Virus record (IMG/VR): IMGVR_UViG_3300024272_001997
Strand: one strand, 5' to 3'
Length of the DNA: 64,000 bases
From: a virus
Lineage: Duplodnaviria; Heunggongvirae; Uroviricota; Caudoviricetes
Shown: positions 1 through 64,000 of the stretch, one piece after another
Layout: each line of letters begins with the position of its first letter
How positions within the stretch are numbered: position 1 is the stretch's first letter
Program-made: the position numbers and the translations under genes
Notes under the pieces: model-generated
Databases searched by the model: none
Told to the model about the DNA's origin: nothing
Seen by the model: the letters and a program-made list of their open reading frames with translations, nothing else

Positions 1-143
1 CAAAGGATAATGCACAGGATCATAACATCCCAAGCACATTCCAACAGAGCAATGAAAATGCCTATGCCGCAAACGCAGGCTATTACAATGCTTAGAATGA
101 AGATGAAATTGAGAATCAGACGGGCAAAGAATTCTTTCATTAG
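1..143 (-). CDS. membrane protein, partial (start at 143, runs off window edge)
   Basis: ATG at 141-143 on minus strand; translation MKEFFARLILNFIFILSIVIACVCGIGIFIALLE... is hydrophobic; no stop before position 1. Confidence 0.4.
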
Positions 144-188
144 TTGATTTTCCTTTCTTATTTTTGTATAATTTATTTAGAAAAGAAA

Positions 189-560
189 TCAATCGCAGAA
201 GCAATCTGCGTCGTCATCATCATATATGCCATCTTCATCTTCTTCATCAAGGAGGACACCATCATGAACGGGAATTACCTTATAAGTAATCCAACCTTCG
301 ACTTCTTCAGTCATGCGATCATCAACATCCTCGGGATCAACCTGTTCGATGTCGCCATCATACAGTTCATCAGCAATTTCCTGGCGCATGGAATCCCAGG
401 TATAAAGGCCATGATAGCCGCCATAGGATTCATACTCTTCCATTGCCAGTTCACGAGCATACTGCTCAGCGTCAGCATGATCAATGAACTCATCGGTGCA
501 ATGATAGTGAGCACCGCCAAAACCACCGGACAAACCGGCATAAATCTTAAACTTGGGCAT
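189..560 (-). CDS. acidic hypothetical protein (123 aa)
   Basis: Track ORF; GGAGAGG RBS upstream of ATG; Asp/Glu-rich C-terminus; tightly packed with neighbours. Confidence 0.6.
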   Translation of the reverse strand: MPKFKIYAGLSGGFGGAHYHCTDEFIDHADAEQYARELAMEEYESYGGYHGLYTWDSMRQEIADELYDGDIEQVDPEDVDDRMTEEVEGWITYKVIPVHDGVLLDEEDEDGIYDDDDADCFCD

Positions 561-921
561 ATCTTACATCCTCTCCGACTACAGGGCAGTCACGCCGCAC
601 ACATTCCACGACTACCTTAGGCCATGTGTCTAATTCAGAACCGTCTTCAAATGCGATGGTCCAAACGGGACATTCACCGCACCACTGGCAAGGGCGCACA
701 GTGCGGGCGGCAATGCGCTCGATAGTATGGACCGCCGCATAATTACCAGCAAAACCAATGCCAGCCATCGCCGCAGTTAGTTCGCTCTTGGGCTTATCGT
801 TGAACGCTTTTTTCCATTCTTCAGAGCCGATGCATTTGATCATCTGCTCCATGAACTCATCTCGATAAACGAGAACCTTATCCTTCTCCATAGAAGTTAT
901 CTCCATGCAGAGTGAAGTCAA
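547..921 (-). CDS. hypothetical protein (start uncertain, alternative Met at 906 or 891)
   Basis: Track ORF overlapping both neighbours; CxxC pair near C-terminus. Confidence 0.5.
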   Translation of the reverse strand: MTSLCMEITSMEKDKVLVYRDEFMEQMIKCIGSEEWKKAFNDKPKSELTAAMAGIGFAGNYAAVHTIERIAARTVRPCQWCGECPVWTIAFEDGSELDTWPKVVVECVRRDCPVVGEDVRYAQV

Positions 922-1309
922 TGGTATTCAGCTTGGCAATATCCTCCGCAGGATAGAACCAACCATTCCACTTGCTTTCGGAGGCCGCAATCACTTTTTC
1001 GTAGGCTTCGTTATAAGTATTGACCTTGTCGTAATAGTCGTATCGCACATATTCATTATCAGAATATACAACGGTATTGTAATACAGCATCAGGTCGTCA
1101 TAACGAACAGTCAGATAATTCAGGTCGCTCTTGGCCGCGGCGTTCAGGGCGATGCAGAAGATAGCAAAGATGATTGCGACAACCAATGCACCACTGACGA
1201 TACCCTTAGCGAGCTTAGTGGGATGAAGCCAAATAGAGATGGCTGCGACAGTCATTACTACGATTGCGCCCAGTAGAATAAAAAAAGGAATCATATTCAA
1301 TCTCTCCAA
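878..1309 (-). CDS. membrane protein (143 aa, 2-3 TM helices)
   Basis: Track ORF; hydrophobic stretches IPFFILLGAIVVMTVAAISIWL and GALVVAIIFAIFCIALNAA. Confidence 0.6.
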   Translation of the reverse strand: MERLNMIPFFILLGAIVVMTVAAISIWLHPTKLAKGIVSGALVVAIIFAIFCIALNAAAKSDLNYLTVRYDDLMLYYNTVVYSDNEYVRYDYYDKVNTYNEAYEKVIAASESKWNGWFYPAEDIAKLNTIDFTLHGDNFYGEG

Positions 1310-1770
1310 TTCGTTTTTTGATTTTTACAACCGCAACCTTCTTGTTTGCGGCAGAATGTATTTGTATCCAGACCATCTTCATTGAAGCACTCGCACTTGG
1401 CGCAGGTTGCCATGACTCGCTTCGGATTCATGATCTGTGTCTGCATAATCATATTGCCTTGTCGCACTTCATGCATGATGAATGGTGGCTCTTGGCAGGT
1501 ATGATCGGTCTGGAAGTAGCAAACATTTGCGCGGGTGCAGGTTTCGCATGGGGTTGCGCTGAGACAGTTGCGGCAAATGATATGAGTATTGCCATCTTGA
1601 TCGTAATCAATGATTGGCTGGCTCATGATGATGTTGCCGCAAAGAGCGCATTTAGTTATCGTGGTTGAGAAGATGGGGCATCCCGGTGTTTCGACCGGCA
1701 TTTCTCGTCCAAAGACAGGACACTTCCCGTCTTGAAGCGCCTTATAGGCGCACTCGCCGCAAATTTTCAT
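1297..1770 (-). CDS. cysteine-rich (about 24 Cys) putative zinc-binding protein
   Basis: Track ORF 157 aa with many CxxC pairs (CGEC, CALCGN, CRNC, CETC, CAKCEC, CGCK). Confidence 0.65.
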   Translation of the reverse strand: MKICGECAYKALQDGKCPVFGREMPVETPGCPIFSTTITKCALCGNIIMSQPIIDYDQDGNTHIICRNCLSATPCETCTRANVCYFQTDHTCQEPPFIMHEVRQGNMIMQTQIMNPKRVMATCAKCECFNEDGLDTNTFCRKQEGCGCKNQKTNWRD

Positions 1771-1988
1771 GCTGTCAACATCTCCTTGAAAAATTCCATC
1801 TTATCATCGGGGATCTCAAAGTAGGAATCGAATGCTTGAATATCAATGCGCACTGACCCGGGAAATTCATCTTCAATTTCATGGCAGGCTTCAGCAATAG
1901 AATTTGCAAAAGTGAAGCCATTATAGTGTTTTATAACATCTGTCTCGTAGAAATATACTGTATAGAGAATCGCGTATGCCTTGCCCAT
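1767..1988 (-). CDS. hypothetical protein (73 aa)
   Basis: Track ORF, 4-nt overlap with downstream gene (coupled). Confidence 0.5.
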   Translation of the reverse strand: MGKAYAILYTVYFYETDVIKHYNGFTFANSIAEACHEIEDEFPGSVRIDIQAFDSYFEIPDDKMEFFKEMLTA

Positions 1989-2191
1989 TACTTTACACCA
2001 TTCTTTCTGATAGACTCTTCCATCAAATCCATCAAGCGATTGAAATAAATGGAAGCCATAGTTTCATCGTCAGCCTGATACTTGTTGGTGCTGTCGTCCA
2101 GCCAGGTGATAACGATCTTGTCGCCATCAAGACCAATGTCTTTGATGTTTTTGACATTGATACCCCAGTTCTTATTTACTCTTGCAATCAT
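1988..2191 (-). CDS. hypothetical protein (67 aa)
   Basis: Track ORF; GGAGG RBS (plus-strand 2197-2203 CCTCC). Confidence 0.5.
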   Translation of the reverse strand: MIARVNKNWGINVKNIKDIGLDGDKIVITWLDDSTNKYQADDETMASIYFNRLMDLMEESIRKNGVK

Positions 2192-2194
2192 TGG

Positions 2195-2629
2195 TTATAC
2201 CTCCTTCCGGCATACTCCGTAGATGTCTACGGGTTCGTTGTCATAGTCGCAGAGGAAACAATTCAGAATCTCATCGTAGAAACAATGAGCACAGAGTTCA
2301 CAACTGCGCTGGTCGTCGGGGATTTTGAGGATACAATCCCGACGAATAATCTTGGCGAGAGCAGGATCTTGCTTCTTTACATCACTCCAACGCTCCCAGT
2401 GATACTCGGGGTTGTCGGTGATGTCGCCGGTAATATCGTAAATGCGGCCTTCGATTTCAGTTGCGAAGTGATTGGCCACCTGGTCATACATGATGGGGCA
2501 GTGGAGCGATCCGAAGCGATGCCGCAGAATAACTGTGAAGTGAAAGCACATTCCATTGGAAAATGCATTTTCTGCGCCCAAGTCTCGGAACTGCTTGATG
2601 AAATCGAGGATCAGTTCTTGTTTAGTCAT
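2195..2629 (-). CDS. hypothetical protein (144 aa, Cys/His-rich)
   Basis: Track ORF; GGAGGTAATCGTT-ATG RBS. Confidence 0.6.
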   Translation of the reverse strand: MTKQELILDFIKQFRDLGAENAFSNGMCFHFTVILRHRFGSLHCPIMYDQVANHFATEIEGRIYDITGDITDNPEYHWERWSDVKKQDPALAKIIRRDCILKIPDDQRSCELCAHCFYDEILNCFLCDYDNEPVDIYGVCRKEV

Positions 2630-2634
2630 AACGA

Positions 2635-2886
2635 TTACCTCCGCTGAATACCGGTTTTGAGGATGGGTAAAGAAGGAGAACGATGGAGAACCCAGTATGC
2701 TTCATCCAGTTTCCCTTGGTTTTCCTTAGCAGTGCCGGTGATAGGATAAGTAATGCTCTGGCCTTTGTATTCGATACTGACGACGGCATACTCGGGATTG
2801 ATAGCTTCACAGATTTCAATGGATTCAATGAAGTCCATGTTGAAATCCCGTCCCGCAATACGAATGAAATTACGATAACGATTCAT
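2635..2886 (-). CDS. hypothetical protein (83 aa)
   Basis: Track ORF; C-terminus overlaps RBS of the next gene. Confidence 0.45.
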   Translation of the reverse strand: MNRYRNFIRIAGRDFNMDFIESIEICEAINPEYAVVSIEYKGQSITYPITGTAKENQGKLDEAYWVLHRSPSLPILKTGIQRR

Positions 2887-2887
2887 A

Positions 2888-3157
2888 TTAGAAACCTCCT
2901 GCGAAATTCAAACAGATGTGATGAAGGTGACGATTTTCGATCCAAGCGAAAGATACGGATGCGCCGGAATTATCGGGGTAGGGATCAACGATCTCATTCC
3001 ACTGGAAGAGAGGATCTTCATATTCCAAATTTTCAAAGTATTCTTCAACGACATGAAGGGCGTCTTTGGTATATTCTTTGGAAGACACAAGATGGTCTAC
3101 CTGCTCGCAGATGTTATATACTTCATCTTCAATAACAGACGGGGTGAAGCCTACCAT
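2888..3157 (-). CDS. hypothetical protein (89 aa), first gene of leftward operon
   Basis: Track ORF; GGAGGTAAAAGAATT-ATG RBS at 3166-3176. Confidence 0.6.
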   Translation of the reverse strand: MVGFTPSVIEDEVYNICEQVDHLVSSKEYTKDALHVVEEYFENLEYEDPLFQWNEIVDPYPDNSGASVSFAWIENRHLHHICLNFAGGF

Positions 3158-3188
3158 AATTCTTTTACCTCCTGGCGTATTATTCAGT

Positions 3189-3201
3189 CTTACTCAGTAA
3201 G
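3189..3201. promoter_or_regulatory. perfect 13-bp palindrome CTTACTCAGTAAG in 5' UTR of leftward operon (operator candidate)
   Basis: Self-complementary sequence read directly; loop too small for an RNA hairpin, so protein-binding site is more likely. Confidence 0.4.
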
Positions 3202-3293
3202 ATTTTGTATTACGCTCGGTACACGGAATTTTACTTTTCTGACGGAGCGCATTACCTTTTCTTTTACTATCTTTTCCTTTACTTTACATATAT

Positions 3294-3322
3294 ATTATAT
3301 CATAAAATTTTTACAAAATCAA
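3294..3322 (-). promoter_or_regulatory. sigma70-type promoter (class 2: TTGATT-17-TATAAT with T-rich spacer) for leftward operon
   Basis: Reverse complement reads TTGATTttgtaaaaattttatgaTATAAT. Confidence 0.5.
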
Positions 3323-3350
3323 TTAAGATACAATTAATTAGAATATAAAT

Positions 3351-3390
3351 GTAATACGTTGTAATACAGTGTAGGACAACGTAATACAAT
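3351..3390 (+). promoter_or_regulatory. three direct GTAATAC repeats (plus inverted copy at 3207-3213) overlapping putative rightward promoter TTGTAA-17-TAATAC; operator candidate
   Basis: TGTAATACGtTGTAATACAgtgtaggacaACGTAATACA; outer copies form an imperfect inverted repeat. Confidence 0.45.
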
Positions 3391-3431
3391 TTTTCTTTCC
3401 TAATTTTCAATAATCATACGGAGGTGATTAT

Positions 3432-3569
3432 ATGACCGTTATTACTGTAAGACTTGATGATATTGAAAAGCAATTATTACAGCAATATGCAGAAGATGAA
3501 GATCTATCTGTGTCATAGATTATAAGACGTCTAATAAAAGAATTTTTAGACGAGAAAGTTAGAAACTAA
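3432..3569 (+). CDS. ribbon-helix-helix (CopG/Arc/MetJ-like) DNA-binding protein, 45 aa, with in-frame TAG at 3516-3518
   Basis: GGAGGTG RBS 7 nt upstream; MTVITVRLDDIEKQLLQQYAEDEDLSVS[TAG]IIRRLIKEFLDEKVRN matches beta-strand/helix1/helix2 of the RHH fold; TAG falls where RHH proteins have E/Q (xSxS-E/Q-xIRxxI). Confidence 0.6.
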
Positions 3570-3584
3570 AAAGGAGCTTGTGAA

Positions 3585-3764
3585 ATGCCAAATTCAAAAG
3601 TAAAAATTGTATACTCTTTAAGAATCCATATTGGTTTACAACAATTAGGATTTTCTTATATAACAGAAATGAAGAATCCCAAGAATCCGCATCTGAATTG
3701 TTGGGTGTATCAAGAGACTCCCGCACTTCTGAAAGCGTTTGACTCCTTGGTAAAGGAGGGGTAA
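3585..3764 (+). CDS. hypothetical protein (59 aa)
   Basis: AAGGAG RBS 8 nt upstream of ATG; codon walk gives 60 codons ending TAA at 3762-3764; below the ORF-track length cut-off. Confidence 0.5.
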   Translation: MPNSKVKIVYSLRIHIGLQQLGFSYITEMKNPKNPHLNCWVYQETPALLKAFDSLVKEG

Positions 3765-4153
3765 TGATGAGCGCTATTGAAACATTTGTGGTTCACAAAG
3801 AATGGTTAGATAGTATTGCTGGATTACCCTGTGAGACTCAGGATAGAATCATTGCGGAGTTCGTTCGATATGGCTGTGGACTGGACCCTGCGCACCCTGA
3901 GGACGCAATCGCGCAGTCTTTTGTGAATATTTTGAAAAATAGAATTGATTATAGTAAGGATCAATATGCAAAGAAAGTTGCAATGGGAAAAACTGCTGGG
4001 GCTAAGAAGAAAATTGATGACAGACAAATTTATGAGTTGGCGCAAGAAGGAAAAACTGCAACTGAAATTGCAACAATTTTGAATATATCTAAATCTTCTG
4101 TTGACCACAGTGATGGTTGGAGAAAGAGAAGAGAAAACGAATTTGTATTTTGA
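3764..4153 (+). CDS. helix-turn-helix DNA-binding protein (129 aa)
   Basis: Track ORF; AAAGGAGGGG RBS; C-terminal segment IYELAQEGKTATEIATILNISKSSV resembles sigma region 4 / LuxR-type HTH. Confidence 0.65.
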   Translation: MMSAIETFVVHKEWLDSIAGLPCETQDRIIAEFVRYGCGLDPAHPEDAIAQSFVNILKNRIDYSKDQYAKKVAMGKTAGAKKKIDDRQIYELAQEGKTATEIATILNISKSSVDHSDGWRKRRENEFVF

Positions 4154-4154
4154 T

Positions 4155-4313
4155 TTGCAAAATTTGTTGCAAAGTTGCAAAAATTGTAACAATATATTCG
4201 TGCAAAGTTTGCATTTTGCATTGCATTGTACAAATCTAACTTATAACTTACAAATGCAACAATTTTGCAAATTGAATTGCAATTTTGCAACTTAATTTTT
4301 GCAATAAATTGCA
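4155..4313. repeat. array of at least 9 perfect and about 6 variant TTGCAA palindromic hexamers at roughly 9-12 bp spacing (iteron array)
   Basis: Perfect copies start near 4155, 4167, 4175, 4265, 4276, 4285, 4297, 4308; variants TTGTAA, TTGCAT, ATGCAA between; lies immediately after the HTH gene stop. Confidence 0.8.
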
Positions 4314-4322
4314 AAAATTTTA

Positions 4323-4344
4323 GGGGACCCCTCCGGGGATCCCC
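4323..4344. other. GC-rich hairpin GGGGACCCCtccGGGGATCCCC (9-bp GC stem, one bulge)
   Basis: Read from sequence; not followed by a U-tract on either strand. Confidence 0.4.
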
Positions 4345-4366
4345 ATCATAAAGGAGATAATGGAGA

Positions 4367-4594
4367 ATGATATATCAAAGACCGAAAGGTAATGTAAGAT
4401 TTGCTTATGGTAGATTTGATGATTTACCATATGGAGCCGAAGAAGTAAAGATATTTATGGTACCTGGGGATCCAGTATTATATGTAGTACCAATTGGAGA
4501 TATTCCATATGCGTATGAGAAAAATGAACCAGAAATTCCAATGTCAGATAGGCAGTGTGAGGAGTTATTGGATTATTTTAGAGAGTACGTATAA
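4367..4594 (+). CDS. hypothetical protein (75 aa)
   Basis: Track ORF; AAGGAG at 4351-4356. Confidence 0.55.
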   Translation: MIYQRPKGNVRFAYGRFDDLPYGAEEVKIFMVPGDPVLYVVPIGDIPYAYEKNEPEIPMSDRQCEELLDYFREYV

Positions 4595-4601
4595 TCTTTA
4601 T

Positions 4602-4630
4602 TTGATTTTATAAAAAAATATTGTTATAAT
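4602..4630 (+). promoter_or_regulatory. sigma70-type promoter TTGATT-17-TATAAT
   Basis: TTGATTttataaaaaaatattgtTATAAT; a second candidate (TTGGAT-16-TATAAT) lies at 4568-4595. Confidence 0.45.
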
Positions 4631-4665
4631 TATTATAGTATAAAAGAAAAGGTGGAAAAGGTTAT

Positions 4666-4830
4666 ATGATGCTTGTAGATGAAGGTTATCTTCATGACAA
4701 TACTATCGTGCGCATCGGGGAAGAGATGGGAATCTTTAGAAAACCCGATGAAAGCAAAGTAGAATATGTCATGAGGGTCATTCAAGAACTTCAATTCAAA
4801 AAGCCCTATGTAGGGGTATTCAAAAAATGA
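4666..4830 (+). CDS. hypothetical protein (54 aa)
   Basis: AAAAGGTGGAAAAGG RBS; 55 codons to TGA at 4828-4830; below ORF-track cut-off. Confidence 0.4.
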   Translation: MMLVDEGYLHDNTIVRIGEEMGIFRKPDESKVEYVMRVIQELQFKKPYVGVFKK

Positions 4831-4887
4831 ATTGAAAAAATGAAATGAAAACCGAGGAACAAAATAAAAAATGAAATGAAAATCCGA
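4822..4887 (+). repeat. three tandem copies of AAAAAATGAA(A/T)TGAAAA (start-stop mini-ORFs) in leader of 4905 gene
   Basis: Copies at about 4822, 4835, 4866; last two extend to ...AAAA(C/T)CCGA. Confidence 0.5.
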
Positions 4888-4904
4888 TTGAAAGGAAAAG
4901 TAAA

Positions 4905-5360
4905 ATGGTTTTTAGCTATAATAATTTAATGTCTGCCGCAAAGTCTGGTCAGAGACTTGGTAAGTGGAAGGATTTGCCGGTCTTTTCTTGTGATAGAATG
5001 GGACTGGCGCAAAAAGGCAATGGTGCTTATTATGTCGTCTATGATGATGACAATGCTTTCGTGAAGAAGAGCGGTTCTATGTGGTTCAGATTTGGTTATC
5101 TGGATAAGGAAGGCTCTGTTCATGAGGACACTAAGCGAGAATATTTCCCCATCCGCACAGAGAAGGACAAGGAAGTCTTCTATTATAATGAGAAGAAAGC
5201 TACAGTGGAGTTTGCGCCTGTACCGACCGTACATACTACTGCTTCTTCTGGAACTACGACTGCGGATGTGAAACTGGAGATTGACGTTGAGGGAACCTTG
5301 AAGAAGGCGAGGGAAATGACTATTGAAGATTTGCTCGCAGGATTCAACTACGGACTCTAA
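4905..5360 (+). CDS. hypothetical protein (151 aa)
   Basis: Track ORF, GAAAGGAAAAG RBS. Confidence 0.6.
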   Translation: MVFSYNNLMSAAKSGQRLGKWKDLPVFSCDRMGLAQKGNGAYYVVYDDDNAFVKKSGSMWFRFGYLDKEGSVHEDTKREYFPIRTEKDKEVFYYNEKKATVEFAPVPTVHTTASSGTTTADVKLEIDVEGTLKKAREMTIEDLLAGFNYGL

Positions 5361-5453
5361 GTGGACTCGCTTCTGGAATAAAGTATTTCCGATCGTTGAG
5401 TGGTTAGAAGATTTGGGGGAGCTTATTGTGCTCTTGGATGATATATTTGATTA

Positions 5454-5479
5454 AGGAGGACTTCGGTCCTCCTTTTTTT
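5454..5479 (+). terminator. rho-independent terminator
   Basis: AGGAGGActtcgGTCCTCCT followed by TTTTTTT. Confidence 0.7.
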
Positions 5480-5571
5480 GTTGCTTTTGGAAGAGAATTG
5501 TGAGATTGTTCTGGCCGATCGGCCCCTGGACTATCCGATCGCTTTTCCTCGTCACCGTTACCGTTGGGGCA

Positions 5572-5606
5572 TAAAAAAATCCACCCTCATTTTCAGAGGG
5601 TGGGTT
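5572..5606 (-). terminator. rho-independent terminator for gene 5693..6160
   Basis: Minus strand reads CCCACCCTctgaaaatGAGGGTGG followed by ATTTTTTT. Confidence 0.65.
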
Positions 5607-5692
5607 CTAAAATTATCTTAGCGTAGCTCTTCTCTTGGTAGTTGTAGCTTAGTCAGAAATCATCTTATGAGAATTTCTTCACAACGAGAATC

Positions 5693-6160
5693 TTACTTCA
5701 TAATTTGAGCCAAAAATTCCTTTAGAGCTTCATCATCGCTCTTGGCGTGAATGGTGGCGGAACGCTTCTTAGGATTTAGACCAACCAGCTTATCCTCGGG
5801 GATAGCATCGATTGCGGTCTTCAGTTCCTTCATTGCGCCCATCAGGGCGAAAGTCTGATCCAGGGCCTCAACCAGAGTGTCCAGGTCATCGTCAGTGATT
5901 TCCATCTCATCCATGGCGGTGTTGCCAGTCAGATCAGCGTAATCACGGAACAGGTCGACCATCTTCAGACCCAGATCCTTTTTCTTTGCGGCCAGCTCCA
6001 CCTTGGCGACACGCTCTGCCTCGGCCTTACGGGCGGCCTCCTGCTCAGCACAGAAGTCAGACATTGCGGCGTTCATGGCATCTGCCATGGCCTGACCAAT
6101 TGCATTGATATCCTGACCATTGCGCAACTGGTCCAGGAAATAGTTCTTATCATAAACCAT
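5693..6160 (-). CDS. hypothetical coiled-coil protein (155 aa)
   Basis: Track ORF trimmed to Met with GAGGT RBS (MVYDKNYF...); the upstream Met lies inside the promoter. Confidence 0.6.
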   Translation of the reverse strand: MVYDKNYFLDQLRNGQDINAIGQAMADAMNAAMSDFCAEQEAARKAEAERVAKVELAAKKKDLGLKMVDLFRDYADLTGNTAMDEMEITDDDLDTLVEALDQTFALMGAMKELKTAIDAIPEDKLVGLNPKKRSATIHAKSDDEALKEFLAQIMK

Positions 6161-6197
6161 TGGTATATACCTCACATTTCTTATTTATTGTACTTAT

Positions 6198-6226
6198 ATT
6201 ATATCAAAAAATTTTATAAAAATCAA
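6198..6226 (-). promoter_or_regulatory. sigma70-type promoter class 2 (TTGATT-17-TATAAT, spacer tttataaaattttttga)
   Basis: Read on reverse complement. Confidence 0.5.
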
Positions 6227-6242
6227 ATCCGATCGGCGCTTT

Positions 6243-6273
6243 CTGCGTTCTCCGAACGCAGATTGGATTTTTT
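6243..6273 (+). terminator. hairpin CTGCGTTCtccGAACGCAG followed by attggaTTTTTT; overlaps candidate plus promoter TTGGAT-18-TATAAT (6264-6293)
   Basis: Read from sequence. Confidence 0.35.
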
Positions 6274-6299
6274 ATAAAAAAAATGTTATAATAAAAAAA

Positions 6300-6500
6300 A
6301 AGAACATTTTTACCGATCGGGACTTTCAATTCAATGTTTCGCCATATGAGAATTCCCGATCGGCCCTCCGGGGTGGGGTGCTAGATTTCGGGAGAACGGG
6401 GCATATGCGGAAGTCGCTAGAAGTAGCAGAAAAATTCCATATGGGGTATACCGATCGGAAAATCGGGCCCTGACCTCCGTTCAGGGCCCGTTGAACCACA
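6300..6500. ncRNA. ORF-less GC-rich segment apparently transcribed from both strands (minus class-1 promoter at 6506-6534, plus promoter at 6264-6293); contains CCGATCGG motifs and a 9-bp GC hairpin at 6467-6490
   Basis: No plausible ORF (6326..6517 begins inside the -10 element); hairpin GGGCCCTGAcctccgTTCAGGGCCC; CATATGG repeated. Confidence 0.3.
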
Positions 6501-6505
6501 CCCTT

Positions 6506-6534
6506 ATTATACCACAAGTCGAGGTATTTGTCAA
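6506..6534 (-). promoter_or_regulatory. class-1 consensus promoter TTGACA-17-TATAAT with no ORF downstream
   Basis: Reverse complement GGGGTTGACAaatacctcgacttgtggTATAATAAGGG. Confidence 0.6.
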
Positions 6535-6551
6535 CCCCTAAATCAAAAAAA

Positions 6552-6573
6552 AATCGACTGATTTCTCAGTCGA
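6552..6573 (-). terminator. terminator hairpin overlapping stop of gene 6566..6736
   Basis: ATCGACTGAgaaaTCAGTCGAT followed by TTTTTTTTT on minus strand. Confidence 0.55.
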
Positions 6574-6736
6574 TTTCTAAACAGCCATCCCAATGGAAGT
6601 GCGCCGTCACATGGAGGCTTGCACCGCACTCGGGGCAGATTGTGTAGGAAGTGCCGGTGACAAAATCGCCGTTGTCTTCCAGATCGTCGAACTCGTCCAC
6701 ATCAAAGGACGCACCGCAGTAAGGACATTCACCCAT
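6566..6736 (-). CDS. zinc-ribbon protein (56 aa, CxxC...CxxC)
   Basis: GGAGGTATGAAAA RBS; MGECPYCGASFDVDEFDDLEDNGDFVTGTSYTICPECGASLHVTAHFHWDGCLEID; below track cut-off. Confidence 0.5.
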   Translation of the reverse strand: MGECPYCGASFDVDEFDDLEDNGDFVTGTSYTICPECGASLHVTAHFHWDGCLEID

Positions 6737-6749
6737 TTTTCATACCTCC

Positions 6750-6938
6750 TTAGCAATCATAGGTGTAGCAACCTTCGTAGGGGTCGAAGCCGAAGTCATC
6801 GTCAATGTCTTCGGGTTCGTAGTCATCGTCGTACTCACAGGGGGCGGGAGTGCCATCATCGGGATAGTGGCAACGGGGGTATTCTTCGTCCTCGTCCTTC
6901 CAGTAGTAACCGCAATTAGAATCAGCACAGGTAGCCAT
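6750..6938 (-). CDS. acidic Cys-containing protein (62 aa)
   Basis: Track ORF; GGAGGAAAAC RBS. Confidence 0.5.
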   Translation of the reverse strand: MATCADSNCGYYWKDEDEEYPRCHYPDDGTPAPCEYDDDYEPEDIDDDFGFDPYEGCYTYDC

Positions 6939-7015
6939 TTTGTTTTCCTCCTTGTTTGATTTTCTTTATTATACCATGTCGGGGGGCATTTGTCAAGCCC
7001 CCCGACAACTTTTTT

Positions 7016-7609
7016 TTAGAAAGGCAGTTCGTCTGCCAGTCCGGCAACCTCATTCCATTCCTCGACAATCGCAGGAATATCGATGAAAGGACGGCTTGCC
7101 ATGTAGTCCGCCATGTGGACACATCTGTCCACATTGGTAAAGGGTCTGTCCTCTTTCTCGGTAGACCACTGACCCATGTGAGCGCAGACAGCGTTCAGAA
7201 GCAGAAAATGGGGTTCGCCGTAACCAGTGACCAGACAGTAATCACGGAAAGCAGTCGCCGCATTTCTGGCGTGATTCTTGTACTCGGCCTTGTCGAAACC
7301 ATCCAGACCATACTTGACAGTATCGTGAATGATACAGGCGACAATGACGAAATCCTTGTATTCTTCCTTCATGTATGCGTAAGAACTCATGCGGAGCAGT
7401 TCTTCGGCGAACATGACAACCGCCTTGGTGTGGCGAACCAGACCGCCAACGCCCTGGGACATCTTGGGGTGATACTTGCCAGAACTGGAAGCACCGTCTG
7501 TCCAGAAGTAGTCGGGAACTCGGTCGATCAGGTATCCCTTGACCGCCATGCGGAGATCCTCGTCCAGGATGAGGGACAGTTCCCTCTCAAAAAGCTTGAT
7601 GTTCTTCAT
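7016..7609 (-). CDS. HD-domain phosphohydrolase (197 aa)
   Basis: Track ORF trimmed to Met preceded by GAGGAATTGATACCC; contains H...HD motif (GKYHP, IIHDTVKYG) typical of the HD superfamily. Confidence 0.7.
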   Translation of the reverse strand: MKNIKLFERELSLILDEDLRMAVKGYLIDRVPDYFWTDGASSSGKYHPKMSQGVGGLVRHTKAVVMFAEELLRMSSYAYMKEEYKDFVIVACIIHDTVKYGLDGFDKAEYKNHARNAATAFRDYCLVTGYGEPHFLLLNAVCAHMGQWSTEKEDRPFTNVDRCVHMADYMASRPFIDIPAIVEEWNEVAGLADELPF

Positions 7610-7656
7610 GGGTATCAATTCCTCTCTCATTTGATGTACTCATTATAGCATAGGAT

Positions 7657-7833
7657 TTAGAGTTTGTCAAGTACTTTTTTAGAAAATTCTGTGTATTCAA
7701 TACACATTTTCAAAGTATCTTTTTCAACTGTCACACGCACAGAACTAACAAGGGGATTTTGTATCATCAGTTCGCCGGCCATTTTCTTGACCTCTGAATA
7801 GGGGATACCCTTACCAATTTCAATTCTAGCCAT
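7657..7833 (-). CDS. hypothetical protein (58 aa)
   Basis: Track ORF trimmed to Met with GGAGGG RBS. Confidence 0.45.
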   Translation of the reverse strand: MARIEIGKGIPYSEVKKMAGELMIQNPLVSSVRVTVEKDTLKMCIEYTEFSKKVLDKL

Positions 7834-7857
7834 TGTTTTTCCCTCCATGGTTCTGGG

Positions 7858-8028
7858 TTACCCCAGAACCACAAAATTTTTGCCGTAGTGGTCGTGAACG
7901 CCTTCTTCTACATTGTAGGTGATGGACAGTTCATCCATGTAAATGACCTTGGAATCACCAAAACCGAGTTCTTCCATGGTCTGAAGCTGGCGGAGCAGTT
8001 CACTAACAGTAATGCACTTTTTATTCAT
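7858..8028 (-). CDS. hypothetical protein (56 aa)
   Basis: GAGGAGGTAACC RBS; MNKKCITVSELLRQLQTMEELGFGDSKVIYMDELSITYNVEEGVHDHYGKNFVVLG; below track cut-off. Confidence 0.45.
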   Translation of the reverse strand: MNKKCITVSELLRQLQTMEELGFGDSKVIYMDELSITYNVEEGVHDHYGKNFVVLG

Positions 8029-8149
8029 GGGGGTTACCTCCTCTTGATTTATAATACAATTATACCACCGATTCCGGGAAAATCAAGTTGGAGTATTGCA
8101 CAAAAAATGCGCCCCAAAAATTGTTGGAGTTGGTTATTTTGCCGAAAAA

Positions 8150-8236
8150 CCGGCCCGCGCGCACGTAAAGGGCCGGCCGAAATTTGTGCAAATTGCACAA
8201 AAACGAAGAAAAACCGGGATTTTTCCCGGTTTTTCT
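8150..8236 (+). ncRNA. degenerate copy of GC-hairpin/terminator cassette
   Basis: Hairpin CCGGCCC-13nt-GGGCCGG then GCCGAAATTTGTGCAAATTGCACAAAAA then bidirectional terminator AAACCGGGAtttttCCCGGTTT; upstream promoter degenerate. Confidence 0.25.
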
Positions 8237-8603
8237 AACTTTTTGCCTTTCTTTTTGCGATTAAAGTCAATTCGTAGGCATTTTCACCAATTTTGAAGCT
8301 AATTTGACGAGTTTTGTTGGTGATTTCCACTGAAACGTAGCCTTTTTCCGCTAAAAAGTGGGCGATTTCCGCAATTACAGCCTCTTTTTCCGGATTTTCG
8401 GTGGGTTTTCGTGCGGATTTGGTGGTTTTTGGCGATTTTGTGTCCGCATTAGCGTTTTTCATAGCCAGTTTGTGTGCTTCTGGACTCAAATCAAAGTCCA
8501 TTTGCTCTCCCCTGTCGATGCATTTATCATCGGCAAGAATGGCTTCGGCTTCGCTTCTGGAACACTTGAGAGAACGCATGATGCGTTCGATTTGGCTATC
8601 CAT
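8235..8603 (-). CDS. hypothetical protein (122 aa), paralog of 11293..11649; TAG is its stop codon
   Basis: Track ORF; shares N-terminal SR(S/E)EAIxLxD(D/E)DKxIDRGE motif with its paralog; stop codon TAG at 8235-8237 followed by the terminator. Confidence 0.6.
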   Translation of the reverse strand: MDSQIERIMRSLKCSRSEAEAILADDKCIDRGEQMDFDLSPEAHKLAMKNANADTKSPKTTKSARKPTENPEKEAVIAEIAHFLAEKGYVSVEITNKTRQISFKIGENAYELTLIAKRKAKS

Positions 8604-8702
8604 GGTGGTTGCCCCCTTTCCTTACTTAGTATAGCACATTTGGGGGGATTTGTCAAGAGGAAAGTTTGGGGGAGAATTTCTCCCCCTCTCCCCTCTCTCT
8701 GG

Positions 8703-9095
8703 TTAGACCAGAGAGAAGAAAGCCTTTCTCTTGTCCTCGGTTCTCTTGACCTGGCCTGCATCAACCATCTGGCGAACCAGAGCGGACATTCTCTGGTTGG
8801 TCATGGTGTCAGGCAGGTTGGGAACCTTTTTCAGCAGTTCGGACACGGTGAACAGCTGATTGGGATTGGCTTCCATCACAGCCAGAACACCGGCCTTGAT
8901 GGTTGCGTTGGCTTCCTGCTGAGCGGTGGGCTTCTTCTCAGCGGAGTTCTTCTTGGCCAGCAGTTCCTGCTCGTGGGCGATGAACTCAGCCAGCATGGGG
9001 TTGTTGGCGACTTCGGGGATGTTCGCAATCATAGCGAACTTCTGAGCCTTGGTCAGCTTGGTGGATGCGGAAGCGGAAGAAGTAGTGTTAGCCAT
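8703..9095 (-). CDS. putative winged-helix protein (130 aa), paralog of 11729..12106
   Basis: Track ORF; about 70 percent identity to paralog over whole length; GAAAGGAATTGATACT-ATG leader. Confidence 0.65.
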   Translation of the reverse strand: MANTTSSASASTKLTKAQKFAMIANIPEVANNPMLAEFIAHEQELLAKKNSAEKKPTAQQEANATIKAGVLAVMEANPNQLFTVSELLKKVPNLPDTMTNQRMSALVRQMVDAGQVKRTEDKRKAFFSLV

Positions 9096-9366
9096 AGTAT
9101 CAATTCCTTTCGGTTTTAGCGACTTGAACCTGTCGATGATTTATTCTGTAAGAGGTGTTCCTCTTTACATTCTTATTATAGCACATTCGGCTCGGTTTGT
9201 CAAGAACTTTTTTTCTTTTTTTTTCTTGACCTTGGAGGGTTGCCCCTCTCTTTTTGTACCCTCATTGTATCACATCTTGGGCGGTTTGTCAAGAGGTTTT
9301 TTCAACTTTTTTTTTCGCTCGGCTCGCTCTGTCCTGCGTTGTTGCCTGTCCCTCACTGACAAGGGT

Positions 9367-9395
9367 ATTATACCATAGCCAGAAGCGGATTGCAA
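9367..9395 (-). promoter_or_regulatory. orphan promoter TTGCAA-17-TATAAT, back-to-back with plus promoter at 9454
   Basis: Reverse complement TTGCAAtccgcttctggctatggTATAAT; no ORF downstream before next promoter. Confidence 0.45.
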
Positions 9396-9453
9396 TAGGC
9401 AAAGTATACAAAATCGGGAGAAATAATTTGTGCATTTTTTTCGCATTTTCCTC

Positions 9454-9482
9454 TTGACAAATTGCTGGGGGTATGGTATAAT
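9454..9482 (+). promoter_or_regulatory. orphan consensus promoter CCTCTTGACAAA-17-TATAAT on plus strand
   Basis: TTGACAaattgctgggggtatggTATAAT; fires toward 3' end of the convergent gene 9569..10006. Confidence 0.65.
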
Positions 9483-9488
9483 GGAAAT

Positions 9489-9576
9489 TCTGCCCGGGCA
9501 CACTCGCGCCCGGGCCGCCGAAATGTCAATTGGTAATTTTGCACAAAAAAGTGAGGGTTGCCCCTCACTCATTTTT
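9489..9576 (+). ncRNA. candidate small RNA: 5' GC hairpin GCCCGGGC-acactcgc-GCCCGGGC plus terminator hairpin GTGAGGGttgcCCCTCAC-tcaTTTTT
   Basis: Starts about 7 nt after -10, ends at intrinsic terminator that also terminates the minus gene; no ORF. Confidence 0.35.
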
Positions 9577-10006
9577 GAATGACCGTTTCCAGATTGATTC
9601 CGGCGCTGACTTCTTCCCAGTTCTCCACATTGTCAACATGGACAACCTTGTGACAGCCATTGACCATCATCAGAGAATAGGTTGCGTTCTCATAACCGCA
9701 CAGAACCTGGACAACCTCTTTGCCGATTGCCATGCCGAAGCCGGCTTCCCATGCCGTACCAGAGTCGGAATACATACCGAAGTTGAGAACCATGACCACA
9801 TCACAGTCATGGATGGCTTCAATGTCCATTTCAAAGACACGCTTTGCCCAGTCAGAGTTCGGCAAGTCCCATGCGTTGGGAACTTCATGCTCCTGGGGTA
9901 CATGAACCGGATAACCTGCGGAGCGCAGACGAGAGATGGTTTCCTTGTAGACTACCAATTCAGTAGCATTGAAGAACGGCGAAGCCAGATAGATTTTCTT
10001 TTTCAT
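9569..10006 (-). CDS. nucleoside 2-deoxyribosyltransferase-like protein (145 aa)
   Basis: Track ORF trimmed to Met after GGAAAGGAACTGAACACT; KIYLASPFF...MVLNFGMYSDSGTAWEAGFGMAIGKEVV matches the NDT/Rcl family signature. Confidence 0.65.
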   Translation of the reverse strand: MKKKIYLASPFFNATELVVYKETISRLRSAGYPVHVPQEHEVPNAWDLPNSDWAKRVFEMDIEAIHDCDVVMVLNFGMYSDSGTAWEAGFGMAIGKEVVQVLCGYENATYSLMMVNGCHKVVHVDNVENWEEVSAGINLETVIQK

Positions 10007-10062
10007 AGTGTTCAGTTCCTTTCCTTTTTGTATTCTCATTATACCATGAGAAAAGGCTTTTG

Positions 10063-10398
10063 TCAAGCCTTTTCTACTCGGTAGAAGAAAAATTTATTGA
10101 CAATTCTTTTTGCCTTTTTGTCGTGGCAAAAATAAATACTTCCGAACAGATGTGTGGAATCGTCCATCAATTTGAGATTTTGAATTGCTTCCAATTTCAC
10201 AGGCTTGCTTACATTGCGGAAGAGTTTCCAGAAGAAAACGAATGGGAAAAGCAGGATTTCCAGAATAATTTCCAGAATACCAGTGATGAGCAGATAGGGA
10301 AGCTGGATGAAGTTCATCCATCTCTGGCCCCACAGTTCTTCGTGAATGAAAGACAGGATAATGTATCCGGCAAGAATACCTAATAAGAAATTCAACAT
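10063..10398 (-). CDS. membrane protein (111 aa)
   Basis: Track ORF trimmed to Met with GAGGTG RBS; two TM helices. Confidence 0.5.
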   Translation of the reverse strand: MLNFLLGILAGYIILSFIHEELWGQRWMNFIQLPYLLITGILEIILEILLFPFVFFWKLFRNVSKPVKLEAIQNLKLMDDSTHLFGSIYFCHDKKAKRIVNKFFFYRVEKA

Positions 10399-10462
10399 TT
10401 TACACACCTCATTTGTTTTTCTTTATTATAGCATGAATTGGGGGTTTTGTCAACCCCCAATT

Positions 10463-10771
10463 TTACGGAAGTTCATCGGGATAGCAGAAGCATTCCCATG
10501 CGATACTCTCCCAAGTTTCCATACACTTGGAAGTGTTGCACAGCCAGATCGTGACAAAGAAAGTATTGACAACAGGCAGACCAATCATCAAAGCGCACTG
10601 GATGAGACTGATGAAAGTCTTTGCCCAGTTCGTAGGCTGTTTGACCCTGACCATGCCCTTGGCCTTGCACTCCTTAAAAGTGGGAATCATAGCCAGACTG
10701 GCGAACACGAACAGATACAGGAAAGCCAGAATTGCGCTTGCGACATAGACCCAGAAGAAAATTTCTAACAT
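10463..10771 (-). CDS. membrane protein (102 aa)
   Basis: Track ORF trimmed to Met with GAGGT RBS; 3 hydrophobic helices. Confidence 0.5.
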   Translation of the reverse strand: MLEIFFWVYVASAILAFLYLFVFASLAMIPTFKECKAKGMVRVKQPTNWAKTFISLIQCALMIGLPVVNTFFVTIWLCNTSKCMETWESIAWECFCYPDELP

Positions 10772-10843
10772 AACATTTACCTCACTCATTTAATTTTCTT
10801 TATTATAACATAGGTTTGCGAATTTGTCAAGAGTTATTTTGTA

Positions 10844-11056
10844 TCAAAGGGACATTTTCTGTCCCCAGATACAACGCTCAAAGGCAGGCTTGTAGACATT
10901 GTTCCAAATGAACTCCATCTCGTTGTAAGCTTCTCTGTCCTCCACAATCATTGCGTAGAACTGAACTGCTCCGAACGCCTGATGAATCCACAGTTCTTTG
11001 CCGTCCTTCTGGCACTGAGCCAAAAGCCAATCGATGTGCTGTTTCAGTTTATCCAT
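10844..11056 (-). CDS. hypothetical protein (70 aa)
   Basis: Track ORF trimmed to Met after AGGAGGTAATCACC; upstream Mets lie in promoter. Confidence 0.5.
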   Translation of the reverse strand: MDKLKQHIDWLLAQCQKDGKELWIHQAFGAVQFYAMIVEDREAYNEMEFIWNNVYKPAFERCIWGQKMSL

Positions 11057-11175
11057 GGTGATTACCTCCTTGATTTGTACCCTAATTATAGCATAGGTTT
11101 CGGGATTTGTCAAGGGGTTTTGCAAAAATAATTTTTGCAAGAAAAATTGCTGAAATAGGGGGTTAGTAGCGAAAT

Positions 11176-11234
11176 GCCGGGCGCCACACTCGTCAGCGCC
11201 CGGCCATTATACCACATTCTTTTGAAAATGTCAA
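11176..11234 (-). promoter_or_regulatory. class-1 promoter immediately abutting GC hairpin GCCGGGCGC-cacactcgtca-GCGCCCGGC (inverted-orientation copy of the cassette)
   Basis: TTGACAttttcaaaagaatgtggTATAAT then hairpin 1 nt later; no terminator follows. Confidence 0.4.
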
Positions 11235-11263
11235 GCATTATTTTTTCGTCAAAATGCACAAAA

Positions 11264-11294
11264 AATCTGTCCGCGCTGGGCGGACAGATTTCTC
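11264..11294 (-). terminator. terminator for gene 11293..11649
   Basis: TCTGTCCGCccagcGCGGACAGA followed by TTTTTTGTGC on minus strand. Confidence 0.55.
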
Positions 11295-11649
11295 AGGAGC
11301 GGGGACACGCAAGGGTGACTTTGTACTTCGTGCCGTTGTGGGTGAACAGGAACTCACGCTCGGCATTGGTGACATTGAACTCGGTGATTCCCAGTCCATT
11401 CAGACCTTCCATCATTGCGGAACACAGCTCTGCCTTTTCCGGCTTGGCTTTCTTCTCTCTTTTGGTGGTGGTCTGCTTGCGGTCTGCCTGTCGTGCTTTC
11501 TTTGCGCCCGCTTCCAGTTCGGGGTCAAGCTCAAACAACTTTTCGCCCCTGTCGATTCGCTTGTCTTCGTCCATCAGTTCGATGGCTTCCTCACGGCTGA
11601 TGTTCAGCGACTTCATCAGCTTCTGGATTTTCTCTTCCATCGGGGTCAT
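11293..11649 (-). CDS. hypothetical protein (118 aa), paralog of 8235..8603
   Basis: Track ORF. Confidence 0.6.
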   Translation of the reverse strand: MTPMEEKIQKLMKSLNISREEAIELMDEDKRIDRGEKLFELDPELEAGAKKARQADRKQTTTKREKKAKPEKAELCSAMMEGLNGLGITEFNVTNAEREFLFTHNGTKYKVTLACPRS

Positions 11650-11728
11650 CTCCTTTCTGTACTAAGTATAGCACAGATTGCTGGATTTGTCAAGGGGAAA
11701 TTTTGGGGGAGTTTCCTCCCCCATCGGG

Positions 11729-12106
11729 TTACGCAATGGCGAAGAACGCCTTGCGCTTGTCCTCGGAGCGGACAACCTGACCCGCATCGACCATCTGACG
11801 GACGAGTGCGCTCATGCGCTGATTGGTCATGGTGTCGGGCAGACCGGGCACTTCCTTGAGCAGTTCGGACACGGTGCGCTTCTTGCCGTCAGCCAGAACC
11901 TCCAGAACGGCGGTCTTGATTACGGCATTTGCCTCCTGCTGGGCAGTGGGCTTCTTGTCGGCGGAGTTCTTCTTTGCCAGAAGCTCAACTTCGTGGGCGA
12001 TGAACTCGGACAGCATGGGGTCAGCCTTGACGGCGGGCAGTTCAGCCAGAATGGCGAACTTCTGAGCCTTGGTCAGACGAGCGGAAGAAGAAGTAGTGTT
12101 AGCCAT
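11729..12106 (-). CDS. putative winged-helix protein (125 aa), paralog of 8703..9095
   Basis: Track ORF trimmed to MANTTSS... matching its paralog's start. Confidence 0.65.
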   Translation of the reverse strand: MANTTSSSARLTKAQKFAILAELPAVKADPMLSEFIAHEVELLAKKNSADKKPTAQQEANAVIKTAVLEVLADGKKRTVSELLKEVPGLPDTMTNQRMSALVRQMVDAGQVVRSEDKRKAFFAIA

Positions 12107-12284
12107 AGTATCGATCTCCAATCTTGCGGTAGGTCGCAACCCAAATTTGATTTATCTGTAAGAGGTGTTCCTCTTTACATTCTTATTGTATCACATCTTG
12201 AGCCAGTTGTCAAGAGGTTTTTTGAATTTTTTTTTGGCTTTCACTCCACCTAGTCCCTAATACAGCCTCGGGATTGGTTCACAT

Positions 12285-12380
12285 TTATATTCCGCACAAC
12301 GGAGCGACCGTGCGGTCGAGGACTTTGTCGTCATGGTCTGACACGACTCTCGTGGGTCTTGTCTCAACGACTTCTGCCAT
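12285..12380 (-). CDS. possible micro-protein (31 aa)
   Basis: Sits 17 nt downstream of a class-1 promoter with the conserved leader GGGTACAAAAGAGGGAAGC-ATG; MAEVVETRPTRVVSDHDDKVLDRTVAPLCGI. Confidence 0.25.
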   Translation of the reverse strand: MAEVVETRPTRVVSDHDDKVLDRTVAPLCGI

Positions 12381-12689
12381 GCTTCCCTCTTTTGTACCCT
12401 TATTATAACACATCTTGGGGAGTTTGTCAAGAGGTTTTTTTTCAGATTTCCTTCTGTTCGGTCATCTTGTGGTCACTTGCTCCGCAAGCCCTACCGCCTC
12501 CGACCACGGCTAACCTCTTGACTTCTCTTACATTGTATCACAACTTGGGGGATTTGTCAAGGGGTTTCTTGAAGTTTCTTCAAGAAAGTTGCGTGCCGGA
12601 AGGTTGGGTCGTACACAGCCTCTGCCAACAGTTCGACGCCTAGCGTGGGTTTCCCAACTCCCGAGGCGTTCCCTCCCCTTGACACCAAT

Positions 12690-12718
12690 ACTATACCACA
12701 TCTGCCCCCAGATTGCAA
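12690..12718 (-). promoter_or_regulatory. orphan promoter TTGCAA-17-TATAGT back-to-back with plus promoter at 12776
   Basis: Same architecture and flanking sequence as 9367-9395. Confidence 0.4.
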
Positions 12719-12775
12719 TTGGCAAAATACACAAAATCGGGAAAAATAATTATTTATTATTTGTGCAATTTTCCT

Positions 12776-12805
12776 CTTGACAAATTGGCTGGCGGTGTGG
12801 TATAA
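12776..12805 (+). promoter_or_regulatory. orphan consensus promoter on plus strand (18-bp spacer)
   Basis: CCTCTTGACAaattggctggcggtgtggTATAAT. Confidence 0.6.
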
Positions 12806-12811
12806 TAAAAT

Positions 12812-12875
12812 TTCGGCGCCCATCAACCGTGGGCGCCGCGCCGAAAAAGCCACCCCAAAAATGGGGTGGCTTTCG
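12812..12875 (+). ncRNA. candidate small RNA: hairpin CGGCGCCCA-tcaaccg-TGGGCGCCG then GCGCCGAAAAA then terminator hairpin AGCCACCCCAaaaaTGGGGTGGCT
   Basis: Same architecture as 9489..9576 with compensatory stem changes. Confidence 0.35.
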
Positions 12876-12877
12876 TA

Positions 12878-13306
12878 TCAGCTGGGCAGACCTCCGCCCA
12901 TAACCTGAATCACCTTCAAAACCATGTCCTCGGCTGACATACACTCTTCGGGTTCCTCGGGGGGCAGGAGTTCGGCTTTCTGCTGTTCGGCCAGGGCGGA
13001 CATGACCTCGAAAATGTTGGGGATGATTTCTCGCTCGACCTCGAGTTCGGGTTCGGGGATGGGTTCCTCGTCCTGTTCCCAGAGGTGCTTCATCAGCACC
13101 CCCAGAATCATCAGAGAGAACTCGTCCGTGGCGAACTGGTCGGGGTGGTTCACCAGAGCCAGAACCTCGCCGGTGTAGCCGTCGCACACATGGGCATGAT
13201 TGCCGTTCGTGTCAGCTCTCAGCAGTTCCAGGATTGCGATTTCGGGGTCGTCAGTCTTGACAGTGACCTCAGCGTCGGAGTAAAAAACAGAGATTACATA
13301 CTTCAT
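12878..13306 (-). CDS. acidic hypothetical protein (142 aa)
   Basis: Track ORF; AAAGGAAAGGAACTGATACCT-ATG leader. Confidence 0.6.
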   Translation of the reverse strand: MKYVISVFYSDAEVTVKTDDPEIAILELLRADTNGNHAHVCDGYTGEVLALVNHPDQFATDEFSLMILGVLMKHLWEQDEEPIPEPELEVEREIIPNIFEVMSALAEQQKAELLPPEEPEECMSAEDMVLKVIQVMGGGLPS

Positions 13307-13405
13307 AGGTATCAGTTCCTTTCCTTTGTTGTACCAACATTATAACATGGATTAGTTGGTTTGTCAAGAGGTTTTTGAAAAATTTTTTTTAGGGGATGGG
13401 GCGGA

Positions 13406-14077
13406 TTACTCCGCCCACTTGGGGAAACACTTGTTGTATTCCTTGCCCTTGGCATCCCAGCAATGCACATTCTTGGTGAACTTCTTGTGTGTCCGCAGAC
13501 AGCGGACAAAAATCTGCATTTCAATCATGGCATCAGCCAGAGCCGTGTGTTCCTCGATGAAGTCGGGGTCGTTAGTGATGAACGCATACACGGCTTCCGC
13601 AGTGGTCGCACAAGTGTTCTTGCTTCTGGACTGGAAGCCATTTGCACGGCAAAACTTGGCATAGCCTTTCTGGTGGCAGATGGTCTGGGTTGCCATCAAC
13701 CAAAGGTCGATGAACTCGAACTCCTCAGCCAACGCACGGCAGGCAGTTTTGGTAAGGTCGAAAGCGGAATTGTAAGCACAGATGTACTTGACGCCGTAGA
13801 AGTGGCACAGATTGGAAACAATGCTGACTGCCTCGGCTTCGGTAGTCACCGCAGACATTTCACCGCTTGCCAGTCTCTTGGCATAGATGGGGAAGTTCTT
13901 CTTGGCATAGTCATCGTTGCGGATTTCCTCATAGTGTTCCATCACCAGAAGATTGGTGGTTGCGAAGATGTTACCCTCTCTGTCATGGATGGTACAGCCG
14001 ACATTGTACATTCCGGAGGGAGTGGAAGCACCGCCTACAGTCTCGGTGTCCAGAGTACAGAAAATTGTCTTATTCAT
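13406..14077 (-). CDS. DEDDh (DnaQ-like) 3'-5' exonuclease (223 aa)
   Basis: Track ORF trimmed to Met after AAAGGAAAGGAATTGATACCA; Exo I FCTLDTETVG, Exo II YNSAFDL, Exo III HTALADA. Confidence 0.75.
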   Translation of the reverse strand: MNKTIFCTLDTETVGGASTPSGMYNVGCTIHDREGNIFATTNLLVMEHYEEIRNDDYAKKNFPIYAKRLASGEMSAVTTEAEAVSIVSNLCHFYGVKYICAYNSAFDLTKTACRALAEEFEFIDLWLMATQTICHQKGYAKFCRANGFQSRSKNTCATTAEAVYAFITNDPDFIEEHTALADAMIEMQIFVRCLRTHKKFTKNVHCWDAKGKEYNKCFPKWAE

Positions 14078-14145
14078 TGGTATCAATTCCTTTCCTTTGA
14101 TGAACTTATTGTATCACAAAATAGCCGGTTTGTCAAGGGATTTTT

Positions 14146-14595
14146 TTAGAATCCCTGACACATTTTTTCCAGCTTCGCCCAGTTGACGGAGAAGACATTG
14201 CGGAAACCCTCAAACTCCATCTCGGCGTAGTCCATGAAGTTCCGCAGTTCAGAGTAGCAGGGCAGATGGCCATCGAACCGCAGACCGAACTCACGAGCCA
14301 GCTTCTTGCACCACAGTTCATCCAACTGGTCTTCGGTGAACTTCTCGTGGGTCTTGGGGTTGATAACCACACGGACTTCCTTGTGGTAGGTAGTCTTCTC
14401 AGTGCGGACGACCTGCACCAGACCATACTCCCGGGCAGTTTCCAGACAGACGGAAGCGGAATAGGGATAGCGACCATCGGAGAAGCGGTCACGAACCTCA
14501 TTGAACTGCTTCTTGGTGAACTCAACAGGCAGAGCCTTGAAGGTTTCACGAGTCTTGGGAGCCAGTGCCATCATAGAAGAGAAATTGTGTGCCAT
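14146..14595 (-). CDS. hypothetical protein (149 aa)
   Basis: Track ORF preceded by class-1 promoter at about 14660-14688. Confidence 0.6.
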   Translation of the reverse strand: MAHNFSSMMALAPKTRETFKALPVEFTKKQFNEVRDRFSDGRYPYSASVCLETAREYGLVQVVRTEKTTYHKEVRVVINPKTHEKFTEDQLDELWCKKLAREFGLRFDGHLPCYSELRNFMDYAEMEFEGFRNVFSVNWAKLEKMCQGF

Positions 14596-14969
14596 AATAT
14601 TTTACCTCATTTCATTTATTTGGTGGGGCTTACCATCGTTTCCCTCACCTTGTATTTGTATTATAGCATAGATTGTTTGGTTTGTCAAGAGGTTTTCTCA
14701 AAAAATTCCGGACTTTTTTGATTATCTCCGATACTTCTTGCCTCAAAAGACCTGTTTTAGATTGTTGCCCCAGCTCATTCCTTGTACCCTCGGGCAAGGA
14801 CTATGTCAGTCCGCAACTTCTCTCTTTCCGCTTTCTCTTGGCGATTTTCTCCGTCGAGGTTCCCCTCTTGACACAGTCATTGTACCACAGATTTTGGGAT
14901 TTGTCAACTCGTTAAAATACACAAATAATCGCCGAAAATAAATGCCTAGGTTGGTTATTGTGCCAAATT

Positions 14970-15058
14970 CGGCGCGCCTGGACCGTGGGCGCGCCGCCGA
15001 ACTTTTGTGCAAAATGACGAAAAATCCCTTTCCATTTCTGGAAAGGGATTCCAAAATC
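14970..15058 (+). ncRNA. degenerate hairpin/terminator cassette
   Basis: CGGCGCGCC-tggaccgtg-GGCGCGCCG then GCCGAAC...; terminator ATCCCTTTCCAtttcTGGAAAGGGAT; upstream promoter weak (TATTGT -10). Confidence 0.25.
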
Positions 15059-15428
15059 AAATCACATTGAAAAGGACAATCTTTTCGGGAATGTCCTTCC
15101 ACTCGTTCCGACCGACCTGGATGCGGAGGGTGCGTCCGGTGATGAACTCAGTGCGCTGGACTGCGCCGACCTTGACCAGCTTCCGCACATTCTGAGAAAT
15201 CAGCTGAACAGTGGGAGCATGATACTCGGGGTTGTACTTCTCCATCGGGTAGCCGTAAGACTCCCATCTCTTTCTGCCGACTACCTCGGCAATCTGTGTG
15301 GCAGTAGCACCGCACTCGCCGAAACCAGATAAGGCGCTCAGAATGTCGGACAGGTACTTGTATCTTTTTCGGTTCTCACGGGTAGAACACTCAGCGACAG
15401 CAACATGGGCAAGATTAGGATTATTCAT
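15057..15428 (-). CDS. putative winged-helix DNA-binding protein (123 aa)
   Basis: Track ORF; GATATQIAEVVG...LVKVGAVQRTEF pattern; GAAAGGAATTGATACT-ATG leader. Confidence 0.55.
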   Translation of the reverse strand: MNNPNLAHVAVAECSTRENRKRYKYLSDILSALSGFGECGATATQIAEVVGRKRWESYGYPMEKYNPEYHAPTVQLISQNVRKLVKVGAVQRTEFITGRTLRIQVGRNEWKDIPEKIVLFNVI

Positions 15429-15503
15429 AGTATCAATTCCTTTCAGTTCTCTTTTGTTGTAATTATTGTATCATAGGTTTTCGGATTTGTCAAGAGGAAA
15501 TTC

Positions 15504-15944
15504 TCAGATTTCTCTGAGAATTTCCATGATGTTCTGTACATCGTGGGGGATGCCAGTCCATCCAGTTCTGTTCCGTTCCTCATCATCGAACAGAATGTCG
15601 AGAGGGGTTCGGCAGAACATTTCCTTAGGAGTGCCATAGGGAACGATGTTGATTTCATCCCAATGGACGGAGGGCAGATGTTCCGCAAGCCAGACCTTTT
15701 TGACTTCGGTAACTCTTGCGTTGTACTCTTTGCTTCCGCTCTTGGAAGTCCAGGAGATAACGGAGAGCCGATAGCCTTGCTTCTGGAGTGCGTTCAGCTT
15801 GCGAGCCAGAGCGGAGAGGTTCAGCAGAGGTTTTGCGATTGCGTAGGGAGTGGTATCTTCAGCTTCCAGATAGGGGAGCCAGTTCTTGACACCGTAGAGG
15901 TCAGCGATTGTGCCGTCCATGTCGAAGTTAATTGTAACAGTCAT
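15504..15944 (-). CDS. HAD-superfamily 5'(3')-deoxyribonucleotidase-like protein (146 aa)
   Basis: Track ORF; N-terminal FDMDGTIADL (DxDGT motif I); size and motifs fit the NT5C family. Confidence 0.65.
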   Translation of the reverse strand: MTVTINFDMDGTIADLYGVKNWLPYLEAEDTTPYAIAKPLLNLSALARKLNALQKQGYRLSVISWTSKSGSKEYNARVTEVKKVWLAEHLPSVHWDEINIVPYGTPKEMFCRTPLDILFDDEERNRTGWTGIPHDVQNIMEILREI

Positions 15945-15994
15945 TTGATTCAGTTCCTTTCCTTTTTTGTACCTTAATTATAACACGGAATACC

Positions 15995-16195
15995 TCATTT
16001 GTCAAGAGGTATTCCAACAATTTTTCTGATTTCTTCATCTTTTTTGTAGTGTGTGAAAGACTTGTCAAAGCAACATTCCACGATCCACAAATCATCTCCG
16101 GTGGAGTAGTTCACGACTTTCCACATTGTACCATGTTCGGGGAACACCAGACCGCACCGCACATGAGTCAGGGATCTACATTTAATTTTATCCAT
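15995..16195 (-). CDS. hypothetical protein (66 aa)
   Basis: Track ORF; AAGAGGTGAGATAA-ATG. Confidence 0.5.
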   Translation of the reverse strand: MDKIKCRSLTHVRCGLVFPEHGTMWKVVNYSTGDDLWIVECCFDKSFTHYKKDEEIRKIVGIPLDK

Positions 16196-16250
16196 TTATC
16201 TCACCTCTTGATTATTGTATCATAGTTTGGAGATTTTGTCAAGCCCTTTT

Positions 16251-16811
16251 TTAGTAGGGCTTGGCAACTCTCTTTGCTTCCTTGGGGTCAATCAGAACAC
16301 CAACAAAGCGGTCATTCAGCTGATAGGCTTCTTCATACTTGCCGATGAAATAAGCACGCATCCGACTTTCACAGGCGATTGTGGCGGAGAGGTTGTGGCA
16401 GGGTTCGCACATTACAACTTCAAGCCGAACTTTTGCACCTGCCAACTTTTCATACTCGGCGACTTCCTGCTGAAATCTTTCCTGCGGTTGTTCGCTTGTA
16501 CCAATCTTGCTTGCGTACAGCAGACCAGATTCCACAAAGTACACATGGAGCAGATAGCAAGCAGAGCCGAACACTTCCCGCACCTTCCAATCAATGTAAT
16601 GCTTGGTGTGGTTGGTTCTACCTCTTCCGCACTTAAAAGCGACCTTGTCTTTTTCCTTGACGGTGAACCGCTTCATCCATGCTTCATACTGATTTGCCTT
16701 GTAAGCGGTCAGAACTGCTTTCCATGCCTTCTGGATGTGTCCTGCGGACAAGCCTGCGTTCTTACGGCGATTGTATTCTTTTACCAGACCCTCAAAAATA
16801 ACCTCATTCAT
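16251..16811 (-). CDS. hypothetical protein (186 aa); weak GIY-YIG-like segment
   Basis: Track ORF trimmed to MNEVIFEGL with AAGAGGAACACAAA RBS; VYFVESGLLYASKIGTS...ERFQQE loosely resembles GIY-YIG. Confidence 0.55.
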   Translation of the reverse strand: MNEVIFEGLVKEYNRRKNAGLSAGHIQKAWKAVLTAYKANQYEAWMKRFTVKEKDKVAFKCGRGRTNHTKHYIDWKVREVFGSACYLLHVYFVESGLLYASKIGTSEQPQERFQQEVAEYEKLAGAKVRLEVVMCEPCHNLSATIACESRMRAYFIGKYEEAYQLNDRFVGVLIDPKEAKRVAKPY

Positions 16812-16930
16812 TTTGTGTTCCTCTTTCCGGGTTGCCCCTTGATTTATAAGCCTAGTATACACTATAAATCACGATTTGTCAAGCATTATTTTGGGATTTT
16901 TCAAAAAAAGTTTTTTGTGCAAATTGCCTA

Positions 16931-16959
16931 TTGACAAATTGGCTGGGCTGTGGTATAAT
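16931..16959 (+). promoter_or_regulatory. orphan consensus promoter on plus strand
   Basis: TTGACAaattggctgggctgtggTATAAT. Confidence 0.6.
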
Positions 16960-16965
16960 GGAAAT

Positions 16966-17030
16966 AACGCGCCGGCTGGGTCGTGGGCGGCGCGCCGAAA
17001 AATAAAGTGAGAATTTCTTCTCACTTTACA
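16966..17030 (+). ncRNA. candidate small RNA: hairpin CGCGCCG-13nt-CGGCGCG then CCGAAAAA then terminator AAGTGAGAAtttcTTCTCACTT
   Basis: Third intact copy of the cassette. Confidence 0.3.
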
Positions 17031-17208
17031 GCTTGGTTCCAGAAGGTGACCGGAAAATCATTTCAGTTTTCTTGTATGTGATTTCTGCGGTGGCTCCGCA
17101 ACCACATTTGAATTTGCGATACAGCTGATGGGAAGTTTCTCCCTCGTAAACTACCTTGAACTGTGCGGTGCTTCCGCAATTAGGACATCTCTCAACCATT
17201 ATTATCAT
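17026..17208 (-). CDS. zinc-ribbon protein (60 aa)
   Basis: Track ORF trimmed to Met downstream of TSS; CPNCG...CGCG. Confidence 0.5.
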   Translation of the reverse strand: MIIMVERCPNCGSTAQFKVVYEGETSHQLYRKFKCGCGATAEITYKKTEMIFRSPSGTKL

Positions 17209-17255
17209 TTCCTTTCCTTTTGTTGTACTTATTATACCATGTAATTGGGGATTTG

Positions 17256-17534
17256 TCAATCCCCAATTTCACAACATTCGTAAGTATTTTGCGGGATGAT
17301 GCAGTCCATCACATCAAACTTCTGTGCGTTGCCATGAATGAGATAGACATGAGCATTGGGAAACTCCCTCTGAATGTCTTCCAGATAATTGTAGAAGCCA
17401 TTACACAGTTGTTCAAACCGTTCCTGTCTTTCGTCAATGCGTTCCTCGCACATCTGAGCGAGTGCCCGCAACTGTTCTTTGTTCATGTTTTTGACATTGT
17501 CGCAGAGGTCTGCGAATCTAACTGGATTCAACAT
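17256..17534 (-). CDS. hypothetical protein (92 aa)
   Basis: Track ORF trimmed to Met after AAAGGAGAATGATACC. Confidence 0.55.
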   Translation of the reverse strand: MLNPVRFADLCDNVKNMNKEQLRALAQMCEERIDERQERFEQLCNGFYNYLEDIQREFPNAHVYLIHGNAQKFDVMDCIIPQNTYECCEIGD

Positions 17535-17539
17535 GGTAT

Positions 17540-17686
17540 CATTCTCCTTTCTTGAACTTCTGGCGATTGTATCGCTTGCCACTTTCTACCTTGCTTCCTC
17601 TCTTGCGGAAGTTCAGCCACTGCTGAAGTTCTTCGCCCTCTTTCTTGAATACTCGGCGATCCAGTTCCTTTTTCTTCTTTGCCATT
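17540..17686 (-). CDS. small basic protein (48 aa, Lys/Arg-rich)
   Basis: AAGGAGTTGACAACA-ATG; MAKKKKELDRRVFKKEGEELQQWLNFRKRGSKVESGKRYNRQKFKKGE; below track cut-off; class-1 promoter at about 17716-17744. Confidence 0.45.
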
Positions 17687-17763
17687 GTTGTCAACTCCTT
17701 TGTTTTTCTATAAATATTATAACATACTTTTTATTTATTGTCAAGGGGAATTTTTCATTCCCC

Positions 17764-18078
17764 TTACATTCTCAGCAGAAACGCATACTTTTCATTGTTC
17801 TTGCGGACTCTGTTCTTCAATGCCACAGGCATCTTTTCATTGTAGTAGAAGGAAGAAACCTGAGCCATCGTTCCCATGTATCCGGTGATGAGGGTATCAT
17901 CCTTGACTACCAAAATGATTCCGGTATCAGTCAGCTTTCTGGTTGCGTATTCGCCATGCCGGTAGCTTGTCTGTTCTCTGATGATTTCATTGAATCCCAG
18001 ATGTTGGATGCAAGCGGTGAGTCTGTCAATCCGTTCTTCCTTAGCGTGGTAGGTCATTTCAAATCTCATAGTAGCCAT
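17764..18078 (-). CDS. hypothetical protein (104 aa)
   Basis: Track ORF; AAAGGAGATAAAAACA-ATG. Confidence 0.55.
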   Translation of the reverse strand: MATMRFEMTYHAKEERIDRLTACIQHLGFNEIIREQTSYRHGEYATRKLTDTGIILVVKDDTLITGYMGTMAQVSSFYYNEKMPVALKNRVRKNNEKYAFLLRM

Positions 18079-18164
18079 TGTTTTTATCTCCTTTTGTTTT
18101 CCTTTTTTGTACCTTTATTATAACATGAGTTTCGGGATTTGTCAAGGGGTTTTTTATTTATTTT

Positions 18165-18344
18165 TCAAAACCCCATCAGACAGAACAGAATCATAACAAC
18201 CAGACCTGTGAGGGTCAGACCCAAGGCCGCAAGGAAGTTTTCAAACATTTGCTTGTAATTCTTGCGATTGTCCACAGGACACCAGTCTGCGTAATAGATG
18301 TTCCGGCAGATGCGGAAGCGGATGTATTTGAACAGTTTCTTCAT
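18165..18344 (-). CDS. small membrane protein (59 aa)
   Basis: Track ORF trimmed to Met after AGAGGAG; C-terminal TM helix. Confidence 0.45.
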   Translation of the reverse strand: MKKLFKYIRFRICRNIYYADWCPVDNRKNYKQMFENFLAALGLTLTGLVVMILFCLMGF

Positions 18345-18411
18345 GGCTCTTGGCTCCTCTCTTTTGTTGTCTTCATTATAACACAAAAGAGGCTTGTTGT
18401 CAAGCCCCTTT

Positions 18412-18687
18412 TTAGAAAATTCTAATAATTTCATCGTCGTAAATGTCATTTGTACCCATGTCATCAAACTCAATCCAGACCTGCTGCCCCAGTTCGAAGG
18501 ATTCTCCCTCTTCCAGTTCCCAGACCCAGACCTCGCCAGAAGCATCCTCAAAAGCAACAGCCTCTGCATTGACTTCGCACACAGTAGCACTTACTTCATT
18601 AGCATCACTGTAGAGACAGTCTACGAGCATCCATCCGCACACCATAGCCAGAGCCAGCATTCCTACGCACAGTACTTTTCTAATCAT
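18412..18687 (-). CDS. secreted/membrane-anchored acidic protein (91 aa)
   Basis: Track ORF trimmed to Met after GAAGGAGATAATGACA; N-terminal hydrophobic signal. Confidence 0.5.
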   Translation of the reverse strand: MIRKVLCVGMLALAMVCGWMLVDCLYSDANEVSATVCEVNAEAVAFEDASGEVWVWELEEGESFELGQQVWIEFDDMGTNDIYDDEIIRIF

Positions 18688-18851
18688 TGTCATTATCTCC
18701 TTCGTTGTTTGTACCTGTATTGTATCATGAATTATGGGATTTGTCAATCGTCAAAATACACAAAAGAATTGCGTTTTTTATTTGCTGAGTTGTGCATTTC
18801 GCCGAAGTCTAGGCAGGTGGCGGTCGTGTGCGGAGACAAGTAAAGGTCTGC

Positions 18852-19070
18852 TTATTTGCAGACCTTCATGATTAGTCTCTCATAGCTTAGTCCTGCCACA
18901 GCACACAGAGACCGCAGGTTCTCTTTGACGTACAGCTTCTCTGCATAGGCAAGTGTGCCCTTCGGCTTGTCCATCATGCGCATGATGTAGTTGTACTGAT
19001 AGGTCTCGCGCAGGCTAGGCTTGCGCTCTGTGATGATGTCGAGCATCTTGTTGATGGCTGTCTTGTTCAT
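18852..19070 (-). CDS. hypothetical protein (72 aa)
   Basis: Track ORF; AAAGGAGGCACACACA-ATG. Confidence 0.5.
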   Translation of the reverse strand: MNKTAINKMLDIITERKPSLRETYQYNYIMRMMDKPKGTLAYAEKLYVKENLRSLCAVAGLSYERLIMKVCK

Positions 19071-19083
19071 TGTGTGTGCCTCC

Positions 19084-19251
19084 TTTACTTGATGGTGATG
19101 GTGGTGTGCTTGGTGTACTTGCTAGTCTTTACATCTACGATGGTATCCTGGTAGGCTCTGTTGCTGATGCTGTGGAACTCTACGGTGGTGTTCTTGTCTT
19201 CTACCTTGTTCAGCAGAGCGATCAGTTCAGCGACGGTCATGGTGTTCTTCA
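19084..19251 (-). CDS. hypothetical protein (55 aa)
   Basis: GTAAAGGAGATACACACT-ATG; MKNTMTVAELIALLNKVEDKNTTVEFHSISNRAYQDTIVDVKTSKYTKHTTITIK; below track cut-off. Confidence 0.4.
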
Positions 19252-19424
19252 TAGTGTGTATCTCCTTTACTCTTGGGTTGTGTCCCTCTCTCTTTGTGTC
19301 TTTATTATAACATTACAGGAGTTATTTGTCAAGCTTTTTTTTATTATTTTACACACTTTTTTTTCTACAGCCTAGCCCTACGGGCCAGTTAGGGAGCCTG
19401 TGGGTCGTGGTCGGTGGCTACTCC

Positions 19425-19796
19425 TTACAGAGTAGCCATTACCTTAGCAAGCTCTTCAGTACTCATGCTCTTGTAGTGTTCCATGATAGCCTTGAGCATC
19501 TTGTTGCGCTTAGTCTCTTCTTCTCTCTCTGTGTTGCGCTGTGCTCTGTACTCGTCACGCTCAGCCTCTGTGTCGAACCACGTGTACTGTCCGTAGAGGT
19601 AGCCAACCTTCTTGCCCTGTGCGGTGTAGATGTTGATGATGCCTTTGTTGTTGTTGATGTACATGACCTCGGACCAACCACCTTCGTTGTGGATGTCATA
19701 GATGTTACGCTTGGGGATGTTGTGGGCTTCGATGTAGTCCTTGGTGTAGAGCTTCTGTCCGTTGATGTGGTACAGTTCGTTTACGTTGTGCATCAT
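19425..19796 (-). CDS. hypothetical protein (123 aa)
   Basis: Track ORF; AAAGGAGATAATCACT-ATG; class-1 promoter at about 19850-19878. Confidence 0.55.
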   Translation of the reverse strand: MMHNVNELYHINGQKLYTKDYIEAHNIPKRNIYDIHNEGGWSEVMYINNNKGIINIYTAQGKKVGYLYGQYTWFDTEAERDEYRAQRNTEREEETKRNKMLKAIMEHYKSMSTEELAKVMATL

Positions 19797-20185
19797 AGTG
19801 ATTATCTCCTTTACTTTGTGAGGTGTGTTCCTCTGTTTTTTGTAGCTTTATTATAACACACGGGTGAGAGTTTGTCAAGGGGTTTTAGGAAATTTTTTTA
19901 TTATTTTTTTTCTTTGGAATGTGGCAAAATTTTCTCGAACCTCTCAAGATAACGCAAAATCGGCTCTGCGCGCACGTCGCCGAGCCGAGCAATTAGGGGG
20001 TGCTTTGTAGGGGGTGGGTATCTGTCATGTGTCAGAGAGTTTAGAGACATGGACAATAGACTCTGTATTTTCTGCCGGATGAAAAACCGGGGGTGTATTT
20101 CGGGAAAAACTTTTTTTTCGATAGGCCAAAACTTTTGCGCTGGGCAATACAATCTTGAAATCAATTTTCAATTTCGGAATACGAT

Positions 20186-20226
20186 TCTGGGATAAAAAAA
20201 AGGAGAACGGTATTTTACCATTCTCC
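20186..20226 (-). terminator. rho-independent terminator of leftward operon 22364-20235
   Basis: Minus strand AGGAGAAtggtaaaataccgTTCTCCT followed by TTTTTTTTT. Confidence 0.65.
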
Positions 20227-20234
20227 TCAAATTT

Positions 20235-20738
20235 TTACTGGCGCGCAAATGTGACTGCCGTCGCACTGGTTGGGTCGGCGCAATTGCTTGTAACATATGT
20301 AATTGTATCGTTCATAACGCTCCAATTAGCCTCTGTGTTTCCCAAGATTCGTCTCAATACTTCCTCGTCCAATGTTACACTGAAGGAGTCCCCTGGCATC
20401 GCGTAGGCAGAGGCCGCCGCAAGCGTCTCTTCTTCTCTTGGATCTTCAAAGACAGTATTCATTCTGGCAAAATAGTGCCAAACATATCCATATCTATCTT
20501 CGCAAGTTCCAATGTAGTCGCAATCCATCCAAACCTCGTCCGGTAAATCCCAACCGGTACCCCAGGCCACAATATCCCAACTTCTCTTGGCGTGGCGATT
20601 ATTGCCATCCAAATCTACAACACCCCAGACCGTTGGTAAATTATCCTGGAGTCCTACATGCAGCCAATCAATAACATGGTCATTGATAGTCACAACTTCG
20701 CCATCTCTTGGCAGTCTATACTTATAAATTTTCTGCAT
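20235..20738 (-). CDS. hypothetical protein (167 aa)
   Basis: Track ORF; 17-nt overlap with upstream AbrB-like gene. Confidence 0.6.
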   Translation of the reverse strand: MQKIYKYRLPRDGEVVTINDHVIDWLHVGLQDNLPTVWGVVDLDGNNRHAKRSWDIVAWGTGWDLPDEVWMDCDYIGTCEDRYGYVWHYFARMNTVFEDPREEETLAAASAYAMPGDSFSVTLDEEVLRRILGNTEANWSVMNDTITYVTSNCADPTSATAVTFARQ

Positions 20739-20976
20739 TTTGCTTTTCCCTTTCAGCCTCAGTTGCTTCTTTATCCAATCTTACACATAAAAACCAGCTA
20801 TTGTCAATAAAAGCAGTAAAATATTCTACTCTATCGCCAATTTCAATTTGGAACTTATTTCTCAAATGCGCCGGGATGATAATTCGACCAGAACCGTCAA
20901 CCTTGTAATTCATGTTCTCAGGAATCAACTGAACACCATTAATCCATCCGCTTTGTGGCATTGGTACAACCTCCAT
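20722..20976 (-). CDS. AbrB/MazE/SpoVT-family swapped-hairpin DNA-binding protein (84 aa)
   Basis: Track ORF; GRIIIPAHLRNKFQIEIGDRVE matches the AbrB/MazE domain signature. Confidence 0.6.
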   Translation of the reverse strand: MEVVPMPQSGWINGVQLIPENMNYKVDGSGRIIIPAHLRNKFQIEIGDRVEYFTAFIDNSWFLCVRLDKEATEAEREKQNAENL

Positions 20977-21250
20977 TCTTATAGAAAATACACATCATGC
21001 TACAGTTTCCATCGCCTGTTTCGCACGGACTGTAACCATATTGTTCTATTAGATCCAGAATGTGCGGACAGCGCTCCACAAACATCCGGAAGTAATCATA
21101 TCCATACATATCTAAAATGCGGCGAGCCTTATAAAAATCTCGTTCTCGTCTGTAATCCTCGGTCATTGGATACCATGCGGCCGACATACGCTCACGAGAT
21201 CCTTCCCACATTTCTTCCACTTCTAATAAAATACTTACCCACTTATCCAT
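20939..21250 (-). CDS. hypothetical protein (103 aa)
   Basis: Track ORF overlapping both neighbours. Confidence 0.5.
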   Translation of the reverse strand: MDKWVSILLEVEEMWEGSRERMSAAWYPMTEDYRRERDFYKARRILDMYGYDYFRMFVERCPHILDLIEQYGYSPCETGDGNCSMMCIFYKNGGCTNATKRMD

Positions 21251-22022
21251 CCTTAAGCTCCTTAGCTTTCACAACATTTTCCAAGAGAGCCAATCGTGTC
21301 AATAAACCAACACCTCCGGGGACTGGAGTTACATTGCGCCCCTCGGTATTGTAACAATCTCCAACTAGCTTTCCATCTACAAAATTTATGCCCACATCGA
21401 CAACTGGAACATGAATTGGATAACAATTCAAAAATCCCGGTTTGCCGACGGCGCTTACAATCAAATCACTACTATACAAATGATTTGACAATTTGGAATG
21501 ACTATGACACAAGGTGACCGTTGCGTCCCTATCAGTCATCATTTTTGCGAGAGGCTTACCGACAATATCACTTCTGCCGATAATCATGACTTCTTTACCT
21601 TCAAAATTGAAACCACAATAATCCAAATAATTCATAATTCCAAGAGGAGTTGCGGGTTGGAATAAACTATCACATCTAAATCCATCCACATCTTTTTCTC
21701 TGGGGATTGCGGCCTGCGCGACCTTGACGCGGATATGGGGCGGGAGTGGTAGTTGCACTATGACGCCGTCATAAAATTCAACCATATGCTCTAATTGGTC
21801 ATCTAATTCAAATTCAGTGGTTTCTGTGGGATAAAAATAAGTGTGTGCGGTGATGCCGATTTCATCACAATCTTTCATCTTATTTCTAATATAACGATTT
21901 GATGCTTCATTCTCACCAACTTGGACAATTGCTAGGGTGGGAGGAAATTCCATTTTAGAAACTTTTTCCTTCAACTCTTGTTTGCGTTCATTTACATAAC
22001 TCTTAATATCCTTTAGCTCCAT
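21243..22022 (-). CDS. folD: bifunctional 5,10-methylene-tetrahydrofolate dehydrogenase/cyclohydrolase
   Basis: Track ORF 259 aa; LAIVQVGENEASNRYIRNKMK, DGVIVQLPLPPHI, KDVDGF, IGRSDIVGKPLAKMM, DVGIN, PVPGGVGLLT all match conserved FolD motifs. Confidence 0.9.
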   Translation of the reverse strand: MELKDIKSYVNERKQELKEKVSKMEFPPTLAIVQVGENEASNRYIRNKMKDCDEIGITAHTYFYPTETTEFELDDQLEHMVEFYDGVIVQLPLPPHIRVKVAQAAIPREKDVDGFRCDSLFQPATPLGIMNYLDYCGFNFEGKEVMIIGRSDIVGKPLAKMMTDRDATVTLCHSHSKLSNHLYSSDLIVSAVGKPGFLNCYPIHVPVVDVGINFVDGKLVGDCYNTEGRNVTPVPGGVGLLTRLALLENVVKAKELKDG

Positions 22023-22227
22023 CGTCGCTCCATCCTTCCGGTAAAAAACAATCTAAAAGTGCCTCAAGCACATTTGCGGCCGCGAATATTGGGCCACCAA
22101 TAATGAAAATCAATCCTACTGCCAATCTATCACCTTCCGATAAATCTTTACACAAAGGTGCATATTCAATCATTGCCAGGAGCGACATAACAGCCCATAA
22201 AATGGTAATCACTATCGTTTGTGCCAT
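22003..22227 (-). CDS. small membrane protein (74 aa)
   Basis: Track ORF; two TM helices. Confidence 0.5.
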   Translation of the reverse strand: MAQTIVITILWAVMSLLAMIEYAPLCKDLSEGDRLAVGLIFIIGGPIFAAANVLEALLDCFLPEGWSDDGAKGY

Positions 22228-22364
22228 ATATATCCTTCCTTCGGAGTATACTCAGAAGTTACACTAAGATTATCGTAGGTATTTTTTGGCACTCTTGAAG
22301 TCCAAAAATAAAAAGCCGTTGCGGCGACCGTTATAAACATCCATAAGATTATTGTAATCTCCAC
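22212..22364 (-). CDS. small membrane protein (50 aa, GTG start); TAG is its stop
   Basis: AAAAGGAGTGTAAGA-GTG; VEITIILWMFITVAATAFYFW...; stop TAG at 22212-22214 overlaps next gene start. Confidence 0.35.
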   Translation of the reverse strand: MEITIILWMFITVAATAFYFWTSRVPKNTYDNLSVTSEYTPKEGYIWHKR

Positions 22365-22394
22365 TCTTACACTCCTTTTATTATTTTCTTATAA

Positions 22395-22430
22395 TTATTA
22401 TATCAAAAAATTTTTTCTTTGTCAAGTTTC
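22395..22430 (-). promoter_or_regulatory. class-2 promoter TTGACA-17-TATAAT (spacer aagaaaaaattttttga) for leftward folD operon
   Basis: Near-identical inverted copy of the rightward promoter at 22509-22540. Confidence 0.55.
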
Positions 22431-22508
22431 TTGTCCGAGGTCAAAACCTGTTTATCAAAAAATATTCTCTTTCATAAATAAAAAGTGTCAAAATTTTTCC
22501 GGAAAAAC

Positions 22509-22540
22509 TTGACAATGAAAAATTTTTCTGGTATAATAAT
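22509..22540 (+). promoter_or_regulatory. class-2 promoter TTGACA-17-TATAAT (spacer atgaaaaatttttctgg) for rightward late module
   Basis: Followed by GGAGGTAAGATAATC-ATG. Confidence 0.55.
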
Positions 22541-22567
22541 ATCAATGAGACTGGAGGTAAGATAATC

Positions 22568-23620
22568 ATGTTGAAATTAGATTATACTTTAGAATCTCCA
22601 GAAGAGAGAAGAGAATTGGTTGAAAAAATTCTAGCTGAAACCCCTAATCCCTCAGAGGCGTATCTAGAAACTTTAGCTGATTATCTAGTTCTCTGTATGG
22701 AGAAACAAGAGAAAAAGGAGCGCAAACTATTAACTGATAACCGTATGGCTACAGTCAATAAGCGAGAAACTTCTTATGAAGGTCTTGTTTCCCAGCTAGA
22801 GAATGGCGAAGACGGCATTTATAATATGATAACTAATAATAAGAATACGATTTTCCAGCCAAAAGTAATGATAACTAAACAAGATGTAGAAGAAATACCC
22901 GGTATGTAGCAATTGCGCGACGCCATCAAAATGTGGGAAACAAAATTAAAGAGTGCCTCCGGGCGAGAAGCATTTATTATTAAGAGTACAATTATTGAAT
23001 TGCGAAAAGATCAATATGTTTTGAAGAACGCTTATCGTAAACCAATTGTACCAACTAAAATCACTCGTTCAAGACACGATATTCCTTTAGATGATGATTT
23101 CTGGTTTGATGACGAAGGCTATATTGTTCCAGAGGGTGTTTCTTTATGTAATCCAAAAGTAGTCTCAGCAATTCTTTGTAACTACTCCTTATGTAAACAA
23201 GAAAGTTGGGGAGAGTTTGAAAAAGATTTATGGTACTTGATGGATGACTTTGACAGAGTTGCGGATGCTGCTTTGAAAAATTATCCATTGTATGAACGAA
23301 TTGTTGAGTATAAAATTGATGGATTACAAAATATTGATATTCAAGAAAAAATCCAAATGGAGTTTGGGATCAAGCATAGTTTGGAATATATCTCAAGTTT
23401 ATGGCGTAATAAAATTCCAAAGATCATTGCGTCCGAGGCGGAAGATAGACTCTTAAATTGGTACTTCATGAATGAAATGAAGGGCAAATACAAAAAGTGC
23501 AGTCGTTGCGGGCAAGTCAAATTAGCTCACAATAAATACTTTAGTAAAAATAAGACAAGCCGAGATGGTTTTTATAGCATTTGCAAATGCTGTAGAAATG
23601 CGAAGGCCAAAAGCGTGTAA
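22568..23620 (+). CDS. hypothetical protein (350 aa) with C-terminal Cys4 zinc finger; one in-frame TAG at 22907-22909
   Basis: Track ORFs 22568..22909 and 22913..23620 are in the same frame, separated only by TAG; ends CSRCGQ...CKCCRN. Confidence 0.55.
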
Positions 23621-23664
23621 TTCCTCGCTGCTATTTTCATATTTTGTAAAGGAGGAATTTATAT

Positions 23665-24864
23665 ATGGCCCAAGAATCTTATTACTGTGAAAAATGTAAT
23701 AGAACAATGGCGGCCGACCAGTTCTACGGTACTAATAATTTAGAAAAATATCCTGATGGTAAATTGCGCATTTGTAAGAAATGTATGACAATGCACGTAG
23801 ACAATTTCAATCCGGATACTTATTTATGGATTTTACAAGAATGCGATGTTCCATATATTCCAGAAGAATGGAATAAATTATTGGCATCATATGGTAAAGA
23901 CCGCAGTAAACTGACTGGTCTGTCAATTATTGGTAGATATCTATCAAAAATGAAATTGAAGCAATTCCGAGATTATCGCTGGGAACACACCGAGCATCTT
24001 CAAGAAGTTGCGAATAAGAAAATTGAAGAGACGATGAAGCGTCAAGGATATGACGCAGTTGAAATCGCTCAAGCTGTCGCTCAGGCGACTGTCCCCGTCC
24101 CGCAGGGCATCATCGAACAACCAAAGTATGAAGAACCTAATCCATTCTTGGCATCTGGTGAAGAAGATTATTTTTCAGAGCAAAATGGTGGTCAAGATGA
24201 CTTTGTTGATGATTTGACTGAAGAGGATAAAACCTATTTGCGTTTGAAATGGGGAAAAACTTATAAACCCGAAGAATGGGTTCGATTAGAACAGCTATAT
24301 GAAGAAATGATGGCATCATATGATATTCAAGGTGCCGGACACATCGATACACTAAAATTGGTATGTAAGACATCTCTAAAGGCGAATCAATTAATCGACA
24401 TTGGCGATATTGAAGGCTTCCAAAAGATGAGCAAAGTTTATGATAGTTTGATGAAGTCTGGTAAGTTCACCGCACAACAGAATAAAGCTGAAAGTGGTGA
24501 CTTCGTTGATTCAATTGGCGAACTAATTGAAATGTGCGAAAAACAAGGATATATTGAAAGATATTATATTGAATCTCCAAAAGATAGAGTTGATATGACA
24601 ATTGCGGATATGCAGAGATATACTAAAACTCTGGTTGAAGAAGAAACCAATTTGTCAATCATGGTTGAAAAGGCTCTACGTGATATTGAGAAAGAAGATA
24701 AGGCTGAAGCTGAAAATACTGAAGATACAATTATCGATGATATTGATTTGAGTCTTGAGGATTTGGAAAAGACCTTGAAAGATCAAGATTATGTGGATTT
24801 CCAAGACTTCTTAGATGAAGAAGCTGAAGCTGACTCTGATTACTTGAATCGAGGTAGACGGTAA
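23665..24864 (+). CDS. hypothetical protein (399 aa), N-terminal zinc ribbon, acidic C-terminus; possible small terminase or DNA-packaging accessory
   Basis: Track ORF, no TAG; sits immediately upstream of terL with ATG overlapping TAA (TAATG). Confidence 0.55.
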   Translation: MAQESYYCEKCNRTMAADQFYGTNNLEKYPDGKLRICKKCMTMHVDNFNPDTYLWILQECDVPYIPEEWNKLLASYGKDRSKLTGLSIIGRYLSKMKLKQFRDYRWEHTEHLQEVANKKIEETMKRQGYDAVEIAQAVAQATVPVPQGIIEQPKYEEPNPFLASGEEDYFSEQNGGQDDFVDDLTEEDKTYLRLKWGKTYKPEEWVRLEQLYEEMMASYDIQGAGHIDTLKLVCKTSLKANQLIDIGDIEGFQKMSKVYDSLMKSGKFTAQQNKAESGDFVDSIGELIEMCEKQGYIERYYIESPKDRVDMTIADMQRYTKTLVEEETNLSIMVEKALRDIEKEDKAEAENTEDTIIDDIDLSLEDLEKTLKDQDYVDFQDFLDEEAEADSDYLNRGRR

Positions 24865-26603
24865 TGGCTTTACAAGATTTACTTGATTTATCAACATCCC
24901 GGAGAAAGATTGGTCTTTCTCCGGAACGTGTTGAGGCTGTTATGCCTACAATACGAAAGTACATAGCCTTTTGGAGAGAATATCCTGATTTATTCGTTGA
25001 CTTTATGGTACGTGGAACTAGTACCGAAGTAAAAGATGGAGAATTCTGTTTTTATTTCTATCAAAGAGTTTTCCTTCGTTGCGTTATGAGATATTAGTAT
25101 GTGTATGCGGTTTTTCCTCGTGCATATTCTAAATCTTTCTTGACTGTTATGGCATTGATGTGCCGTTGTATTTTATATCCCAATGCTCACTTGTTTGTCA
25201 CTTCTGGTGGTAAGGAGCAGGGTGCTTCTATTCTACAAAGTAAAGTAGAAGAAATTTGTAAATTGATTCCCAGCTTTGAAAGAGAAATTGACTGGGGACG
25301 AGGTAAGACTTTAACTGGTAAAGATAAAGTCCGATATGTATTTAAGAATGGTTCTGTTCTGGATAACCTTGCGGCCCGTGAATCTACGCGTGGTCAGCGT
25401 CGTCATGGCGGCGTAATGGAGGAATGTGTTGGTATTGATGACCAAATCCTTCGCGAAGTTATTATCCCTGTTATGGCTATCTCTCGTCGTGCGAAAGATG
25501 GTACTACTAATGAAAAAGAACCTTTGAATAAATCTCAGATTTATATTACAACTGCTGGATATAAAGGAACTTATCCATATGATAGATTGATTGGTTTCTT
25601 GGTTCGTATGGTCACTCAGCCCGATCGCTGTATTGTGCTTGGTGGTACTTGGAGAACGCCAGTGGCAATGGGATTACAGAGTAAAACATTCATTACCGAC
25701 CAGAAGAATGAAGGTACTTATAATGAAGCCTCTTTCGAGCGTGAGTATGAGTCTAAGTGGTCTGGTACTGTTGAAGATGCATTCTTCAATGGAGAACATT
25801 TTACTCGTAATAGAAAATTATTACAACCTGAATATGAACATTCCGGAAGGTCTGCGGCCGGCGCTTATTATGTGCTATCAGTCGACGTAGGTCGTAAGGG
25901 ATGTGATTCTGTTGTTTGTGTATTCAAGGTGACGCCGCAGGCGCAAGGCCCTGCTATCAAGTCTTTGGTAAATATTTATACAATGGCTGATGAACACTTT
26001 GAAGATCAAGCAATTAAGCTGAAAAAACTGTTCTATAAGTATAAAGCTAGAACTCTCGTAATCGACGGTAATGGTGTTGGTTTGGGTCTAATTGATTATA
26101 TGATTAAATCTTAGAATGATGAAAATGGAGACTTCTATCCTGACTTTGGCGTTCAAAACGACGATGAAGGTTATTATAAAAAGTATAGAACAGCTAATAC
26201 TGAATATGATGCTATGTATATTATCAAGGCAAATGCGCCAATCAATACAGAGTGTCACGCAAACGCACAAAGCCAACTTGCGGCCGGTAAGGTAAAATTC
26301 TTGATTGATGAAAGAACAGCAAGAGAAAAATTACTGGGAACCGCAAAAGGTTAGAAAATGAAGCCTGAGGAAAGGGCAGAATACCTTCAACCATTTACCC
26401 TAACTTCCATATTGAAAGAGGAAATGATGAATTTGCGTGAAGAAAATGAAGGCATAAATATCATTTTGAAACAAGCAAATCGTGGAATTAGGAAGGATAA
26501 GTTTTCTGCGTTTGAATATGGTTTGTATTATATAAAACAAGAAGAAGATAAAAAGAAGAAGAAAAAGAGATTTAACGCTGCTGATTGGGCGTTTTATAAT
26601 TAA
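24864..26603 (+). CDS. terL: terminase large subunit (about 579 aa) with 3 in-frame TAG codons (25098, 26112, 26352)
   Basis: Three same-frame track ORFs joined by TAG; N-terminal ATPase-like region (VFPRAYSKSF) and C-terminal RNaseH-like nuclease (YYVLSVDVGRKG...LVIDGNGVG). Confidence 0.7.
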
Positions 26604-26614
26604 GGAGGGTTGAC

Positions 26615-26971
26615 ATGAGAGCATCTCGCGGTGAGATTAAGATTGAAGAAATCTTAAAAGAAGCTGAGCTTACTTTTAAGATGGAATATATCTTCCCTGA
26701 CTTAAAGAGCCCCAATGGTCGCCCTTTAAGATTTGATTTTGTCGTTTTTGATGATGATGGTAAAATTGATTTTATTATTGAATATCAAGGAAAACAGCAC
26801 TATGAACCAAGTGCGAAGTTCGGTGGTAAAAAAGGATTTTATCAACAGCAATACAATGATAATCAAAAGCGACGCTTTTGTGCTTTACATGATTTTCGTT
26901 TAATTGAAATACCATATACAGATGAAAACTTGATCTCTTATGACTATATCATGAAATTAGCAGGATATTAA
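26615..26971 (+). CDS. putative PD-(D/E)xK-like (DUF559/Vsr-like) endonuclease, 118 aa, TAG-free
   Basis: Track ORF; RFDFVVFDDDGKIDFIIEYQGKQHY resembles REase-like core; between terL and portal, a common homing-endonuclease site. Confidence 0.45.
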   Translation: MRASRGEIKIEEILKEAELTFKMEYIFPDLKSPNGRPLRFDFVVFDDDGKIDFIIEYQGKQHYEPSAKFGGKKGFYQQQYNDNQKRRFCALHDFRLIEIPYTDENLISYDYIMKLAGY

Positions 26972-26985
26972 AAGGAGGTGGAGTT

Positions 26986-28584
26986 TTGGATAAGTTAACT
27001 AGACAAGAAGAAATTCGTGCCAAAGGTTTTGACATGGGTGGAACTACCTATGGTAAAATTAAAATTGGAACTAAAACACTTGAAGATGCCGTTTTGAATT
27101 TAGGTTCAATTCAAAAGGAAACTAGAAACATCATCAATAAAGGCGTTATTTATCGTGCGCTTGCGGATAATGATGTTGAGAAGTTAAGAGAGATTTCTAA
27201 TTACTTCTATAAGACCAGCGGTATCTATCAAAGAGTATGTAATTATTTCGCTACTATGTATCGTTATGATTGGTATGTTGTTCCAGAAGTATACGATGAA
27301 AGTATCAAAGAAGAAAAGATTGTTGGAGATTTCCATAAGGTCTTGAACTTCTTAGATAATTCATATGTCAAAAAAGTTTGCGGTGATATGGCTCTTGGCG
27401 TTATCAAGAATGGCGCTTATTATGGATATATCGTTCCCACCTCAAAAGGAATTATTATTCAAGAGTTGCCTGTAAATTATTGCCGTTCTCGTTTTAGTTT
27501 GAATAATTTACCAACTGTTGAGTTCAATATGAAGTTTTTTGATGTTATGTTCCCAGATACTGGATACAGAATGAAAGTATTGAATTTGTTCCCAGAAGAG
27601 TTCAAGAAGGGATATGCTGCTTACAAGAGTGGTAAGTTACTTCCTGAAAGTCCATGGGATAGAGATAGTGGTTGGTATTTGTTGGACCCAGAGAAAACCG
27701 TGAAATTTAGTTTTAGTAATGGTGGATTCGGCGGTGTCGATTTACCATTATTTATCAATGCGATTCCTCTTATTTTGGATTTGGATGCGGCTCAGGATTT
27801 GGATCGTAGAAAGCAAATGCAAAAGTTATTGAAAATTGTAGTTCAGAAACTCCCATTAGATAAAAATGGTGATTTGATTTTTGACGTCGATGAAGCAAGA
27901 GATATTCATAATAATGCTGTTTAGATGTTGAAGCGTGCGGTTGGTGTTGACGTATTGACTACTTTCGCTGATATTGAAAGTATTGATATGTCTGATAAGA
28001 ATACTACTACTACTCAAGATGACTTGATGAAAGTTGAGCGTAGTGTATATAATGCTTTTGGTGTTCCGCAAAGTTTATTTAACTCTGATAGTAATTTAGC
28101 AATGAATTTATCTGTGCTAAATGATGAAGGTGCGGTCCGCACCTTGTTGCTACAATTTGGTGTTTTCTTTGATAGACTAACACAGAATTTTGGTGCGAAT
28201 AAAAAGAAATACAATTTTAGATTCTATATGCTTGAGACTACTCAGTATAACTACAAAGAGTTGTCTAAGATGTATAAAGAATGTGTTCAGTTAGGATATT
28301 CTAAGATGTTGCCTCAAATTGCTTTAGGCCATTCTCAGAGTGCTATCTTGAATACTGCTTACTTTGAAAATGAAGTTTTACATTTGAGTGAAGTTATGAT
28401 TCCTCCGCTGATGTCTTCTACTATGAATATGCAAGACTTAAAGGGCAATTCTAATCAAACTCAAACTAACAAAACTCAAACTAAATCAGGAGGATAGTCT
28501 TCTGAGAAGTCTGCGGGCCGACCGGAGAAACCAGACAATCAAAAGAGCGATAAGACTATCCAAAATAAAGAATCTATGAGCTAA
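26986..28584 (+). CDS. portal protein candidate (about 532 aa), TTG start, 2 in-frame TAGs (27922, 28495)
   Basis: AAGGAGGTGGAGTT-TTG; two same-frame track ORFs joined by TAG; position after terL. Confidence 0.55.
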
Positions 28585-28595
28585 GGAGGAGCAAG

Positions 28596-30122
28596 ATGCA
28601 TACAAGTATTAAGTTAGATACACCTGTTGAGTTTATCAACATTACTCCTCTCAATCCTTTGATTTCTAAATGTCAGATTAAGGTGTGCTACGTAAGCGAT
28701 GAACCAAATCGTAACCGTAGTATCATCACCAAAGAAGTTGCAAAGCAAATGGCTAATTCATTGCCAGGATGCCCTATCGTTGGTTTTTATAATGAAGATA
28801 AGGGCGACTTTGAGGAGCACAATCGTATCATTGATATTTCCAATGGAAAGTTCGAGATCAAGGATACTACTCGCCCATACGGTTTCGTTGATTTGAGTGC
28901 GAAAGTTTGGTTCCAAAAGTTCTTGGATGATGGAATGACTGAGCGAGAGTATATGATGACTGAGGGCTGGTTATGGACCGGCCAATATCCAGAGTGCCGC
29001 AGAATCCTGGCACATGGAAATAATCAATCCATGGAATTGGATGAAGGTACATTAGATGCTCATTGGTCAAAAGATGGTAATGGAGATCCCAAATTCTTTA
29101 TTATCAATGAAGCAATTATTTCAAAACTTTGTACTCTTGGTGAAAGTAATGAACCCTGCTTCGAGGGTGCCAACATTACTGCACCTACCATTCAATTCGC
29201 TTTTGAAGATGGCTTTAAAGAGCAACTATTCTCTATGATGAACGAATTGAAAGAATATTTGAATAAAGGAGGAGAAAAAGTGTTTACTAGATATGCTGTT
29301 GAAATCGGTGACGCTTTATGGACCGCTCTTTATAGTCGCGTTGAAGATGCTTACGTTATTGAGAGCGTATGTGAAGATGGTGAGCAGAAGTTCGCTGTTG
29401 TTACTGCCGATGATAAGTATTACCGTTTAGATTTCTCCATCGCTGAAGACGGCGTAATTGAGTTCGCTGCTGAACCTGTTTTGATGGAAGAGTATACTCC
29501 ATCTGAAGAGCCTCAGTTTGATCCTGTCGCTGTTGATGAATATGCCAAGTCTAAGAAGGCCGCCAAGAAGGATGAAGATGATGACGAGCCTGAAAAGAAA
29601 GATGGCGAAGGCGAGGAAGAAAAGTGCCCTAAGTGCGGCAAGCCTAAGTCTGAGTGTGAATGCGAAGACGAAGATGACGACGATAAAAAGAAAAAGGGCA
29701 AGAAAGAAAAATACAATCTTGATGAAATTCAAGAATATGTAGAGCTAAGCTCCAAATATTCTGACTTGGAGACTAATTATAATGCTGCTCAGGAAAAAAT
29801 CGCTGACCTAGAAGCTCAGATTGGTGAGTTGACTGCATTTAAGAAGTCCATTGAAAAGGCAGAAAAAGAGAAAATGATTGACAGTTTCTATATGCTGTCT
29901 GATGATGACAAGAAGGATGTTATTGAGAACATCGATACTTATTCTCTGGATGATATTGAAGCTAAGCTATCAATTATTTGTGTTCGCAACAAGGTCAGTT
30001 TCAACCTTGATGATGATAAGAACAATGGCGTAACCACCTATAATTTGGATGGTGGAGTTCCTGCGGACGAGACTGTTCCCGCTTGGATTAAAGCCTTGCG
30101 TTCTGTTGCGAGTGAAATGTAA
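28596..30122 (+). CDS. scaffolding / prohead-maturation protein candidate (508 aa), TAG-free
   Basis: Track ORF; acidic low-complexity linker, CPKCGKPKSECEC motif and C-terminal coiled coil. Confidence 0.5.
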   Translation: MHTSIKLDTPVEFINITPLNPLISKCQIKVCYVSDEPNRNRSIITKEVAKQMANSLPGCPIVGFYNEDKGDFEEHNRIIDISNGKFEIKDTTRPYGFVDLSAKVWFQKFLDDGMTEREYMMTEGWLWTGQYPECRRILAHGNNQSMELDEGTLDAHWSKDGNGDPKFFIINEAIISKLCTLGESNEPCFEGANITAPTIQFAFEDGFKEQLFSMMNELKEYLNKGGEKVFTRYAVEIGDALWTALYSRVEDAYVIESVCEDGEQKFAVVTADDKYYRLDFSIAEDGVIEFAAEPVLMEEYTPSEEPQFDPVAVDEYAKSKKAAKKDEDDDEPEKKDGEGEEEKCPKCGKPKSECECEDEDDDDKKKKGKKEKYNLDEIQEYVELSSKYSDLETNYNAAQEKIADLEAQIGELTAFKKSIEKAEKEKMIDSFYMLSDDDKKDVIENIDTYSLDDIEAKLSIICVRNKVSFNLDDDKNNGVTTYNLDGGVPADETVPAWIKALRSVASEM

Positions 30123-30149
30123 TAAAAACTAATAAGGAGGAAAATAGAA

Positions 30150-30968
30150 ATGCTTAGAGAATTATTGAAGAAGCATATTAAGTCTCAGGCAGAGTTCGTA
30201 GAAGTCGGCTACGGTCAGGTTGAACCCAACCACCTAAGCGCTCAGAGAACTGCTCAGATTTATGCTCAGTTGCCTGCTGATCCTGCTATTAAGGTTCTAG
30301 AGCAGGGACAGTTTGTTAAGTATGACTATGCAGCTGGCCTTGTAAACTTTACTGGTGCAGGCGAGTGGATGCTTGTTTATAACGAAATCAAGTTGTATCG
30401 TGAGCATCAGTTAGATTGCGAGTTCGCAATGTTAAAAGACAATTATCAGGCTCGTGTTTATAGCCCATTGGATCACACCAAGCCTGAGGAGATGTACGGT
30501 CCTACCCGTTTCATGAACGGCGTAAGAGAGCGTTATAATCCTACTACCGGCGCTTTCGAGCAGTTGGATGAAATCAAGAATCCTGAGACTGGCGAAGTTG
30601 CTGATTACAGCGTTATTTCTAGCGTACATGACTACTATGAGATGAACGACATCAACAATCCTGAAATCGAGGGAGACGCTCGTAAGAGATTGTTCATGAA
30701 GTTGCGTGATTACCAGGAGAAGATGATGCCCGCAGGTACTACTATGGTTCCTCGTGTATTCAAGACTAATGTTGGTGACCACTACACTACCAACCTAATC
30801 CATGCTGAACCCGGCTCTTTGAAGGAGTTCGATCTATTGGCTCCTCGTGCTGCCGATGGTATCTTAGAGCCTGTTGCTGATGCTTCTGGCGATATGGTAT
30901 GGCAGGTTGCTAAGGTTTACACTATGCCTGACCACCAGCCTGGTGTCAAGGTTATTAGAATTAAGTAA
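30150..30968 (+). CDS. structural protein (272 aa), TAG-free
   Basis: Track ORF; GGAGG RBS; highly expressed-type codon usage. Confidence 0.55.
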   Translation: MLRELLKKHIKSQAEFVEVGYGQVEPNHLSAQRTAQIYAQLPADPAIKVLEQGQFVKYDYAAGLVNFTGAGEWMLVYNEIKLYREHQLDCEFAMLKDNYQARVYSPLDHTKPEEMYGPTRFMNGVRERYNPTTGAFEQLDEIKNPETGEVADYSVISSVHDYYEMNDINNPEIEGDARKRLFMKLRDYQEKMMPAGTTMVPRVFKTNVGDHYTTNLIHAEPGSLKEFDLLAPRAADGILEPVADASGDMVWQVAKVYTMPDHQPGVKVIRIK

Positions 30969-30987
30969 TTGAAAGGAGAGAAGTATA

Positions 30988-32127
30988 ATGGCTTTAGATA
31001 AGAAAAATTTAGTACAGCTGGCAAAGACTGTAGCAAAAGCTGACCCTTCTGCTCCTGTTTCTTACAGCTTCAATGGCGAAAGTTTTAACTATGAGACTCT
31101 AAATGAGACTCTACGCCGTGAATTCAATGAGATTGCTGGTACTTACGCTTTGTATCGTGAGAACAAGCACCTGATCTTCGCAGTTATCGAAGAGACTATG
31201 GACGAGGTTCTGCCTAAGAAGGTTGAGCAGGCTTATATGCAGTTTGCTGAGACCAAGCAGTTCGCTCAGGGCGACAAGCCTATTTTCCGTCGTAAGAGAG
31301 ACGTTCGTCAGCGCGCTAAGCAGTTCGTAACTCGCGTTGGTCTAGCAGGTATTTACGAAGTCTTCAAGCTAGGTCCTAGTGAAGAAGAGAGCTTCGAAGT
31401 CCGCACTAGCGCCATCGGTGGAGCTGCTCAGATCGGCTTCGAAGAGTTCTTGGATGGACGTGTTGACTTCGCTGAAGTAACTAATATCGTCATGGAAGGC
31501 ATGAACGAGTTGATCATGAAGGAAGTTGGTCATGCACTAGCTGCTTCTATCAATCAGTTGCCTCCTGCTAATATCGCTGTTGTTAATGGTTTCGACGAGC
31601 AGGAATTCGATCGCTTGTTGGTTATCGCTTCTGCTTACGGTGAGCCTACCATTTACTGCACTTACGAGTTTGCCGTAAAGATGGTTCCTACCGAGGGTTG
31701 GAGATACACTGAGTCCATGAAGCAGCAGTTGTGGGATACTGGTCACTTGGCTACTTACAAGGGACGTAAGGTTGTTATTCTACCCCAGGGCTTAGAGGAT
31801 GAGACCAATATGCGCAAGGTAATCAATCCTGGTTACTGCTACATCATCCCCGCTGGTGCTGACACCAAGCCTGTGAAGATTGCTTTCGAGGGTAATACCA
31901 TTGTTGACGAGTTCAATAACTATGACCGTTCTCGTGATATTCACGTCTATAAGAAGGTCGGCGTTCTAGCTATGTTGGCTAACAACATCTGCGCTTACGC
32001 TGATGCTAGCTTGTTGGGTCAGATGGATATTGCTGGCTCTGTTTGGGATAGCACTGCTTATGTAAGTGAAGTTAAGGCTTATGCTGAGTCCACTTACAAT
32101 CCTAACTACGAGTTCCCAAAGGTTTAA
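30988..32127 (+). CDS. major capsid protein candidate (379 aa), TAG-free
   Basis: Track ORF after scaffold; GGAGAGAAGTATA-ATG; followed by the strongest terminator in the window. Confidence 0.6.
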   Translation: MALDKKNLVQLAKTVAKADPSAPVSYSFNGESFNYETLNETLRREFNEIAGTYALYRENKHLIFAVIEETMDEVLPKKVEQAYMQFAETKQFAQGDKPIFRRKRDVRQRAKQFVTRVGLAGIYEVFKLGPSEEESFEVRTSAIGGAAQIGFEEFLDGRVDFAEVTNIVMEGMNELIMKEVGHALAASINQLPPANIAVVNGFDEQEFDRLLVIASAYGEPTIYCTYEFAVKMVPTEGWRYTESMKQQLWDTGHLATYKGRKVVILPQGLEDETNMRKVINPGYCYIIPAGADTKPVKIAFEGNTIVDEFNNYDRSRDIHVYKKVGVLAMLANNICAYADASLLGQMDIAGSVWDSTAYVSEVKAYAESTYNPNYEFPKV

Positions 32128-32152
32128 TTTAATATAAAATAATTAGTTTAGA

Positions 32153-32190
32153 GGGGGAAGAGGGGATATCCCCACTTCCCCCTATTTTTT
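32153..32190 (+). terminator. rho-independent terminator after capsid gene
   Basis: GGGGGAAGaggggatatccccaCTTCCCCC followed by TATTTTTT. Confidence 0.75.
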
Positions 32191-32215
32191 ATTATGAGAA
32201 AAAGGAGATAATACA

Positions 32216-32800
32216 ATGGCTATTTTTAATGTAAAGAACAGAGGTGCTAGTTGGGTCACCTATAAGATTCCAGAAGACGGAATCCGCAGAAGTTTTGCTC
32301 CCGGCGAAGTAAAGAAAGTTAGCGATGTTGAATTGGAAAAGCTAACTTATCAGCCTGGTGGTATGGTTATTCTTTCCCAGTTCCTTCAGATTCAAGACGA
32401 AGTTGCTCTAAGAAATTTGAATATTCGTACTGAGCCTGAGTATCATATGAGCGAAGCAGATGTTGCTGCTTTGATTAGAACTGGTTCTTTAGATGCTTTC
32501 TTAGATGCTCTTGATTTTGCTCCAGCTGGAGTTATTGATTTGATCAAGAAGTTGAGCTTGGAAATTCCTCTAATGGATTTGGGTAAGAGAAAGGCTTTGA
32601 AAGATAAGACTGGTCTTGATGTCGATGCTGCTCTAAAGAACAGAGAAGCTGAGAAGGAAGACGAGAATGGTGGAAATACCATCCTAAAGCAGACTGAGCG
32701 TAGAGTGAAGACTGAGGAAGTCGCTCCTGGTCGTCGTACCACTACTCCTAAGTACAATATTATTAAGACAGAGCCAGCAGCTGATAAAGCTACTGAATAA
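32216..32800 (+). CDS. structural protein (194 aa), TAG-free
   Basis: Track ORF; AAAAAGGAGATAATACA-ATG. Confidence 0.55.
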   Translation: MAIFNVKNRGASWVTYKIPEDGIRRSFAPGEVKKVSDVELEKLTYQPGGMVILSQFLQIQDEVALRNLNIRTEPEYHMSEADVAALIRTGSLDAFLDALDFAPAGVIDLIKKLSLEIPLMDLGKRKALKDKTGLDVDAALKNREAEKEDENGGNTILKQTERRVKTEEVAPGRRTTTPKYNIIKTEPAADKATE

Positions 32801-32822
32801 TAAAATATAAGGAGGCAATTAT

Positions 32823-33401
32823 ATGACATTATTTTCGTCTGTCTATAATCGCTTTCTTGGACAAGTTACCGATGACCTCTATCTAGAGCTCACTCCAGAA
32901 GATACATTAAGAGATTTACAAAATCTTTTGCTTAATGCAATTCCGGGTTTTGAATTTCCTAGACAAAATCTTTATGATTATACTCTTAATTTGACAGAAA
33001 AGCTGGAAAGTGATGTAACCCCTGATGAATTTATTTTAGGTACTATCTGGGGTAATTTAGATGGAGAATTATTAGAAACTCCTAAAGTCCTAGTAGATAA
33101 TTCACATTTTAATGTTGAACTTACTGCTGAGGAAATTAATATCTTGGCGCTTTTAATGAAACAAGGTTGGGTTCAGCGTCAAGTAACTTCAATTGAAAAT
33201 ACTCGTATGAAATATAGTGGAAGCGATTTTAAAATGACTTCTCAAGCTAATCATTTATCTAAGTTATTAGCTTTGTTAGAAGAGAGTCGAAGAGATTCTT
33301 TCCATATGCAAAGACTATATAAGCGTCGTAAATTTACGGCCGATGGTAAATATGCCTCCAACTGGGGCAGTTTAATGGAGACTAGTGCTCTTGATTACTA
33401 A
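32823..33401 (+). CDS. head-completion/adaptor candidate (192 aa), TAG-free
   Basis: Track ORF; AAGGAGGCAATTAT-ATG. Confidence 0.55.
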   Translation: MTLFSSVYNRFLGQVTDDLYLELTPEDTLRDLQNLLLNAIPGFEFPRQNLYDYTLNLTEKLESDVTPDEFILGTIWGNLDGELLETPKVLVDNSHFNVELTAEEINILALLMKQGWVQRQVTSIENTRMKYSGSDFKMTSQANHLSKLLALLEESRRDSFHMQRLYKRRKFTADGKYASNWGSLMETSALDY

Positions 33402-33700
33402 GTATGGTTTTGAATTTCGTGTGTATGATATTGAAGTAAATGTTCGTCGCTTAACCAACCAATTATGGAAGCTAATTCCAATGCGCGAACACGAAGAAGA
33501 TTGGCTGAAACAATTAGATACAGTAACTATTGAGATTGCGGGACTGAATGAAATTTTTACAGGCCCGCAATTTTTACAGATGTTATGTAAATTAGAGGGA
33601 TTAAAGACCTAGGAAACAGAATTTGAGCTATATCGCAAAACTGTGTTTGAATGCATTAGTTTATTGTAGGAGCTAAACCATGGCATCAGGTTATGATTTA
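33391..33700 (+). CDS. hypothetical protein (about 103 aa; TTG or GTG start; 2 TAGs)
   Basis: Frame +1 relative to previous gene; GGAG 10 nt before TTG; reads through TAG at 33610 and 33676 to TGA. Confidence 0.3.
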
Positions 33701-34726
33701 AGTAGTCAAATCCCTTTTAGATTGATGAAAGGCCGATTAGGAGTTTATGATAAAAGAAAGTTTGATCCAAAGAAGAGTGGGGTTGATGGAGTTCTTCATC
33801 AATCAGCTCGTATGGGACAAGCTGGCGGTAATCTATAGCAAGAGCGAATGATTAAAGATAAACGTCGTTCTTTAGACCATGCGGTTTGGTATTCTTATCA
33901 AGGTGCAAAAGTTATTCCTGTAGATGCGAGCGATCGGACGCCGATCCGCGCACTTATCAATCCGAATAAGTTGAAAATGGATTATGATGATAAAATTATT
34001 TCAGTGGGCTATGAATATAACTTTGCTCCTGGAACGGTTTTTGAGTGGGTTGGTACAGGAACTTATTGGATTGTACAATTACAAGATTTAACTGAATTAG
34101 CTTATTTTCGTGGAGATATAAGAAGATGCCGTTATGAAATTGCTTGGGAAGATGAAAACGGTAAGCATAAAACTTATGCGGCTGTTAGAGGTCCCGTTGA
34201 AACGAAAATCAATTATATTCAAAAGCATGGAATAAGTGTTGATACTCCTAATCTTTCGCTGAATCTTTATTTACCATTAAATGAAGATACAAAAAATTAT
34301 TTCAAACGTTATTCTAAATTTTATTTGTAGAATGATGATACTTGTTGGCGTGTTGAAGCTCTTGATTGGATTTCTACTCCTGGTATTTTAGAGATTGCCG
34401 CAGTTGAATATTATGCAAATGAATTTGAAGATGATGTTGAAAATGGTGTTGTAGATGGATTAATTGAAGAAATTCCAGATCCAAATGTAGCTGGTGGTAA
34501 GATTATTGGTGATACCTTCATTAAAATTAGACAACCTGCTGTGTTTAAATTTGATGGTAATATTGGAGCAGTCTGGGAAGTGGATAAAAAATATCCTGTG
34601 ACCTTAGATATTGATAAAGATGATCCTCGTATAGTAGTAGTTACCTGGGAAGGATCATTCAGCGGTTAGTTTGAATTGAGATATTCAAAATATAGTAAGA
34701 CTATTGTAGTAGAATCTCTATTTTAA
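33680..34726 (+). CDS. structural protein (about 348 aa) with 3 in-frame TAGs (33836, 34331, 34667)
   Basis: GGAG then ATG at 33680; track ORF 33848..34330 is its middle fragment; ends TAA. Confidence 0.5.
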
Positions 34727-34752
34727 GAACTAAGAGTAAAAGGAGTGTTTAT

Positions 34753-35343
34753 ATGAAAATTGAAACTTATACATATCCTAAGTCTAGTTTTTTAGCTTTA
34801 GAAAAGGATATGGGTATTATTGTTTAGATGATTATGAAAAATGATCGTTTAAAGAAAATGCTTTATTACACAACCAAGGATTGTTTAGATAGACCAAAAC
34901 TAACTAAAATGTAGACCAATAGTTTATTTGGAGAGCAAATAAAAATTGTTCCAAAATTATATATAGATCATTCTGTATTAAATTATATTATCGTTAGTTT
35001 TGATAATTTTGTACCAAATCGTACTAATCCAGAATTTAGAGATAATATTATTGAATTTGATATTATTTGTCATTATGATCAATGGCATATGAAAGATTTT
35101 GAATTGCGTCCATATAAAATTGCAGCAGAATTAGATTCTATGTTTAGTGAATAGCATTTAACTGGCATTGGTAAATTAGAATTTAATGGTGCTAATCAAA
35201 TTTTACTTACCGATGAATATGCTGGTTTATGTATTACTTTTAGAGCAATCCATGGAGAAGAAGATAAAAAATTTATGCCGAATCCAATGGATGAAGAGGC
35301 ATTTATTGAGAACTTTAATGCAATTTTTAATGAGGATAAATAA
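34753..35343 (+). CDS. structural protein (about 196 aa) with about 4 in-frame TAGs
   Basis: AAAAGGAGTGTTTAT-ATG; continuous frame to TAA at 35341-35343. Confidence 0.5.
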
Positions 35344-35345
35344 TT

Positions 35346-36071
35346 ATGGATACTAGATTAGCTCTAATGTGTGGAGCTGATTATCCAGTTCCAGAATTAT
35401 AGATTACAGTTCATTAGCCTCAAATAAAAGAAATTGCATATATTGGGGAGACAGATTTTTTCTCAGGAGTTCAATGTTTGTGTTTGAATAAATCTATGTT
35501 TGTAAAGGACGAAAGTGATTTACTCAATACGAGCAACTTTTAGATATTTATGACGATAATGTCAGAAAAAGAAGCGGCAGATAAAAAAAGAGCTGTTTAG
35601 CAAGTTTGTTCTTTGTTTTTTCCAAAACATAGATTGCTGATGACACCACGCTCTGTGCTATTAAGTGATGGCTCAGCAAATATTCAAATTGATGAAACTA
35701 ACTTTGAATTTTTACAAAATGCTATATCAACTATTTGCTGTTTAAAAACTGGCCCTATGGATCAGACAACTTTCAATCCCGCAGATGCTAAAGCGAGAGA
35801 GATCGCTGAAAAACTTATGCGAGGACGTTAGAGAGTTGCGGCTCAAAAGGGCGAAACTAACACAAGTATATTTAGCCAATATCTTTCAATCATTACTGTA
35901 GGACTACATTCAATGTCTCTACAAGACGCGACTGAATTGACCATGTTCCAATTATACGATTTAGTTGAAAGATATATGCTATATATTAATTGGGATATGG
36001 ATATTCGGTCTCGGTTGGCTGGCGCAAAGCCGGATTCTTAGCCGGATAACTGGATGAAAAATATCCACTAA
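35346..36071 (+). CDS. structural protein (about 241 aa) with about 8 in-frame TAGs
   Basis: ATG overlaps previous TAA (TAATTATGG); track ORF 35613..35831 is an internal fragment; ends TAA at 36069-36071. Confidence 0.5.
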
Positions 36072-36094
36072 TATTTTTAAGGAGGATACTACCT

Positions 36095-37147
36095 ATGAAA
36101 TTTGGCGTTCGCGAAATTTGTGATGTCGTTCTAAAGGCAAAGGCCGCTCAGAAGGTTGGTAATAAAGTCTTCTATAAGAATGAGCCTGTTATTTATTTCG
36201 ACACTTTGAAGACTTCCAGCATGGAAGGTACTGCTACTACTTCTTACGCACAGGGCGGTCGTGGTAACTCTCGTCTAATCGCTTGGGAAGGTGAGAGAAC
36301 TGTTACTTTCACTATGGAAGATGCATTGATCTCTCCCGCTGGCTTCATGATTCTATCTGGTGCTGGCTTGGTTGAGGCTACTTCTAAGAACACTCTAAAG
36401 GTTCACACTACTGAGCAGACTAATAAGGTTAGAGTTGAAGGTACTGAAGTTCAGATTGTTTTGACTCAAAAGCCTTACGTTGGTAAAATGAATGCTGATG
36501 GTGCTTTAGTTGGTGCTCATGAAGATTTAATTTATGTTATGAAGTTAGATAATGGCGAAGTTGCTACTGAACCATATATTCCTGATCACAATGCTGTTAC
36601 CGCTGTTGTCTTTGATGAAGAGAGCGATTGGTATGCACCTATGGCTGATGGTACTTCTGAAGACGAGGCCGATGGTTGGATGATTGTATTGAATGGTGCC
36701 GCTGTCACTGGCGCAAGACCTTCTCGTGAAGCTAACCCTGGTTTTGATGAAGTAAATGTATTTGCTAACGAAGATGTCGTATTGGTCGACTATTATGTTG
36801 AACACGCATCTGCCGCACAGCAGATTGAGATTACTCCCGACAAGTTCGGTGGTAACTACTACTTAGAGGCTTCTACTCTATTCCGTGATACTAACGGTGT
36901 TGATATGCCTGCTGAGTTCATCATTCCTAACTGCAAGATTCAGTCTAACTTCACTTTCACCATGGCTTCTTCTGGTGATCCATCTACTTTCACCTTCACC
37001 ATGGACGCATTCCCAGACTACACTCGCTTCGATCCTACTAAGAAGGTTCTAGCTGCTATCCAGATCATCCAGACTGGTAACGCTGCTGAAGTCGGAGCAC
37101 GTACTCGTACTTCTCACGATCCTGCTCACGAGAAGTATTTGATGTAA
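36095..37147 (+). CDS. major tail (tube/sheath-like) protein candidate (350 aa), TAG-free
   Basis: Track ORF; AAGGAGGATACTACCT-ATG; followed by strong terminator. Confidence 0.55.
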   Translation: MKFGVREICDVVLKAKAAQKVGNKVFYKNEPVIYFDTLKTSSMEGTATTSYAQGGRGNSRLIAWEGERTVTFTMEDALISPAGFMILSGAGLVEATSKNTLKVHTTEQTNKVRVEGTEVQIVLTQKPYVGKMNADGALVGAHEDLIYVMKLDNGEVATEPYIPDHNAVTAVVFDEESDWYAPMADGTSEDEADGWMIVLNGAAVTGARPSREANPGFDEVNVFANEDVVLVDYYVEHASAAQQIEITPDKFGGNYYLEASTLFRDTNGVDMPAEFIIPNCKIQSNFTFTMASSGDPSTFTFTMDAFPDYTRFDPTKKVLAAIQIIQTGNAAEVGARTRTSHDPAHEKYLM

Positions 37148-37170
37148 TTTACAATTAAATAACTTTTTAG

Positions 37171-37203
37171 GGGAGAGATAAGAAATTATCTCTCCCCTTT
37201 TTT
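37171..37203 (+). terminator. rho-independent terminator
   Basis: GGGGAGAGATAagaaaTTATCTCTCCCC followed by TTTTTTGTTTT. Confidence 0.7.
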
Positions 37204-37231
37204 GTTTTATCCGGAGAGAAAGGAGAAAATA

Positions 37232-38557
37232 ATGGGTATTGGTAGTGAATTTGCTAGAAGAAATATTATTGAAGGATATGCCGATAAAAATCCTTTTTGG
37301 GACCCTTATAGCGGAACTCCATAGTATTCTTTATTAAACCAAGTTTCAGTGCCAGATAACACTGCAATTAGAAACTATTAGATTGCAAAAATTCGTGAAT
37401 GTGAAAATGCAATAATGGATTCTAAATTTAAAAACTTAGATGGTTTGGGTAAAGAAAATTTTCAAACTGTAATAGATTCATTTGAAGGAGACGAAGCAGA
37501 TAGAATCAATGAAATGATAGAGCACTTTGTCACGACAATGAATAGATTTTATTGGGCAAGTAAAGATGAATAGAAAAGTCAAAATGCATGGAAATATTTA
37601 CAAAATGCTTTAAAAGCCTTAGAAAAATCATTAACTGAATTAATGACTGAATTAAACATTTCTTCTGTAAATGAATTTGGAAATCAAACTGTAATGGGAG
37701 CAACTCTTGAAAAAGTTCAAACTGCATTAAATGCTTGCGGCATTACTTCATTTGATAGTGGTGTTGTAAATGAATTTTTAAAAAATGTAAATCAAATGAA
37801 GGGTGATACATTAGAAGAATTAGGTGTTGCTTTTTTTAGAAAATTAAAGATCCCAAATATTGAAAGTATTCGTTTAGGTAGTGTTTATTTAAATACAGAT
37901 GGTAGAAAAGGTAGACATAGAGGTTAGTTAATTCAAGACTTAATTGCTTTTGATATTACTAGTCCAGATATTTTAAATGATATAGAGGTTGAATATCGTC
38001 CAGTAGGATCTGATAAATATATAAAAGCTCCTTTGTCTAAATTATTTTAGGATATAGAAGCCGCCAATGGTCAAAATAAATAGATTTCAATCACAGATGA
38101 GACTTATGACGTACTTACTAATTTACAATCTATTAATATTCAGGCTAAGTCTGGTAAGAATCAGTTGCCATGGAACTAGAATGCTTCTACAAGTGTTTCT
38201 ATTGGCGAATATGGTGAAGATAATTTAGATATATCAGTACGAAGAACTTTTTAGTTATTGAGTACTTTAAATGATGCTGAAAATGAAAAATAGCCTTGGG
38301 TTGTAAAAGATAGCAGTCCTGACTACAATGCCTTAGCAAATTACGGTCTTGCTACTGTTATGCATAAAGTTTTACATTTATCAGAAGAGGGCAACCAGTA
38401 TGTTTTAACTCCTTACGGCTTTATGACATTCTCTAAAAGAATGGAACAGCTATTAAAAACTGAAAATTATATTGCTTTAATTCAAGGTAATGTTGTTCTA
38501 GAAGGCGATAAGACTATGACTGATAAGCGTAAGGTTGGTATTACCAAAGGAAATTAA
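37232..38557 (+). CDS. tail protein (about 441 aa) with about 9 in-frame TAGs
   Basis: AAAGGAGAAAATA-ATG; track ORFs 37643..37927 and 38360..38557 are same-frame fragments. Confidence 0.5.
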
Positions 38558-38562
38558 AATTT

Positions 38563-38592
38563 GACTCGCTCAAATTTTTTTGATATAATATA
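38563..38592 (+). promoter_or_regulatory. class-2 promoter TTGACT-17-TATAAT
   Basis: TTGACTcgctcaaatttttttgaTATAAT, near-identical to 48727-48756. Confidence 0.5.
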
Positions 38593-38619
38593 TAAAAAGA
38601 GATAAAGGAGTGTTTATAA

Positions 38620-39159
38620 ATGGCAAAAATTCCATTTTCTAAACTTGATATGAAAATCAATTCTCGTGATTTTGTTATGTGTCACGAAAATTCAAAGGGA
38701 GAAGTTATCCAGTATGAAGTAAAAAACTATCTTCCTATTAAAGAAAAAATGGATTTAGTTTCTCGTATTATTAATCAGTCTACTGATGATAATGGTTTCT
38801 ATAATCCTATGAGAGTAAAGTTATATACTACTTTAGAAATGGTATATACTTATACTAATTTAACTTTCACTCCAAAGCAGAAAGAAGATCCTTTTAAATT
38901 GTATGATTTATTAGTAAGTACCGGTTTATATAATGATATTACTAGTCATATTTGTACTGAAGATTTAGAGGAATTGGAAGGAAGTATTTGGGATACTATT
39001 AAAAGTATTTATAATTATCGTAATTCTGCTATGGGTATTTTAGAAAATATTACTGCAGATTATAGTAATTTAAATTTAGATGCAACTGAAATTCAGAGTA
39101 AGTTAGCTGATCCAAATAATATGGCTTTATTAAAGGATGTATTGGCTAAATTGGGCTAA
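38620..39159 (+). CDS. tail assembly chaperone candidate (179 aa), TAG-free
   Basis: Track ORF immediately upstream of tape measure gene. Confidence 0.45.
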   Translation: MAKIPFSKLDMKINSRDFVMCHENSKGEVIQYEVKNYLPIKEKMDLVSRIINQSTDDNGFYNPMRVKLYTTLEMVYTYTNLTFTPKQKEDPFKLYDLLVSTGLYNDITSHICTEDLEELEGSIWDTIKSIYNYRNSAMGILENITADYSNLNLDATEIQSKLADPNNMALLKDVLAKLG

Positions 39160-39204
39160 TTACATTTATTAACCTATCTAGATTTTCAATCTATTTAGGA
39201 ATAA

Positions 39205-39245
39205 TCGCCGGTTAGATTATTTCAATCTAACCGGCTTATTTTTAT
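39205..39245 (+). terminator. terminator/attenuator hairpin
   Basis: GCCGGTTAGATTatttcaATCTAACCGGC followed by TTATTTTTATTTT. Confidence 0.55.
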
Positions 39246-39283
39246 TTTGCAAAATAAAAATTGGAGAGAAAGGAGTATTTTAA

Positions 39284-42200
39284 ATGGCTAAACAGTTAAA
39301 TGTAGATTTGCGATTTACGGCAAGTAATACACAAGCTAAACAGCAAATCCAAGATTTACAAAGTGCTTTAAATAATTTAATGACTACTGCAAGTAAAAAT
39401 ACCACAGGCCTTGGTATTACTAAAGATATAGCTTAGGCAACTAATGAAGTCGCTAAATTATAGGCAATGTTAGAGTCTTCTAAAAATGCATCTGGTGGTT
39501 TAGATTTAGGTAAATTTAATCAGAGCTTAAGTTAGGGACAAACAAAAATTTCTGATTATGCCAGAACTCTAAGTTCTTTAGGTCCATAGGGAGATCAAGC
39601 TTTTGCTAAATTAGCAAAAGCAATTATTAACGCTGAAGTTCCTTTAAAAAGAACAAATAGTGTATTAAAAGAATTTAAAACTTCTCTTATGAATACTGCT
39701 AGATGGCAATTGTCTTCTAGTATGTTACATGGTTTTATGGGAGCGGTACAATCTGCCTATGGTTACGCGCAAGATTTAAATGAATCTTTAAATAATATTC
39801 GTATTGTTACTGGAGCAAATATTGATGAAATGTCACGATTTGCAAAAGAAGCTAATGCGGCAGCTTAGGCTTTAAGCACAACTACTACAGAATATACTAA
39901 CGCTTCTTTGATTTTTTATCAATAGGGTTTAAGTGATGAAGAAGTTGCCAAGAGAACAGAAGTAACTGTAAAAATGGCAAATGCCGCAGGTGAAAGTGCT
40001 TAGAAAATTTCTGATCAATTAACTGCTGTTTGGAATAACTTCTATGACGGTTCCAAATCTTTGGAATATTATGCTGATGTTATGACTGCTCTTGGTGCAG
40101 CAACTGCATCTAGTACTGATGAAATTGCAGGCGGTTTAGAAAAGTTTGCGGCAATTGGTTAGACTATTGGTTTAAGTTATGAATATGCTGCTTCTGCATT
40201 AGCAACTATTACTTCTAACACTCGTCAAAGTGAAGAAGTTGTTGGTACTGCATTAAAAACTATTTTTGCACGTATTCAAGGTTTAAATTTAGGTGAAACT
40301 CTTGAAGATGGAACTTCTTTAAATAAATATTCAGAAGCTTTATCAAAAATTGGAATTAGCATTTTTGAGTAGAATGGCGAAATCAAAAAGATGGATAACA
40401 TTCTAAATGAAATGGCTGAAAAATGGGGAACTTTAGCGAAGGATCAACAAATTGCTTTAGCATAGACTGTTGCTGGCGTTCGTCAATATACTTAGCTAAT
40501 TGCTTTAATGGATAACTGGAATGCTGGAGATTCTGATAGTATGACAGCTAACTTAAATACTGCTTATAATGCCACTGGCACTTTACAAGAACAAGCAGAT
40601 ATTTATGCAGAATCTTGGGAAGCTGCAAAAGATAGAGTTACTGCAGCGGCAGAAGAAATTTATAACCAATTATTGAACGATGAATTTTTTATTGATTTAA
40701 ATAATGGTTTTGCAGGTTTCTTAAATATTATCTCTGATACTATCGACACTCTTGGTGGATTACCTGGAGTACTTACTGTTGCATCTAGCCTCATGATTAA
40801 AATGTTTGGTAAAGATATGGCAAAAGCGATTGATGATTGGGGATATAATATTAAATTGCGCTCTAAAGAGGGCGTTTAGTCTTTAATGGAGCTTAGAGAG
40901 CAAGCAAAAAATTCTTTAAAAACAATGTATGCAGATAATGTAGACACTGGTCCTATAAATTCTGCATCTCAAATTGCTTTCAGTGAATATGCTTCTTTAA
41001 CAGATGTAGTATTAGCAAAACAAAAAGAATTAACTGCTCAAGGTTAGATGCTTTCAGAAGAAAATCAAAAGCAAGTTCAATATTTATTACAAGCAAATGA
41101 AGCATATGGAGAGCAAGCAATTCTTGCTGCAAAATCTTTAGAGGCAGCTGAACAGTAGACTCGAGAAAATGAGATGCAATTAAGATATGCTGTTTAGAAG
41201 CAAAATACAAAAAATCCTGAAGACAAAAAAGTTGATTTTAAAACAACTTTAAAACCTCAGATTGATGAAGCTCAAAAAGCTTAGATGTAGTATTCTTCTT
41301 TGTATGATGTTTTTTTGAAATTAAAACAATTACAAAATAAAGGTTTAGATAGTGCAACAATAATTAAAGAACTGACTGAAATGAGTAATTAGGCTAAAGC
41401 GGCAGGCCTTGATATTTCACATTTTGATGCCATTTTACACTCTTTAAATAACGGAGATAGCGTAGTAGTTACTTTAAATGCAATTGAAAGCAATTTAGAT
41501 GATCTTGCATTGGAAGCTTTAAATACTGCAGAAACTGTTAAAAATTCTTTAACTGGAATGGGAATGGATGGCACTCAAGTTGATGCAATTCTTGATTAGT
41601 TAATTGAATCTTGGAGACAGCAAGGTATTGTTACTGCGGATTTAGCAGAAAAATTAAAAAATATAAAAGTTAATGGAGATGCTGCGGCAGAAGCTATTAG
41701 TGGAATGCAAGGTCCTCCACCAACTGTCGGCCAGAAATTTATGGCAGTTGCAAATACAATTAGTAATATTGCTATGAGTATTAATGTAGTAAAAGGATTA
41801 ATTGATACTTGGAATAATGAAGATATGAGTTTTGGAGAGAAATTACTTTCCACTTTTACATCTCTTGGAATGGTTATTCCAATGGTTACAACTGCTTTTA
41901 CTGGAAACAATCTTGCAATGTTAGGTAGTGTTTCTTCTTCTATTGTTGCAGCAGCAGGTTTTGATGGTGTTGCTATTTCTGCAAAAGTTGCTGCAGGTGG
42001 TGTTGGAGCATTGTGGGCAGCTTTATGGCCTATTGCATTAGTAGTTGCAGGCTTGACGTTAGTAATTACTGCATTAGCAGCTGGAGTAAAATATTTATCT
42101 GATGAATATAATAAAGATGCTATTGCTGCTAACAAAGCTGCTGAAGCAGCAAATAATTTGAAAGAAGCATATGAAGAAACTAAGAAATCTTATGAAGATA

Positions 42201-45200
42201 TGATTTCTGCTATGGAAAATTATCAAAGTGCTAGAGACAGTCTTGATAATTTAACTAAGGGTACTGAAGCATATCGAGATGCCTTAAACGGAGCGAATGA
42301 AGCAGCTTTACAATTAATTAAAGCTGGTAATTTGATTCGTGGAGAAGATTACGATATTGTCGGTGGAGAAATCATTATTAAACAAGAATCAATTGATGCG
42401 GCTAAAGAAAATCAATATGGAAAAGTTCAAGAAGCATATGCTGCAAGTACAATGGCAAATGCAAATGCTAGTCGTTTAAAAGCTGAGGCAGATCAAACTA
42501 AACTTACTCGAACTGATGATAAATCTATTTGGTAGGGCGTAGTTGAAGGTATGGTCACAGGAATGGCTGCAATGATGATTACTGGTAATGCTCCAGCAGT
42601 TTTAGCAGGTGCATTAACGGGTGGAGTTGTTGGAGCTATTGATACTGCTCTTATAAATAAAGCTAGTAATGAAGCACAACAAAAACAAATTGATGATTTA
42701 GTAGCTCTTTATGATGAAATGGGAGAAGCTGCTTTTGATTCTGTAGAACTTCAAAAATTAGGCATTGATACTGCTAATGAAGAATATATTAATTCTTTAA
42801 AAGAAATTGTTCGTGCTACCCATCAGGCTGCAGAAGAAATGGAAGTCGCCGCTGAGTTAGCCGCAACCTCTATTTTGAGTCAAGATGAGCGTTTTGCAAA
42901 GTCTCAAGATAGTGAAGAATTATATGCAGCAAGTGGAGAAATATATAATAAATTATATCAAGATAATTTAAAAAAATATCAAGAAGTTGATATTGCCAAT
43001 TGGGTAGGAGCTGGAACTGAAGATGCTAAAGATTTATGGAATAAATATTTAGAGGCTTCTGGCTTAGACGAACTAAGAGGAATTAAAGCCACCAATTTTA
43101 GAAAAGATAATACTGTTGACTATGAGTATTATGATGAAGAGGGTAAGAAGCAAGAAGCTAATGTTGATTTGGCTACAATGGCTGCGGCAGTTGCAGCTGC
43201 AGAAGCAAATAATTTATTAGCTGATTCAGCAAATGTATTACTAGGAATATTTAATGAATTAAATAATTCTGGTAATGAAGCTGCTTAGGCATTAAAAAAT
43301 ATTATCGCTTATGAAAATGTTGAAAAATCAACTAGAGCTGAGTTTGATGATTTAAAAAATGAATATGAATCAGCAGAAGATAAAACTGCTTATTTAAATG
43401 AAGCTTTTGGTGGTGCTGATGGTGTTATTGATGAAGCTGAATTAAAGGCTTTGGGGTATGATTCCATAGAAGCTTTATAGGCAGGAATTGAATAGGCCAT
43501 TGAAGATGGTGAAGATGCTTGGGATGATGTTGGTAAACATTTAACTAGCACTGCAAAAAAAGCATTTAAAAATTCTATGGATTCTGGTATTTTTGATGAT
43601 TTGACTTTAGAACAAACTAATCAAATGGCAGATCTCTTCCAAGATGCTTTCGCCAAGGGTGGAGTTGAAGGTTTAGATTCTCTATAGAATAGTTTAAATG
43701 TAATGTTTGAGAAGTCTGGTCAAGATGCTGGAAAAATGGCTGCAATCTTAGCAAATGTTGATTGGCAAACTACTAATATTGAAGATTTAACTGCAATTTT
43801 AGAAGACGCAGGCATTGAAACTGATGGTTTTGCTAATGAGCTAGAAAACTTAATAGACTTAATGCAAGAGGGTCAAAACATTGGTTTTGACGGTGCGGCC
43901 GATATTTATAAAACTGCTCATGAGATTATTGATGATCTTAAAACTGGAGATACTATTTCTAGTGAAGATTATGATAATCTTAAAACTATGGGCATTAATA
44001 TGTCTGACTATTTTGTTCAAATGGCAGATGGGTCTTATAAATTAACTGCTGATGCAAAAGAATTCTATGATGTTGTTAATGCTAAAACTTTAGAACAATT
44101 CCAAAATAATATTGACGCTTTACGCGGTCAAAAAGCAGATGTAAATAATTTACAAAATAGTACCTATGATAAGGATTCTATTGCTACAATGGATACTAAT
44201 ATGATAGGTATGATTAAACAAGATAATGATAAATTAGGAGATCAATTAACTTTCTTAAAAGCAATTGGTTCTGATTTAGAAAATCTTGATAGCTATATTC
44301 AAGAGATTGAAGCTGGTAGACAATTAACCCAACGTCAATTAAGAGAAATTCGCAACGAACTTGAAGAAAATGCTTGGCAATGGGATAATTTATCTCAAGT
44401 AACTGAAGGGTTTGATGCAGAAATCCAACGTAATATGGATGCATATGCTATGTCTGCAACTACAGTTGGAGATTTAAATGATATGCTTCGCGAAGGATTA
44501 ATTAATGCTGAAGCATATAATAAAGCAATTGAATCCGTAATGGATGTGGAATTTGAGGCTGAAGGGTTAGATGTAGAAGCCGCTAATGATGTAGCAGATG
44601 CTTTCCGTGAAATGGCAGATGCTGGTGAAGCAGGCACAGAAGCTTTAAAAGACAATGAAGAAGCTGTTAAAGATGCTACTGTTCGTTATATGGAACTTAA
44701 CGAAGCTATTACTGATATTTATGATAATTATGATGATTATATAGATGTTTTAAAAGCAGCAAGAAAAGCTTCAACTCCTTTAGAAAAAGCTAACCTATTA
44801 AATGAAAAATCTGCTAGATCTTTAAGAACTTCTTTGGCAGGTTTGCTTGGCACTACAGAAGATTTAATTGATGCAGATTTAATGGCAGCAATTAATCCAG
44901 CAGATTTCGAAGCAGCTGCAAACGGTAGTGTTGAAGCTATTGATAGAATTAGAGAGGCTTTTATAAAATTATAGATTGAAGGTATTGATGGAATTACACT
45001 TGATGGCTTAATGGCTGAATTAAATGCATTTAATGATGGTGCTTATATTGATTTAGACAATATGCCAATGCTATGGTCTTTAATTGAAGCAAAGGTTGCC
45101 GCAGGTGCAACTGCAGCTGACATTGAAGCTTTGTTAAGTGGTTTGAACATCGATGCTGATGTTAGTGATTTCTATGGTACGATGGAAGAAATGGCAGCTA

Positions 45201-48200
45201 TTGCAGAGCAAGCTGGTTCTCGTGTAGTACAAGCTACTTCTTTCTCTCAAACATCAACGACTGAAACTGAAGCTACTCCACGTACAGTTGATAATGTAAA
45301 TTTCACTGAAACTGTTACAACTACTAATCATCCGTCTATTGCGGCAGTGCCTATGACAAATGGTTTTGGACCATTAATTTATGGTACTAATATGGTTAGT
45401 TATTAGAAGTCTGTAAGTGTTGATCCAGTAAGTTATCAAACTCAAGATACTGCAACTGCTACTGAAGTTGTCACTGAGAACGCTGCGGGTGAAGAAGGTA
45501 AAGTTCGTGGTATTTAGATAAATGGTGCTCATAAAGCTCCAACTGCTTCTAGAACTCCAAGTCCAACTAATACAACCAGAAAACCTGTATCATCAGGCAG
45601 TGGCGGTGGTGGTAGTAGTGGTAGTAAAGCAAAAGAACCTTCTAAACCAAAATAGATGGATACCACTAAACAAACTGATGTAGTAAAAAGATATAAAGAA
45701 ATTGATGATGCGCTTGATGATTTATCTGATGAATATGATAGAGCTTCTAAATCTGCAGATAGATTATGGGGCGAACATCGTTTAGATGCTCTTCGTGAAC
45801 AAAATGCTTTAATTGAAGAGTAGCAAGAATTGTTAGCTGAAAAATAGCGTCAAGCAGAACGCTATATGAAACAAGATCAAGTTGCTTTACAATAGGCTGC
45901 AGCTGCAGCGGGATTAGCCTTCTCATTTGATGATAAAGGTAATATTACTAATTACACTGACTAGATGACTGTCCTTTATAATCAGTTAGCTGCCGCAGAA
46001 TCTCGTTACAATTCTCTTGCTACTGGTGAAGCTCAAGAGTCTTATGAAGAAACTATTCTTGACCCTCTAAAAAATAAGATCCAAAACATTGAAGATGCAA
46101 TGGAGTTATACGAAGAGAGTAAAGAATTATTTGAAGAATTGGGTATTAACATTGAAGATCTTCAAGATTAGATTATGCAAAATAATTATGATATTATAAT
46201 GGACGGTTTAGAGCTTCATATTGGTTTTAATGAAGAAGATTTAGAAATAATTAATTATTATTTATCTAAGATTGAAGATGATTTTTATTCTATGGCTGAA
46301 GCTGCTGCTTTAATAGCAAATCCAAAAGGAAATAGTCAATTGACTGAGTATATTTCTAATTTAGAAGAATATGAATCTTCTCTTCAAGGATTAAATAAAG
46401 CTTATGTCGCAGGAGAAATTACTGAAGCAATGTATCAAGAAGGCTTAGAAGAAGTCCGTTCTGGTATTAGAGATAATTTAAGTTCTTTAGTTGAATTAGA
46501 TAATACTATGAAAGAGTATTATAGTAAAACTCTAAATATGGCCTAGGAAGAATTAGCGAAGTATACTGACCGTATGGAGCATCAAACTGAAGTTCTAGAA
46601 CATTATCAATCTTTAATGGAAATTCTTGGCAAAGAAACTGACTATAACGGTTTAGGAATTATTCTTGAAGGTCAAGCAAAAACTATTGAAAATCAAATGA
46701 AGGTTGCTAAAGAAGCATATGCTATGTATCAATCTGAAGCAGATGAAAAGAAGAAATTGCTTGATTAGGCTATTGCCACAGGAAATACTGAAGCTGCAGA
46801 AGTATATCAGAAAGAATGGGAAGCTGCTAATGCTGCTGCCATGGAAGCTCAACAAGATATGCTTGATAAAACTGAAGAGTGGGCTGATGCATTACGAGCA
46901 ATACTGGAGAATAAACTATCTGGTTTCGCTCAAAATTTAGAGAACGCTCTGACCGGAGGCACATCTTTTGATACTTTAACTACTTCTATGGAGCGAGCAG
47001 CTAGTCTACAAGAAGAATATTTAACAACGACTAACCAAATTTATGAGACTAATAAGTTGATGCGCGTTGCACAGCAAGCTATTGATAATTCCACTAGTAG
47101 TATTGCAAAGCAAAAACTAAAAGGATTTATTAATGAAACTAAGCAATTGCAAGATCAAACAAAGTTAAGTAAATACGAGTTAGAAATTCAGCAAGCAAAA
47201 TATAATTTATTATTGGCTGAGATGGCTCTAGAAGATGCTCGTGATGCGAAAACTGTTGTTAGATTAAAGCGTGATAATGAAGGCAATCTTGGTTATGTAT
47301 ATACCGCAGATCAAGATAAGTTGGCCGAAGCGCAACAAGAGTTAGAAGACGCACAAAATAGTTTATATAATATTGGATTGGAAGGCGCTAATGAATATAG
47401 TGAAAAGTATCAGCAAACCATGAGTGAAATGTATGATACATTTACTGAACTCCAAGAGCAGTATTTGAGTGGTGAATTCGAAACTGAAGCTGAATATCAA
47501 GATGCTATGTTAAAAGCTAAGGAATATTATTATGAAAAATTGAAGAGTTATTCTTCTCTGCATCAAATAGCATTGACTACAGATAGTCGAGTCATTGCAG
47601 ATGCTTGGTCTTCTGATTATAGCGAAATGATTTTCAATACTGAAGATTGGATGCGCGCAGTTACTGAATATGTTGGTAATGTAAATCTTGCATTTGACGA
47701 ATGGGAAGAAAATGTTGATACTATTACTAATGAGACTCTTGGACCAAATCTTGATACTCTTGAAGATAACGTTAAAGATATTACAGATGCTAATGATGCT
47801 TTAACTGATTCTATCGTAAAAGATGGCGGCGTTATTGACGCTATTGAGTCTGAATTGGATCAAGTTAGTGAATTGACTGGTAAATACGCTAATTTAAGAC
47901 AATAGATTCAGGGACTGATTGCGGATCATGAAACTCTTATGGTACGTATTGGCAATGAACCTAATCCTTACACTCCTCCTGGAACTGGTACTTCTGGAAG
48001 TTCTTCTTCTAGCGGAGGTAGTAGTGGAAGTTCTAATTCTGGTAATTCTTCTAGTGGTAGTGGTCGAGGTTCTAGTACAGCAAGCACATCTTCTGGAACT
48101 AGTACTAAAGAAGCAAGTGCTCCAGAATATAGTGACACTACTAAGCAAGGAGTTGCTCTCGCAATTTGGAATGGTGGTTTTGGTTGGGGTAACGGTACTA

Positions 48201-48673
48201 CCCGCCGCAACCGGTTGGATGAAAAAGGATTTGATCCCGAAGAAATCCAGCGTATTGTTGATATTACTAATCCTAATGGAGATTGGCGTACTCGTTATGG
48301 AATTTCTGACTTAAGTAAGTATGCTTATTCTAGTTTTGATACTGGTGGTTATACTGGAGCTTGGGGTTCTTATGGTAAGTTCGCTATGTTACATGAAAAA
48401 GAATTGATTTTGAATCCAGGTGAAACTGAAAACTTTTTAGCAAGTATGGAAGTATTGCGTAGTATTATCAAGATGATTGACTTACAAAGCACTGCTTCTC
48501 AGCTAGGTGGATTGTTACATAGTCCTGGATATTACGCTCCTCAAACTTCTGAGGTATTAGAGCAAAATGTTCATATTGAAGCTAGCTTCCCTGAAGTAAC
48601 TGATAGATATGAAATTGAAGCTGCTTTGACTTCTATCGTCAATCGTGCTTCTCAATACGCTAACCGTAAATAA
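39284..48673 (+). CDS. tape measure protein, single 9390-nt frame (3129 aa) with at least 35 in-frame TAGs
   Basis: All 10 track ORF fragments (40508, 41705, 42551, 43703, 45011, 45965, 46175, 46574, 46841, 47939) share frame 2 with the ATG at 39284; no TAA/TGA for 9.4 kb; Ala/Gln/Leu-rich helical repeats; Ser/Gly linker at about 47990-48110 then a globular C-terminal domain. Confidence 0.8.
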
Positions 48674-48679
48674 ATTTTT

Positions 48680-48713
48680 GGGTAGGTTGTAGAAATACAA
48701 CCTACCCTTTTTC
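48680..48713 (+). terminator. rho-independent terminator after tape measure
   Basis: GGGTAGGTTGTagaaaTACAACCTACCC followed by TTTTTC. Confidence 0.7.
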
Positions 48714-48726
48714 TTATTTGGTCTAA

Positions 48727-48756
48727 TATAAAAAATTGACTTTTCTAAATTTTTAT
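48727..48756 (+). promoter_or_regulatory. class-2 promoter TTGACT-17-TATAAT
   Basis: TTGACTtttctaaatttttatgaTATAAT then AGAGAGAAAGGAG leader. Confidence 0.5.
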
Positions 48757-48794
48757 GATATAATAGATTATAAGAGAGAAAGGAGATATTGGTT

Positions 48795-51700
48795 GTGGTA
48801 ATAGATTATGCTGAGGAACTGTTAAAAGCAGTTGATATAGTTGTAGAATAGCGTATTCGAAATATCCAAATGGATACTACAATTATTTGTACTGTTACTG
48901 ATAATACAGAAAAGAAAAGTGGCATATATCAGGTAACTGATGGTGCCGCAAAATTTACTGCCAAAACCGATGCCAATAGTAGATATTATAATGTCGGAGA
49001 TACTGTAAGAGTTCTTGCTATTAAAGGCGATTTGGGTAACTGTTATATTAGTGGTAAATATTCTTATAATGATGACAGTGATCCCTTAACTTATATTTCT
49101 CCATCTGAAACTGTTGTTGATATGACTGATAATCTGATTCCAGGTAAAGTAGATGCTTGGGGCATTACCGCAAATGGCGATGAAACTCAACTTCCTCTTT
49201 GGAGTGTAAATTTATCTAATTCAGATTATAAAGATTTACAAACTAACAGTATTTATAATACTCTTAATCTAAAGGCAGATTTTAAATGTCTTTTATCTAA
49301 TTATAAAATGAAAACAGGTACTTATGGTTTAATTTTACGATTAGATGTTAGACCAACAAATGATAATAGCCAAACAATTAGTCAATGGGTATCATTAGAT
49401 TCCACAGATATGTTTGGTAATCCATATGCATTTATGGTATATTCTACACAAGAAGCCACATTCGATATTTCTGGATTGGGCACAATTGAAAGTCTTCAAT
49501 TATTTTTATATCAAAATGATGATTTTGAATTTTATAATGATAAAGGTTTCCCTGAGCGGTTACCTGCGGTTGATTTCAGTAATATTCTTGTGAAGAATAT
49601 TTATTTGAGTTTTGGCTCAGATTTAACTAAAGTAGAAGATAATACTTTACAAATTTATACTGGCGATAGTGCTATTTATAATATTAGCGACGATGGTAGT
49701 AATTCTCGTGACATCGGATTGCTATGGTATAATAAAGACGAAGATAATACTTATATTGGTTTTAGTGATGGTATTTATGACCCCGGTTATGATGAAATTA
49801 CTTATTTAGAAATAAGTGAAGTTGATAGTCGTTTGGTCGCTCAAATGGGCAAGGACGTTCCTAATGATGAAATTGCATTAGGGATTTCAGCTGATATTGA
49901 AGAGGCTCAACCGATTTTCAAAAATCTTCGTAATGCTTTAACAAGAGATTTAAGAAATAACTTAACTTCTTATCGAGATTAGATTCAATCAATTGAGACT
50001 TTTAAAGACGATTTTGAACTTCTGTTATCTGAAATTTCAATTGTCGGTTAGCAAATTGAAGAAGATCAAAAAACTATGACAGAAGAATATGCTACAATTT
50101 TATCTGCGGCAAAAAAAATTCAAGATGGTATTGTTGTAGCTAAACCAAATCAAACTGTTACAATTGATAAGATAAAAGAAAAAGTAAATTCTGTTATTGG
50201 GGATACAGATGCTTTATTGTCAGCAACAGAGACTGAAATAAAAGATAAATATACTGGTTTTGTAAGTATATATGATACTTATGAGGCTCGTATTGAAAAA
50301 GTCAAAAAGTCAATTACTGGTTATATCGATCAGCTGAATGCATTATTAGCTGATGATGCCAATAAGATGGATGCTTTCTTCCTGCCAGGTTATAATTTTG
50401 AGCCTTATGGAAGAACTGATTTTAGTGAATATGATAATAAATACTGTATTTACTGGTATCGGTATGAACCTGGTTATGCTAACTTAGAAGAAAGATTCCT
50501 TGAAACAGGATGGCATAGATTATCAAAAAAATTAAATGTTGGATTGCCTTCTGCAAAACTAAGTGAAGATAGTATTTATAATGCTAAAAAAACATTAAAT
50601 CCAGAAGGAATTTTAGAAGTAGAATTAGATACTCAATACGTAGAAGAAAAATATATGGCAGTATTATTCTTTAATCATAATATGTATAAGAGTAATATTC
50701 TAACTTTTACAAATGCAAATCCTCCTGTAGATGAGAAGATTGTAGACTAGGCTGATGCTTGTCGCATTGAGCATGGAGATAACTCTCAACCTTCTTATCA
50801 AGTTTATGGATTAAATAACTTATTAGTAAATGCGGCCGATGGTTATCGTAAACGCGAACTGTTATTGCGCTATGAGGGCTTGACCGCAGGTGATGAAGCA
50901 TTATACGGAGCGCAGATTTTCTGGTACATTCCTAAAAATTCAACTATGTTGAAATATGAACTTGAAGATTTTGACAGTTCTTGGTCTAATGATGAAAAGG
51001 CTATGCCTGGAGTAACTTCTCCTTATTCTAAGACTGGTTATGTATGCTTCTATAAAACAATCGGTGGTACAGAAAGCACTGACGAAGATGGAAAAGTTCA
51101 TTATGAAATTGCAAATCGAGACAGATATTTTACATACCGCATAAAAGATTATTATTCTCAAAGTTTTACAAATAATACAATTTATTGTAGAGTTGTAAAA
51201 CCTAATTATTATGACTGCAATGCAGAGATTTCTTTAATATTTAGTAGCTTTGGTACTTCTGGAACAGATTATACTTTAGTAATTTCTCCTAATACCGCAA
51301 AAGCTGCGGCAGATGGTGTATTAGAAGATGGAGCTAATCTTCCTCTTGGTCTGGCATTATATGATTATGATAATAATCGAATTAAGATTTTGGATAGTGC
51401 TCCGGCAGTTGATAATCCAGATCCATACTTAGCAAGTTTAGAATGGATTGGTCCTACTGGATATTATGCCGCACCAGTCTACAATAGTGATCCTAAAGGA
51501 TATGGTGTTGAAAGAATTAATATCACCTTAAAAGAGAGCGAAGGTCCATTGCAAAAATACTATAATGGTATTTTGAAAGCGACAGTCCCTTACCCTATTG
51601 ATGAATTAGGTGAAATTATCAATTTAATTTCTATTTATACTGTTCCTTATACAGCTGGAAATTATTATATTGAAGGTCCTGGTATTGTAGTTTATAACTC

Positions 51701-54374
51701 TGATGGAGTTAATCCTACTTATTATAAAAATCCATATAAGATTTTTAGACGTAAGGAAGAAACTGATGCTGATGGTAATGTAATCCATGAAGCTGATTCT
51801 GAAGTTACTGGTGTAACTTGGAAGATTATGTATTATAAAGAAAATGGCGATATTATGACTGCCACAGATTGGGGTCAATCACAATATGCTGTTTTACAAA
51901 GTTATATGCCTAAATTGAATGAGCGAAATTGCTTGATTCCTTGTCATATTTTCTTAGAAAATAATGGTGGTACAATGGTTTATCCAGTTGTTACTTGTGA
52001 AGATGAGGATGCAGTAGTAATTTGGGCTCAGCCAATTTATTGTATGAAAAATAGATACGCTTCTGCTATGATCAATAAATGGGACGGTAGTCTAGTTATT
52101 GATGAAGAGAATGGAACTATTATGTCTACTATGGTAGGTGCGGGCCGCAAGAACTCAGAAAACCAATTTGAAGGTGTTTTACTGGGCGATGTAAATACCG
52201 CCTCTGAAGATAATGCTACTGGCGTAGGCTTATATGGTTTCCACAAAGGAGCGCAAAGCTTTAATTTCAATGTTGATGGTACTGCTTTTATCGGTAAATC
52301 TGGTAGAGGTAGAATCAAGTTTGATGGAAATACAGGTACTATTACAAGTGCTTCGTATGAACAAGCAAAAGATTCTTCTGGAATGAAAATTGATTTAGAT
52401 GATGGTATCATTGACATGAAAGGAGATAAAATTGATGCTACTACTGGTAAGTATGTAGCAGATACTGCAAGTCATATTCATATTGATGTAAAAAGTCCTT
52501 ATTTCAAGATTGATAGTGTTAAAGGTAAAACTTTAATGTTTATCGGCGGAGAGAAAGAAGGATATTATTTACAATCTGACGAATATAATGAAACAAAATT
52601 TACTTTGAATGAGACTGAATCTAATGGCTTAACTACACCAACTACTGATACTACTGGTACCGGTATGCGATTGGATTTAAAAAATGGTACATTAGATGCA
52701 TTTGATTTTTATTTAACTTCAAAGAATGTAATGTTAAATTCAAAAGATTCAAGTAAACCTTATTTTGTTATTAAAGATAATTGTAACAATATGCTTATGC
52801 ATATTGGTGGTACTAAGTTCTGGCTAAAATCTGCTGATTATAGTGAGACTGCAGCTGGTGAACCTGAATCTGGTATGAAAATTGATTTATCTACTGGTAA
52901 AATTGATGCTTTTAATTTTTCATTAGTTTCTAGTAGAGTTAAATTGAGTACTAGCGGAACAGTAACAAAACCTTATTTAGAAATTGTTGGTAATGATATA
53001 ACTTTAATGCATATTTCTGAAGCGGGACAATATATTCGTTCTAATACTTTTATTCGAGAGGCTGCTGGTACTCCTGGAACAGGTATGGAAATTAATCTTG
53101 GTACTGGAGAATTTACAGCTTATACATTTAATTTAAAAGCTGGTAATGCTTCTACTGGTCAATTAAGAATTGATAGTAGTGCCGCACAATATCCTTTGTG
53201 GATAGGTACAATTGATAAAACCTATGATCCTGAAAATGATGATCCAGAAGATATAATTCCTAATTTTAAAGTTGATTGGGCCGGCAATTTTTATTCACAA
53301 GGTGGTAAATTTACCGGAGCAATTCATGCAACTAGCGGTACTCTTGGTAGTTTAACTGTTAGTGGTGTTTTGACAGGTGGTACTATTTCAGGTGCTACTA
53401 TTGAAGGTGGCGTGTTAAAAGTAGGTCCAACCTCAGGAGAAACTGGTTATCAGTTATATGCTGATAACAAAGAGGTTGTAATTAAAAATGCAAAAATTAT
53501 AAATTGTGATATTTAGAGCGGCGATGGAGCTCCCACAGGTACTGGTGGATTTAGTGTCACTCCAGCGGGTATTATGAAAGGTTTTGGTTGTAGTTTAACA
53601 AATGGATCTTTTACCACTTGTACTGTAATTGATTCTTTATATATCGGAGGAACTGTGGATGGAAAGACCGTTTCTGGCAATATTTATTTAAATGGTAATA
53701 ATAAAATATATTTTGGTTCTGGTACTGGTAATTATTTATATTTTTCAGATGATGGTCGTGTTTCAGTAAGTGCTTTAACGGCTTTTTATGCTAATAAAAT
53801 AAATGCTTCAAAAATAACTGCTTATCAAATTGTTGGTGCGCTAGAATCGAATGGCATGGAAGACTATAATACTCAAGTGTTATTTACTTCAGGAGCAAAA
53901 GTAAAAGGTCATTATTTATCAGCAGAAAATTCTTCTGGAGCTTTACTATTTTCAGCAGGTGATAATACCGCTGGTTTATATGCTAGTAGCGTTTATTTAG
54001 GTGGTACTAAGACCGCTTCTGTTAATGTAGCAGATGGTAATGGTAGTGTTGTAAGCTTAGAGGCATATATAAAATCAATAATAAAAGATAGCGTTACAGT
54101 ATCTGTGACTTCTGGAGCTAGTGATACAACAGTAACTGGTGGAACAGATGGGGTTTATACAGTAACAACAACAGATAATAAAACTGTTACAGCATCTTAG
54201 ACAATTTGTTGTTATACATATACACAACCTTCTGGAGGTTATTTTTCTACTACTGAAACAGCTGGTAGTCCGCCATCAGGTTCTTACTATACTTATTGTA
54301 CTAAAGATAAATCTCAAACAAAAGATGTTTCAACTTCTGGTACAATTCAAGTAGCTGTTACTATTAAAGATTAA
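48795..54374 (+). CDS. giant distal tail / baseplate-fibre protein (about 1860 aa; GTG start at 48795 or ATG at 48870) with about 5 in-frame TAGs
   Basis: Track ORFs 48870, 50076, 50865, 53574 all frame 0; no TAA/TGA until 54372-54374. Confidence 0.5.
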
Positions 54375-54399
54375 AAAGGAGAAAAAGGAGATATACGTT

Positions 54400-54765
54400 A
54401 TGAAAATGACAAATTTAGAAATTTATAATACTGCAAGTCACCTTATGGAGGCTTTCAGTGATGGTAATCAAAAATTACCTGTTAAATTGAATTTCTTCTT
54501 ACAGAAGAATAAAAAGACTTTATTGGGTTTAGCTCAAGAAATTGAAGAGGCTCGTTTGAATGTTGCTAAAGAACTCGGCGTTCAAAATGAAAATGGTGGA
54601 TATACCGTCGAACCTGAAAATGTTGATAAGGCCCAAGCTGAATTAACTCAGTTGTTTAATATTGAGCAAGAGGTTGACATTGCTATGATTAGTTATGATG
54701 ATCTCGATCCTGGTATGACAATGACTGCTGCCCAGATGGAAGCATTATTGTTCATGATTAAGTAA
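54400..54765 (+). CDS. hypothetical tail-associated protein (121 aa), TAG-free
   Basis: Track ORF; AAAAGGAGATATACGTT-ATG. Confidence 0.5.
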   Translation: MKMTNLEIYNTASHLMEAFSDGNQKLPVKLNFFLQKNKKTLLGLAQEIEEARLNVAKELGVQNENGGYTVEPENVDKAQAELTQLFNIEQEVDIAMISYDDLDPGMTMTAAQMEALLFMIK

Positions 54766-54769
54766 TTAT

Positions 54770-54806
54770 ATGGGCTACTGGAAATTTTCCAGTAGCCCAA
54801 TTTTTT
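54770..54806 (+). terminator. rho-independent terminator
   Basis: GGGCTACTGGAAAtttTCCAGTAGCCC followed by AATTTTTT. Confidence 0.7.
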
Positions 54807-54827
54807 AGAGAGAAAGGAGTTAGAGTT

Positions 54828-57674
54828 ATGAAATTACATCCACCTGTTATAGATGGTAAATTACCTGCTTTTGCGGGAACCTCAATGAATATTCCTTTTA
54901 TGTTGAATCGTGCAGTTGCTCTATCTGATTTGAATGAAGCCACTCCACTAAAATTGAAAATTAAAACTGTAAAAACCAACAGAGAGATTGGTACTTTTAG
55001 TGGTCAATATATATACAATAAAGCTACGGGTAATTATCATGCTAACTTTATTTTATCTGAAAAGAAAAATGAAATAAAATTTGGTACTTTTTATAAAGTT
55101 CAAATTGCTTTTGTTTCTAAGGATAATACTGTGGGTTATTATTCTACCGTAGGAATTATTAAATGTACTACATACCCCATCGTAAAAGTTTAGGGACAAA
55201 GTGATAATTTATCTAATAGTTATGAATATGTTGGTGTTTATCAACAGCCAAGCGAAGGTAATAAGTATGATACAACAGAAAAAGCTTACTCTTATTGTTT
55301 TGAATTAAGGGACATTGATGGAAATATTGTTTCTACAAGCGGAACTCAAATTCATAATAGCTCTTATGATACGGAGCCAGAAGAGATGCATGACCACTGG
55401 GTTTTGCGAAAGAATTTGAAAGAAGGAGTTCCTTATTATCTTACTTATAAAGTAACTACTACCAATGGATTAGAATGTGAAAGTCAAAGTTATCCAATTG
55501 TTACTCAAGAAAGCGTAGACTCTTCTCTTCAAGAGAAATGTGATTTAATTGCCACTTCTAATTTTGAAGATGGTTTTATTCGTTTAAGTTTACGTCCAAA
55601 AGTGAAGCATGGTGTTATTGATGGTAGCTTTGTTTTGTCTCGTTCTTCTAGCGAAGATAATTTTGATAGCTGGAATGAGATTTACCGATTCTCTTATAAA
55701 AATCTTCATGTATATGGAGATATTGGAGAATCTGCGGACTTATTAACAACTCACCCAGATTTTTGGGATAAGAATGATTTAATCCTTTGGGAAGATTTTA
55801 CTGTGCAACAAGGTGTTCAATATGTTTATTCTATTCAAGCATTCAATGCTCAAGGATTATTTTCTAATCGAATGATAAATCATAAATGGACACTAGCTTA
55901 TCGTGACAATGATATGAATGCCGCAGGCGACTATGAAGAGCCTGATGGTTATGATGAATACCGCAGAGGATATTATTTTGACAGCACTCCAGAAACTATT
56001 ACAGTTGATTTTGAAGATATGTTCTTATTTGATGGCTCTCGTCAATTAAAGATTAGATTTAATCCAAAGGTTACTTCTTTTAAGTCTACTGTTTTGGAAT
56101 CTAAAATTGATACTTTAGGCGGTAAATATCCATTCGTATTTAGAAATGGTAATGTAGAATATAAAGAATTCCCTGTATCTGGATTATTATCTCTCATTAG
56201 TGATCCAAATGAGTTCTTCTTAAAAGGTATTTAGACTGAGAAGTTATTATATCGTTCTTAGGCTAATGGCGATGAAATTATCGGTCCAGGAGATACTCAT
56301 GTAACTATGGATAATTTACGCAGAGAACGCGAATTTAAAATGGAGGCTTTGTCTTGGCTAACAAATGGCAAGCCTAAGTTGTTCCGCTCTCCTAGCGAGG
56401 GTAATTTTATTGTTCGTATTATGAATGTATCCATGTCTCCACTTGATGTAGTGGGACGTATGCTTCATAGCTTTAGCGGAACTGCTTACGAGATTGCGGA
56501 ATGCACTTTTGATAATCTAAATACATATGGATTTATTTCTGCTCCTGATAGAGATAATCGCGATCTGAAAATCGGTTAGATTAGACTTGCGGACGCCGCA
56601 GATCCCAAAAAAGATGTACAAGGATTTAGTGCAGAAGGTAATAAAATTACCACTCCCGCAATTTATCGAGCTAGCTTTACTGGTGTCGCTCCTGGAACAA
56701 TTTTTGCATTAAACTTTGAAGATGGATATGGTAATGTTGAAATTGAAATTGGCTATACGGGTACTTATTATGTACAAGTACAGGATAAACCAATTACTTC
56801 AATTACTTTATTAAAATCCGCAGATATTGATAAATTAGATTATACTAAGAAACCTGAGACCGATGATTGGAGAGACGCATATTTAACTTTCTGTTATTAT
56901 GATAGTAATCCTACTGATAATTTTAGTAAGATTACAAGCATCGCAGTACAAGACGAATTTAGACAATTTATTGGCACTGGCTTTAATGCTAATCTTATTT
57001 CTTTTTTGGAAGATATTCGTCGATAGACTGGTAGATTCCATTATTTGCGAATTAGCGAAAGACCAATTCGTCAGATTTATAAAGATAGTAACGGAGTTTG
57101 GTTCTTTAATCCACAGTTCACCGATCGTATATATGATACTGAATGGGATGCTAGTGTAATTTATCAAGTCGGAAATTCAGGAACTTATTATAGCGGTAAA
57201 CCTCGTTCTCCCATGGGTAAGCCTGATTATCGTCTAAAGATTGTAAATGGTGATGGCGAGTATGAGGATGAAATCAAATTCGATGGTAGAAAATCACCTG
57301 GCATCGAATTAGATAAATGGTGGCCTACTAATTCTTATAATAATGGTCGTATCAATAAATCTTCTGGTACTCACAGTAGAATTGATGCGATTACTGGTGT
57401 TGATAAAATTGATGGAATTTATATTGGCACTGGTTTAATGGTTGAGATGGCTTATCGTGTTAAATTCTTAGGATATGATGTTGAGACTAGTAGTAGTGCA
57501 GTTAGAAATGCTAAAGCAACTTGGCAGGCTGCAATTGAGAATTGGGAAGCTGTCACTGGTGATGCAGAATCTACCAGAGAACAAATTGATGCTAGTTTAC
57601 AACAAATTGAATCTGCTTATGCAAAATATATAGAAGCACTTGAATATGCTTTGGCACAGGAGGTTGAAGATTAA
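54828..57674 (+). CDS. tail/baseplate protein (about 948 aa) with about 6 in-frame TAGs
   Basis: Track ORFs 54828, 55386, 56307, 57045 share frame 0; ends TAA 57672-57674. Confidence 0.5.
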
Positions 57675-60571
57675 TGGTTTATGATAAAAATTTTTTATTA
57701 GAGTTAGATAGAGATAAAAACAAAACCATTTATGCTCGTATCACAGCTTTGCGCTTTGATGAATCTCCTATTGAATTTATTGAAGGTCGTGTAACGCAGG
57801 GTTCCATCAATATCGATGGAACCTCTGCCATCAGACGCTCTTGTTCTTTAACCATGGTCGCCGCAGATTTTGATTATCGAAATTATTATTGGGGACTGAA
57901 TACTAAATTCAAGTTAGAAATTGGATTGGAAAATTATATCAATCCTGCCTACCCAAAAGTATGCTGGTTTGATTAGGGTGTCTTTTTAATTACTCAATTT
58001 AATACAAGTCGTAATGCCTCAAGTTTTAATATTTCTGTATCTGGTAAAGATAAGATGTGTTAGCTAAATGGTGAAATTGGTGGTAATTTTGAATCTTCTG
58101 TTGATTTCGGTCAAATTGAAGAACAAAATCCTGATGGCTCTTGGAAAATTACTAAACTTCCAATTCATCGTATTATTCGCGAAATGATTCACCAATACGC
58201 CGGAGAGCCTTTTCACAATATTATTATCAATGATTTAGAAGAATATGGTTTAGAGCTTTTAGAGTATCAATACGATGTTCCAATGTTTTTATACAGACAT
58301 ATTGATTCTCCAATTTATACAAACGCTTTATTAAAAGGTGAAGTCGAATGTAAGGTAGACAGAGTTAATCCAGAAACAAAAGAAGTAGAGCGAGTATCCA
58401 TTCAAGTAAAAGATTTAACTAATACAGAATTAGAAATGTTAGTTGATCCATTGACTGGAACACCTAATCCCTCTGAAGTATGGATTTGGGACAGTGAAGA
58501 AAAGCAAGATATTCCTTATTATTTTGCTAAGATTGAAACTAATTAGACTGCAGGTTATCGAACTACTGAGTTAACTTACCCAGGTGATTTGATTGCGGCC
58601 GCAGGTGAAACAGTTACTTCTGTTTTAGATAAGATCGTAAATATGCTTGGTGAATTCGAGTATTTTTATGATTTATAGGGACAATTCATTTTCTAGAAAA
58701 AGCGTTCTTTTGTCAATACTTTATGGTCTCCATTGGTTGATAGTAGTTCCGATGATGAGGATGGTTCTTATGATGAACAATATGTAGAAAGCTTGGCGAT
58801 TGCTTCCTCTCAAAGTTATGTATTCCATGAAGGAGAGCTAATTACTGCTTTCAATAATAATCCTAATTTGACTAATATGAAAAATGATTATTCAATTTGG
58901 GGTACTCGTGCTTCCGTTCAAAATACTGAAATTCCAATTCATATGCGCTATGCAATTGATAAGAAACCAACCTTCTACCGCACATATGACGGAAGTAAAT
59001 TCTTTACAACTGAGAAAAAAACTGATGAAGATTTATATAATGAAATCTTTAGCGAGCTATATGAAGAATTTACTAAAAAGCCAAATCCAAATGGATTACC
59101 GGAAGATTGGTGGGATATTATGGATTGGGCTGAAAGATATAAAATGCTAAAAGGTTTTTATCCTCCTGGACGTATTGGCCAATACTGTTCTGAAGCAGTA
59201 AGTAAAAGAATTGATTTAAATTCTTATTTCCCTGCTCCTCCTGAGGATTAGAATTTGAATGATAGTAGAGGTAAATGGAATCATTATCGTGACATTTATA
59301 TCTTTGATGTAGAAAGTGATGGAACTCTTGGATATTATGGACATTATAATGGATGTACTCATTATTATGAATATTTCTTAGAAAGAGCGTTAGAAGGATT
59401 AGGAACTTCTTACATTTATAAGCCAGAAATTCCCGAATCTGAAGGCGGCGATGTAAGTAATATTGTTGTTGATATTATGAAAAATCGTGTTTATAATCAA
59501 GATTGGCGAGAAATTATTTATCAAATGGCTTTAGACTATTATCAGCATGGTCAAGAAGAAGATTTTGAGCAACGGATTATTGAAAATAATTATCCTTATT
59601 ATCCTACTGGATTGACTGGATATGAATCTTATTATATTGATTTACAAGGCTTTTGGAGACAGTTATATTATCCCATTGAAAGAACTGTGCAAGAATACCA
59701 AGATGAAAAAGCAAAATTAATGGAAGAGAAAGGGTTCATTGGAAATTTTATTTATACTCCTGAATATATTGAAGAGAACAAAGAAGCATTATCTAACCTA
59801 GATAAGAAATTTGATTATTTCTTCTATGTAAGAAAAGAAAAGGACGAAGAAGGCGTAGTGCATGAGCTAGATCGATTTGGACCTGAGCAAGAAGAAGATG
59901 AAACAGATGACGCTTATGCGGAAAGAATAGACGCATTGTTATTACAATTCCAAGATGCTTTATACGTCACTTTAACTGAAATTGAAGAGCTTATTGCGAA
60001 GTGCGATACAAAAATTGAAGCAGTTGAAGAAGAAAGCTCTTATTATTATACCAAAGATGAACTTTATCCTCATTGGCGTAAAGATGTTTATGAATCTCCT
60101 TAGAGCTTGAATTTCTGGTTTGACTTTTTAGATACAGATGGAGAACTGGCACAATTCAATGTGTAGAATGTCGGTCGTAGGCCAAAAGTTGTAAATGATT
60201 CAAGTGTAAAATCCATTTATTTTAGAGATACACCGGACATTATTTTTAGAACTGCTGATGAGGGAGAAATAATGACTGGTTATAGATACATTTAGGCTCC
60301 AATGATTGAGACCATGTTTAAGATTAGTACTCAAGGCAAATCCGCAAAAGATAAGTTAGATGAACTAATTTATACTCATGGATATTGCATTGAAAATGCT
60401 ACAATTACAACTATTCCAATCTATTATTTGGAACCTAATATTCGTGTGCATTTATATGACAACGAAACCAATCTATGCGGAGATTATATTATTAGCAAAT
60501 ATACTATTCCATTAGCATATAATGGAACAATGAGTATTACTGCTACTAAAGCCGCAGAAAATATTGTTTAA
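57674..60571 (+). CDS. tail/baseplate protein (about 965 aa) with about 9 in-frame TAGs
   Basis: ATGA overlap with previous stop; track ORFs 57674, 58184, 58733, 59255, 60302 share frame 2. Confidence 0.5.
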
Positions 60572-60587
60572 AAGGAGGACGGACGAA

Positions 60588-60956
60588 TTGAAAGCTATTA
60601 GACAATTTAGATATTATGGATCTGATTTGATTAATAATGAATTTGCCAAAATAAATAATTATCCAAATGATCCTTCTTTCCCAGAAAGATTGATCGGTGG
60701 TAATATTTTTAATGAATATAGCGCAATCACAAAGCTTGGTATTCAAGGTCGTCCAGGTACAATGTTCTATTTGAATGATAGTAATTACCCAATCGTCATT
60801 GGCGAGACAGGTATTTATGAGATTGATTTAGAAGGTTATGGACAGATTTTCCGTATCAAATTTGACGGTCCTTCATTGAAGTGGTACGATGAAGATGGCA
60901 AAGGCGACCGTCTTCTAATTGACATTGTATTTGAAGGGTCAGGTGGAAGCGCATGA
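60588..60956 (+). CDS. hypothetical protein (122 aa, TTG start), TAG-free
   Basis: AAGGAGG 8 nt upstream of TTG at 60588; ends TGA. Confidence 0.45.
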   Translation: MKAIRQFRYYGSDLINNEFAKINNYPNDPSFPERLIGGNIFNEYSAITKLGIQGRPGTMFYLNDSNYPIVIGETGIYEIDLEGYGQIFRIKFDGPSLKWYDEDGKGDRLLIDIVFEGSGGSA

Positions 60957-63109
60957 GTTTTTATGGTAGCATATATTACCAATTAGTTGATGCTTTCAAT
61001 CGACTATGGTTTAGTAACTAGGGAAAAGACAGCATTATTTTCCCCGGTGAAGATAAATTAGTAAATCCAAATCCTGCTGAGGGTGTTCCAGAAGATACTT
61101 TTGAATATCATTCTCCTGGACGCCAAGGTGTTATCGACTTAAAGTCTGGTAACAGATGGATTGTTTTTACTTAGAATGAAGAAGATAAATCTTTCAAGAT
61201 TTGGCATAGAGAAGCAGATGCCGAGAGTAATGTTCCTGGTAATGGTTTTTATCATGTTCCAAATATGTATTTGGTTGTTTAGCAAGATGGAGAAAAAATC
61301 GAATAGGTTATTGATAGATGTATTCAAGAAACTTCTGACAGAATTGCAGAAGAGGGCGGAACTTTTACTTTAGAAGAGGGCTGTAGAGTAGTTGTTGAAA
61401 TTCCAAGCAAAGAAGATAATGTTGATCCTTCTCATGCAATCTATAAATATACTATTGATGGTGAATGGGAAGAGGAATTAGAAGCAACTCAAGGAATGGT
61501 AACCATTCTAAATCCCGATGATTTCTTTGTAACTACTGAATCTTATGCTGTAGATGGAGCAGGACATATGATTCCTGGTACTCGTCATTTATACAAGATG
61601 CCAAAGTCTGATGTTCAAGAAGAAATTGATGCTCTAAAGGCTCGTATGACGAAGAATGAAGAGCACGATGGAGAGCAAGACGACGATATTGATCTATTGG
61701 AAGAATATGTCGGTGATTGGAATCTATACAGAGGCGCAACCAATGATAAAGGATTTAATTATTGGATGCCGGGTGTCTCTGATGCCATTGGCGATATGTG
61801 TGAATTAATCGCAGGTCACCAAAATACTTTTAATGAAGATGGAAGCGTCAAAGATGTTTGGTCTGACTGGGAAGACCATCGTGATGTTAATATTGCTCGT
61901 GTTATCGGTAACTTAACACTATTAAGAGAAAGCTTAAAATCTTTTGATAATGCTCATTTTAGAGTTGATGATACTAAAATGAGTGATATTAGCTTGATTG
62001 ATGTTATTTTGTATATTAAAGATAATTTAGTTGCGACAAATACAACAACTCTTACTGGTCATAAAGGAAGACTTGATAACTTAACTGACGATATTAATAG
62101 ATTAACTTCAGATACTTTAGCTTTGACAAAACGTGCAGATGACTTAGAAGCAAAAGATATTGAAATTGAAGCTGATATTGATGCAATTAACGATCCTGCT
62201 ACTGGCATTTTGATTACTGCTAAAAATTATACTGATAGTTTAGCCAATGGCGCTGTAAAAGCAAATACTGATGCCATTGCCGCGATTAATGATCCTACTA
62301 CAGGTATTTTAGCAAATGCTAAGTCTTATACTGATAATTTAGCAAATGGAGCAGTAAAAGATAATACTAATGCTATTACCGCAATTAATGATAGTGAAAC
62401 TGGTATTTTAGCAAAGGCTAATAAGTATACAGATGAATTAGCCAATGGTGCAGTAACAGATAATGCTAATGCTATTATTGCAATTAATGATGGCGAAACT
62501 GGTATTTTAAAATCTGCAAATAATTACACTGATGATGAAATTGATAAATTAGATTATACTGACAGTGCTGCCGATGGACAATATGTCTATTCTGTAAATG
62601 AAACTGATGGTATTATTGCAGTTGAGCATAAAGCTCTTCCTACTTATACTTTAACTTCTGGTAGTACCAATGGTACAGTCGCTTTCAATGGATCTGATGT
62701 AATTGTAAAAGGATTAGGTACTGCTGCTTATTCTAATACAGACGCTTTTGATGCGGCTGGTGCGGCCGCAACTGCCAAGAACGAGGCAATTGCTGCAGCT
62801 AAAACCGAAACTGAAAATCAGATATAGGCATTAACTGAAGGCGCTATTGCAACTGCCAAGAGTGAAGCAATTGCTGAAGCCAAAACTGAAACTGAAAACC
62901 AAGTAAAAGCATTGGCTGAAGGTGCTGTTGCAGACAACAGTGCAGCAATTGAAGATTTAGAATTATTGCTTCAAAATTACAATGAACTGGTTGCGAAGGT
63001 AGCTGAGCTAGAAGGCAGAATTGCTGCCCTAGAACCCGCACCCGAAGAACCAGATCCAGAAGAACCAGATCCCACTCCAGGAGATGAAGGTTCTGAACCC
63101 ACTACATAA
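60953..63109 (+). CDS. tail fibre protein (about 718 aa) with about 5 in-frame TAGs and four tandem repeats of about 32 aa
   Basis: ATG overlaps previous TGA; repeats AINDxxTGILxxAxxYTDxLANGAVxxNxxAI at 62190-62520; C-terminal coiled-coil and Pro/Glu-rich tail. Confidence 0.55.
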
Positions 63110-63172
63110 TTTCTTTCTATTGAGAAATTAATATATATAAGTAAATAATTTTTAGGAAGGAGAGAGATTATA

Positions 63173-64000
63173 TTGGCAAGATACGTTAAGTTTATGCGAG
63201 GTACTCCTACACAGTACGCCGCTTTGGTTGAAAAAGATATTGATACCCTGTATTTTATTGCTGAACCTACTGCTAGTGAAGGTTGCTTGTACTTAGGTAA
63301 TAAGTTAATTGCTGGTAATGGCGAAAGCAATAGCGGAGATCTATCTGAATTACTAAGTTTAAACGACTTATCTGATGTCATTGTAAATTCCTTAGACTTA
63401 TCTGATGCTTCCTTTCTAATCTACAATCAATCTCAAGGTGCTTGGGTAAATTGTAGTAAAGAAGCATTAGTATTTGTTGGCTCTTCTTCTTTGTCCGACG
63501 GTAAGGCTGGCCTAGTGCCAGCCCCCGCAAAGGGCGAAGAAAATATGTTCTTGCGTGCGGACGGCACTTGGGCCGTTCCTGAAGGCGCAGGAGCTGCTTC
63601 TAATGCTGTTGTTTATCAAGTAACCGCAGAAGCAGATGAGAGCAAGGAGGCCGCAATCGTTCGCATCGTAAATGGTGCTGAATTGCATAAAAATGATGTA
63701 GCAATCGTAAGAGTCTTAATTGCTAATGATATGTATGAGCATACTGCTTATGTATATGACGGTACAAATTGGGCCGCCATGGATGGCAATTATAACGCTG
63801 AAAATGTTTACTTCAAAAGCGATTTTGTATTTACTGAAAATGTAGGTACAGTAAAAATTCCAGAGTCTGGTAATATTGAAGTTCAGGCCGCAGGTTTGAA
63901 TGTTGCTGAGTTCTTTAATAAGTTGTTCTCTGAGGTAAAAGATCCAACAATTACCGATGTAGAGTTCACTGTCTCCTGGGATGGAACTAAGACTTCTTAT
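63173..64000 (+). CDS. tail fibre / receptor-binding protein, partial (TTG start), runs off window end
   Basis: AGGAAGGAGAGAGATTATA-TTG; MARYVKFMRGTPTQYAALVEKDIDTLYFI N-terminus; open to position 64000. Confidence 0.5.
   Translation, partial: MARYVKFMRGTPTQYAALVEKDIDTLYFIAEPTASEGCLYLGNKLIAGNGESNSGDLSELLSLNDLSDVIVNSLDLSDASFLIYNQSQGAWVNCSKEALVFVGSSSLSDGKAGLVPAPAKGEENMFLRADGTWAVPEGAGAASNAVVYQVTAEADESKEAAIVRIVNGAELHKNDVAIVRVLIANDMYEHTAYVYDGTNWAAMDGNYNAENVYFKSDFVFTENVGTVKIPESGNIEVQAAGLNVAEFFNKLFSEVKDPTITDVEFTVSWDGTKTSY

Follow-up and report, generated by a model that had tools for sequence, protein, structure and literature searches.

The intergenic region at positions 3158–3431 of the window (the whole 64,000-nt stretch of phage DNA analyzed here) probably contains two four-box operators for a small ribbon–helix–helix (RHH) repressor that is predicted to be encoded at 3432–3569. 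Most likely, this CopG/Arc-like protein autoregulates its own three-gene operon (RHH–gp2–gp3) and also targets the divergent leftward, presumably early, operon, becoming active only once TAG codons are decoded. We favor this two-operator, TAG-dependent model as a whole with moderate confidence; the box arrays, their pairing with the protein, and the bias in TAG usage that it builds on were all read from sequence comparisons. An earlier note on this DNA had described the region as a divergent early control region with the adjacent RHH protein as its ligand, a separate palindrome, and the layout of a classic genetic switch. The divergent control region and the proposed ligand stand up in our analysis, while the palindrome as a separate element, the classic switch, and the “early” nature of the rightward unit do not.

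For comparison, we used ~80 related metagenomic loci, with TAG counts taken over 55 distinct ones. The contigs that bear the module in these relatives are 145–211 kb in size and have no sign of flanking host sequence. A megablast search of positions 1–8000 of the window against deposited phages gave no match, and the best deposited match of one of its late proteins is phAss-1, at 37% identity.

The RHH operon and its in-frame amber codon

The RHH gene (3432–3569, + strand) leads a tightly packed group of three. Correcting the earlier note, we place its ATG at 3432, behind a Shine-Dalgarno sequence at 3420–3426 (GGAGGTG). This predicted repressor gene has 45 codons, and codon 29, where helix 2 begins, is an in-frame TAG (3516–3518). 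With this TAG read as glutamine, the protein matches the Pfam models DUF6290 (5.5e-10; 39.7 bits against a cut-off of 27) and RHH_1 (4e-7; 30.2 bits against a cut-off of 20.5), both matches spanning the TAG, and PHROGs places it in repressor/Arc-like families; the NCBIfam ORF56 model stays below threshold (23 against a cut-off of 50). The profile of the protein matches the solved RHH structures 2k9i, 4hv0, 2kel, and 2cpg, the closest structures being those of ORF56 from pRN1 (2k9i, 6e-8), AvtR, and CopG (0.2), with SvtR also matched. We thus assign the predicted protein, with its N-terminal β-strand and two helices, to the RHH (CopG/Arc/MetJ) superfamily. Codons 3′ of the TAG are under purifying selection. 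An identity as a RelB/ParD-type antitoxin was considered and rejected, as there is no C-terminal extension, the adjacent gene 2 matches no toxin family in Pfam, PHROGs, or NCBIfam, and the RelB model reaches 32 bits against a cut-off of 50.

Gene 2 (3585–3764, + strand) encodes 59 amino acids, is the most conserved gene of the module, and has a stop codon that overlaps the start of gene 3. It has no family match in Pfam, PHROGs, or NCBIfam, its fold (a single-sequence AlphaFold model, pLDDT 77) has no PDB match better than E = 0.26, a tblastn search against deposited phages gave no match, and a search of 185,579 representative genomes of bacteria and archaea (GTDB) turned up no relatives. Gene 3 (3764–4153, + strand) combines a DUF6291 domain (1.1e-8) with a C-terminal helix–turn–helix (HTH); no relatives were found in IMG/VR, and there is no match to known initiator families in Pfam, PHROGs, or NCBIfam. 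Downstream of gene 3 lies an iteron-like field of TTGCAA repeats, of which the repeat type tracks the gene-3 family. The product of gene 3 is therefore a likely ligand of this field.

The late genes of the window contain 88 in-frame TAGs, spread over 22 genes and making up 88 of 523 Gln-type codons. With TAG read through, the largest ORFs grow from 921 codons to 3129, and the one of 3129 codons holds 36 TAGs. These long genes, together with the alignment of TAG to glutamine, indicate that the phage reads TAG as Gln (code 15) in its late genes. Many homologs, L013 and L014 among them, have CAA or CAG as codon 29 of the RHH gene; the exceptions are L006, L056, and L057, with TGG (Trp). Likewise, TAGs in gene 2 stand opposite Q in the alignment at positions 19 and 20, position 21 being Q, L, or K elsewhere (L in the window). 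A scan for a suppressor tRNA(CUA) found none in the 64-kb window, in the 10 kb adjoining it on the left, or in those related loci that were scanned. The leftward operon comprises nine genes (189–3157) with no TAG in 1003 codons and only TAA or TGA as stops. Over the 55 distinct loci, the share of TAG among Gln-type codons is ~26–27% for the RHH gene and 26% for gene 2, whereas the leftward operon chain has TAG at 3 of 591 such codons (0.5% or less).

Under the standard code, translation of the RHH gene would stop after codon 28, resulting in a peptide without helix 2, and full-length repressor would be made only once TAG-to-Gln decoding is active. With its TAG at codon 29, the RHH protein would be a delayed, code-switch-dependent negative regulator. 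The control region is divergent, as the earlier note claimed, but the rightward unit is not simply “early” because its first gene needs TAG read-through. More tentatively, the amber codon could be a built-in timer, keeping the repressor incomplete until TAG-to-Gln decoding starts, so that the code change itself would trigger the early-to-later transcriptional transition. The codon-29 TAG is conserved among proteins with the β-strands TVITVRL (except in L014), SVITVRL, and AILTLKI, while CAA and CAG elsewhere in this gene interchange synonymously. The RHH gene lacks a TAG in 20 of the 55 distinct loci, and in 8 of these 55 neither it nor gene 2 has one. A compensation between the two genes (“at least one TAG”), suggested by the first 17 loci, was rejected, as the 55 loci fit independence (counts of 16, 12, 19, and 8; 8.7 double-negatives expected; Fisher p = 0.78). 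Given the loci with a TAG-less RHH gene and the independence of the two genes, the TAG may be tolerated as a by-product of late expression, without serving as a timer.

Two phased box arrays around a leftward promoter

Both arrays consist of 7-bp boxes (consensus GTMNKAC) that recur with a period of exactly 10 bp (a 7-bp box and a 3-bp spacer). The array next to the RHH gene, here called OR (3351–3387, unstranded), comprises GTAATAC at 3351, GTAATAC at 3361, GTAGGAC at 3371, and GTAATAC at 3381, its last box lying 45 nt upstream of the RHH start codon. The other, OL (3177–3213, unstranded), comprises GTATTAT at 3177, GTCTTAC at 3187, GTAAGAT at 3197, and GTATTAC at 3207. It is part of the leftward operon’s leader, separated by 4 nt from the Shine-Dalgarno sequence of that operon and lying at about +74 to +110 relative to the leftward promoter (PL), which is flanked by the two arrays, 174 bp apart.

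The repeats, palindrome, and leftward promoter described in the earlier note all occur in the window where it had located them. The GTAATAC copies at 3351, 3361, and 3381 had been called direct repeats and GTATTAC at 3207–3213 an inverted copy, a distinction that is moot because GTAWTAC is itself a dyad (GTA-N-TAC). Overlooked were the fourth in-phase unit of OR (GTAGGAC at 3371) and the degenerate in-phase boxes at 3177, 3187, and 3197, beside the “inverted copy”. The perfect palindrome CTTACTCAGTAAG (3189–3201; 6+1+6) proves to be no element of its own, as it consists of OL boxes 2 and 3. Since ~15 palindromes with 6-bp arms are expected by chance per 64 kb, this 13-bp palindrome is not significant in isolation; in L015–17 its center changes from TCA to CGG, with the OL boxes retained.

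GTAWTAC occurs 13 times in the window, against 5.95 expected. Phased pairs (GTMNKAC-N3-GTMNKAC, with at most one mismatch) were found six times in the 64 kb scanned against 0.54 expected, all six in this intergenic region, and phased triples four times in the 64-kb window against 0.16 expected, counts that carry the caveat that the consensus was refined after the window and related sequences had been seen. OL and OR are the only arrays of this kind within the 64-kb window. A third operator inside the RHH coding sequence (3512–3528, spanning the TAG) was considered and dropped, as it has two mismatches and belongs to a class near chance (12 other matches against ~9.7 expected). Among close relatives, the spacers vary more than the boxes: within the V-T-R lineage (named, as below, after β-strand residues of the RHH protein), 4 of 9 spacer sites are variable against 0 of 28 box sites (p = 0.0019), and within the S-T-K lineage 5 of 6 against 2 of 21 (p = 0.0014).

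PL (3294–3322, − strand; TTGATT-17-TGaTATAAT) is a host-type promoter that matches 10 of 12 consensus positions and has a TG extension. It heads the TAG-free leftward operon, of which the first gene lies at 2888–3157 (− strand; Shine-Dalgarno sequence at 3168–3172). PL is kept in all relatives examined, and similar TGnTATAAT sites head other leftward operons too. On the rightward side, a sigma-70 consensus scan finds no good match in the window’s lineage. Alignment of 52 upstream regions on their Shine-Dalgarno sequences reveals a conserved TTTT(C/T)A(T/A)A element and a last box at a fixed distance, with no convincing −35/−10 pair in the window’s lineage. From this alignment we infer a candidate promoter, PR (3383–3414, + strand), with a poor −35-like element (AATACA, 3383–3388) inside the last OR box, a spacer of 19–20 bp, and a −10-like element (CAATAAT, 3408–3414) that stops 5 nt short of the Shine-Dalgarno sequence. 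A canonical promoter, TGGACA-17-TGcTATAAT with a single box over the −35, is present in the L019 lineage, the only one in which the overlap of box and −35 is clear.

An OR array was found in every lineage examined, covarying with the RHH β-strand, and many lineages also have phased arrays at the leader position of OL. Across lineages, arrays comprise 2–4 dyad boxes at exactly 10 bp. The half-sites of OL agree with the OR of the same genome in the V-T-R and S-T-K lineages (TAC-type for the window, GAC-type for L006 and L023), while the ERITIRL and EKISIRL lineages have OL boxes (GTCTTAC/GTAAGAC) that differ from their OR type (GTCGGAC). L007–L012 keep the same OR and have no OL, and in L004, L018, and L054 TTGCAA boxes stand in its place. 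That OR is universal and OL is not would fit pure cop–rep autoregulation, in which the repressor acts through OR on its own operon only, to set the dose of gp2 and gp3, gp3 acts on the TTGCAA field, OL is weak or fortuitous, and the TAG has drifted neutrally, the code switch preceding expression of this gene in any case. The matches of the RHH protein to the plasmid copy-control proteins ORF56 and CopG, the covariation of the downstream repeat field with the gene-3 family, and the independent occurrence of TAG in the RHH gene and gene 2 point the same way. We nevertheless consider this alternative unlikely, as it leaves unexplained why OL consists of four in-phase boxes when the 64 kb has no such array outside OL and OR, why arrays recur at this position in many lineages, in V-T-R and S-T-K with half-sites that match their own OR, and why the leader holds TTGCAA boxes in three loci, which suggests that the leader is a regular target of rightward-operon products.

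Highly improbable, in our view, is a role of the repeats and palindromes as RNA or DNA hairpins (attenuators, terminators, or RNase sites) instead of protein operators. The dyads are real (3175–3194 and 3196–3215 pair at 75%, 3347–3368 and 3370–3391 at 82%), and the rightward stretch 3340–3440 folds better than shuffled sequences (z = −2.76), but each box is palindromic, so the dyad follows trivially. Moreover, the leftward leader folds no better than shuffled sequences (z = −1.37), and in its minimum-energy fold the OL dyad does not form a simple hairpin. In relatives, the boxes stay the same and remain in 10-bp phase, and arm complementarity declines (in L015–17, the dyad goes from 15/20 to 12/19 matched positions by hand count), the two- or three-box direct arrays of other lineages form no hairpin, and no compensatory changes were found among relatives in the palindromes of the leftward leader.

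Covariation of the boxes with the RHH β-strand

RHH proteins of this superfamily are expected to recognize DNA through a β-ribbon, with specificity set by strand residues, and the comparison of related loci is consistent with this over ~15 strand types. The β-strand TVITVRL is found with GTAATAC boxes, AILTLKI with GTATTAC/GTAATAT, TSITIKI with GTAAGAC/GTAGGAC, ERITIRL with GTCGGAC/GTCTGAC, EKISIRL with GTCGGAC, and NKITIRI with GTAGGAC. When two loci have the same β-strand and different gene-3 families, the boxes are identical in 59 of 71 pairs; when the β-strands differ, a box set is shared in 0 of 975 pairs, including nine pairs with the same gene 3. Natural mosaics (L004, L014, L007 versus L008, and L015 versus L017) uncouple the RHH gene from genes 2 and 3. 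Genes 2 and 3 of L004 are identical to those of the window, yet its RHH protein and boxes differ, while L014 joins the N-terminal half of the window’s RHH protein to a different C-terminal half and keeps the window’s boxes.

Across ~80 loci, the box sequence thus varies with the RHH β-strand and not with the two downstream genes, which argues for the adjacent RHH protein as the ligand, as the earlier note had proposed, and for excluding the HTH protein encoded at 3764–4153, which it had offered as an alternative. Binding of the boxes by this HTH protein (gp3) or by the 59-residue gp2, with the RHH protein being antitoxin-like or unrelated, is suggested by the clear HTH in gene 3 and the weak RelB likeness of the RHH protein, but has very little left to recommend it given the pairs and mosaics above, a gene 3 with a covarying repeat of its own (TTGCAA), an RHH protein of 45 residues without a toxin-binding tail, and a gene 2 without a toxin-family match. 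The ~15 natural pairs of strand and box form a ready specificity table for RHH recognition, with V-T-R/GTA-N-TAC, R-T-R/GTC-N-GAC, and S-T-K/GTA-N-GAC as examples.

A probable CopG/Arc-like repressor in a recoded phage

In the two-operator model, one RHH dimer would bind each 7-bp box (GTM-N-KAC) through its β-ribbon. Given the 10-bp period, four dimers on the four boxes of an array would line up along one face of the DNA, an arrangement also known from CopG and Arc. OR ends where the −35 of the RHH operon should lie, and its occupancy would therefore autorepress RHH–gp2–gp3. Occupancy of OL, within the transcribed leader, may act as a roadblock to transcription of the leftward operon or loop it out.

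CopG (pMV158, 45 amino acids) and ORF56 (pRN1) are RHH repressors of plasmid copy control, and CopG places several dimers on one DNA face at a spacing of roughly one turn. We propose that the phage protein resembles them in being a minimal RHH protein (~45–56 residues) encoded by the first gene of the operon that it would repress. It differs in being phage-borne, in having four 7-bp boxes at 10 bp instead of one 13-bp pseudo-symmetric element, in having an additional array within the leader of the divergent operon, and in the in-frame amber codon of its gene. In the pairs CopG–RepB and ORF56–ORF904, the repressor gene precedes a replication-initiator gene in one transcript, and the operator covers the −35 of their promoter; an initiator role for gene 3 is deduced here from the repeat field only. 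The classic phage genetic switch (lysis/lysogeny) proposed in the earlier note finds no support, the module being more reminiscent of a CopG/ORF56-type repressor that heads an operon followed by an iteron-like field. A lambda-type switch ties divergent repressor and antirepressor promoters to an integrase and a prophage state; here, gene 2 is without relatives in the 185,579 representative genomes and the contigs with the module are without signs of flanking host.

Other RHH repressors share parts of this arrangement. Arc and Mnt of phage P22 (immI) are small RHH repressors of divergent promoters, and their neighboring dimers sit about one turn of the helix from each other. The protein described here is likewise a small phage RHH protein next to putative divergent promoters and matches “Arc-like repressor” families in PHROGs, but P22 has single two-subsite operators within overlapping promoters where the window has two four-box arrays 174 bp apart, and neither an antirepressor gene nor a lysogeny context as in immI was recognized here. 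The omega repressor (pSM19035, inc18) and MetJ bind short direct or inverted repeats cooperatively, one RHH dimer on each. Their operators also consist of several short repeats, but these follow each other without spacers at a period of 7 bp (omega) or 8 bp (MetJ), so that the dimers wind round the helix, whereas a 10-bp period would keep them on one face.

Published recoded phages decode TAG as Gln in structural genes and keep the standard code in others, and in-frame stops have been proposed to hold back protein production until the code switch. The recoded genes in those reports are lysis, structural, homing-endonuclease, and integrase genes, the word “repressor” being absent from both papers, whereas the recoded gene described here is a predicted transcriptional repressor between TAG-free operons. 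A single intergenic region parts a TAG-free from a TAG-using operon, and host-type promoters are present in both the leftward and the late operons; the overall picture suggests that timing in these large gut phages leans heavily on translation and small repressors. If the TAG is neutral, what remains is an ordinary, well-defined, CopG/Arc-like autoregulated operon. If the model is true, stop-codon recoding would control a transcription factor, going beyond the delay of lysis and structural proteins, and would tie the code switch of the phage to its transcription program.

Phased box arrays between the divergent operons

The intergenic region lies between a leftward operon of nine genes on the minus strand (189-3157) and three tightly packed rightward genes: the RHH (ribbon-helix-helix) gene (3432-3569), a gene for a 59-aa protein (gene 2, 3585-3764), and gene 3 (3764-4153), encoding a DUF6291 and HTH protein. 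Codon 29 of the RHH gene is an in-frame TAG. When it is read as Gln, the 45-residue product scores above the Pfam cut-offs for RHH_1 and DUF6290, with matches that span the TAG. In PHROGs it matches families of repressors and Arc-like proteins, and among RHH regulators with solved structures it matches CopG, AvtR, SvtR and ORF56 of pRN1.

Every element listed for this region in an earlier note was found in the window sequence, including the palindrome CTTACTCAGTAAG (3189-3201) and three GTAATAC repeats (3351, 3361 and 3381), but the strict phasing of the units had been missed. They belong to two arrays of 7-bp boxes (consensus GTMNKAC) with 3-nt spacers. The array upstream of the RHH gene, OR (3351-3387), consists of GTAATAC, GTAATAC, GTAGGAC and GTAATAC, interspaced with gtt, agt and aac, and the array in the leftward operon's leader, OL (3177-3213), of GTATTAT, GTCTTAC, GTAAGAT and GTATTAC, interspaced with tca, tca and ttt. 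The reported inverted copy (GTATTAC, 3207-3213) is the last box of OL, and the 13-bp palindrome is made up of the second and third OL boxes, which are oppositely oriented. Large dyads emerge in a repeat search because every single box is itself a dyad (GTM-N-KAC); a 6+1+6 palindrome by itself is expected ~15 times per 64 kb. Phased pairs (GTMNKAC-N3-GTMNKAC, at most one mismatch) occur six times in the 64-kb window versus 0.54 expected, all within this intergenic region (three in OL, three in OR), and phased triples four times versus 0.16 expected, figures that are somewhat inflated by refinement of the consensus after the data had been seen. A preceding search with the earlier note's motif, GTAWTAC, gave seven matches versus 0.64 expected, five of them in this region. 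The RHH coding sequence contains another 10-bp-phased, box-like pair (3512-3528; GTCATAG and ATAAGAC, separated by att), the first box of which includes the TAG codon; with two mismatches, it belongs to a class found at about chance frequency.

The leftward promoter already noted at 3322..3294, P_L, is TTGATT-17-TATAAT with a TG extension and agrees with the consensus at 10/12 positions. This strong host-type promoter is conserved in all relatives examined, and other leftward operons are headed by similar TGnTATAAT sites. At the candidate rightward promoter, P_R, a -35-like sequence, AATACA, overlaps with the last OR box. It is followed after 19-20 bp by a conserved -10-like (T/C)A(T/A)A(A/T)(T/A), which precedes the Shine-Dalgarno sequence by 5-7 nt. 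Among related metagenomic loci (numbered with the prefix L), those of the L019 lineage carry a canonical TGGACA-17-TGcTATAAT whose -35 is covered by a single box, and in L026 and L028 a canonical promoter lies immediately upstream of the boxes. In every one of these arrangements, RNA polymerase would be impeded by an occupied array. At 3407-3435, the RNA is predicted to form a hairpin (AAUAAUCAU / GUGAUUAU) in which the start codon is paired and the loop contains the Shine-Dalgarno sequence of RHH; the pairing is preserved in L016 via a G-U wobble.

Probable binding of the boxes by the RHH protein

Exact-protein look-ups and scans using a gene 2 alignment yielded ~80 loci with the RHH-gene 2-gene 3 module. 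Every lineage carries an OR array of 1-4 boxes, with 10-bp spacing where there are several (multiples of ~10 bp in L026 and L028) and 45-55 nt between the last box and the RHH start. Substitutions between close relatives fall in the 3-nt spacers and spare the boxes: variable sites number 4/9 in spacers versus 0/28 in boxes for the V-T-R lineage, named like the others after RHH beta-strand residues (p=0.0019), and 5/6 versus 2/21 for the S-T-K lineage (p=0.0014). Between lineages, OR boxes and the RHH beta-strand change in concert. TVITVRL accompanies three GTAATAC boxes and GTAGGAC; AILTLKI accompanies GTATTAC, GTAATAT and GTAATAC; TSITIKI accompanies GTAAGAC, GTAGGAC and RTAAGAC; ERITIRL accompanies GTCGGAC and GTCTGAC; and EKISIRL and NKITIRI accompany two copies of GTCGGAC and of GTAGGAC, respectively. 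Box positions 3 and 5 follow the strand residue that we take to align with CopG's first DNA-facing position (A/T with Val or Ile, C/G with Arg, mixed with Ser), a correspondence that is chemically sensible.

Natural shuffling of the module separates the candidate ligands. In L004, genes 2 and 3 are identical to those of the window, and RHH and boxes both differ. Conversely, RHH and boxes are common to L007/9/11 and L008/10/12, to L015/16 and L017, and to L006 and L023, with unrelated gene-3 families in each case, and L014 keeps the window's boxes while having only the N-terminal half of RHH in common with it. In all pairwise comparisons, a box set is common to 0/975 pairs with different strands (including nine same-gene-3 pairs) and to 59/71 pairs with the same strand and different gene-3 families. 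On this comparative evidence, the ligand is the RHH protein, as the earlier note had proposed, and not its other candidate, the HTH protein (3764-4153), which is ruled out by the mosaics L004, L007-L012, L015-L017 and L006/L023, as boxes do not follow gene 3 (0/9 same-gene-3 pairs). The assignment to RHH is now well supported, and its pairing with OR is very probable.

Many lineages also have phased arrays at the OL position, immediately upstream of the Shine-Dalgarno sequence in the leftward leader. V-T-R lineages retain the boxes as the palindrome centre changes from TCA to CGG, and in S-T-K lineages OL is GTCRGAC, having the GAC half-site in common with their own OR. OL is absent from L007-L012, and in the ERITIRL and EKISIRL lineages it consists of GTCTTAC/GTAAGAC hybrids, unlike the OR type. 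Because of this patchiness and mismatch, we regard OL as an accessory operator, with less confidence in it than in OR, and lean only slightly towards it being functional. A role as an RNA hairpin was rejected, as folding of the leader gave z=-1.37 and the relatives' changes reduce complementarity while keeping the boxes. TTGCAA-type boxes occupy the OL position in L004 (5430-5470, also with a 10-bp period), L018 (~1110-1170) and the leftward leader of L054, so a different rightward-operon product may target the same leader there. Upstream of OL in the transcript, GACGG (3241-3245) is conserved across lineages with differing flanks.

Directly after gene 3, a TTGCAA-rich field (4155-4314) holds 8/30 of the window's TTGCAA copies. 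Across the window and L002-L107, the motif at this location changes with the gene-3 family: mostly TTGCAA (x4-11) for the DUF6291 type (125-134 aa; none in most of the L019 lineage), mostly TACAAA (x7-14) for the 'MIEMFKDNE' type (184-235 aa), and GGAACAA/TTGTTC (x6-7) for the L026/L028 type. Gene 3 and its downstream repeats look like an initiator-iteron or regulator-site pairing. Between this field and the next plus-strand gene lies a GC-rich hairpin, GGGGACCCCTCCGGGGATCCCC (4323-4344), with a terminator score for the minus strand only. Further along, two copies of a direct repeat, AAAAAATGAAATGAAAA(C/T)C (4826-4908), lie upstream of a gene that begins at 4905.

TAG recoding and the amber codon of the RHH gene

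The phage is TAG-recoding: reading through TAG extends the longest ORF in the window from 921 to 3129 codons. That ORF (39284-48673) contains 36 in-frame TAGs and is followed by an 1861-codon ORF (48789-54374) with six. Plus-strand genes from 22.5 kb on contain 88 in-frame TAGs (17% of Gln-type codons), and the nine leftward genes and 24 more, the latter selected as TAG-free ORFs, contain none, their stops all being TAA or TGA. GC content differs sharply between the leftward TAG-free block (0.43-0.50, 6000-20000) and the recoded late block (0.31-0.38, 32000-64000), where GC skew is strongly positive. Contigs with identical proteins are up to 211 kb long. Among deposited phages, the nearest is phAss-1 (37% identity over one late protein), for which TAG as Gln has been reported and Clostridia are predicted as hosts (PMC10607447). 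No suppressor tRNA was found in the window or its readable flanks.

Across 55 distinct loci that use TAG, it accounts for 44/161 Gln-type codons in RHH, 52/201 in gene 2 and 29/397 in gene 3, versus 3/591 in the leftward operon chain (211 genes; Fisher p ~3e-40, the loci being related). Thus, the intergenic region is flanked by a recoded unit on one side and a standard-code unit on the other. The idea that no genome lacks TAG in both RHH and gene 2 was dropped, as counts in a larger sample (16, 12, 19 and 8) fit independence.

The TVITVRL, SVITVRL and AILTLKI lineages, with the exception of L014 in the first, carry TAG at codon 29, as do several distant lineages (L023-28). In homologues, the codon is CAA or CAG (L013, L014 and many others) or, in L006 (6085-6087), L056 and L057, TGG, a Trp codon one transition from TAG. 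Ordinary Gln codons of the gene turn over between CAA and CAG, and changes after the TAG are mostly synonymous, so the region past it is translated. In this phage, the TAG is essential to making RHH. It may have been selected as a timer, although this is less likely than not, or it may be merely tolerated, the operon being expressed after the code switch.

Proposed consequences for gene regulation

In the proposed mechanism, RHH dimers would bind the boxes cooperatively on one DNA face; at OR they would autorepress the RHH-gp2-gp3 operon, and at OL they would block or loop the leftward operon. The previous label of a classic genetic switch is too loose. The system resembles CopG and ORF56 in having a small RHH at the head of the operon that it would repress, the phage RHH repressors Arc and Mnt in its divergent promoters, and omega and MetJ in its short-repeat arrays. 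Four features set it apart: the exact 10-bp period of box plus spacer, the second array in the divergent leader, the phage context, and the amber codon within the repressor's own gene.

The TAG-recoded late operons have near-perfect host-type promoters (TTGACA/TTGACT-17-TGnTATAAT at ~22520-22550, 38561-38590 and 48735-48765), so recoding, at the level of translation, may govern their timing to a greater extent than any phage RNA polymerase or sigma factor. The papers on phage recoding consulted here discuss lysis, structural, endonuclease and integrase genes, and no repressor. Since full-length RHH requires TAG decoding, both of its effects would start only after the code switch. The most interesting aspect of this region, absent from the earlier note, is the hypothesis of a repressor whose completion is possible only in the recoded state.

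Follow-up and report, generated by a model that had tools for sequence, protein, structure and literature searches.

The window (the whole 64,000-nucleotide stretch of DNA that we analyzed) carries a short reading frame at the head of a rightward operon, 274 bp away from a divergent gene for an 89-aa protein (Table 1). This frame opens with an ATG at position 3432 of the plus strand, contains a TAG as codon 29, and ends at a TAA in codon 46 (3567–3569), so that in letters it runs ATG ... TCA TAG ATT ... AAC TAA. Translated with the standard code it yields 28 amino acids, and with the TAG read through it yields 45; the product is MTVITVRLDDIEKQLLQQYAEDEDLSVS up to the TAG and IIRRLIKEFLDEKVRN after it. 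The original prediction made from the letters alone had named an ideal ribosome-binding site and the TAG at codon 29 of a 45-aa frame, and these were confirmed in the sequence.

Table 1. Features of the divergent locus, with positions in the window
Feature	Position	Strand	Evidence
45-codon Arc/CopG-type ribbon-helix-helix (RHH) regulator gene, TAG read as Gln	3432..3569	+	Pfam, PHROG, AlphaFold2, Foldseek, homologues
Shine-Dalgarno sequence GGAGGTGA, 7 nt before the ATG	3420..3427	+	Seen directly in the sequence; kept in all aligned relatives
In-frame TAG, codon 29, read as Gln, predicted first turn of helix 2	3516..3518	+	Homologue column, codons of relatives
Second gene of the rightward operon, 59 aa, no family match	3585..3764	+	Own Shine-Dalgarno sequence; syntenic in all relatives
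Third gene, 129 aa, DUF6291 N-terminal domain plus C-terminal helix-turn-helix	3764..4153	+	Pfam DUF6291, 35.5 bits (cut-off 27.2)
First gene of the divergent leftward early-class block, 89 aa	2888..3157	-	Strong ribosome-binding site; GC3 0.45; no TAG; syntenic in relatives
Leftward sigma-70-type promoter, TTGATT-17-TATAAT with TG extension	3294..3322	-	Promoter scan, 10/12 matches; within the invariant core
Candidate operator array O_R: TGTAATACg, TGTAATACA, TGTAGGACA, cGTAATACA, exact 10-bp spacing	3350..3388	+	Direct-repeat family D1, inverted repeat I1
Candidate operator array O_L: GTAATAC, GTAAGAC 20 nt on, ATAATAC 10 nt on	3177..3213	-	Pattern match at 3177–3193 (-)

With glutamine placed at the TAG, the product matched three Pfam families. 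DUF6290 scored 39.7 bits (cut-off 27), over profile positions 1–41 of 72 only; RHH_1 scored 30.2 bits (cut-off 20.5) over profile positions 2–38 of 39, that is, 37 of 39 positions; and RHH_9 scored 24.4 bits against a cut-off of 23.4. The PHROG families matched by the protein are named "transcriptional repressor" and "Arc-like repressor." When the 28-aa fragment was scored alone, it gave a borderline DUF6290 match of 28.4 bits and left RHH_1 unmatched. Shuffling the C-terminal 17 residues (n = 9) produced DUF6290 scores of 27.6–33.0 bits and RHH_1 scores of at most 17.6 bits, and the natural part after the TAG thus adds about 10 bits to the former and more than 12 bits to the latter. Because the shuffled C termini score lower, the sequence after the TAG contributes specifically to the RHH match.

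An AlphaFold2 model, built from a 77-sequence alignment, reached a pLDDT of 94.2, with residues 1–9 extended, a first helix at 10–22, and a second at 27–42. Foldseek compared this model with the PDB, and the top 50 matches were nearly all RHH proteins; the best was CopA_SO (PDB entry 6iya, TM 0.88, rmsd 1.1 Å), followed by StnY, PutA, ORF56, CopG (2cpg), and Arc (1par). The read-through product is therefore predicted to adopt the strand-helix-helix fold of CopG and Arc, in agreement with the pattern recognized by the original prediction, and the segment after the TAG corresponds to helix 2 both in the profiles (RHH_1 and DUF6290, compared with the shuffles) and in the modeled fold. The TAG itself had been placed exactly between the two helices. 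This detail needs correction, since the modeled helix 2 spans residues 27–42 and the TAG falls in its first turn, whereas the companion claim that termination would leave 28 residues devoid of helix 2 was borne out. From the folding of Arc and CopG, an RHH half that lacks helix 2 has no hydrophobic core. The 28-residue fragment could not form an RHH dimer.

The protein resembles Arc and Mnt of phage P22, CopG of pMV158, and the omega repressor of pSM19035 in its length of about 45 aa and its strand-helix-helix architecture, with Foldseek TM scores of 0.72–0.84 to 2cpg, 1par, and 1bdv. It differs from them in sequence, the identity being only 19–28%, and in that the classical genes have no internal stop codon.

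The best profile match also raises a different possibility, namely a type II toxin-antitoxin pair, with the RHH protein as antitoxin and the 59-aa ORF as toxin. DUF6290 and a RelB-family antitoxin are among the best matches in Pfam and NCBIfam, the start of helix 2, SxSQ(V/I)(I/V)R, is common to the N-terminal RHH part of these families, and the closest structure, CopA_SO, is the DNA-binding domain of an antitoxin. We consider this reading extremely unlikely and rejected it. The match to NCBIfam RelB_antitoxin (NF046040) reached 32 bits against a cut-off of 50 and covered 36 of 69 positions, in the N-terminal RHH part only. Unlike these antitoxins, the 45-aa protein stops after the first 41 of the 72 DUF6290 positions, without a C-terminal toxin-binding and toxin-neutralizing tail, and no toxin partner was found: the 59-aa ORF matched no family, and hence no toxin family, in Pfam, PHROGs, or NCBIfam. 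Moreover, the module lies at a phage divergent promoter region and continues into a helix-turn-helix gene. The ORF is a genuine and intact gene for a stand-alone RHH protein, a putative repressor.

Next to the fold, the evidence on codon 29 comes from homologues. A word-indexed search, in which proteins had been called with TAG as Q, recovered 162 contigs (up to 210 kb long) with an identical 45-aa protein, as well as close variants, and 45-aa homologues are recorded for more than 200 contigs. The DNA was checked for 12 independent metagenome contigs, and all 12 have TAG at codon 29; because the same codon is present in each, the TAG is no assembly error. These 12 loci form two sub-lineages (L001–L006 and L007–L012). 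Beyond the TAG, most changes are silent or conservative, and the TAA end is kept at the same place. In IMG/VR, the TAG occurs at the same Ser-Gln-Val-Ile-Arg position in seven loci from four further lineages, several of them with a second TAG, and two more loci have CAA at codon 29 and a TAG elsewhere in the RHH gene. An IMG/VR scan with the 3′ half of the RHH gene returned no match, nor did blastn of positions 2800–6300 against GenBank phages.

Other relatives have a sense codon at this position: CAG in L015, L024, and L025, CAA in L014, and TGG in L013 and L016. Translated with the standard code, all of them end at the same TAA. An exhaustive HMMER search collected 75 representative clusters, mostly stand-alone proteins of 42–50 aa, and in the resulting alignment (n = 77) position 29 is Q in 71 sequences, W in 5, and H in 1, although some of these Q residues may be TAGs translated by a code-15 gene caller. 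This column is among the five best conserved, and R32 is invariant. Judged by these comparisons, the TAG reads as a sense codon for the near-invariant glutamine that opens helix 2. By the same comparisons it is dispensable, with close relatives carrying CAG, CAA, or TGG in its place. As a side observation, the alternation of Gln and Trp at codon 29 is scattered over the family, and Arg does not occur; such a pattern would record repeated passages through TAG.

TAG does terminate translation elsewhere in this phage. The early gene at 8238–8603 on the minus strand ends at a TAG at 8237, directly behind which come a 13-bp terminator hairpin with a T-run and, after that, the promoter of the following gene; the "read-through" tail beyond it is junk, with indels that differ among strains. 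This TAG is almost certainly a true stop. TAG thus has two meanings in this phage, a pattern in keeping with a code that switches over time.

The existence of at least one such early gene lends some support to the idea that TAG29 is also a true stop, in which case the product would be a 28-aa peptide or a pseudogene with 16 downstream codons conserved for another reason. The JGI standard-code annotation does list the 28-aa ORF (P0019), on 16 contigs. This explanation is nonetheless very improbable, and we rejected the pseudogene. No member of the 77-sequence family ends at position 28, and all 77 have at least 12 residues beyond it; homologues ending at the equivalent position, or a downstream part that fails to match RHH helix 2, had been named in advance as the observations that would count against readthrough. 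Further arguments against termination are the gain that the downstream part brings to the DUF6290 and RHH_1 scores, the synonymous or conservative nature of the changes with the TAA held in place, and the confident AlphaFold2 model of the read-through product. No terminator or RNA structure follows TAG29.

The lineages P0001 and P0015 both have the TAG. Their nucleotide identity is 68% over the operators, 74% over the strand and helix 1 at the 5′ end of the gene, and 96% from the TAG onwards. The nearly identical 3′ halves indicate that the TAG of these two lineages was inherited once, so they do not count as independent cases of conservation. The jump from 68% and 74% to 96% at the TAG indicates that a cassette made up of the DNA-reading head and the operators has been exchanged. 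At least six lineages have in-frame TAGs somewhere in this short gene of 45 codons, and the TAGs fall on three different codons.

Codon 29 is one of many. The window comes from a TAG-to-Gln (code 15) siphophage of about 150–210 kb from gut metagenomes, whose host probably belongs to the Firmicutes or Clostridia. When TAG is read as sense, ORFs as long as 3,129 aa appear, the longest being a tape-measure protein with 36 TAGs. Genes were counted by a strand-constrained gene call of the window. In the late plus-strand block (22.5–64 kb), which encodes a sigma-like protein, the terminase, portal, capsid, and tail proteins, 15 of 26 genes contain in-frame TAGs, among them those for the terminase, portal, and tape-measure protein; the block has 89 such codons against 449 CAA/CAG (16.5%). 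Its genes end in TAA (25 genes) or TGA (1 gene), and never in TAG. By comparison, the two leftward early blocks (about 50 genes, 163 CAA/CAG) have no credible sense TAG. Because early genes exclude it in this way, codon class is under selection in this genome.

The identity of the inserted residue was taken from relatives that use the standard code. Opposite 27 TAG sites of the late genes, Gln makes up 135 of 246 residues (55%), compared with a background of 4.4%. IMG/VR holds many contigs of 170–200 kb with capsid-protein identities of 70–92%, some of them recoded and some in the standard code, and the two kinds of genome alternate within the clade. The closest named relative is phAss-1, with a portal identity of 39%. 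We conclude that TAG decoding is genome-wide and follows code 15.

This conclusion bears on a further alternative, in which a gene-specific, programmed readthrough gives two products: an early 28-aa peptide that acts alone or poisons RHH dimers, and a later 45-aa repressor. Termination at UAG in a standard-code cell would, by logic only, supply the short peptide, and the mosaic breakpoint lies near the TAG. A device of this kind would be expected to leave a stimulatory RNA structure, and folding of 3505–3600 gave none after the TAG (z = 0.02 compared with shuffles); the RNA around the RHH start codon was also no better structured than shuffles. In addition, decoding is not confined to this gene, no short form is possible in the relatives with CAG or TGG, and that form would be an RHH half with no hydrophobic core. 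With no 3′ structure and with sense codons in relatives, the gene does not belong with known cases of programmed readthrough. We rejected this alternative and regard it as most improbable.

Decoding of TAG calls for a tRNA(CUA). ARAGORN and Rfam found no tRNA or other RNA family within the 64-kb window. A tRNA scan of 10 kb on either side of the RHH gene in nine relatives found no tRNA, and in L013 the only tRNAs were those for Asn and Lys. A generic tRNA(CUA) pattern did match the closest IMG/VR relative, a recoded genome with 88% capsid identity, in which ARAGORN reported an array of ten tRNAs, including a tandem pair of tRNA(CUA) genes. The small protein encoded beside this pair served as the query of a homology search that led to the 153,341-bp contig ERZ28654221 scaffold_226. 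This sister contig also carries L001, with an RHH protein identical to that of the window and the TAG. In its L230 region, ARAGORN identified nine tRNAs, including a tRNA(CUA) at L230:6926–7000, which lies about 35 kb leftward from the RHH gene, in the leftward-transcribed part of the genome, and has the orientation of the genes there. Relatives L168 and L222–L226 have one or two tRNA(CUA) genes each. The presence of a tRNA(CUA) on the contig that encodes the same RHH protein implies that full-length RHH depends on the phage suppressor tRNA. The original prediction, that the protein is completed only by decoding of the TAG, was upheld in this respect, with the qualification that the recoding is genome-wide and no device of this gene in particular.

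The same array encodes Leu(UAA), Thr(UGU), Ser(UGA), and Gly(UCC) tRNAs, which decode the A-ending codons favored by the late genes. This tRNA(CUA) has U1, a weak 1:72 pair, and G73 in common with the phage tRNA-Gln genes. In E. coli, these three features are identity elements for GlnRS. The features of the suppressor are thus consistent with charging by glutamine, short of proving it.

We then asked to which codon class the RHH gene belongs. GC3 is 0.557 ± 0.112 in early genes (minimum 0.34) and 0.274 ± 0.092 in late genes. The RHH gene has a GC3 of 0.20, the lowest in the first 22 kb, and its operon averages 0.35. By codon usage and TAG content, the RHH gene falls into the late, recoded translational class, although it sits beside early-type genes. 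The other genes of the operon behave similarly in IMG/VR relatives: orthologues of the 59-aa ORF in L214, L215, and L216 have one to three in-frame TAGs each, and the DUF6291/HTH gene of L216 has three. Because TAGs occur in these operon genes as well, the RHH module is generally written in the phage's own code. Residues 81–114 of the 129-aa protein gave sub-threshold matches to Sigma70_r4_2 and HTH_7, and an IMG/VR scan with the DUF6291 protein returned no match. The sigma-like gene that heads the late block has a TAG at codon 114, and every recoded relative has two to seven TAGs in this gene.

Between the RHH gene and the leftward block, a core at 3272–3325 is nearly invariant across lineages and holds the leftward promoter. 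For the rightward operon, the promoter scan found no canonical sigma-70 promoter, and by eye we noted a weak TTAAGA/TTGAGA-15-TATAAA at 3323–3349. Consensus sigma-70 promoters are not restricted to early genes, as late operons also carry them.

The divergent promoter region is flanked on both sides by GTAATAC/GTAGGAC heptads, whose operator unit is of the type TGTnnnACA in 10-bp phase. The array O_R contains four heptads at 3351–3387 (+) and lies 44 nt upstream of the RHH start codon. O_L abuts the ribosome-binding site of the first leftward gene, and the inverted repeats I2, I4, I6, I9, and I10 tie it to O_R. The GTAATAC repeats noticed earlier beside the divergent control region are real and non-random: the two-heptad tandem pattern occurs six times in the window against 0.37 expected, five of the six within the divergent intergenic region, with phasing on both strands. 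The heptads also vary with the RHH lineage, being GTAAGAC/GTAGGAC in L013, GTCGGAC (twice) in L024, and GTATTAC/GTAATAT/GTAATAC in L007, and an (A/C)GGACAA motif recurs beside distant RHH orthologues. An IMG/VR scan with the YunG-like protein found one locus (L221), where a 219-aa winged-helix-like gene, accompanied by its own set of four repeats, takes the place of the RHH cassette.

Together, the repeats and their covariation with lineage argue that the RHH protein acts on the divergent control region, which it would recognize through the heptads. The arrangement is familiar from Arc, Mnt, CopG, and omega, whose operators are short repeated units on one face of the DNA that adjoin or overlap promoters, and is distinguished from theirs by the TGTnnnACA unit at 10-bp phase. 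In the P22 immI region, arc and mnt lie beside a divergent promoter region. The RHH gene of the window occupies a similar position.

Based on these data, the best overall explanation, which we regard as probable, is that the gene encodes a genuine RHH repressor of the late class, that TAG29 is decoded as Gln by the phage tRNA(CUA), and that the protein binds the heptads and represses or autoregulates after the code switch. Early genes, free of TAG, rich in GC at third positions, and preceded by consensus sigma-70 promoters, would be translatable by a standard-code host. Until tRNA(CUA) is available, translation of the RHH message would terminate at codon 29 and leave an inactive 28-residue fragment. 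Expression of the phage tRNA array, including tRNA(CUA), would then make late-class messages translatable, namely those of the structural genes, the sigma-like gene, and RHH. The full-length dimer would most likely bind the TGTnnnACA heptads, phased at 10 bp, that flank the divergent promoter region, and, once bound, it would act on the leftward operon and on the RHH operon itself, by repression or autoregulation, after the switch. This order of events is derived from codon class, and a role in timing, either as shut-off or as autoregulation once the suppressor appears, is plausible on the same grounds.

A stronger version of this scheme can be put forward only tentatively. The RHH repressor could be a built-in sensor of the genetic-code switch, active only after tRNA(CUA) has accumulated, given its TAG at the invariant Gln with which helix 2 begins, and it would shut the divergent early promoters at the moment when the sigma-like protein also becomes translatable. 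If true, recoding would do more than block late proteins; it would time transcription programs by way of recoded regulators. We do not rate this adaptive timer higher, because the TAG is dispensable in relatives and its frequency is as expected from drift.

The same observations make neutral recoding a serious rival, one that we judge possible though doubtful. According to this explanation, the repressor is real and the TAG means Gln, and CAG simply drifted to TAG in a gene that is expressed together with the suppressor anyway, so that the codon is unselected and carries no timing information. Relatives with CAG, CAA, or TGG at codon 29 are as such drift would leave them. TAG makes up one of the four Gln positions in the RHH gene, which does not exceed the expectation for a late-class gene (16.5% of Gln codons). 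The descent of the 3′ half shared by the two TAG lineages and the alternation of recoded and standard-code genomes in the clade point in the same direction. On the other side stand the exclusion of sense TAGs from the early genes (0 against 163 CAA/CAG), the recurrence of in-frame TAGs across the lineages of so short a gene, and the placement of this TAG where termination destroys the fold.

The setting agrees with what is described for code-15 gut phages, in which in-frame TAGs are concentrated in late structural genes and early genes remain compatible with the standard code. Recoding has been modeled as a post-transcriptional regulator by Borges et al. (bioRxiv 10.1101/2021.08.26.457843), and stop-codon recoding in gut phages was validated by proteomics by Peters et al. 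(PMC9523058). phAss-1 ("Phassvirus"), a phage of the "code 15 clade," has a tape-measure protein of about 3,150 aa and tRNA-Sup-CTA genes (PMC10607447; GenBank OQ749652). Like such phages, ours is a large siphovirus with a phage-encoded tRNA(CUA), TAGs aligned with Gln, and a tape-measure protein of about 3,100 aa, and unlike phAss-1 it belongs to a clade of larger genomes, of about 150–210 kb. Over two-thirds of the phAss-1 genome (1–50 kb and 86–136 kb), no homologue of the RHH, DUF6291, or sigma-like genes was found.

The mechanism is therefore an ordinary one for a code-15 phage, a neatly placed case of known recoding and not a new mechanism. We infer that the use of suppressor dependence as a genetic switch would be an instance of the hypothesis of Borges et al. 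In a limited search of the code-15 phage literature, lysis, structural, and integrase genes were discussed, and a recoded transcriptional repressor at an early promoter region was not found. The closest laboratory analogy is provided by amber mutants on supE hosts, where the functional protein likewise needs a Gln-inserting tRNA(CUA) and is otherwise a truncated, inactive fragment. In the phage, unlike in those mutants, amber codon and suppressor are both natural parts, and the codon has been stably retained across more than 200 metagenome contigs (DNA read for 12).

Why phages recode stop codons, and how the change from host to phage code is timed, are unsettled questions for which this locus offers a very small test system. 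Its parts are a 45-aa repressor, about 250 bp of promoter and operator DNA, and one tRNA(CUA) gene, and they allow a direct test of recoding as a post-transcriptional timer. The locus also matters for annotation. With TAG as a stop in at least one early gene and as a sense codon in the late class, either code 11 or code 15 used alone misannotates the genome, and standard-code pipelines, as in the 16 JGI contigs, cut the regulator to 28 aa.

We compared the locus of the ribbon-helix-helix (RHH) regulator gene with its counterparts on related contigs. In the relative L221, which has no RHH gene, the YunG-like and 89-aa genes share 88% identity with their counterparts in the window, and the RHH cassette is replaced (L221:1179-2300) by a divergent gene for a 219-aa winged-helix-like protein together with four copies of TATAGGTGTCTAAAATTTTAACA. 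Comparison with L007, a second TAG-bearing RHH lineage, revealed a mosaic breakpoint inside the 138-bp RHH gene itself (window 3432-3569 versus L007:10001-10141): the operators and the 5' part of the gene, encoding the strand and helix 1, share 68-74% identity, and identity rises to 96% between the TAG and the 3' end of the gene. Judged from the L221 locus, the regulatory module at the RHH position is exchangeable.

Residue 29, encoded by the in-frame TAG, is a near-invariant glutamine among the 77 family members of alignment A2. The sole common alternative is tryptophan (5 of 77), and arginine does not occur at this position in the alignment (0 of 77). The Trp-29 members are scattered, and their nearest neighbours carry glutamine. 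Because CAG and TGG are two steps apart, with a TAG intermediate that is viable in suppressor-carrying phages only, the scattered tryptophans and the lack of arginine may record repeated passages through TAG.

Immediately 3' of the DUF6291/HTH gene that ends the RHH operon, TTGCAAA occurs as nine exact matches in about 160 bp (4154-4315), among further copies of TTGCAA/TGCAA variants. The array is iteron-like and possibly represents binding sites for the HTH protein or an origin. The coordinates of a GC-rich hairpin beyond it, and of the other features, are listed below.

Features of the window discussed in the text
Feature	Position	Strand	Remarks
GC-rich hairpin	4323-4344		beyond TTGCAAA array
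Extended sigma-70 promoters, TTGACA-17-TGnTATAAT	6506-6534, 6968-6996, 7642-7670	-	perfect/near-perfect; ahead of small early genes
122-aa early gene	8238-8603	-	almost certain TAG stop at 8237 (-); stop and terminator region 8207-8237 (-)
Promoter, TTGACA-17-TGgTATAAT	upstream of 22568-23620	+	consensus; upstream of sigma-factor-like gene
Sigma-factor-like gene	22568-23620	+	first of late block; phrog_5767, E 1.7e-51
Extended sigma-70 promoters, TTGACA-17-TGnTATAAT	38558-38619, 48674-48788	+	perfect/near-perfect; ahead of late operons
Tape-measure protein gene, 3,129 aa	39284-48673	+	Pfam PhageMin_Tail; 36 in-frame TAGs

TAG has two meanings within this one genome, since it almost certainly terminates the 122-aa early gene. 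This stop leads directly into a terminator hairpin of 13 bp with a T-run, and code-15 gene callers lengthen the protein to 179-186 aa with strain-variable junk.

Codon usage splits sharply into two classes, 1-22400 versus 22500-64000. Early leftward genes have a GC3 of 0.56, compared with 0.27 in late genes; TTA makes up 5-8% versus 49% of their leucine codons, and the TAA:TGA ratio of stop codons is about 1:1 in early genes versus 25:1. The late-class usage fits the phage tRNA array (Leu-UAA, Thr-UGU, Ser-UGA, and Gly-UCC).

Codon 114 of the sigma-factor-like gene is an in-frame TAG (22907). Among IMG/VR relatives, this gene contains 2-7 in-frame stops in every TAG-recoded phage and none in every standard-code phage. 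In the standard-code annotation of JGI contig L018, many short ORFs replace the late genes from the tail end of the tape-measure gene onwards.

Extended sigma-70 promoters precede many small early genes. As late operons have them too, transcription of the late genes may rely on the unmodified RNA polymerase of the host, with restraint exerted at translation.

On the sister contig, homing-endonuclease-type genes (GIY-YIG, PD-(D/E)XK) are interspersed in the tRNA array (L230). Just upstream of its tRNA(CUA) gene, L230:6747-6925 contains an apparent tRNA 3' half (T-arm and acceptor end) and an apparent 5' half of another tRNA. Neither was called by ARAGORN; these halves may stem from tRNA genes that are split or have decayed.

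Follow-up and report, generated by a model that had tools for sequence, protein, structure and literature searches.

Short repeats bound by a protein that is encoded in cis are a classical kind of element. The O gene of phage lambda carries its origin inside it. In satellite phage P4, ori and crr contain octamer repeats that lie in both orientations at irregular spacing and are bound by the alpha replication protein. The R1 parC site bound by ParR, the heptads bound by omega of pSM19035 and the RepC iterons of pAD1 each consist of at least 10 short repeats, divided into two clusters around a promoter core. Plasmid pMV158 encodes CopG, a 45-aa RHH protein, together with RepB, and has a double-strand origin made of direct repeats and a hairpin. 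Phage SPP1 has direct repeats together with an AT-rich unwinding element, its oriL lying inside gene 38 (PMC6316719).

Here we describe an array of the hexamer TTGCAA that directly follows the gene for a 129-aa DNA-binding protein in a large tailed phage, and compare it with these systems. The particulars of the locus have not been described before. They include an unusual domain combination in the protein, a 6-bp palindrome whose copy number is very high and differs between loci, and the setting in an abundant clade of uncultivated, TAG-recoded phages. Throughout, the window means the whole 64-kb stretch of phage DNA that was analyzed, and L numbers designate related loci.

The array and its operon

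The array sits in a small + strand island (3432-5360), flanked on either side by a block of small early genes on the − strand. The features of the locus, in order, are:

3347..3391, no strand assigned: operator-like element with AATGTAATAC-type repeats of period 10 and a palindrome containing GTAGGACAA
3432..3569, + strand: gene for a 45-aa CopG-type RHH protein that opens the operon (DUF6290, E 5.5e-10; RHH_1, E 4e-7; both above cut-off)
3585..3764, + strand: 59-aa ORF, conserved in relatives (58-64 aa), whose stop overlaps the next start (TAATG)
3764..4153, + strand: gene for the 129-aa DNA-binding protein, with DUF6291 at about residues 7-82, the basic arm AGAKKKIDD and a three-helix HTH
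4155..4226, no strand assigned: left array, with TTGCAA three times, then TTGTAA, GTGCAA and three times TTGCAT
4226..4254, + strand: 29-bp core TTGTAC-AAATCTAACTTATAACT-TACAAA, with invariant columns in aligned loci
4254..4314, no strand assigned: right array, with ATGCAA and five times TTGCAA, alignable site by site with relatives
4323..4344, no strand assigned: GC-rich stem-loop of 9 pairs with one bulge, −16.7 kcal/mol
4367..4594, + strand: 75-aa gene with its RBS at 4351-4356, right past the hairpin

The 129-aa protein joins a DUF6291 domain (E 1.1e-8, above Pfam's cut-off) to a C-terminal HTH of the serine-recombinase (resolvase/Hin) type. The protein-family profile matches the DNA-binding domain of gamma-delta/Tn3 resolvase, minor-groove arm included, and weak similarities to sigma-70 region 4 and to LuxR-type HTH domains were seen as well. 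For the 59-aa ORF at 3585..3764 the family search gave no match. The 45-aa RHH protein has a weak RepB-RCR_reg match, and its gene is absent from the standard-code ORF listing because of a single in-frame TAG (3516-3518), read as Gln, where relatives carry CAG. The element at 3347-3391, upstream of the operon and separate from the TTGCAA array, is the probable autoregulatory operator of the RHH protein; a paired GT(A/C)GGACA motif is conserved just upstream of the RHH gene in L001 (~3600-3625), L009 (~3538-3556) and L010 (~3565-3585). The 75-aa gene at the other end is not kept across relatives, which have a GIY-YIG gene (L009) or long gaps (L001, L006 and L010) in this place.

The sequence-only reading had placed the array right behind a 129-aa HTH gene, and this is borne out: the first site begins 2 nt past the TGA stop codon (4151-4153), and the HTH was found at the C-terminus of the product. 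Its counts of at least 9 perfect TTGCAA and about 6 copies with one mismatch need revision. An exact search of 4155-4314 gives 8 perfect hexamers (4155, 4167, 4175, 4265, 4277, 4285, 4299 and 4309), and one-mismatch copies are indeed present and number 7 (TTGTAA at 4184, GTGCAA at 4200, TTGCAT at 4209, 4216 and 4221, TTACAA at 4248 and ATGCAA at 4254). Two TGCAA pairs in the 3' end of the gene (3966/3978 and 4056/4068) were left out of the site count and may be codons for conserved residues (E-I-A = GAA ATT GCA).

The resulting 15 sites in 160 bp are far over the chance level. Since the window as a whole contains 30 TTGCAA against ~34 expected, the signal lies in clustering and not in an overall excess. 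When the 64-kb window was simulated 100 times with a first-order Markov model, the densest 160 bp had 2 sites in 88 runs, 3 in 6, 1 in 5 and 4 in a single run, compared with 8 observed; simulations with the array's own dinucleotide composition gave a mean of 2.4 TTGCAA and a maximum of 9 over 5000 runs. No second cluster of the TTGCAA motif family was found in the 64-kb window, where the next best 80-bp stretch has 2 sites.

The helical-turn spacing claimed earlier holds only roughly. Among 139 sites tabulated from 9 loci, 42 intervals are 11-12 bp, which is the pooled mode, with minor peaks at 7-8 and 20-23 bp, and the logo of the pooled loci shows an extended repeat unit of about T4-GC-A5. 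Distances from TGCA to TGCA in the window are irregular, ranging from 5 to 33 bp (12, 8, 25, 9, 7, 5, 33, 11, 12, 8, 14 and 10). By AT content, the 100 bp from 4155 belong to the top ~5% of the window, and the array is not its most AT-rich segment. The least stable 100 bp inside 4100-4350 rank at about the 9th percentile for instability, and the pair of 100-bp stretches with the lowest stability in the window, at 3256 and 4566 (0.8 and 0.25 kb away), has a promoter-like look.

A promoter-like core and a hairpin

The two arms of the array flank a core (TTGnAnAnAnCTAnCTTATAnCTT; 20% GC) that does not vary among 8 aligned loci with protein identities as low as 50%. Its make-up is like that of a sigma-A promoter pointing right, with a -35 hexamer, a 17-nt spacer and a -10 hexamer, and the 17-nt 'spacer' is the most conserved noncoding sequence at the locus. 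Among 49 loci, the -35 position is occupied by TTGTAC (27), TTGCAA (11) or TTGCAG (7), and 30 have TACAAT as their -10 hexamer, the window's own copy being TACAAA. A repeated phage-specific promoter was rejected as an explanation of the core, which is unique in the 64-kb window. Searching 185,579 species genomes with the core pattern gave 11 matches, of which 10, about the estimated chance level, come without the gene and array; the eleventh is a phage contig binned with a Lachnospiraceae MAG, where gene and array are associated. On this outcome we rejected the core as a host attB or host-factor site. The core presumably also has some likeness to pC194-type nick sites; no HUH nuclease is found nearby.

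Folding confirmed the 9-bp GC hairpin that had been described as closing the array. An intrinsic terminator has a GC stem-loop followed by a U-run on the transcribed strand; the hairpin at 4323-4344 departs from this, as the T-run is absent on the + strand and the terminator scan flags only the − strand, with a weak T-run. In the relatives examined, the core is followed after ~36-80 nt by a stem-loop or palindrome whose sequence is unrelated, with a T-run in L004 only. The invariant promoter-like core, the CopG-type RHH gene of the operon and the difference between this hairpin and a canonical + strand terminator had all been missing from the sequence-only reading.

Conservation in gut phages

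We collected relatives by alignment-based searches of viral contigs, which yielded 53 non-redundant loci from gut-metagenome phage contigs of up to ~190-213 kb. At 44-100% protein identity, essentially all 53 have the same layout after the gene, in the order left array, core, right array and hairpin, often with a G-rich stretch as well. The left array ranges from ~4 sites (L035) to ~35, with more than 30 in L010, the right array has 3-6 sites, and totals run from ~10 to more than 40 sites per locus. In most loci, no 6-mer past the gene is more frequent than TTGCAA or its close variants. Absence of the array from close relatives, which the sequence-only reading had named as the observation to look for against it, was not seen: the array is kept in position in the 53 relatives. 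Homologues of 123-147 aa are common in gut metagenomes, and the protein family comprises 628 clusters, one of which occurs on 484 contigs. Near-identical DNA was not found among GenBank phages, and tblastn with the 129-aa protein found no homologues in phages and none on 72,556 plasmids.

Several further observations concern the surroundings of the locus. Five of ~13 full-size related contigs (~188-201 kb) end at most 8 kb from it, above the random-breakage expectation (loci concerned: L013, L017, L019, L021, L025, L063, L068, L081 and L089). The end points differ from contig to contig, on which ground we rejected physical genome ends at the array, and a pair of near-identical contigs of 197.57 kb has its breaks in different positions. 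The breaks could reflect a collapsed terminal repeat nearby or a poorly assembling hypervariable region. Some relatives have another tandem array about 1.5 kb past the gene (L019 4880-5010; L013 4740-4820), with a 20-bp unit, GGAATTCTATAAAATTTAGT, that is present five times in L019; behind this array comes a conserved GC-rich segment. In the window, 5500-5575 is likewise GC-rich (GGCCGATCGGCCCCTGG...) and lies between convergent terminators (5453-5474 and 5581-5603), and L035-L039 have similar GCCGATCGG elements. This downstream segment, which has no Rfam match, may be a small RNA or a site. Homing-endonuclease genes (GIY-YIG and HNH) lie beside the array in L009 (4715-5030) and L012 (3241-3807), and several are found in the late region of the window.

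Co-variation of the hexamer and the recognition helix

A few lineages have exchanged the hexamer. In L060 (66% protein identity), the right arm aligns with that of the window, and each orthologous TGCA is replaced by TACA or TGTA, giving TTACAA/TTGTAA sites while the spacers (CAATTTT and CTTAATTTTT) stay identical. This concerted switch with unchanged spacers points to a co-evolving binding protein. The sites are TTGTAT or TTGTAC in L090, and TTACAA or TTGTAA in L035, L039 and L011. More than 45 TTGCAA loci retain S-K-S-x-x-(D/N)-H-(S/N)-x-G-W in helix 3 of the HTH, and all four variant lineages show unusual residues within this helix or beside it (GKSTVEHSN, KKNTIQHKE, SKSTIDKSA and KDPSSITHN). 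The co-variation is not perfect, since the '-EHSNGW' helix-3 residues of L060 recur in L084, a TTGCAA locus, and L037 is mixed.

The other DNA-binding protein of the operon behaves differently, as the DNA-reading strand of the RHH protein varies freely across TTGCAA loci. We consider the RHH protein unlikely to read TTGCAA, given this variability among loci that share the motif and its own conserved GGACA operator. The co-variation of hexamer and helix 3, the variability of the RHH strand and the separate operator of the RHH protein together make the product of 3764..4153 the likely reader of the array, judged from sequence comparison. A resolvase-type HTH with a minor-groove arm also fits a unit composed of a hexamer plus an A-tract. 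The earlier proposal that the array is a binding platform for the adjacent protein is thus supported by the 53-locus conservation, the concerted hexamer change and the conserved recognition helix.

DUF6291 in replication proteins

A profile of the DUF6291 domain found 129 cluster representatives. Among 44 longer DUF6291 proteins (162-359 aa), 8 have C-terminal regions that match PHROGs named for replication (replication initiation protein, DnaD-like helicase loader, replication initiation O-like, primosomal protein and replisome organizer), and neighbors in annotated phages, found by tblastn and by BFVD structure comparison, bear the same replication names. In the cultured Riemerella phage CRP19, the DUF6291 gene has Erf/exonuclease genes on one side and a DnaB-like helicase-primase on the other, and short AT-rich direct repeats (AATGTAAATGATAAT and GATAGCAA) occur immediately 3' of the DUF6291-coding part (L054 3760-3830). 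An N/V/D-rich tract (NVNDNVNVNDN) comes right after the DUF6291 domain in 17 of the 44 long proteins, and the Riemerella DNA suggests that this tract is the protein-level shadow of AT-rich repeats. Repeats of the CRP19 type are candidate intragenic origins of DUF6291-type initiators. A full-text literature search returned no paper mentioning DUF6291, and a search for TTGCAA with iteron returned none either.

Possible functions of the array

Our tentative reading of 4155-4344 is an iteron-type phage replication origin platform. We rank it first because the array sits just past the part of the gene that encodes the DNA-binding portion, as in the DUF6291 relatives, lambda O and SPP1 gp38. Many copies of the 3764..4153 product would bind the TTGCAA hexamers, with the resolvase-type HTH presumably reading the hexamer in the major groove, the basic arm lying in the adjacent A/T tract, and a binding unit of about T4-GC-A5 recurring every 11-12 bp. 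Bound protein would coat, bend or wrap the phased A/T-tract DNA on either side of the 29-bp core, and the complex would act as an iteron-type replication origin with DUF6291 as its putative initiator module. The core might be a promoter-like or easily opened segment at which transcription or melting starts, and the stem-loop after the array could be an auxiliary structure.

Clustered repeated sites, here conserved in 53 loci, are a feature of iteron origins. The origin half of the earlier proposal gains indirect support from the kinship of DUF6291 with replisome organizers and initiators and from the repeats that lie 3' of the DUF6291 part in relatives. Several properties count against it. The spacing is irregular, with ~10 to more than 40 sites, compared with classical iterons of 17-22 bp. 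The 129-aa protein is without the C-terminal replisome-organizer/DnaD-like domain, which recruits the helicase loader, and no helicase, primase, polymerase or loader genes were found among the scanned ORFs of at least 55 aa in the 64-kb window. No TTATCCACA-like DnaA box (up to 1 mismatch) occurs in 3000-5000, and the whole window has such boxes at chance level; DnaA boxes are not obligatory for phage origins. GC skew in the 64-kb window tracks gene orientation and is uninformative on the origin. Duplex stability points both ways: the stretches of lowest stability at 3256 and 4566 lie within 0.9 kb of the array, one on each side, which favors an origin, and the array itself is neither the least stable nor the most AT-rich DNA of the window, which speaks against one. 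The promoter-like core also weighs against an origin, as a purely transcriptional role is possible.

Such a role would make the locus an operator array, in which the DUF6291-HTH protein, made from the upstream early operon, coats TTGCAA sites that flank and overlap a rightward sigma-A promoter in the core, shuts off or modulates this promoter and has no part in replication, as can be likened to ParR on R1 parC and omega on heptad arrays. Hexamers like -35 and -10 elements stand at 17-nt spacing in most of the 49 loci and both overlap array-type motifs, the + strand early-gene island also encodes an RHH autorepressor with its own operator, and the lineage at 50% identity goes down to ~10 sites, an operator-like number; the weak sigma-70 region 4 and LuxR-type HTH similarities fit as well. 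However, there is no conserved downstream target (the 75-aa gene here, GIY-YIG in L009), and L001, L006 and L010 have gaps of 150-250 bp with separate promoters. Up to 40 sites are too many for repression, an ordinary promoter does not need an invariant 17-nt 'spacer', and the -10 hexamer of the window, TACAAA, is without the key final T. With no other such operators in 64 kb and a domain whose kinship is with replication proteins, we regard an operator array, the main rival of the origin, as conceivable but doubtful. A global regulator with dispersed operators was rejected, as the window has no other clusters. Less probable again, in our judgment, is a new phage cis-acting organizer, neither a classical origin nor an operator, in which a domain-swapped relative of initiators (DUF6291 joined to a resolvase-type arm and HTH) would polymerize on a rapidly expanding hexamer array around the invariant core, to control some genome-level event peculiar to these TAG-recoded ~200-kb phages while replication starts elsewhere, for example early-to-late (code-switch) timing, or control of genome ends or entry near the hard-to-assemble region.

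The remaining explanations fare worse. A partition centromere of the parC/parS kind, the second half of the earlier proposal, would couple the genome through protein-coated repeats to a segregation NTPase in a plasmid-prophage state. The anatomy of a partition system, a repeat centromere with a small adaptor nearby, is compatible with the locus, which has repeats beside the gene for a small DNA-binding protein, two clusters around a promoter-like core and, in the same operon, the gene for an RHH protein. Yet no NTPase of the ParA, ParM or TubZ type was found in the operon or in the 53 early-region and 51 late-region ORFs (scanned ORFs of at least 55 aa), we saw no integrase or plasmid-maintenance gene, none of 72,556 plasmids carries a homologue, the residues of the RHH strand do not follow the motif, and the relatives of DUF6291 are replication proteins; we therefore consider partition very unlikely and that half of the proposal unsupported. 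Even less credible is that the array has no dedicated binder and is either a curved A/T-tract upstream activating element or a 3'UTR or small RNA with UUGCAA repeats ending at the hairpin. Phased A/T tracts bend DNA, and T4-GC-A5 units every 11-12 bp are of the DNA-bending type; the array is also probably transcribed as the 3' end of the operon, and a stem-loop follows in the relatives examined, with a T-run in L004. What is conserved, however, is the hexamer and not the A-tract, and it switches in concert in L060. As for an RNA element, copy number varies 4-fold, and the hairpin sequences are unrelated, with mostly unremarkable z-scores and no conserved fold. Rfam gave no match at the gathering score and only chance-level ones (E ≥ 0.4) at a permissive threshold, and a tRNA scan found nothing. 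A packaging site of the pac/cos kind, which we hold to be about as improbable as partition, would make the protein a counterpart of the small terminase or an end-recognition factor, the clusters pacL/pacR or cosB and the core the cleavage site. The repeats-core-repeats layout parallels SPP1 pacL-pacC-pacR (PMC6316719), the protein has an HTH and the size of a small terminase while no small terminase was recognized in the window, and the ends of several full-size related contigs lie a few kb or less from the locus. Against this, the large terminase (~23.7-26.6 kb) is ~20 kb away in another transcription unit, none of the contigs of more than ~1 kb that were checked ends at the core and their ends scatter over internal positions, the near-identical 197.57-kb contigs are broken differently, as for circular or permuted assemblies, and the relatives of DUF6291 are not terminases.

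The phage and its genetic code

The window belongs to a large tailed phage. Its late half carries genes for terminase, portal, tape-measure and virion proteins, whose distant relatives are found in large siphophages of Bacillus, Lactococcus and Enterococcus and in the gut phage Phass-1. Strong Shine-Dalgarno sites suggest a Bacillota host; it is probably one of the Lachnospiraceae or another member of the Bacillota. The early − strand blocks (1-23600) encode a FolD-like enzyme, nucleoside 2-deoxyribosyltransferases, an HD-domain protein and a 5'-nucleotidase, which may hint at modified-nucleotide metabolism, as well as MazE/AbrB-like and Lar-like proteins, endonuclease VII and two phage sigma-factor homologues (phrog_5767), the last of which suggest phage-directed transcription. 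No replication or partition proteins were found among the scanned ORFs of these blocks.

The phage reads TAG as an amino acid, apparently Gln. Readthrough of TAG in 22568-63109 (e.g. 39284..48673, 48789..54374 and 24864..26603) fuses late ORFs into giant genes, with products of 3129 (36 TAG), 1861, 965 and 948 aa, together with a 579-aa ORF that spans the large-terminase match and a 532-aa ORF beside portal-type proteins. It is translation with the standard code that makes the terminase, portal and tape-measure matches look 'split'. TAGs are few in early genes. In L011, L022, L025/L089, L004/L056, L061 and L090, in-frame TAG replaces conserved Gln codons in the DUF6291-HTH gene or in genes next to it. 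The DUF6291-HTH gene of the window has no TAG, so that use of the recoded codon in the early operon varies between close relatives.

For uncultivated ~200-kb phages that read TAG as Gln, no origin, regulator or cis-element has been defined, and the protein family described here is abundant in human and animal gut metagenomes. The 129-aa protein and the 190-bp array form a compact pair, for which the natural variants TTGCAA, TTACAA and TTGTAT are ready controls. The locus also gives a first clue to the function of DUF6291, as the module on the origin side of phage replisome organizers. If the array is an origin, it would provide an anchor for peak-to-trough estimates of activity and for replicons or interference tools for these phages.

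Comparison with known systems

With gamma-delta/Tn3 resolvase and Hin, the 129-aa protein has only the C-terminal arm and HTH in common; as it is without the catalytic serine-recombinase domain, the array is not a res or hix site. P4 resembles the locus in its short motif, many copies and irregular spacing, but alpha, a large primase-helicase, has a DNA-binding domain of its own and no sequence or domain relation to the 129-aa protein. The centromere and operator arrays of plasmids likewise have a small DNA-binding protein encoded in cis that coats two clusters of short repeats around a promoter core, and the operon here includes an RHH protein. They differ in that no partner NTPase was found here, the likely reader is an HTH and not an RHH protein, the array is downstream of the gene, and the context is a phage. 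Compared with pMV158, there is no HUH/Rep nuclease and the genome is ~200 kb, while the order of elements is alike: a 45-aa CopG-family RHH protein opens the operon, followed by a replication-type protein, repeats, a conserved core and a hairpin.

The origins of lambda and SPP1 have 4-5 sites of ~18-20 bp, unlike the 6-bp palindrome repeated every 11-12 bp in 10-40+ copies that is found here. In contrast to both, the array lies outside the ORF with no helicase or loader genes adjacent, and the protein has a resolvase-type HTH in place of a C-terminal domain that recruits the helicase loader. What lambda O/ori-lambda and SPP1 gp38/oriL share with the locus is an arrangement of multiple sites for the initiator, here a putative one, in or beside its own gene and near AT-rich DNA, and DUF6291 itself takes the N-terminal position in proteins annotated as O-like or as replisome organizers.

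Follow-up and report, generated by a model that had tools for sequence, protein, structure and literature searches.

A strongly conserved, protein-free element in large gut and rumen phages is most likely a small structured RNA gene

Palindromic octamers cluster in one kilobase

What is a repeated palindrome doing in a stretch of phage DNA without a credible open reading frame? In the window (the whole 64-kb stretch of DNA analysed here), the octamer CCGATCGG occurs five times, at 5515-5522, 6229-6236, 6313-6320, 6356-6363 and 6451-6458, and is absent elsewhere, against an expectation of 0.31. None of 100 shuffled windows reached five copies (mean 0.31, maximum 2). The initial annotation had described six palindromes here and proposed motif enrichment as a check; the clustering is borne out by that check, but only five copies are full octamers, the one at about 5534 being a 7-mer, CCGATCG, with C as the next base (5535-5541). 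CCGATCG also occurs at 5389-5395, a copy missing from that annotation's list. Seven of the 11 copies of CGATCG in the window fall in 5390-6457, and with a relaxed centre (CCGNNCGG) the motif occurs seven times in the window, five of them in the cluster. The copies flank the minus-strand gene 6160..5693, as had been noted. The locus comprises the following features.

5513-5566, second conserved non-coding block, between converging terminators
5693-6160, minus strand, gene for a 155-aa acidic, all-helical protein of unknown family, adjoining the element
6198-6226, minus strand, proximal promoter of the 155-aa gene, TTGATT-17-TATAAT with TG
6229-6236, site 0, CCGATCGG, 2 nt upstream of the -35 box of the 155-aa gene's own promoter
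6242-6262, plus strand, hairpin with a T run, inserted here between site 0 and P_plus and absent in two relatives (L001, L002)
6263-6292, plus strand, P_plus, TTGGAT (6263-6268), 18-nt spacer, TGtTATAAT (6284-6292)
6299-6491, plus strand, ORF-less element, candidate structured RNA of ~190 nt (covariance model 141 bits at 6340-6496, 61 related copies)
6313-6320, plus strand, site 1, CCGATCGG, paired with site 3 in the predicted fold
6356-6363, plus strand, site 2, CCGATCGG, then a small UCCG-loop hairpin (GCCC UCCG GGGU)
6380-6396, plus strand, conserved block, GCTAGA then TTTCGGGAGAA ('box X', consensus TTTCGGGAAAAT)
6402-6443, plus strand, near-invariant core: CATATG, 8 nt, GCTAGA (within GCTAGAAGTAGC), 16 nt, CATATG then GGG
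6451-6458, plus strand, site 3, CCGATCGG, forming the 3' side of the predicted closing helix shared with site 1
6464-6490, plus strand, terminal GC hairpin CGGGCCCUGA / UCAGGGCCCG, preceded by GGAAAAUC
6506-6534, minus strand, P_minus, early promoter facing the element, TTGACA-17-TATAAT with upstream TG
6549-6578, hairpin between an A run and a T run, scored as a terminator by the scan on the minus strand only

The GATC core appears incidental

The lead hypothesis of the initial annotation was that the GATC cluster works through Dam methylation and SeqA-like binding, in the fashion of oriC. Clusters of GATC-containing motifs have precedents in oriC and the phage P1 pac site, and the locus resembles both in carrying a local GATC-repeat cluster in non-coding DNA with promoters on either side. 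Seven GATC-bearing copies also lie within 1.07 kb, in a phage that is otherwise poor in GATC (131 observed versus about 235 expected). Here, however, GATC is dispensable. Among 53 variants, the two central bases of CCGNNCGG are AT (84), GT (26), GG (11), AC (10), TT (5), GC (4) or AA (3), such that the conserved unit is CCGNNCGG, with its outer CCG...CGG, and not GATC. In relatives that avoid GATC (0-5 genome-wide versus 27-43 expected), the same positions hold CCGGTCGG or CCGACCGG, and GGTC, GACC, GGGC, GAAC or GTTC replaces GATC across relatives; the elements of GATC-free relatives contain none at all and keep everything else. Where GATC has been purged genome-wide, the sites have changed A to G or T to C in a manner that preserves pairing. 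In some phages, entire site sets shift from AT to GT jointly.

We rule out the Dam/SeqA reading because the sites survive in GATC-avoiding relatives in their substituted forms, and we give it virtually no weight. The locus also lies next to a point of gene convergence, not divergence, with cumulative GC skew at a local maximum, and the hosts are likely Clostridia, in which SeqA is, to our knowledge, not known. As judged from these comparisons, the GATC core seems incidental and would be neither a methylation nor an origin signal.

An ORF-less element conserved beside one gene

Ruminant and gut samples yielded homologues of 6300-6500 in about 60 phage contigs (61 copies), the source family being large gut and rumen phages. 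The core of the element is near invariant, with flanking proteins down to 33-44% identity. The element always lies beside the same 155-aa gene (synteny across about 30 loci), directly upstream of its promoter in all variants, including those without either flanking promoter. In some relatives the element is present as two copies in tandem. Annotated phage records gave no match in near or distant DNA searches, the window contained no tRNA or tmRNA, and a literature search turned up nothing relevant on the motif.

As proposed initially, the segment is GC-rich for an intergenic region (56% in 6340-6496 versus about 46% around it), and a very A+T-rich stretch (6195-6312) adjoins it. It also lacks a credible ORF: there is no conserved reading frame, and candidate short ORFs shift frame across variants. 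Two coding candidates, M-F/I-R-H-M-R-I-P-D-R-P and a frame starting at the third CATATG, were rejected on the loss of frame between variants. The element carries several repeated motif types: CCGNNCGG (three to six times), CATATG (three times) and GCTAGA (twice). The position of site 2 is conserved across most variants, and the distance from GCTAGA to CATATG in the core is a constant 16 nt even where the spacer sequence has changed. We considered GCTAGA-N16-CATATG as a phage promoter class and discarded it, as both exact matches lie in the element and relaxed patterns occur only inside late ORFs. A side observation is that TAG is recoded in the late genes of this phage.

The neighbouring 155-aa protein has hundreds of homologues in public metagenomes and no match in Pfam, PHROG, NCBIfam or the PDB; its AlphaFold2 model is helical and of low confidence (pLDDT 65). 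None of the syntenic neighbours matched a DNA-binding domain, and a nearby zinc-ribbon gene is not syntenic across variants. The sole helix-turn-helix protein found (3764-4153, DUF6291 plus HTH) lies 2 kb away and has homologues in five loci; we found no papers on DUF6291.

The second non-coding block contains the palindrome GGCCGATCGGCC (5513-5524), CCGATCG (5535-5541) and the hexamers TCGTCA, CCGTTA and CCGTTG. It is conserved at the nucleotide level where flanking proteins are only 37-40% identical, and its reading frame is not kept.

Promoters face the element from both sides

A class-2-like promoter had been placed to the left of the segment at 6264-6293. We located it at 6263-6292 (P_plus); it falls below the threshold of the promoter scan and was read directly from the sequence, and its transcript would start at about 6299. 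In 31 variants this position holds TTGAC(T/A) or TTGATT, 17 nt, then TGTTATAAT or TGGTATAAT, and the consensus TTGACN-17-TGTTATAAT reads rightward into the element ~20 nt before site 1 (about 30 variants). Where the element is lengthened or duplicated in tandem, a single promoter still precedes the whole array. P_plus is missing in L062, L106-L109, L042/L057 and L017. Relative to the predicted plus-strand start, the sites other than site 0 lie at about +15 to +160.

The right-hand promoter, P_minus, lies where it had been described and matches the consensus perfectly; the early region holds about 35 promoters of this kind. Of 50 variants, 32 have P_minus next to the element and the others have a terminator in its place; the type represented by L014, L072 and L078 lacks it. 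Site 0 also abuts promoters in relatives: at least 12 variants have it 1-2 nt upstream of the -35 box of P_plus, and in L002 it is placed symmetrically between two divergent -35 boxes.

The scan called no plus-strand terminator in 6490-6650 and no intrinsic terminator on either strand at 6464-6490, where the hairpin is followed by GUUGAAC on the plus strand and by AUUUUCC, with four U only, on the minus strand. The hairpin at 6549-6578 terminates the upstream minus-strand gene and is the sole candidate stop for the plus transcript.

Pairing and covariation

The Rfam scan proposed for this segment identified no described RNA family. At Rfam 15 gathering thresholds the window gave zero matches, and permissive searches (E <= 10 in 5300-6700; E <= 1 in 12 related loci) gave chance-level hits only. 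As Rfam holds CRISPR repeat and HDV families, the absence of a match led us to drop a likeness to the Cas12a repeat handle and to HDV-like 'theta' ribozymes; lambda boxB, plasmid single-strand origins and SPO1 late promoters likewise found no sequence or model support.

The clearest structural signal comes from the terminal hairpin, which had been described as 9 bp and has 10-nt arms (6464-6473 and 6481-6490) that are 100% complementary. Among 61 copies, 7 of its 10 pairs changed on both sides, a score matched by none of 500 shuffles, and 84% of cells are paired versus 25-44% with the partner slid. The balance of G.U over A.C (9 versus 2 in the outer stem, 34 versus 41 overall) does not settle the strand.

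The palindromic sites also have the potential to pair with one another. When 31 variants were folded to minimum energy, at least six of eight bases were paired in 69 of the 80 sites, 44 sites paired with another site, and a closing helix between sites 1 and 3 recurred. Compensated pairs of CCGGUCGG with CCGACCGG occur in L002, L064 and L044, and in L070 a CCGACCGG at site 1 is fully complementary to a CCGGTCGG at site 3. Pairs that form on the plus strand only, through G.U, were found in L070, L073, L001, L077 and L090; overall, 40 site pairs are better on the plus strand, 15 are better on the minus strand and 53 are equal. Complementarity continues past the octamer (in the window, arms of 13 nt that match at 92%; in L001, 11 bp), and site 1 has an alternative partner in site 2, CCGAUCGGGA (6313-6322) with UCCCGAUCGG (6354-6363).

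Folding energies are less discriminating. The plus strand of the element folds at -72.1 kcal/mol (z = -2.7) and the minus strand of the window at z = -1.2, but among 31 variants the z-scores are modest and do not differ between strands (-1.8 and -2.0), even though the plus strand is the more stable in 28 of the 31. For the conserved 3' domain, RNAalifold recovered no more than two consensus hairpins, one of which (GCUA/UAGC) is lost in the diverged copies L106-L109. Within the conserved core we saw no covariation outside the terminal hairpin and a few site-site cases, and box X (6380-6396) has no detectable pairing partner. Several blocks are fixed in sequence and spacing without covarying, a pattern equally typical of RNA and of protein sites on DNA. 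A naive covariation scan was uninformative, being dominated by A/G changes opposite invariant U. An apparent second full copy at 11051-11209 (23 bits) proved to be a reverse-complemented early promoter, an A/T tract and a common hairpin module, and a search for trans targets of at least 12 nt in the window returned only A/T-rich chance matches.

Weighing the alternatives

We consider a plus-strand structured RNA of ~190 nt, with helices built from the palindromes, the likeliest account, albeit one held tentatively. The initial annotation had offered a structured RNA as its alternative, and a conserved promoter, the absence of an ORF, a covarying hairpin and pairing palindromes make this the best-supported reading, although it matches no described family. 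A DNA-level array of protein-binding sites is a serious rival, because the blocks lack covariation and copies of the motif lie outside the transcript, yet on balance it seems unlikely. Here, a dimeric phage or host protein would bind CCG-N2-CGG and other factors would bind CATATG, GCTAGA and TTTCGGGAAAA, controlling the promoter of the 155-aa gene and the two facing promoters; the GC hairpin would be a minus-strand attenuator, and the RNA helices a by-product of repeated palindromes. The abutment of site 0 on -35 boxes is consistent with such an array, as is the conserved copy in the 12-bp palindrome of the second block, placed between converging terminators in a region expected to see little transcription. 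The outer CCG and CGG triplets never drift, unlike the inner stem of the terminal hairpin; the exact 16-nt spacing, the joint switching of whole site sets and the constant position upstream of the gene promoter, even without flanking promoters, also fit. The repressor-operator idea raised at the outset retains some weight, given the placement of site 0. However, no cognate DNA-binding protein was identified nearby: the 155-aa protein is acidic, helical and without a family match, and the zinc-ribbon gene is not syntenic. Moreover, a promoter reading into 190 nt of non-coding DNA is kept in about 30 variants, GT centres outnumber AC centres when a symmetric DNA site should lack strand bias, and partial second arms and complementarity past the octamer fit hairpins better than operators.

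The remaining readings are weaker. A replication origin or packaging recognition region, with repeated protein motifs beside the A+T-rich tract and transcription from both sides activating or priming it, would explain a unique conserved ORF-less region with several repeated motif types and two facing promoters, and has the GATC precedents given above. Three metagenome contigs (L070, L086 and L090) start at or within ~10 nt of CCGNNCGG in the converging block, which could mark a physical genome end; a scan of viral contigs for ends at the 5515 site gave chance matches only, in G+C-rich phages. We judge this reading improbable, as transcription converges at the element, whereas gene divergence and the minimum of cumulative GC skew lie at about 22.4 kb; within about 16 kb, none of the genes could be identified as a replication or terminase gene; and no DnaA-box array was seen by eye. 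Iterons normally covary with their initiator, whereas here the core is near invariant as its neighbours diverge, and the element is internal in contigs of 171 kb and 176 kb and present in two tandem copies in some relatives. A functional RNA on the minus strand, as a cis-acting leader of the 155-aa mRNA from 6534-6506 with the GC hairpin and AUUUUCC as a promoter-proximal attenuator, is also doubtful to a similar degree. A perfect promoter ~8 nt upstream of the hairpin and the short U run after it argue for such a leader, as do similar GC hairpins with short U runs in the minus-strand early region (8132, 9483, 11175, 12814, 14965, 16960 and 19956) and the presence of P_minus without the plus-strand promoter in L062 and L106-L108. 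But 18 of 50 variants lack that promoter next to the element, the GT:GT, GT:AT and AT:GT site pairs turn into A.C mismatches when read on the minus strand, the gene is served by a promoter of its own downstream of the element, and the minus strand folds poorly by z-score. Finally, the element might be a non-functional relic of the duplicated promoter, hairpin and terminator cassettes that abound in the early region. The terminal hairpin module and box-X-like sequences do recur in other intergenic cassettes there, the module directly follows plus-strand promoters at 9454, 12777 and 16931, and the weak model match at 11051-11209 contains a reversed early promoter. Near-invariance over about 60 variants amid diverged proteins, and the survival of the sites through a genome-wide purge of GATC, make a relic very unlikely.

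A proposed plus-strand RNA

On the structured-RNA reading, host RNA polymerase would transcribe 6299-6491 early from the element's own extended -10 promoter. The CCGAUCGG octamers would serve as helix strands, any two copies being able to pair because each is self-complementary. In the predicted fold, pairing of site 1 (6313) with site 3 (6451) closes the molecule, with a multi-branched core inside, and the GC hairpin caps the 3' side; the alternative 10-bp pairing of site 1 with site 2 would make a conformational switch possible. The unpaired, near-invariant blocks UUUCGGGAAAAU, CAUAUG, GCUAGA and CAUAUGGGG would offer surfaces for contact with a protein or RNA partner. The RNA would meet P_minus transcription head-on, as the predicted P_minus transcript crosses the other strand of the element towards the 155-aa gene, and by this overlap would also brake it as a cis-antisense RNA in this phage. 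What the analysis demonstrates is conservation, synteny, the promoter, covariation in the hairpin, the capacity of the sites to pair and the dispensability of GATC; a discrete RNA species, with its 3' end, partner and regulatory effect, is inferred.

A broader proposal, which we regard as a long shot, is that the element belongs to a new phage RNA class confined to Clostridia phages that recode TAG, in which unpaired CAUAUG and CCGAUCGG palindromes allow fold switching or self-assembly and the RNA acts in the early-to-late (genetic-code) switch. It might there sequester or guide a conserved host or phage factor, which would explain why the core is conserved far above any neighbouring protein.

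Known phage elements offer partial parallels. Like lambda OOP and P22 sar, the element would be a short non-coding RNA with its own strong promoter, oriented opposite to an early operon and overlapping an opposite-strand transcript, here the predicted leader from 6534-6506. Unlike them, it is two to three times longer, has a long near-invariant core that such overlap leaves unexplained, persists in variants without the facing promoter and has no clear terminator of its own, and it has no sequence or Rfam relation to either. With modular structured RNAs linked to phages and to rumen or Firmicutes samples, such as the Rfam families ROOL and GOLLD, it shares an ORF-less, conserved, multi-hairpin and modular organization in phages and gut or rumen samples, including duplication in some relatives, and its conserved unpaired palindromes could mediate RNA-RNA contacts; it is, however, ~190 nt compared with more than 500, has no Rfam match at E <= 10 and shows covariation for some helices only. 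Phage operator arrays such as lambda OR/OL, and class II activator sites at -41.5, resemble it in having an 8-bp dyad motif repeated three to six times around promoters, with one copy abutting -35 boxes. In contrast to those arrays, most copies here lie 20-160 nt inside a predicted transcribed ORF-less segment and are mutually complementary beyond the core, and no cognate DNA-binding protein was identified.

Whichever explanation holds, the locus cautions that comparative data are needed before a GATC cluster is taken for a Dam/SeqA signal. It amounts to a natural experiment, in which relatives that removed GATC rebuilt the sites base by base, revealing the positions that matter (CCG..CGG and mutual complementarity) and those that do not (GATC). 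If the DNA-array reading is true, the element defines the recognition sequence of an early-gene regulator in these phages. If the RNA reading is true, it constitutes an undescribed and abundant family of non-coding RNA, with about 60 variants, in uncultured, large, TAG-reassigning phages of the gut and rumen. That the core is more conserved than the surrounding proteins suggests that it interacts with a partner that is hard to change.

A palindrome cluster in a conserved non-coding element

The window holds five copies of CCGATCGG (at 5515, 6229, 6313, 6356 and 6451) and none elsewhere. Dinucleotide-preserving shuffles averaged 0.31 copies, and not one in 100 reached five, so the palindrome cluster described in the initial annotation is real and far above chance. 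Of the six copies it listed, five are full octamers, but the one near 5534 is only a 7-mer, CCGATCG followed by C (5535-5541). One more 7-mer occurs at 5389, and 7 of the window's 11 copies of CGATCG fall within 5390-6457. The CCG-N2-CGG octamers at 6229, 6313, 6356 and 6451 are here called sites 0 to 3; the last three lie in a conserved ORF-less element (6299-6491, +) next to a gene for a 155-aa protein (5693-6160, -). The GC hairpin and the left- and right-hand promoters described earlier were all recovered, the hairpin with perfect arms at 6464-6473 and 6481-6490.

Features of the element and its flanks
5453-5474 (+) and 5603-5581 (-): terminators
6226-6198 (-): additional promoter of the 155-aa gene
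6263-6292 (+): promoter, TTGGAT-18-TGtTATAAT
Between promoter and site 1 (+): A/U-rich leader
6313 (+): site 1
6343 (+): CATATG
6356 (+): site 2, then a small UCCG-loop hairpin
6380-6396 (+): GCTAGA plus TTTCGGGAGAA
6402 (+): CATATG
6416-6427 (+): GCTAGAAGTAGC
Between GCTAGAAGTAGC and CATATGGGG (+): A/U tract
6438-6446 (+): CATATGGGG
6451 (+): site 3
6464-6490 (+): GC hairpin with 10-nt perfect arms, together with AAAAUC
6534-6506 (-): facing promoter, perfect TTGACA-17-TATAAT with TG
6578-6549 (-): terminator, a hairpin between an A run and a T run

In 31 variants, a + strand promoter (TTGAC(T/A) or TTGATT, 17 nt, TGTTATAAT) lies directly 5' of the element. In variants lengthened by an extra hairpin module or an extra unit, the added part is still enclosed, with the facing promoter or a terminator on its far side, so that the element is delimited as a whole.

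Distribution among related loci

A first relative, one contig reached through the neighbouring 155-aa protein, also conserves the ORF-less segment. A pattern scan for GCTAGAAGTAGC followed after 8-12 nt by CATATGGGG retrieved 12 stretches from viral contigs, 48 from metagenome contigs and 5 from genome bins, with 53 distinct variants. Three of the five genome-bin stretches came from Acutalibacteraceae MAGs; one of these is a contig of 176 kb, close in length to the related viral contigs of 171 and 176 kb. Loci fetched independently of the pattern, via the HD protein, yielded more diverged copies (loci L106-L109). With the aligned copies as input, a covariance model recognised 61 copies.

Gene order is constant, running from a 151-aa gene (+) through converging terminators, the 155-aa gene (-) and the element to small genes and the HD protein (-). 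The element core is almost unchanged, compared with identities down to 33-44% in the flanking proteins. Some relatives carry the element twice, in tandem or nearby; tandem units run head to tail on the same strand (L086 3207-3495, L063 5642-5958, L092 4300-4610 and L094 1704-2013), the second being the more diverged. At the equivalent place in more distant phages (L110-L113, whose HD protein is 54-63% identical), long ORF-less stretches repeat related motifs (TTTCGGGAAAAAT, GCTAGAGT..., CCATATT) and give weak covariance-model scores (33 bits in L110), so the family may be broader than the present sample.

The sites persist without GATC

Across variants the outer CCG and CGG are kept and the central dinucleotide varies (AT 84, GT 26, GG 11, AC 10, TT 5, GC 4, AA 3). 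Relatives in which each site is either GT or AC are exactly those nearly devoid of GATC, with 0-5 occurrences per 12-14 kb versus 27-43 expected; individual loci have 0 versus 28-47 (L017), 0 versus 35-46 (L027) and 2 versus 43-50 (L070). Avoidance is milder in relatives carrying CCGATCGG, and the window itself has 131 GATC versus about 222-235 expected. This counter-selection is presumably due to host restriction, and the differences in depletion point to restriction pressure that varies among hosts. Where GATC is counter-selected, the element has been rebuilt without it, which contradicts control by Dam and SeqA. In addition, the element lies beside a convergence of transcription, at a local maximum of cumulative GC skew, and not at the divergence point near 22.4 kb. 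The earlier proposal of an origin under Dam/SeqA control is wrong. A Dam/SeqA-controlled GATC cluster retains practically no probability, and the likeness to the GATC clusters of oriC and P1 pac is superficial only.

A candidate structured RNA and its alternatives

The structured-RNA alternative proved the best supported reading, through hairpin covariation, octamer pairing and a promoter of its own. Our tentative preference, with somewhat less than even probability, is for a structured non-coding RNA about 190 nt long, read from the + strand. Such an RNA would be an early transcript with a promoter of its own; self-complementary octamers would form its helices, with alternative pairings of site 1 with site 3 or with site 2, and a partner would be contacted by its invariant unpaired blocks. 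In the present phage the RNA would also oppose the transcript from 6534-6506, which would cross the element toward the 155-aa gene. In way of working its closest counterparts are lambda OOP and P22 sar, small antisense RNAs in phage early operons, and its modular, hairpin-rich build resembles that of the ornate phage- and rumen-associated RNAs. An Rfam search of the window and 12 related loci placed it in none of the described RNA families.

In the terminal hairpin, 7 of 10 pairs show both-sided changes, and 84% of cells are paired versus 25-44% with the partner slid; no shuffle reached the observed covariation. Minimum-energy folds pair at least 6 of 8 bases in 69 of 80 octamers and are predicted to pair octamer with octamer in 44 of 80, most commonly as a site 1-site 3 closing helix. 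Compensated CCGGUCGG : CCGACCGG pairs occur in L002, L064, L044 and L086, and L070 has a compensated site 1-site 3 pair. Pairs that depend on G.U, and so form on the + strand only, are GT:GT (L070, L073), GT:AT (L001, L059) and AT:GT (L077, L090). Site pairs were better on the + strand in 40 cases, better on the - strand in 15 and equal in 53. Complementarity extends beyond the octamer (13-nt arms at 92% in the window), and a GT partner is available for all AC sites examined inside the element but that of L069.

Several observations count against an RNA. Within the conserved domain, RNAalifold yielded no more than two consensus hairpins, one of which (GCUA/UAGC) is missing in L106-L109, although the GCTAGA-CATATG gap there is still exactly 16 nt. 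Folding z-scores are modest and equal on both strands, some diverged variants lack the + promoter, and a terminator scan found no + strand terminator 3' of the element. Two octamer classes fall outside the proposed transcript: site 0 directly adjoins -35 boxes, being placed symmetrically between divergent ones in L002; the 5515 copy sits within the 12-bp palindrome GGCCGATCGGCC, by hexamer repeats, between two terminators. Octamers so placed could belong to a DNA-level binding array for a putative dimeric regulator, which is less likely than the RNA but a serious rival. The RNA and the array are compatible, as the RNA might titrate or guide a protein that binds promoter octamers. A minus-strand leader or attenuator, which the facing promoter might serve, is improbable beside the more frequent + strand pairing, and an origin or packaging region, at a skew maximum that coincides with convergence, is similarly doubtful. 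A relic of promoter/terminator cassettes, set beside a nearly unchanged core, is very improbable.

Related modules and neighbouring loci

Neighbouring features
3764-4153 (+): 129-aa protein, DUF6291 (E = 1e-8) with a C-terminal helix-turn-helix
5498-5566: block with GGCCGATCGGCC and hexamer repeats TCGTCA CCGTTA CCGTTG
6566-6736 (-): 56-aa four-cysteine zinc-ribbon protein
9454-9575, 12777-12870 and 16931-17030 (+): paralogous small units inside the minus-strand early block

The element shares its terminal hairpin module with other places: similar GC hairpins occur at 8132, 9483, 11175, 12814, 14965, 16960 and 19956. Of these, three stand immediately 3' of perfect + promoters and 5' of terminators, forming the small + units. 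These consist of a near-identical perfect promoter (cctcTTGACAaattggctgg...GTATAAT), GGAAAU, a GC hairpin module resembling the element's 3' hairpin, CCGAAA and a terminator, with predicted transcripts of about 75-100 nt. The ORF-poor stretch 19900-20230, upstream of an early promoter, contains an exact TTTCGGGAAAA (20098-20108; estimated chance expectation about 0.03) and a GC hairpin (19956-19987) picked up by the covariance model.

The block at 5498-5566, between the converging terminators, is non-coding and conserved at the nucleotide level where flanking proteins are <40% identical. Two of the contigs L070, L086 and L090 start exactly at GG|CCGNNCGG and the third 10 nt earlier, which could mark where a genome ends or simply where the assembly broke off. 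The product of 3764-4153, whose helix-turn-helix resembles sigma-70 region 4, resolvase or LuxR types, is the sole candidate DNA-binding protein near the element, with homologues in five loci only (L042, L056, L069, L079 and L082). The zinc-ribbon protein weakly matches Lar-like restriction-alleviation proteins (phrog_6422, E = 3e-5) and has homologues in four related loci only.

A phage that recodes TAG

The source phage is large and siphovirus-like, and its head proteins have distant relatives in big phages of Bacillus and Lactococcus and in phAss-1, a phage of the human gut. Its minus-strand early block (5.7-22 kb) comprises small genes, including nucleotide-metabolism enzymes (nucleoside deoxyribosyltransferase, 5'-nucleotidase, FolD and an HD protein). 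It is driven by about 35 promoters, nearly all on the - strand, that match the consensus TTGACA-17-TGnTATAAT perfectly or at all but one position. A scan of 5000-23000 found 68 promoter-like sites versus 26 expected, early promoters there numbering roughly one per small gene. The plus-strand late block, from 22.5 kb, has 33% G+C versus about 46% in the early block; the split is sharp (about 45-52% over 1-22000, about 30-40% over 22000-64000), with a dip to 33-35% at 3000-5000.

Every long late frame (22478-63109, +) ends in TAA and, apart from those at 23.6-32.8 kb (23650-24864 and 28569-32800), contains in-frame TAG: 36 in 39284-48673 (3,129 codons), 6 in 48774-54374 (1,866 codons) and 9 in 37163-38557. 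Once TAG is read through, late frames run nearly end to end; early genes (5693-22022, -) stop at TAA (31), TGA (25) or TAG (1). It follows that TAG is recoded in this phage, as has been reported for the phAss-1 group, in which tape-measure proteins are 3,149-3,209 aa long (PMC10607447). A tRNA search found no suppressor tRNA in the window. In phages that recode TAG, the element forms a non-coding family that is widespread and previously undescribed.
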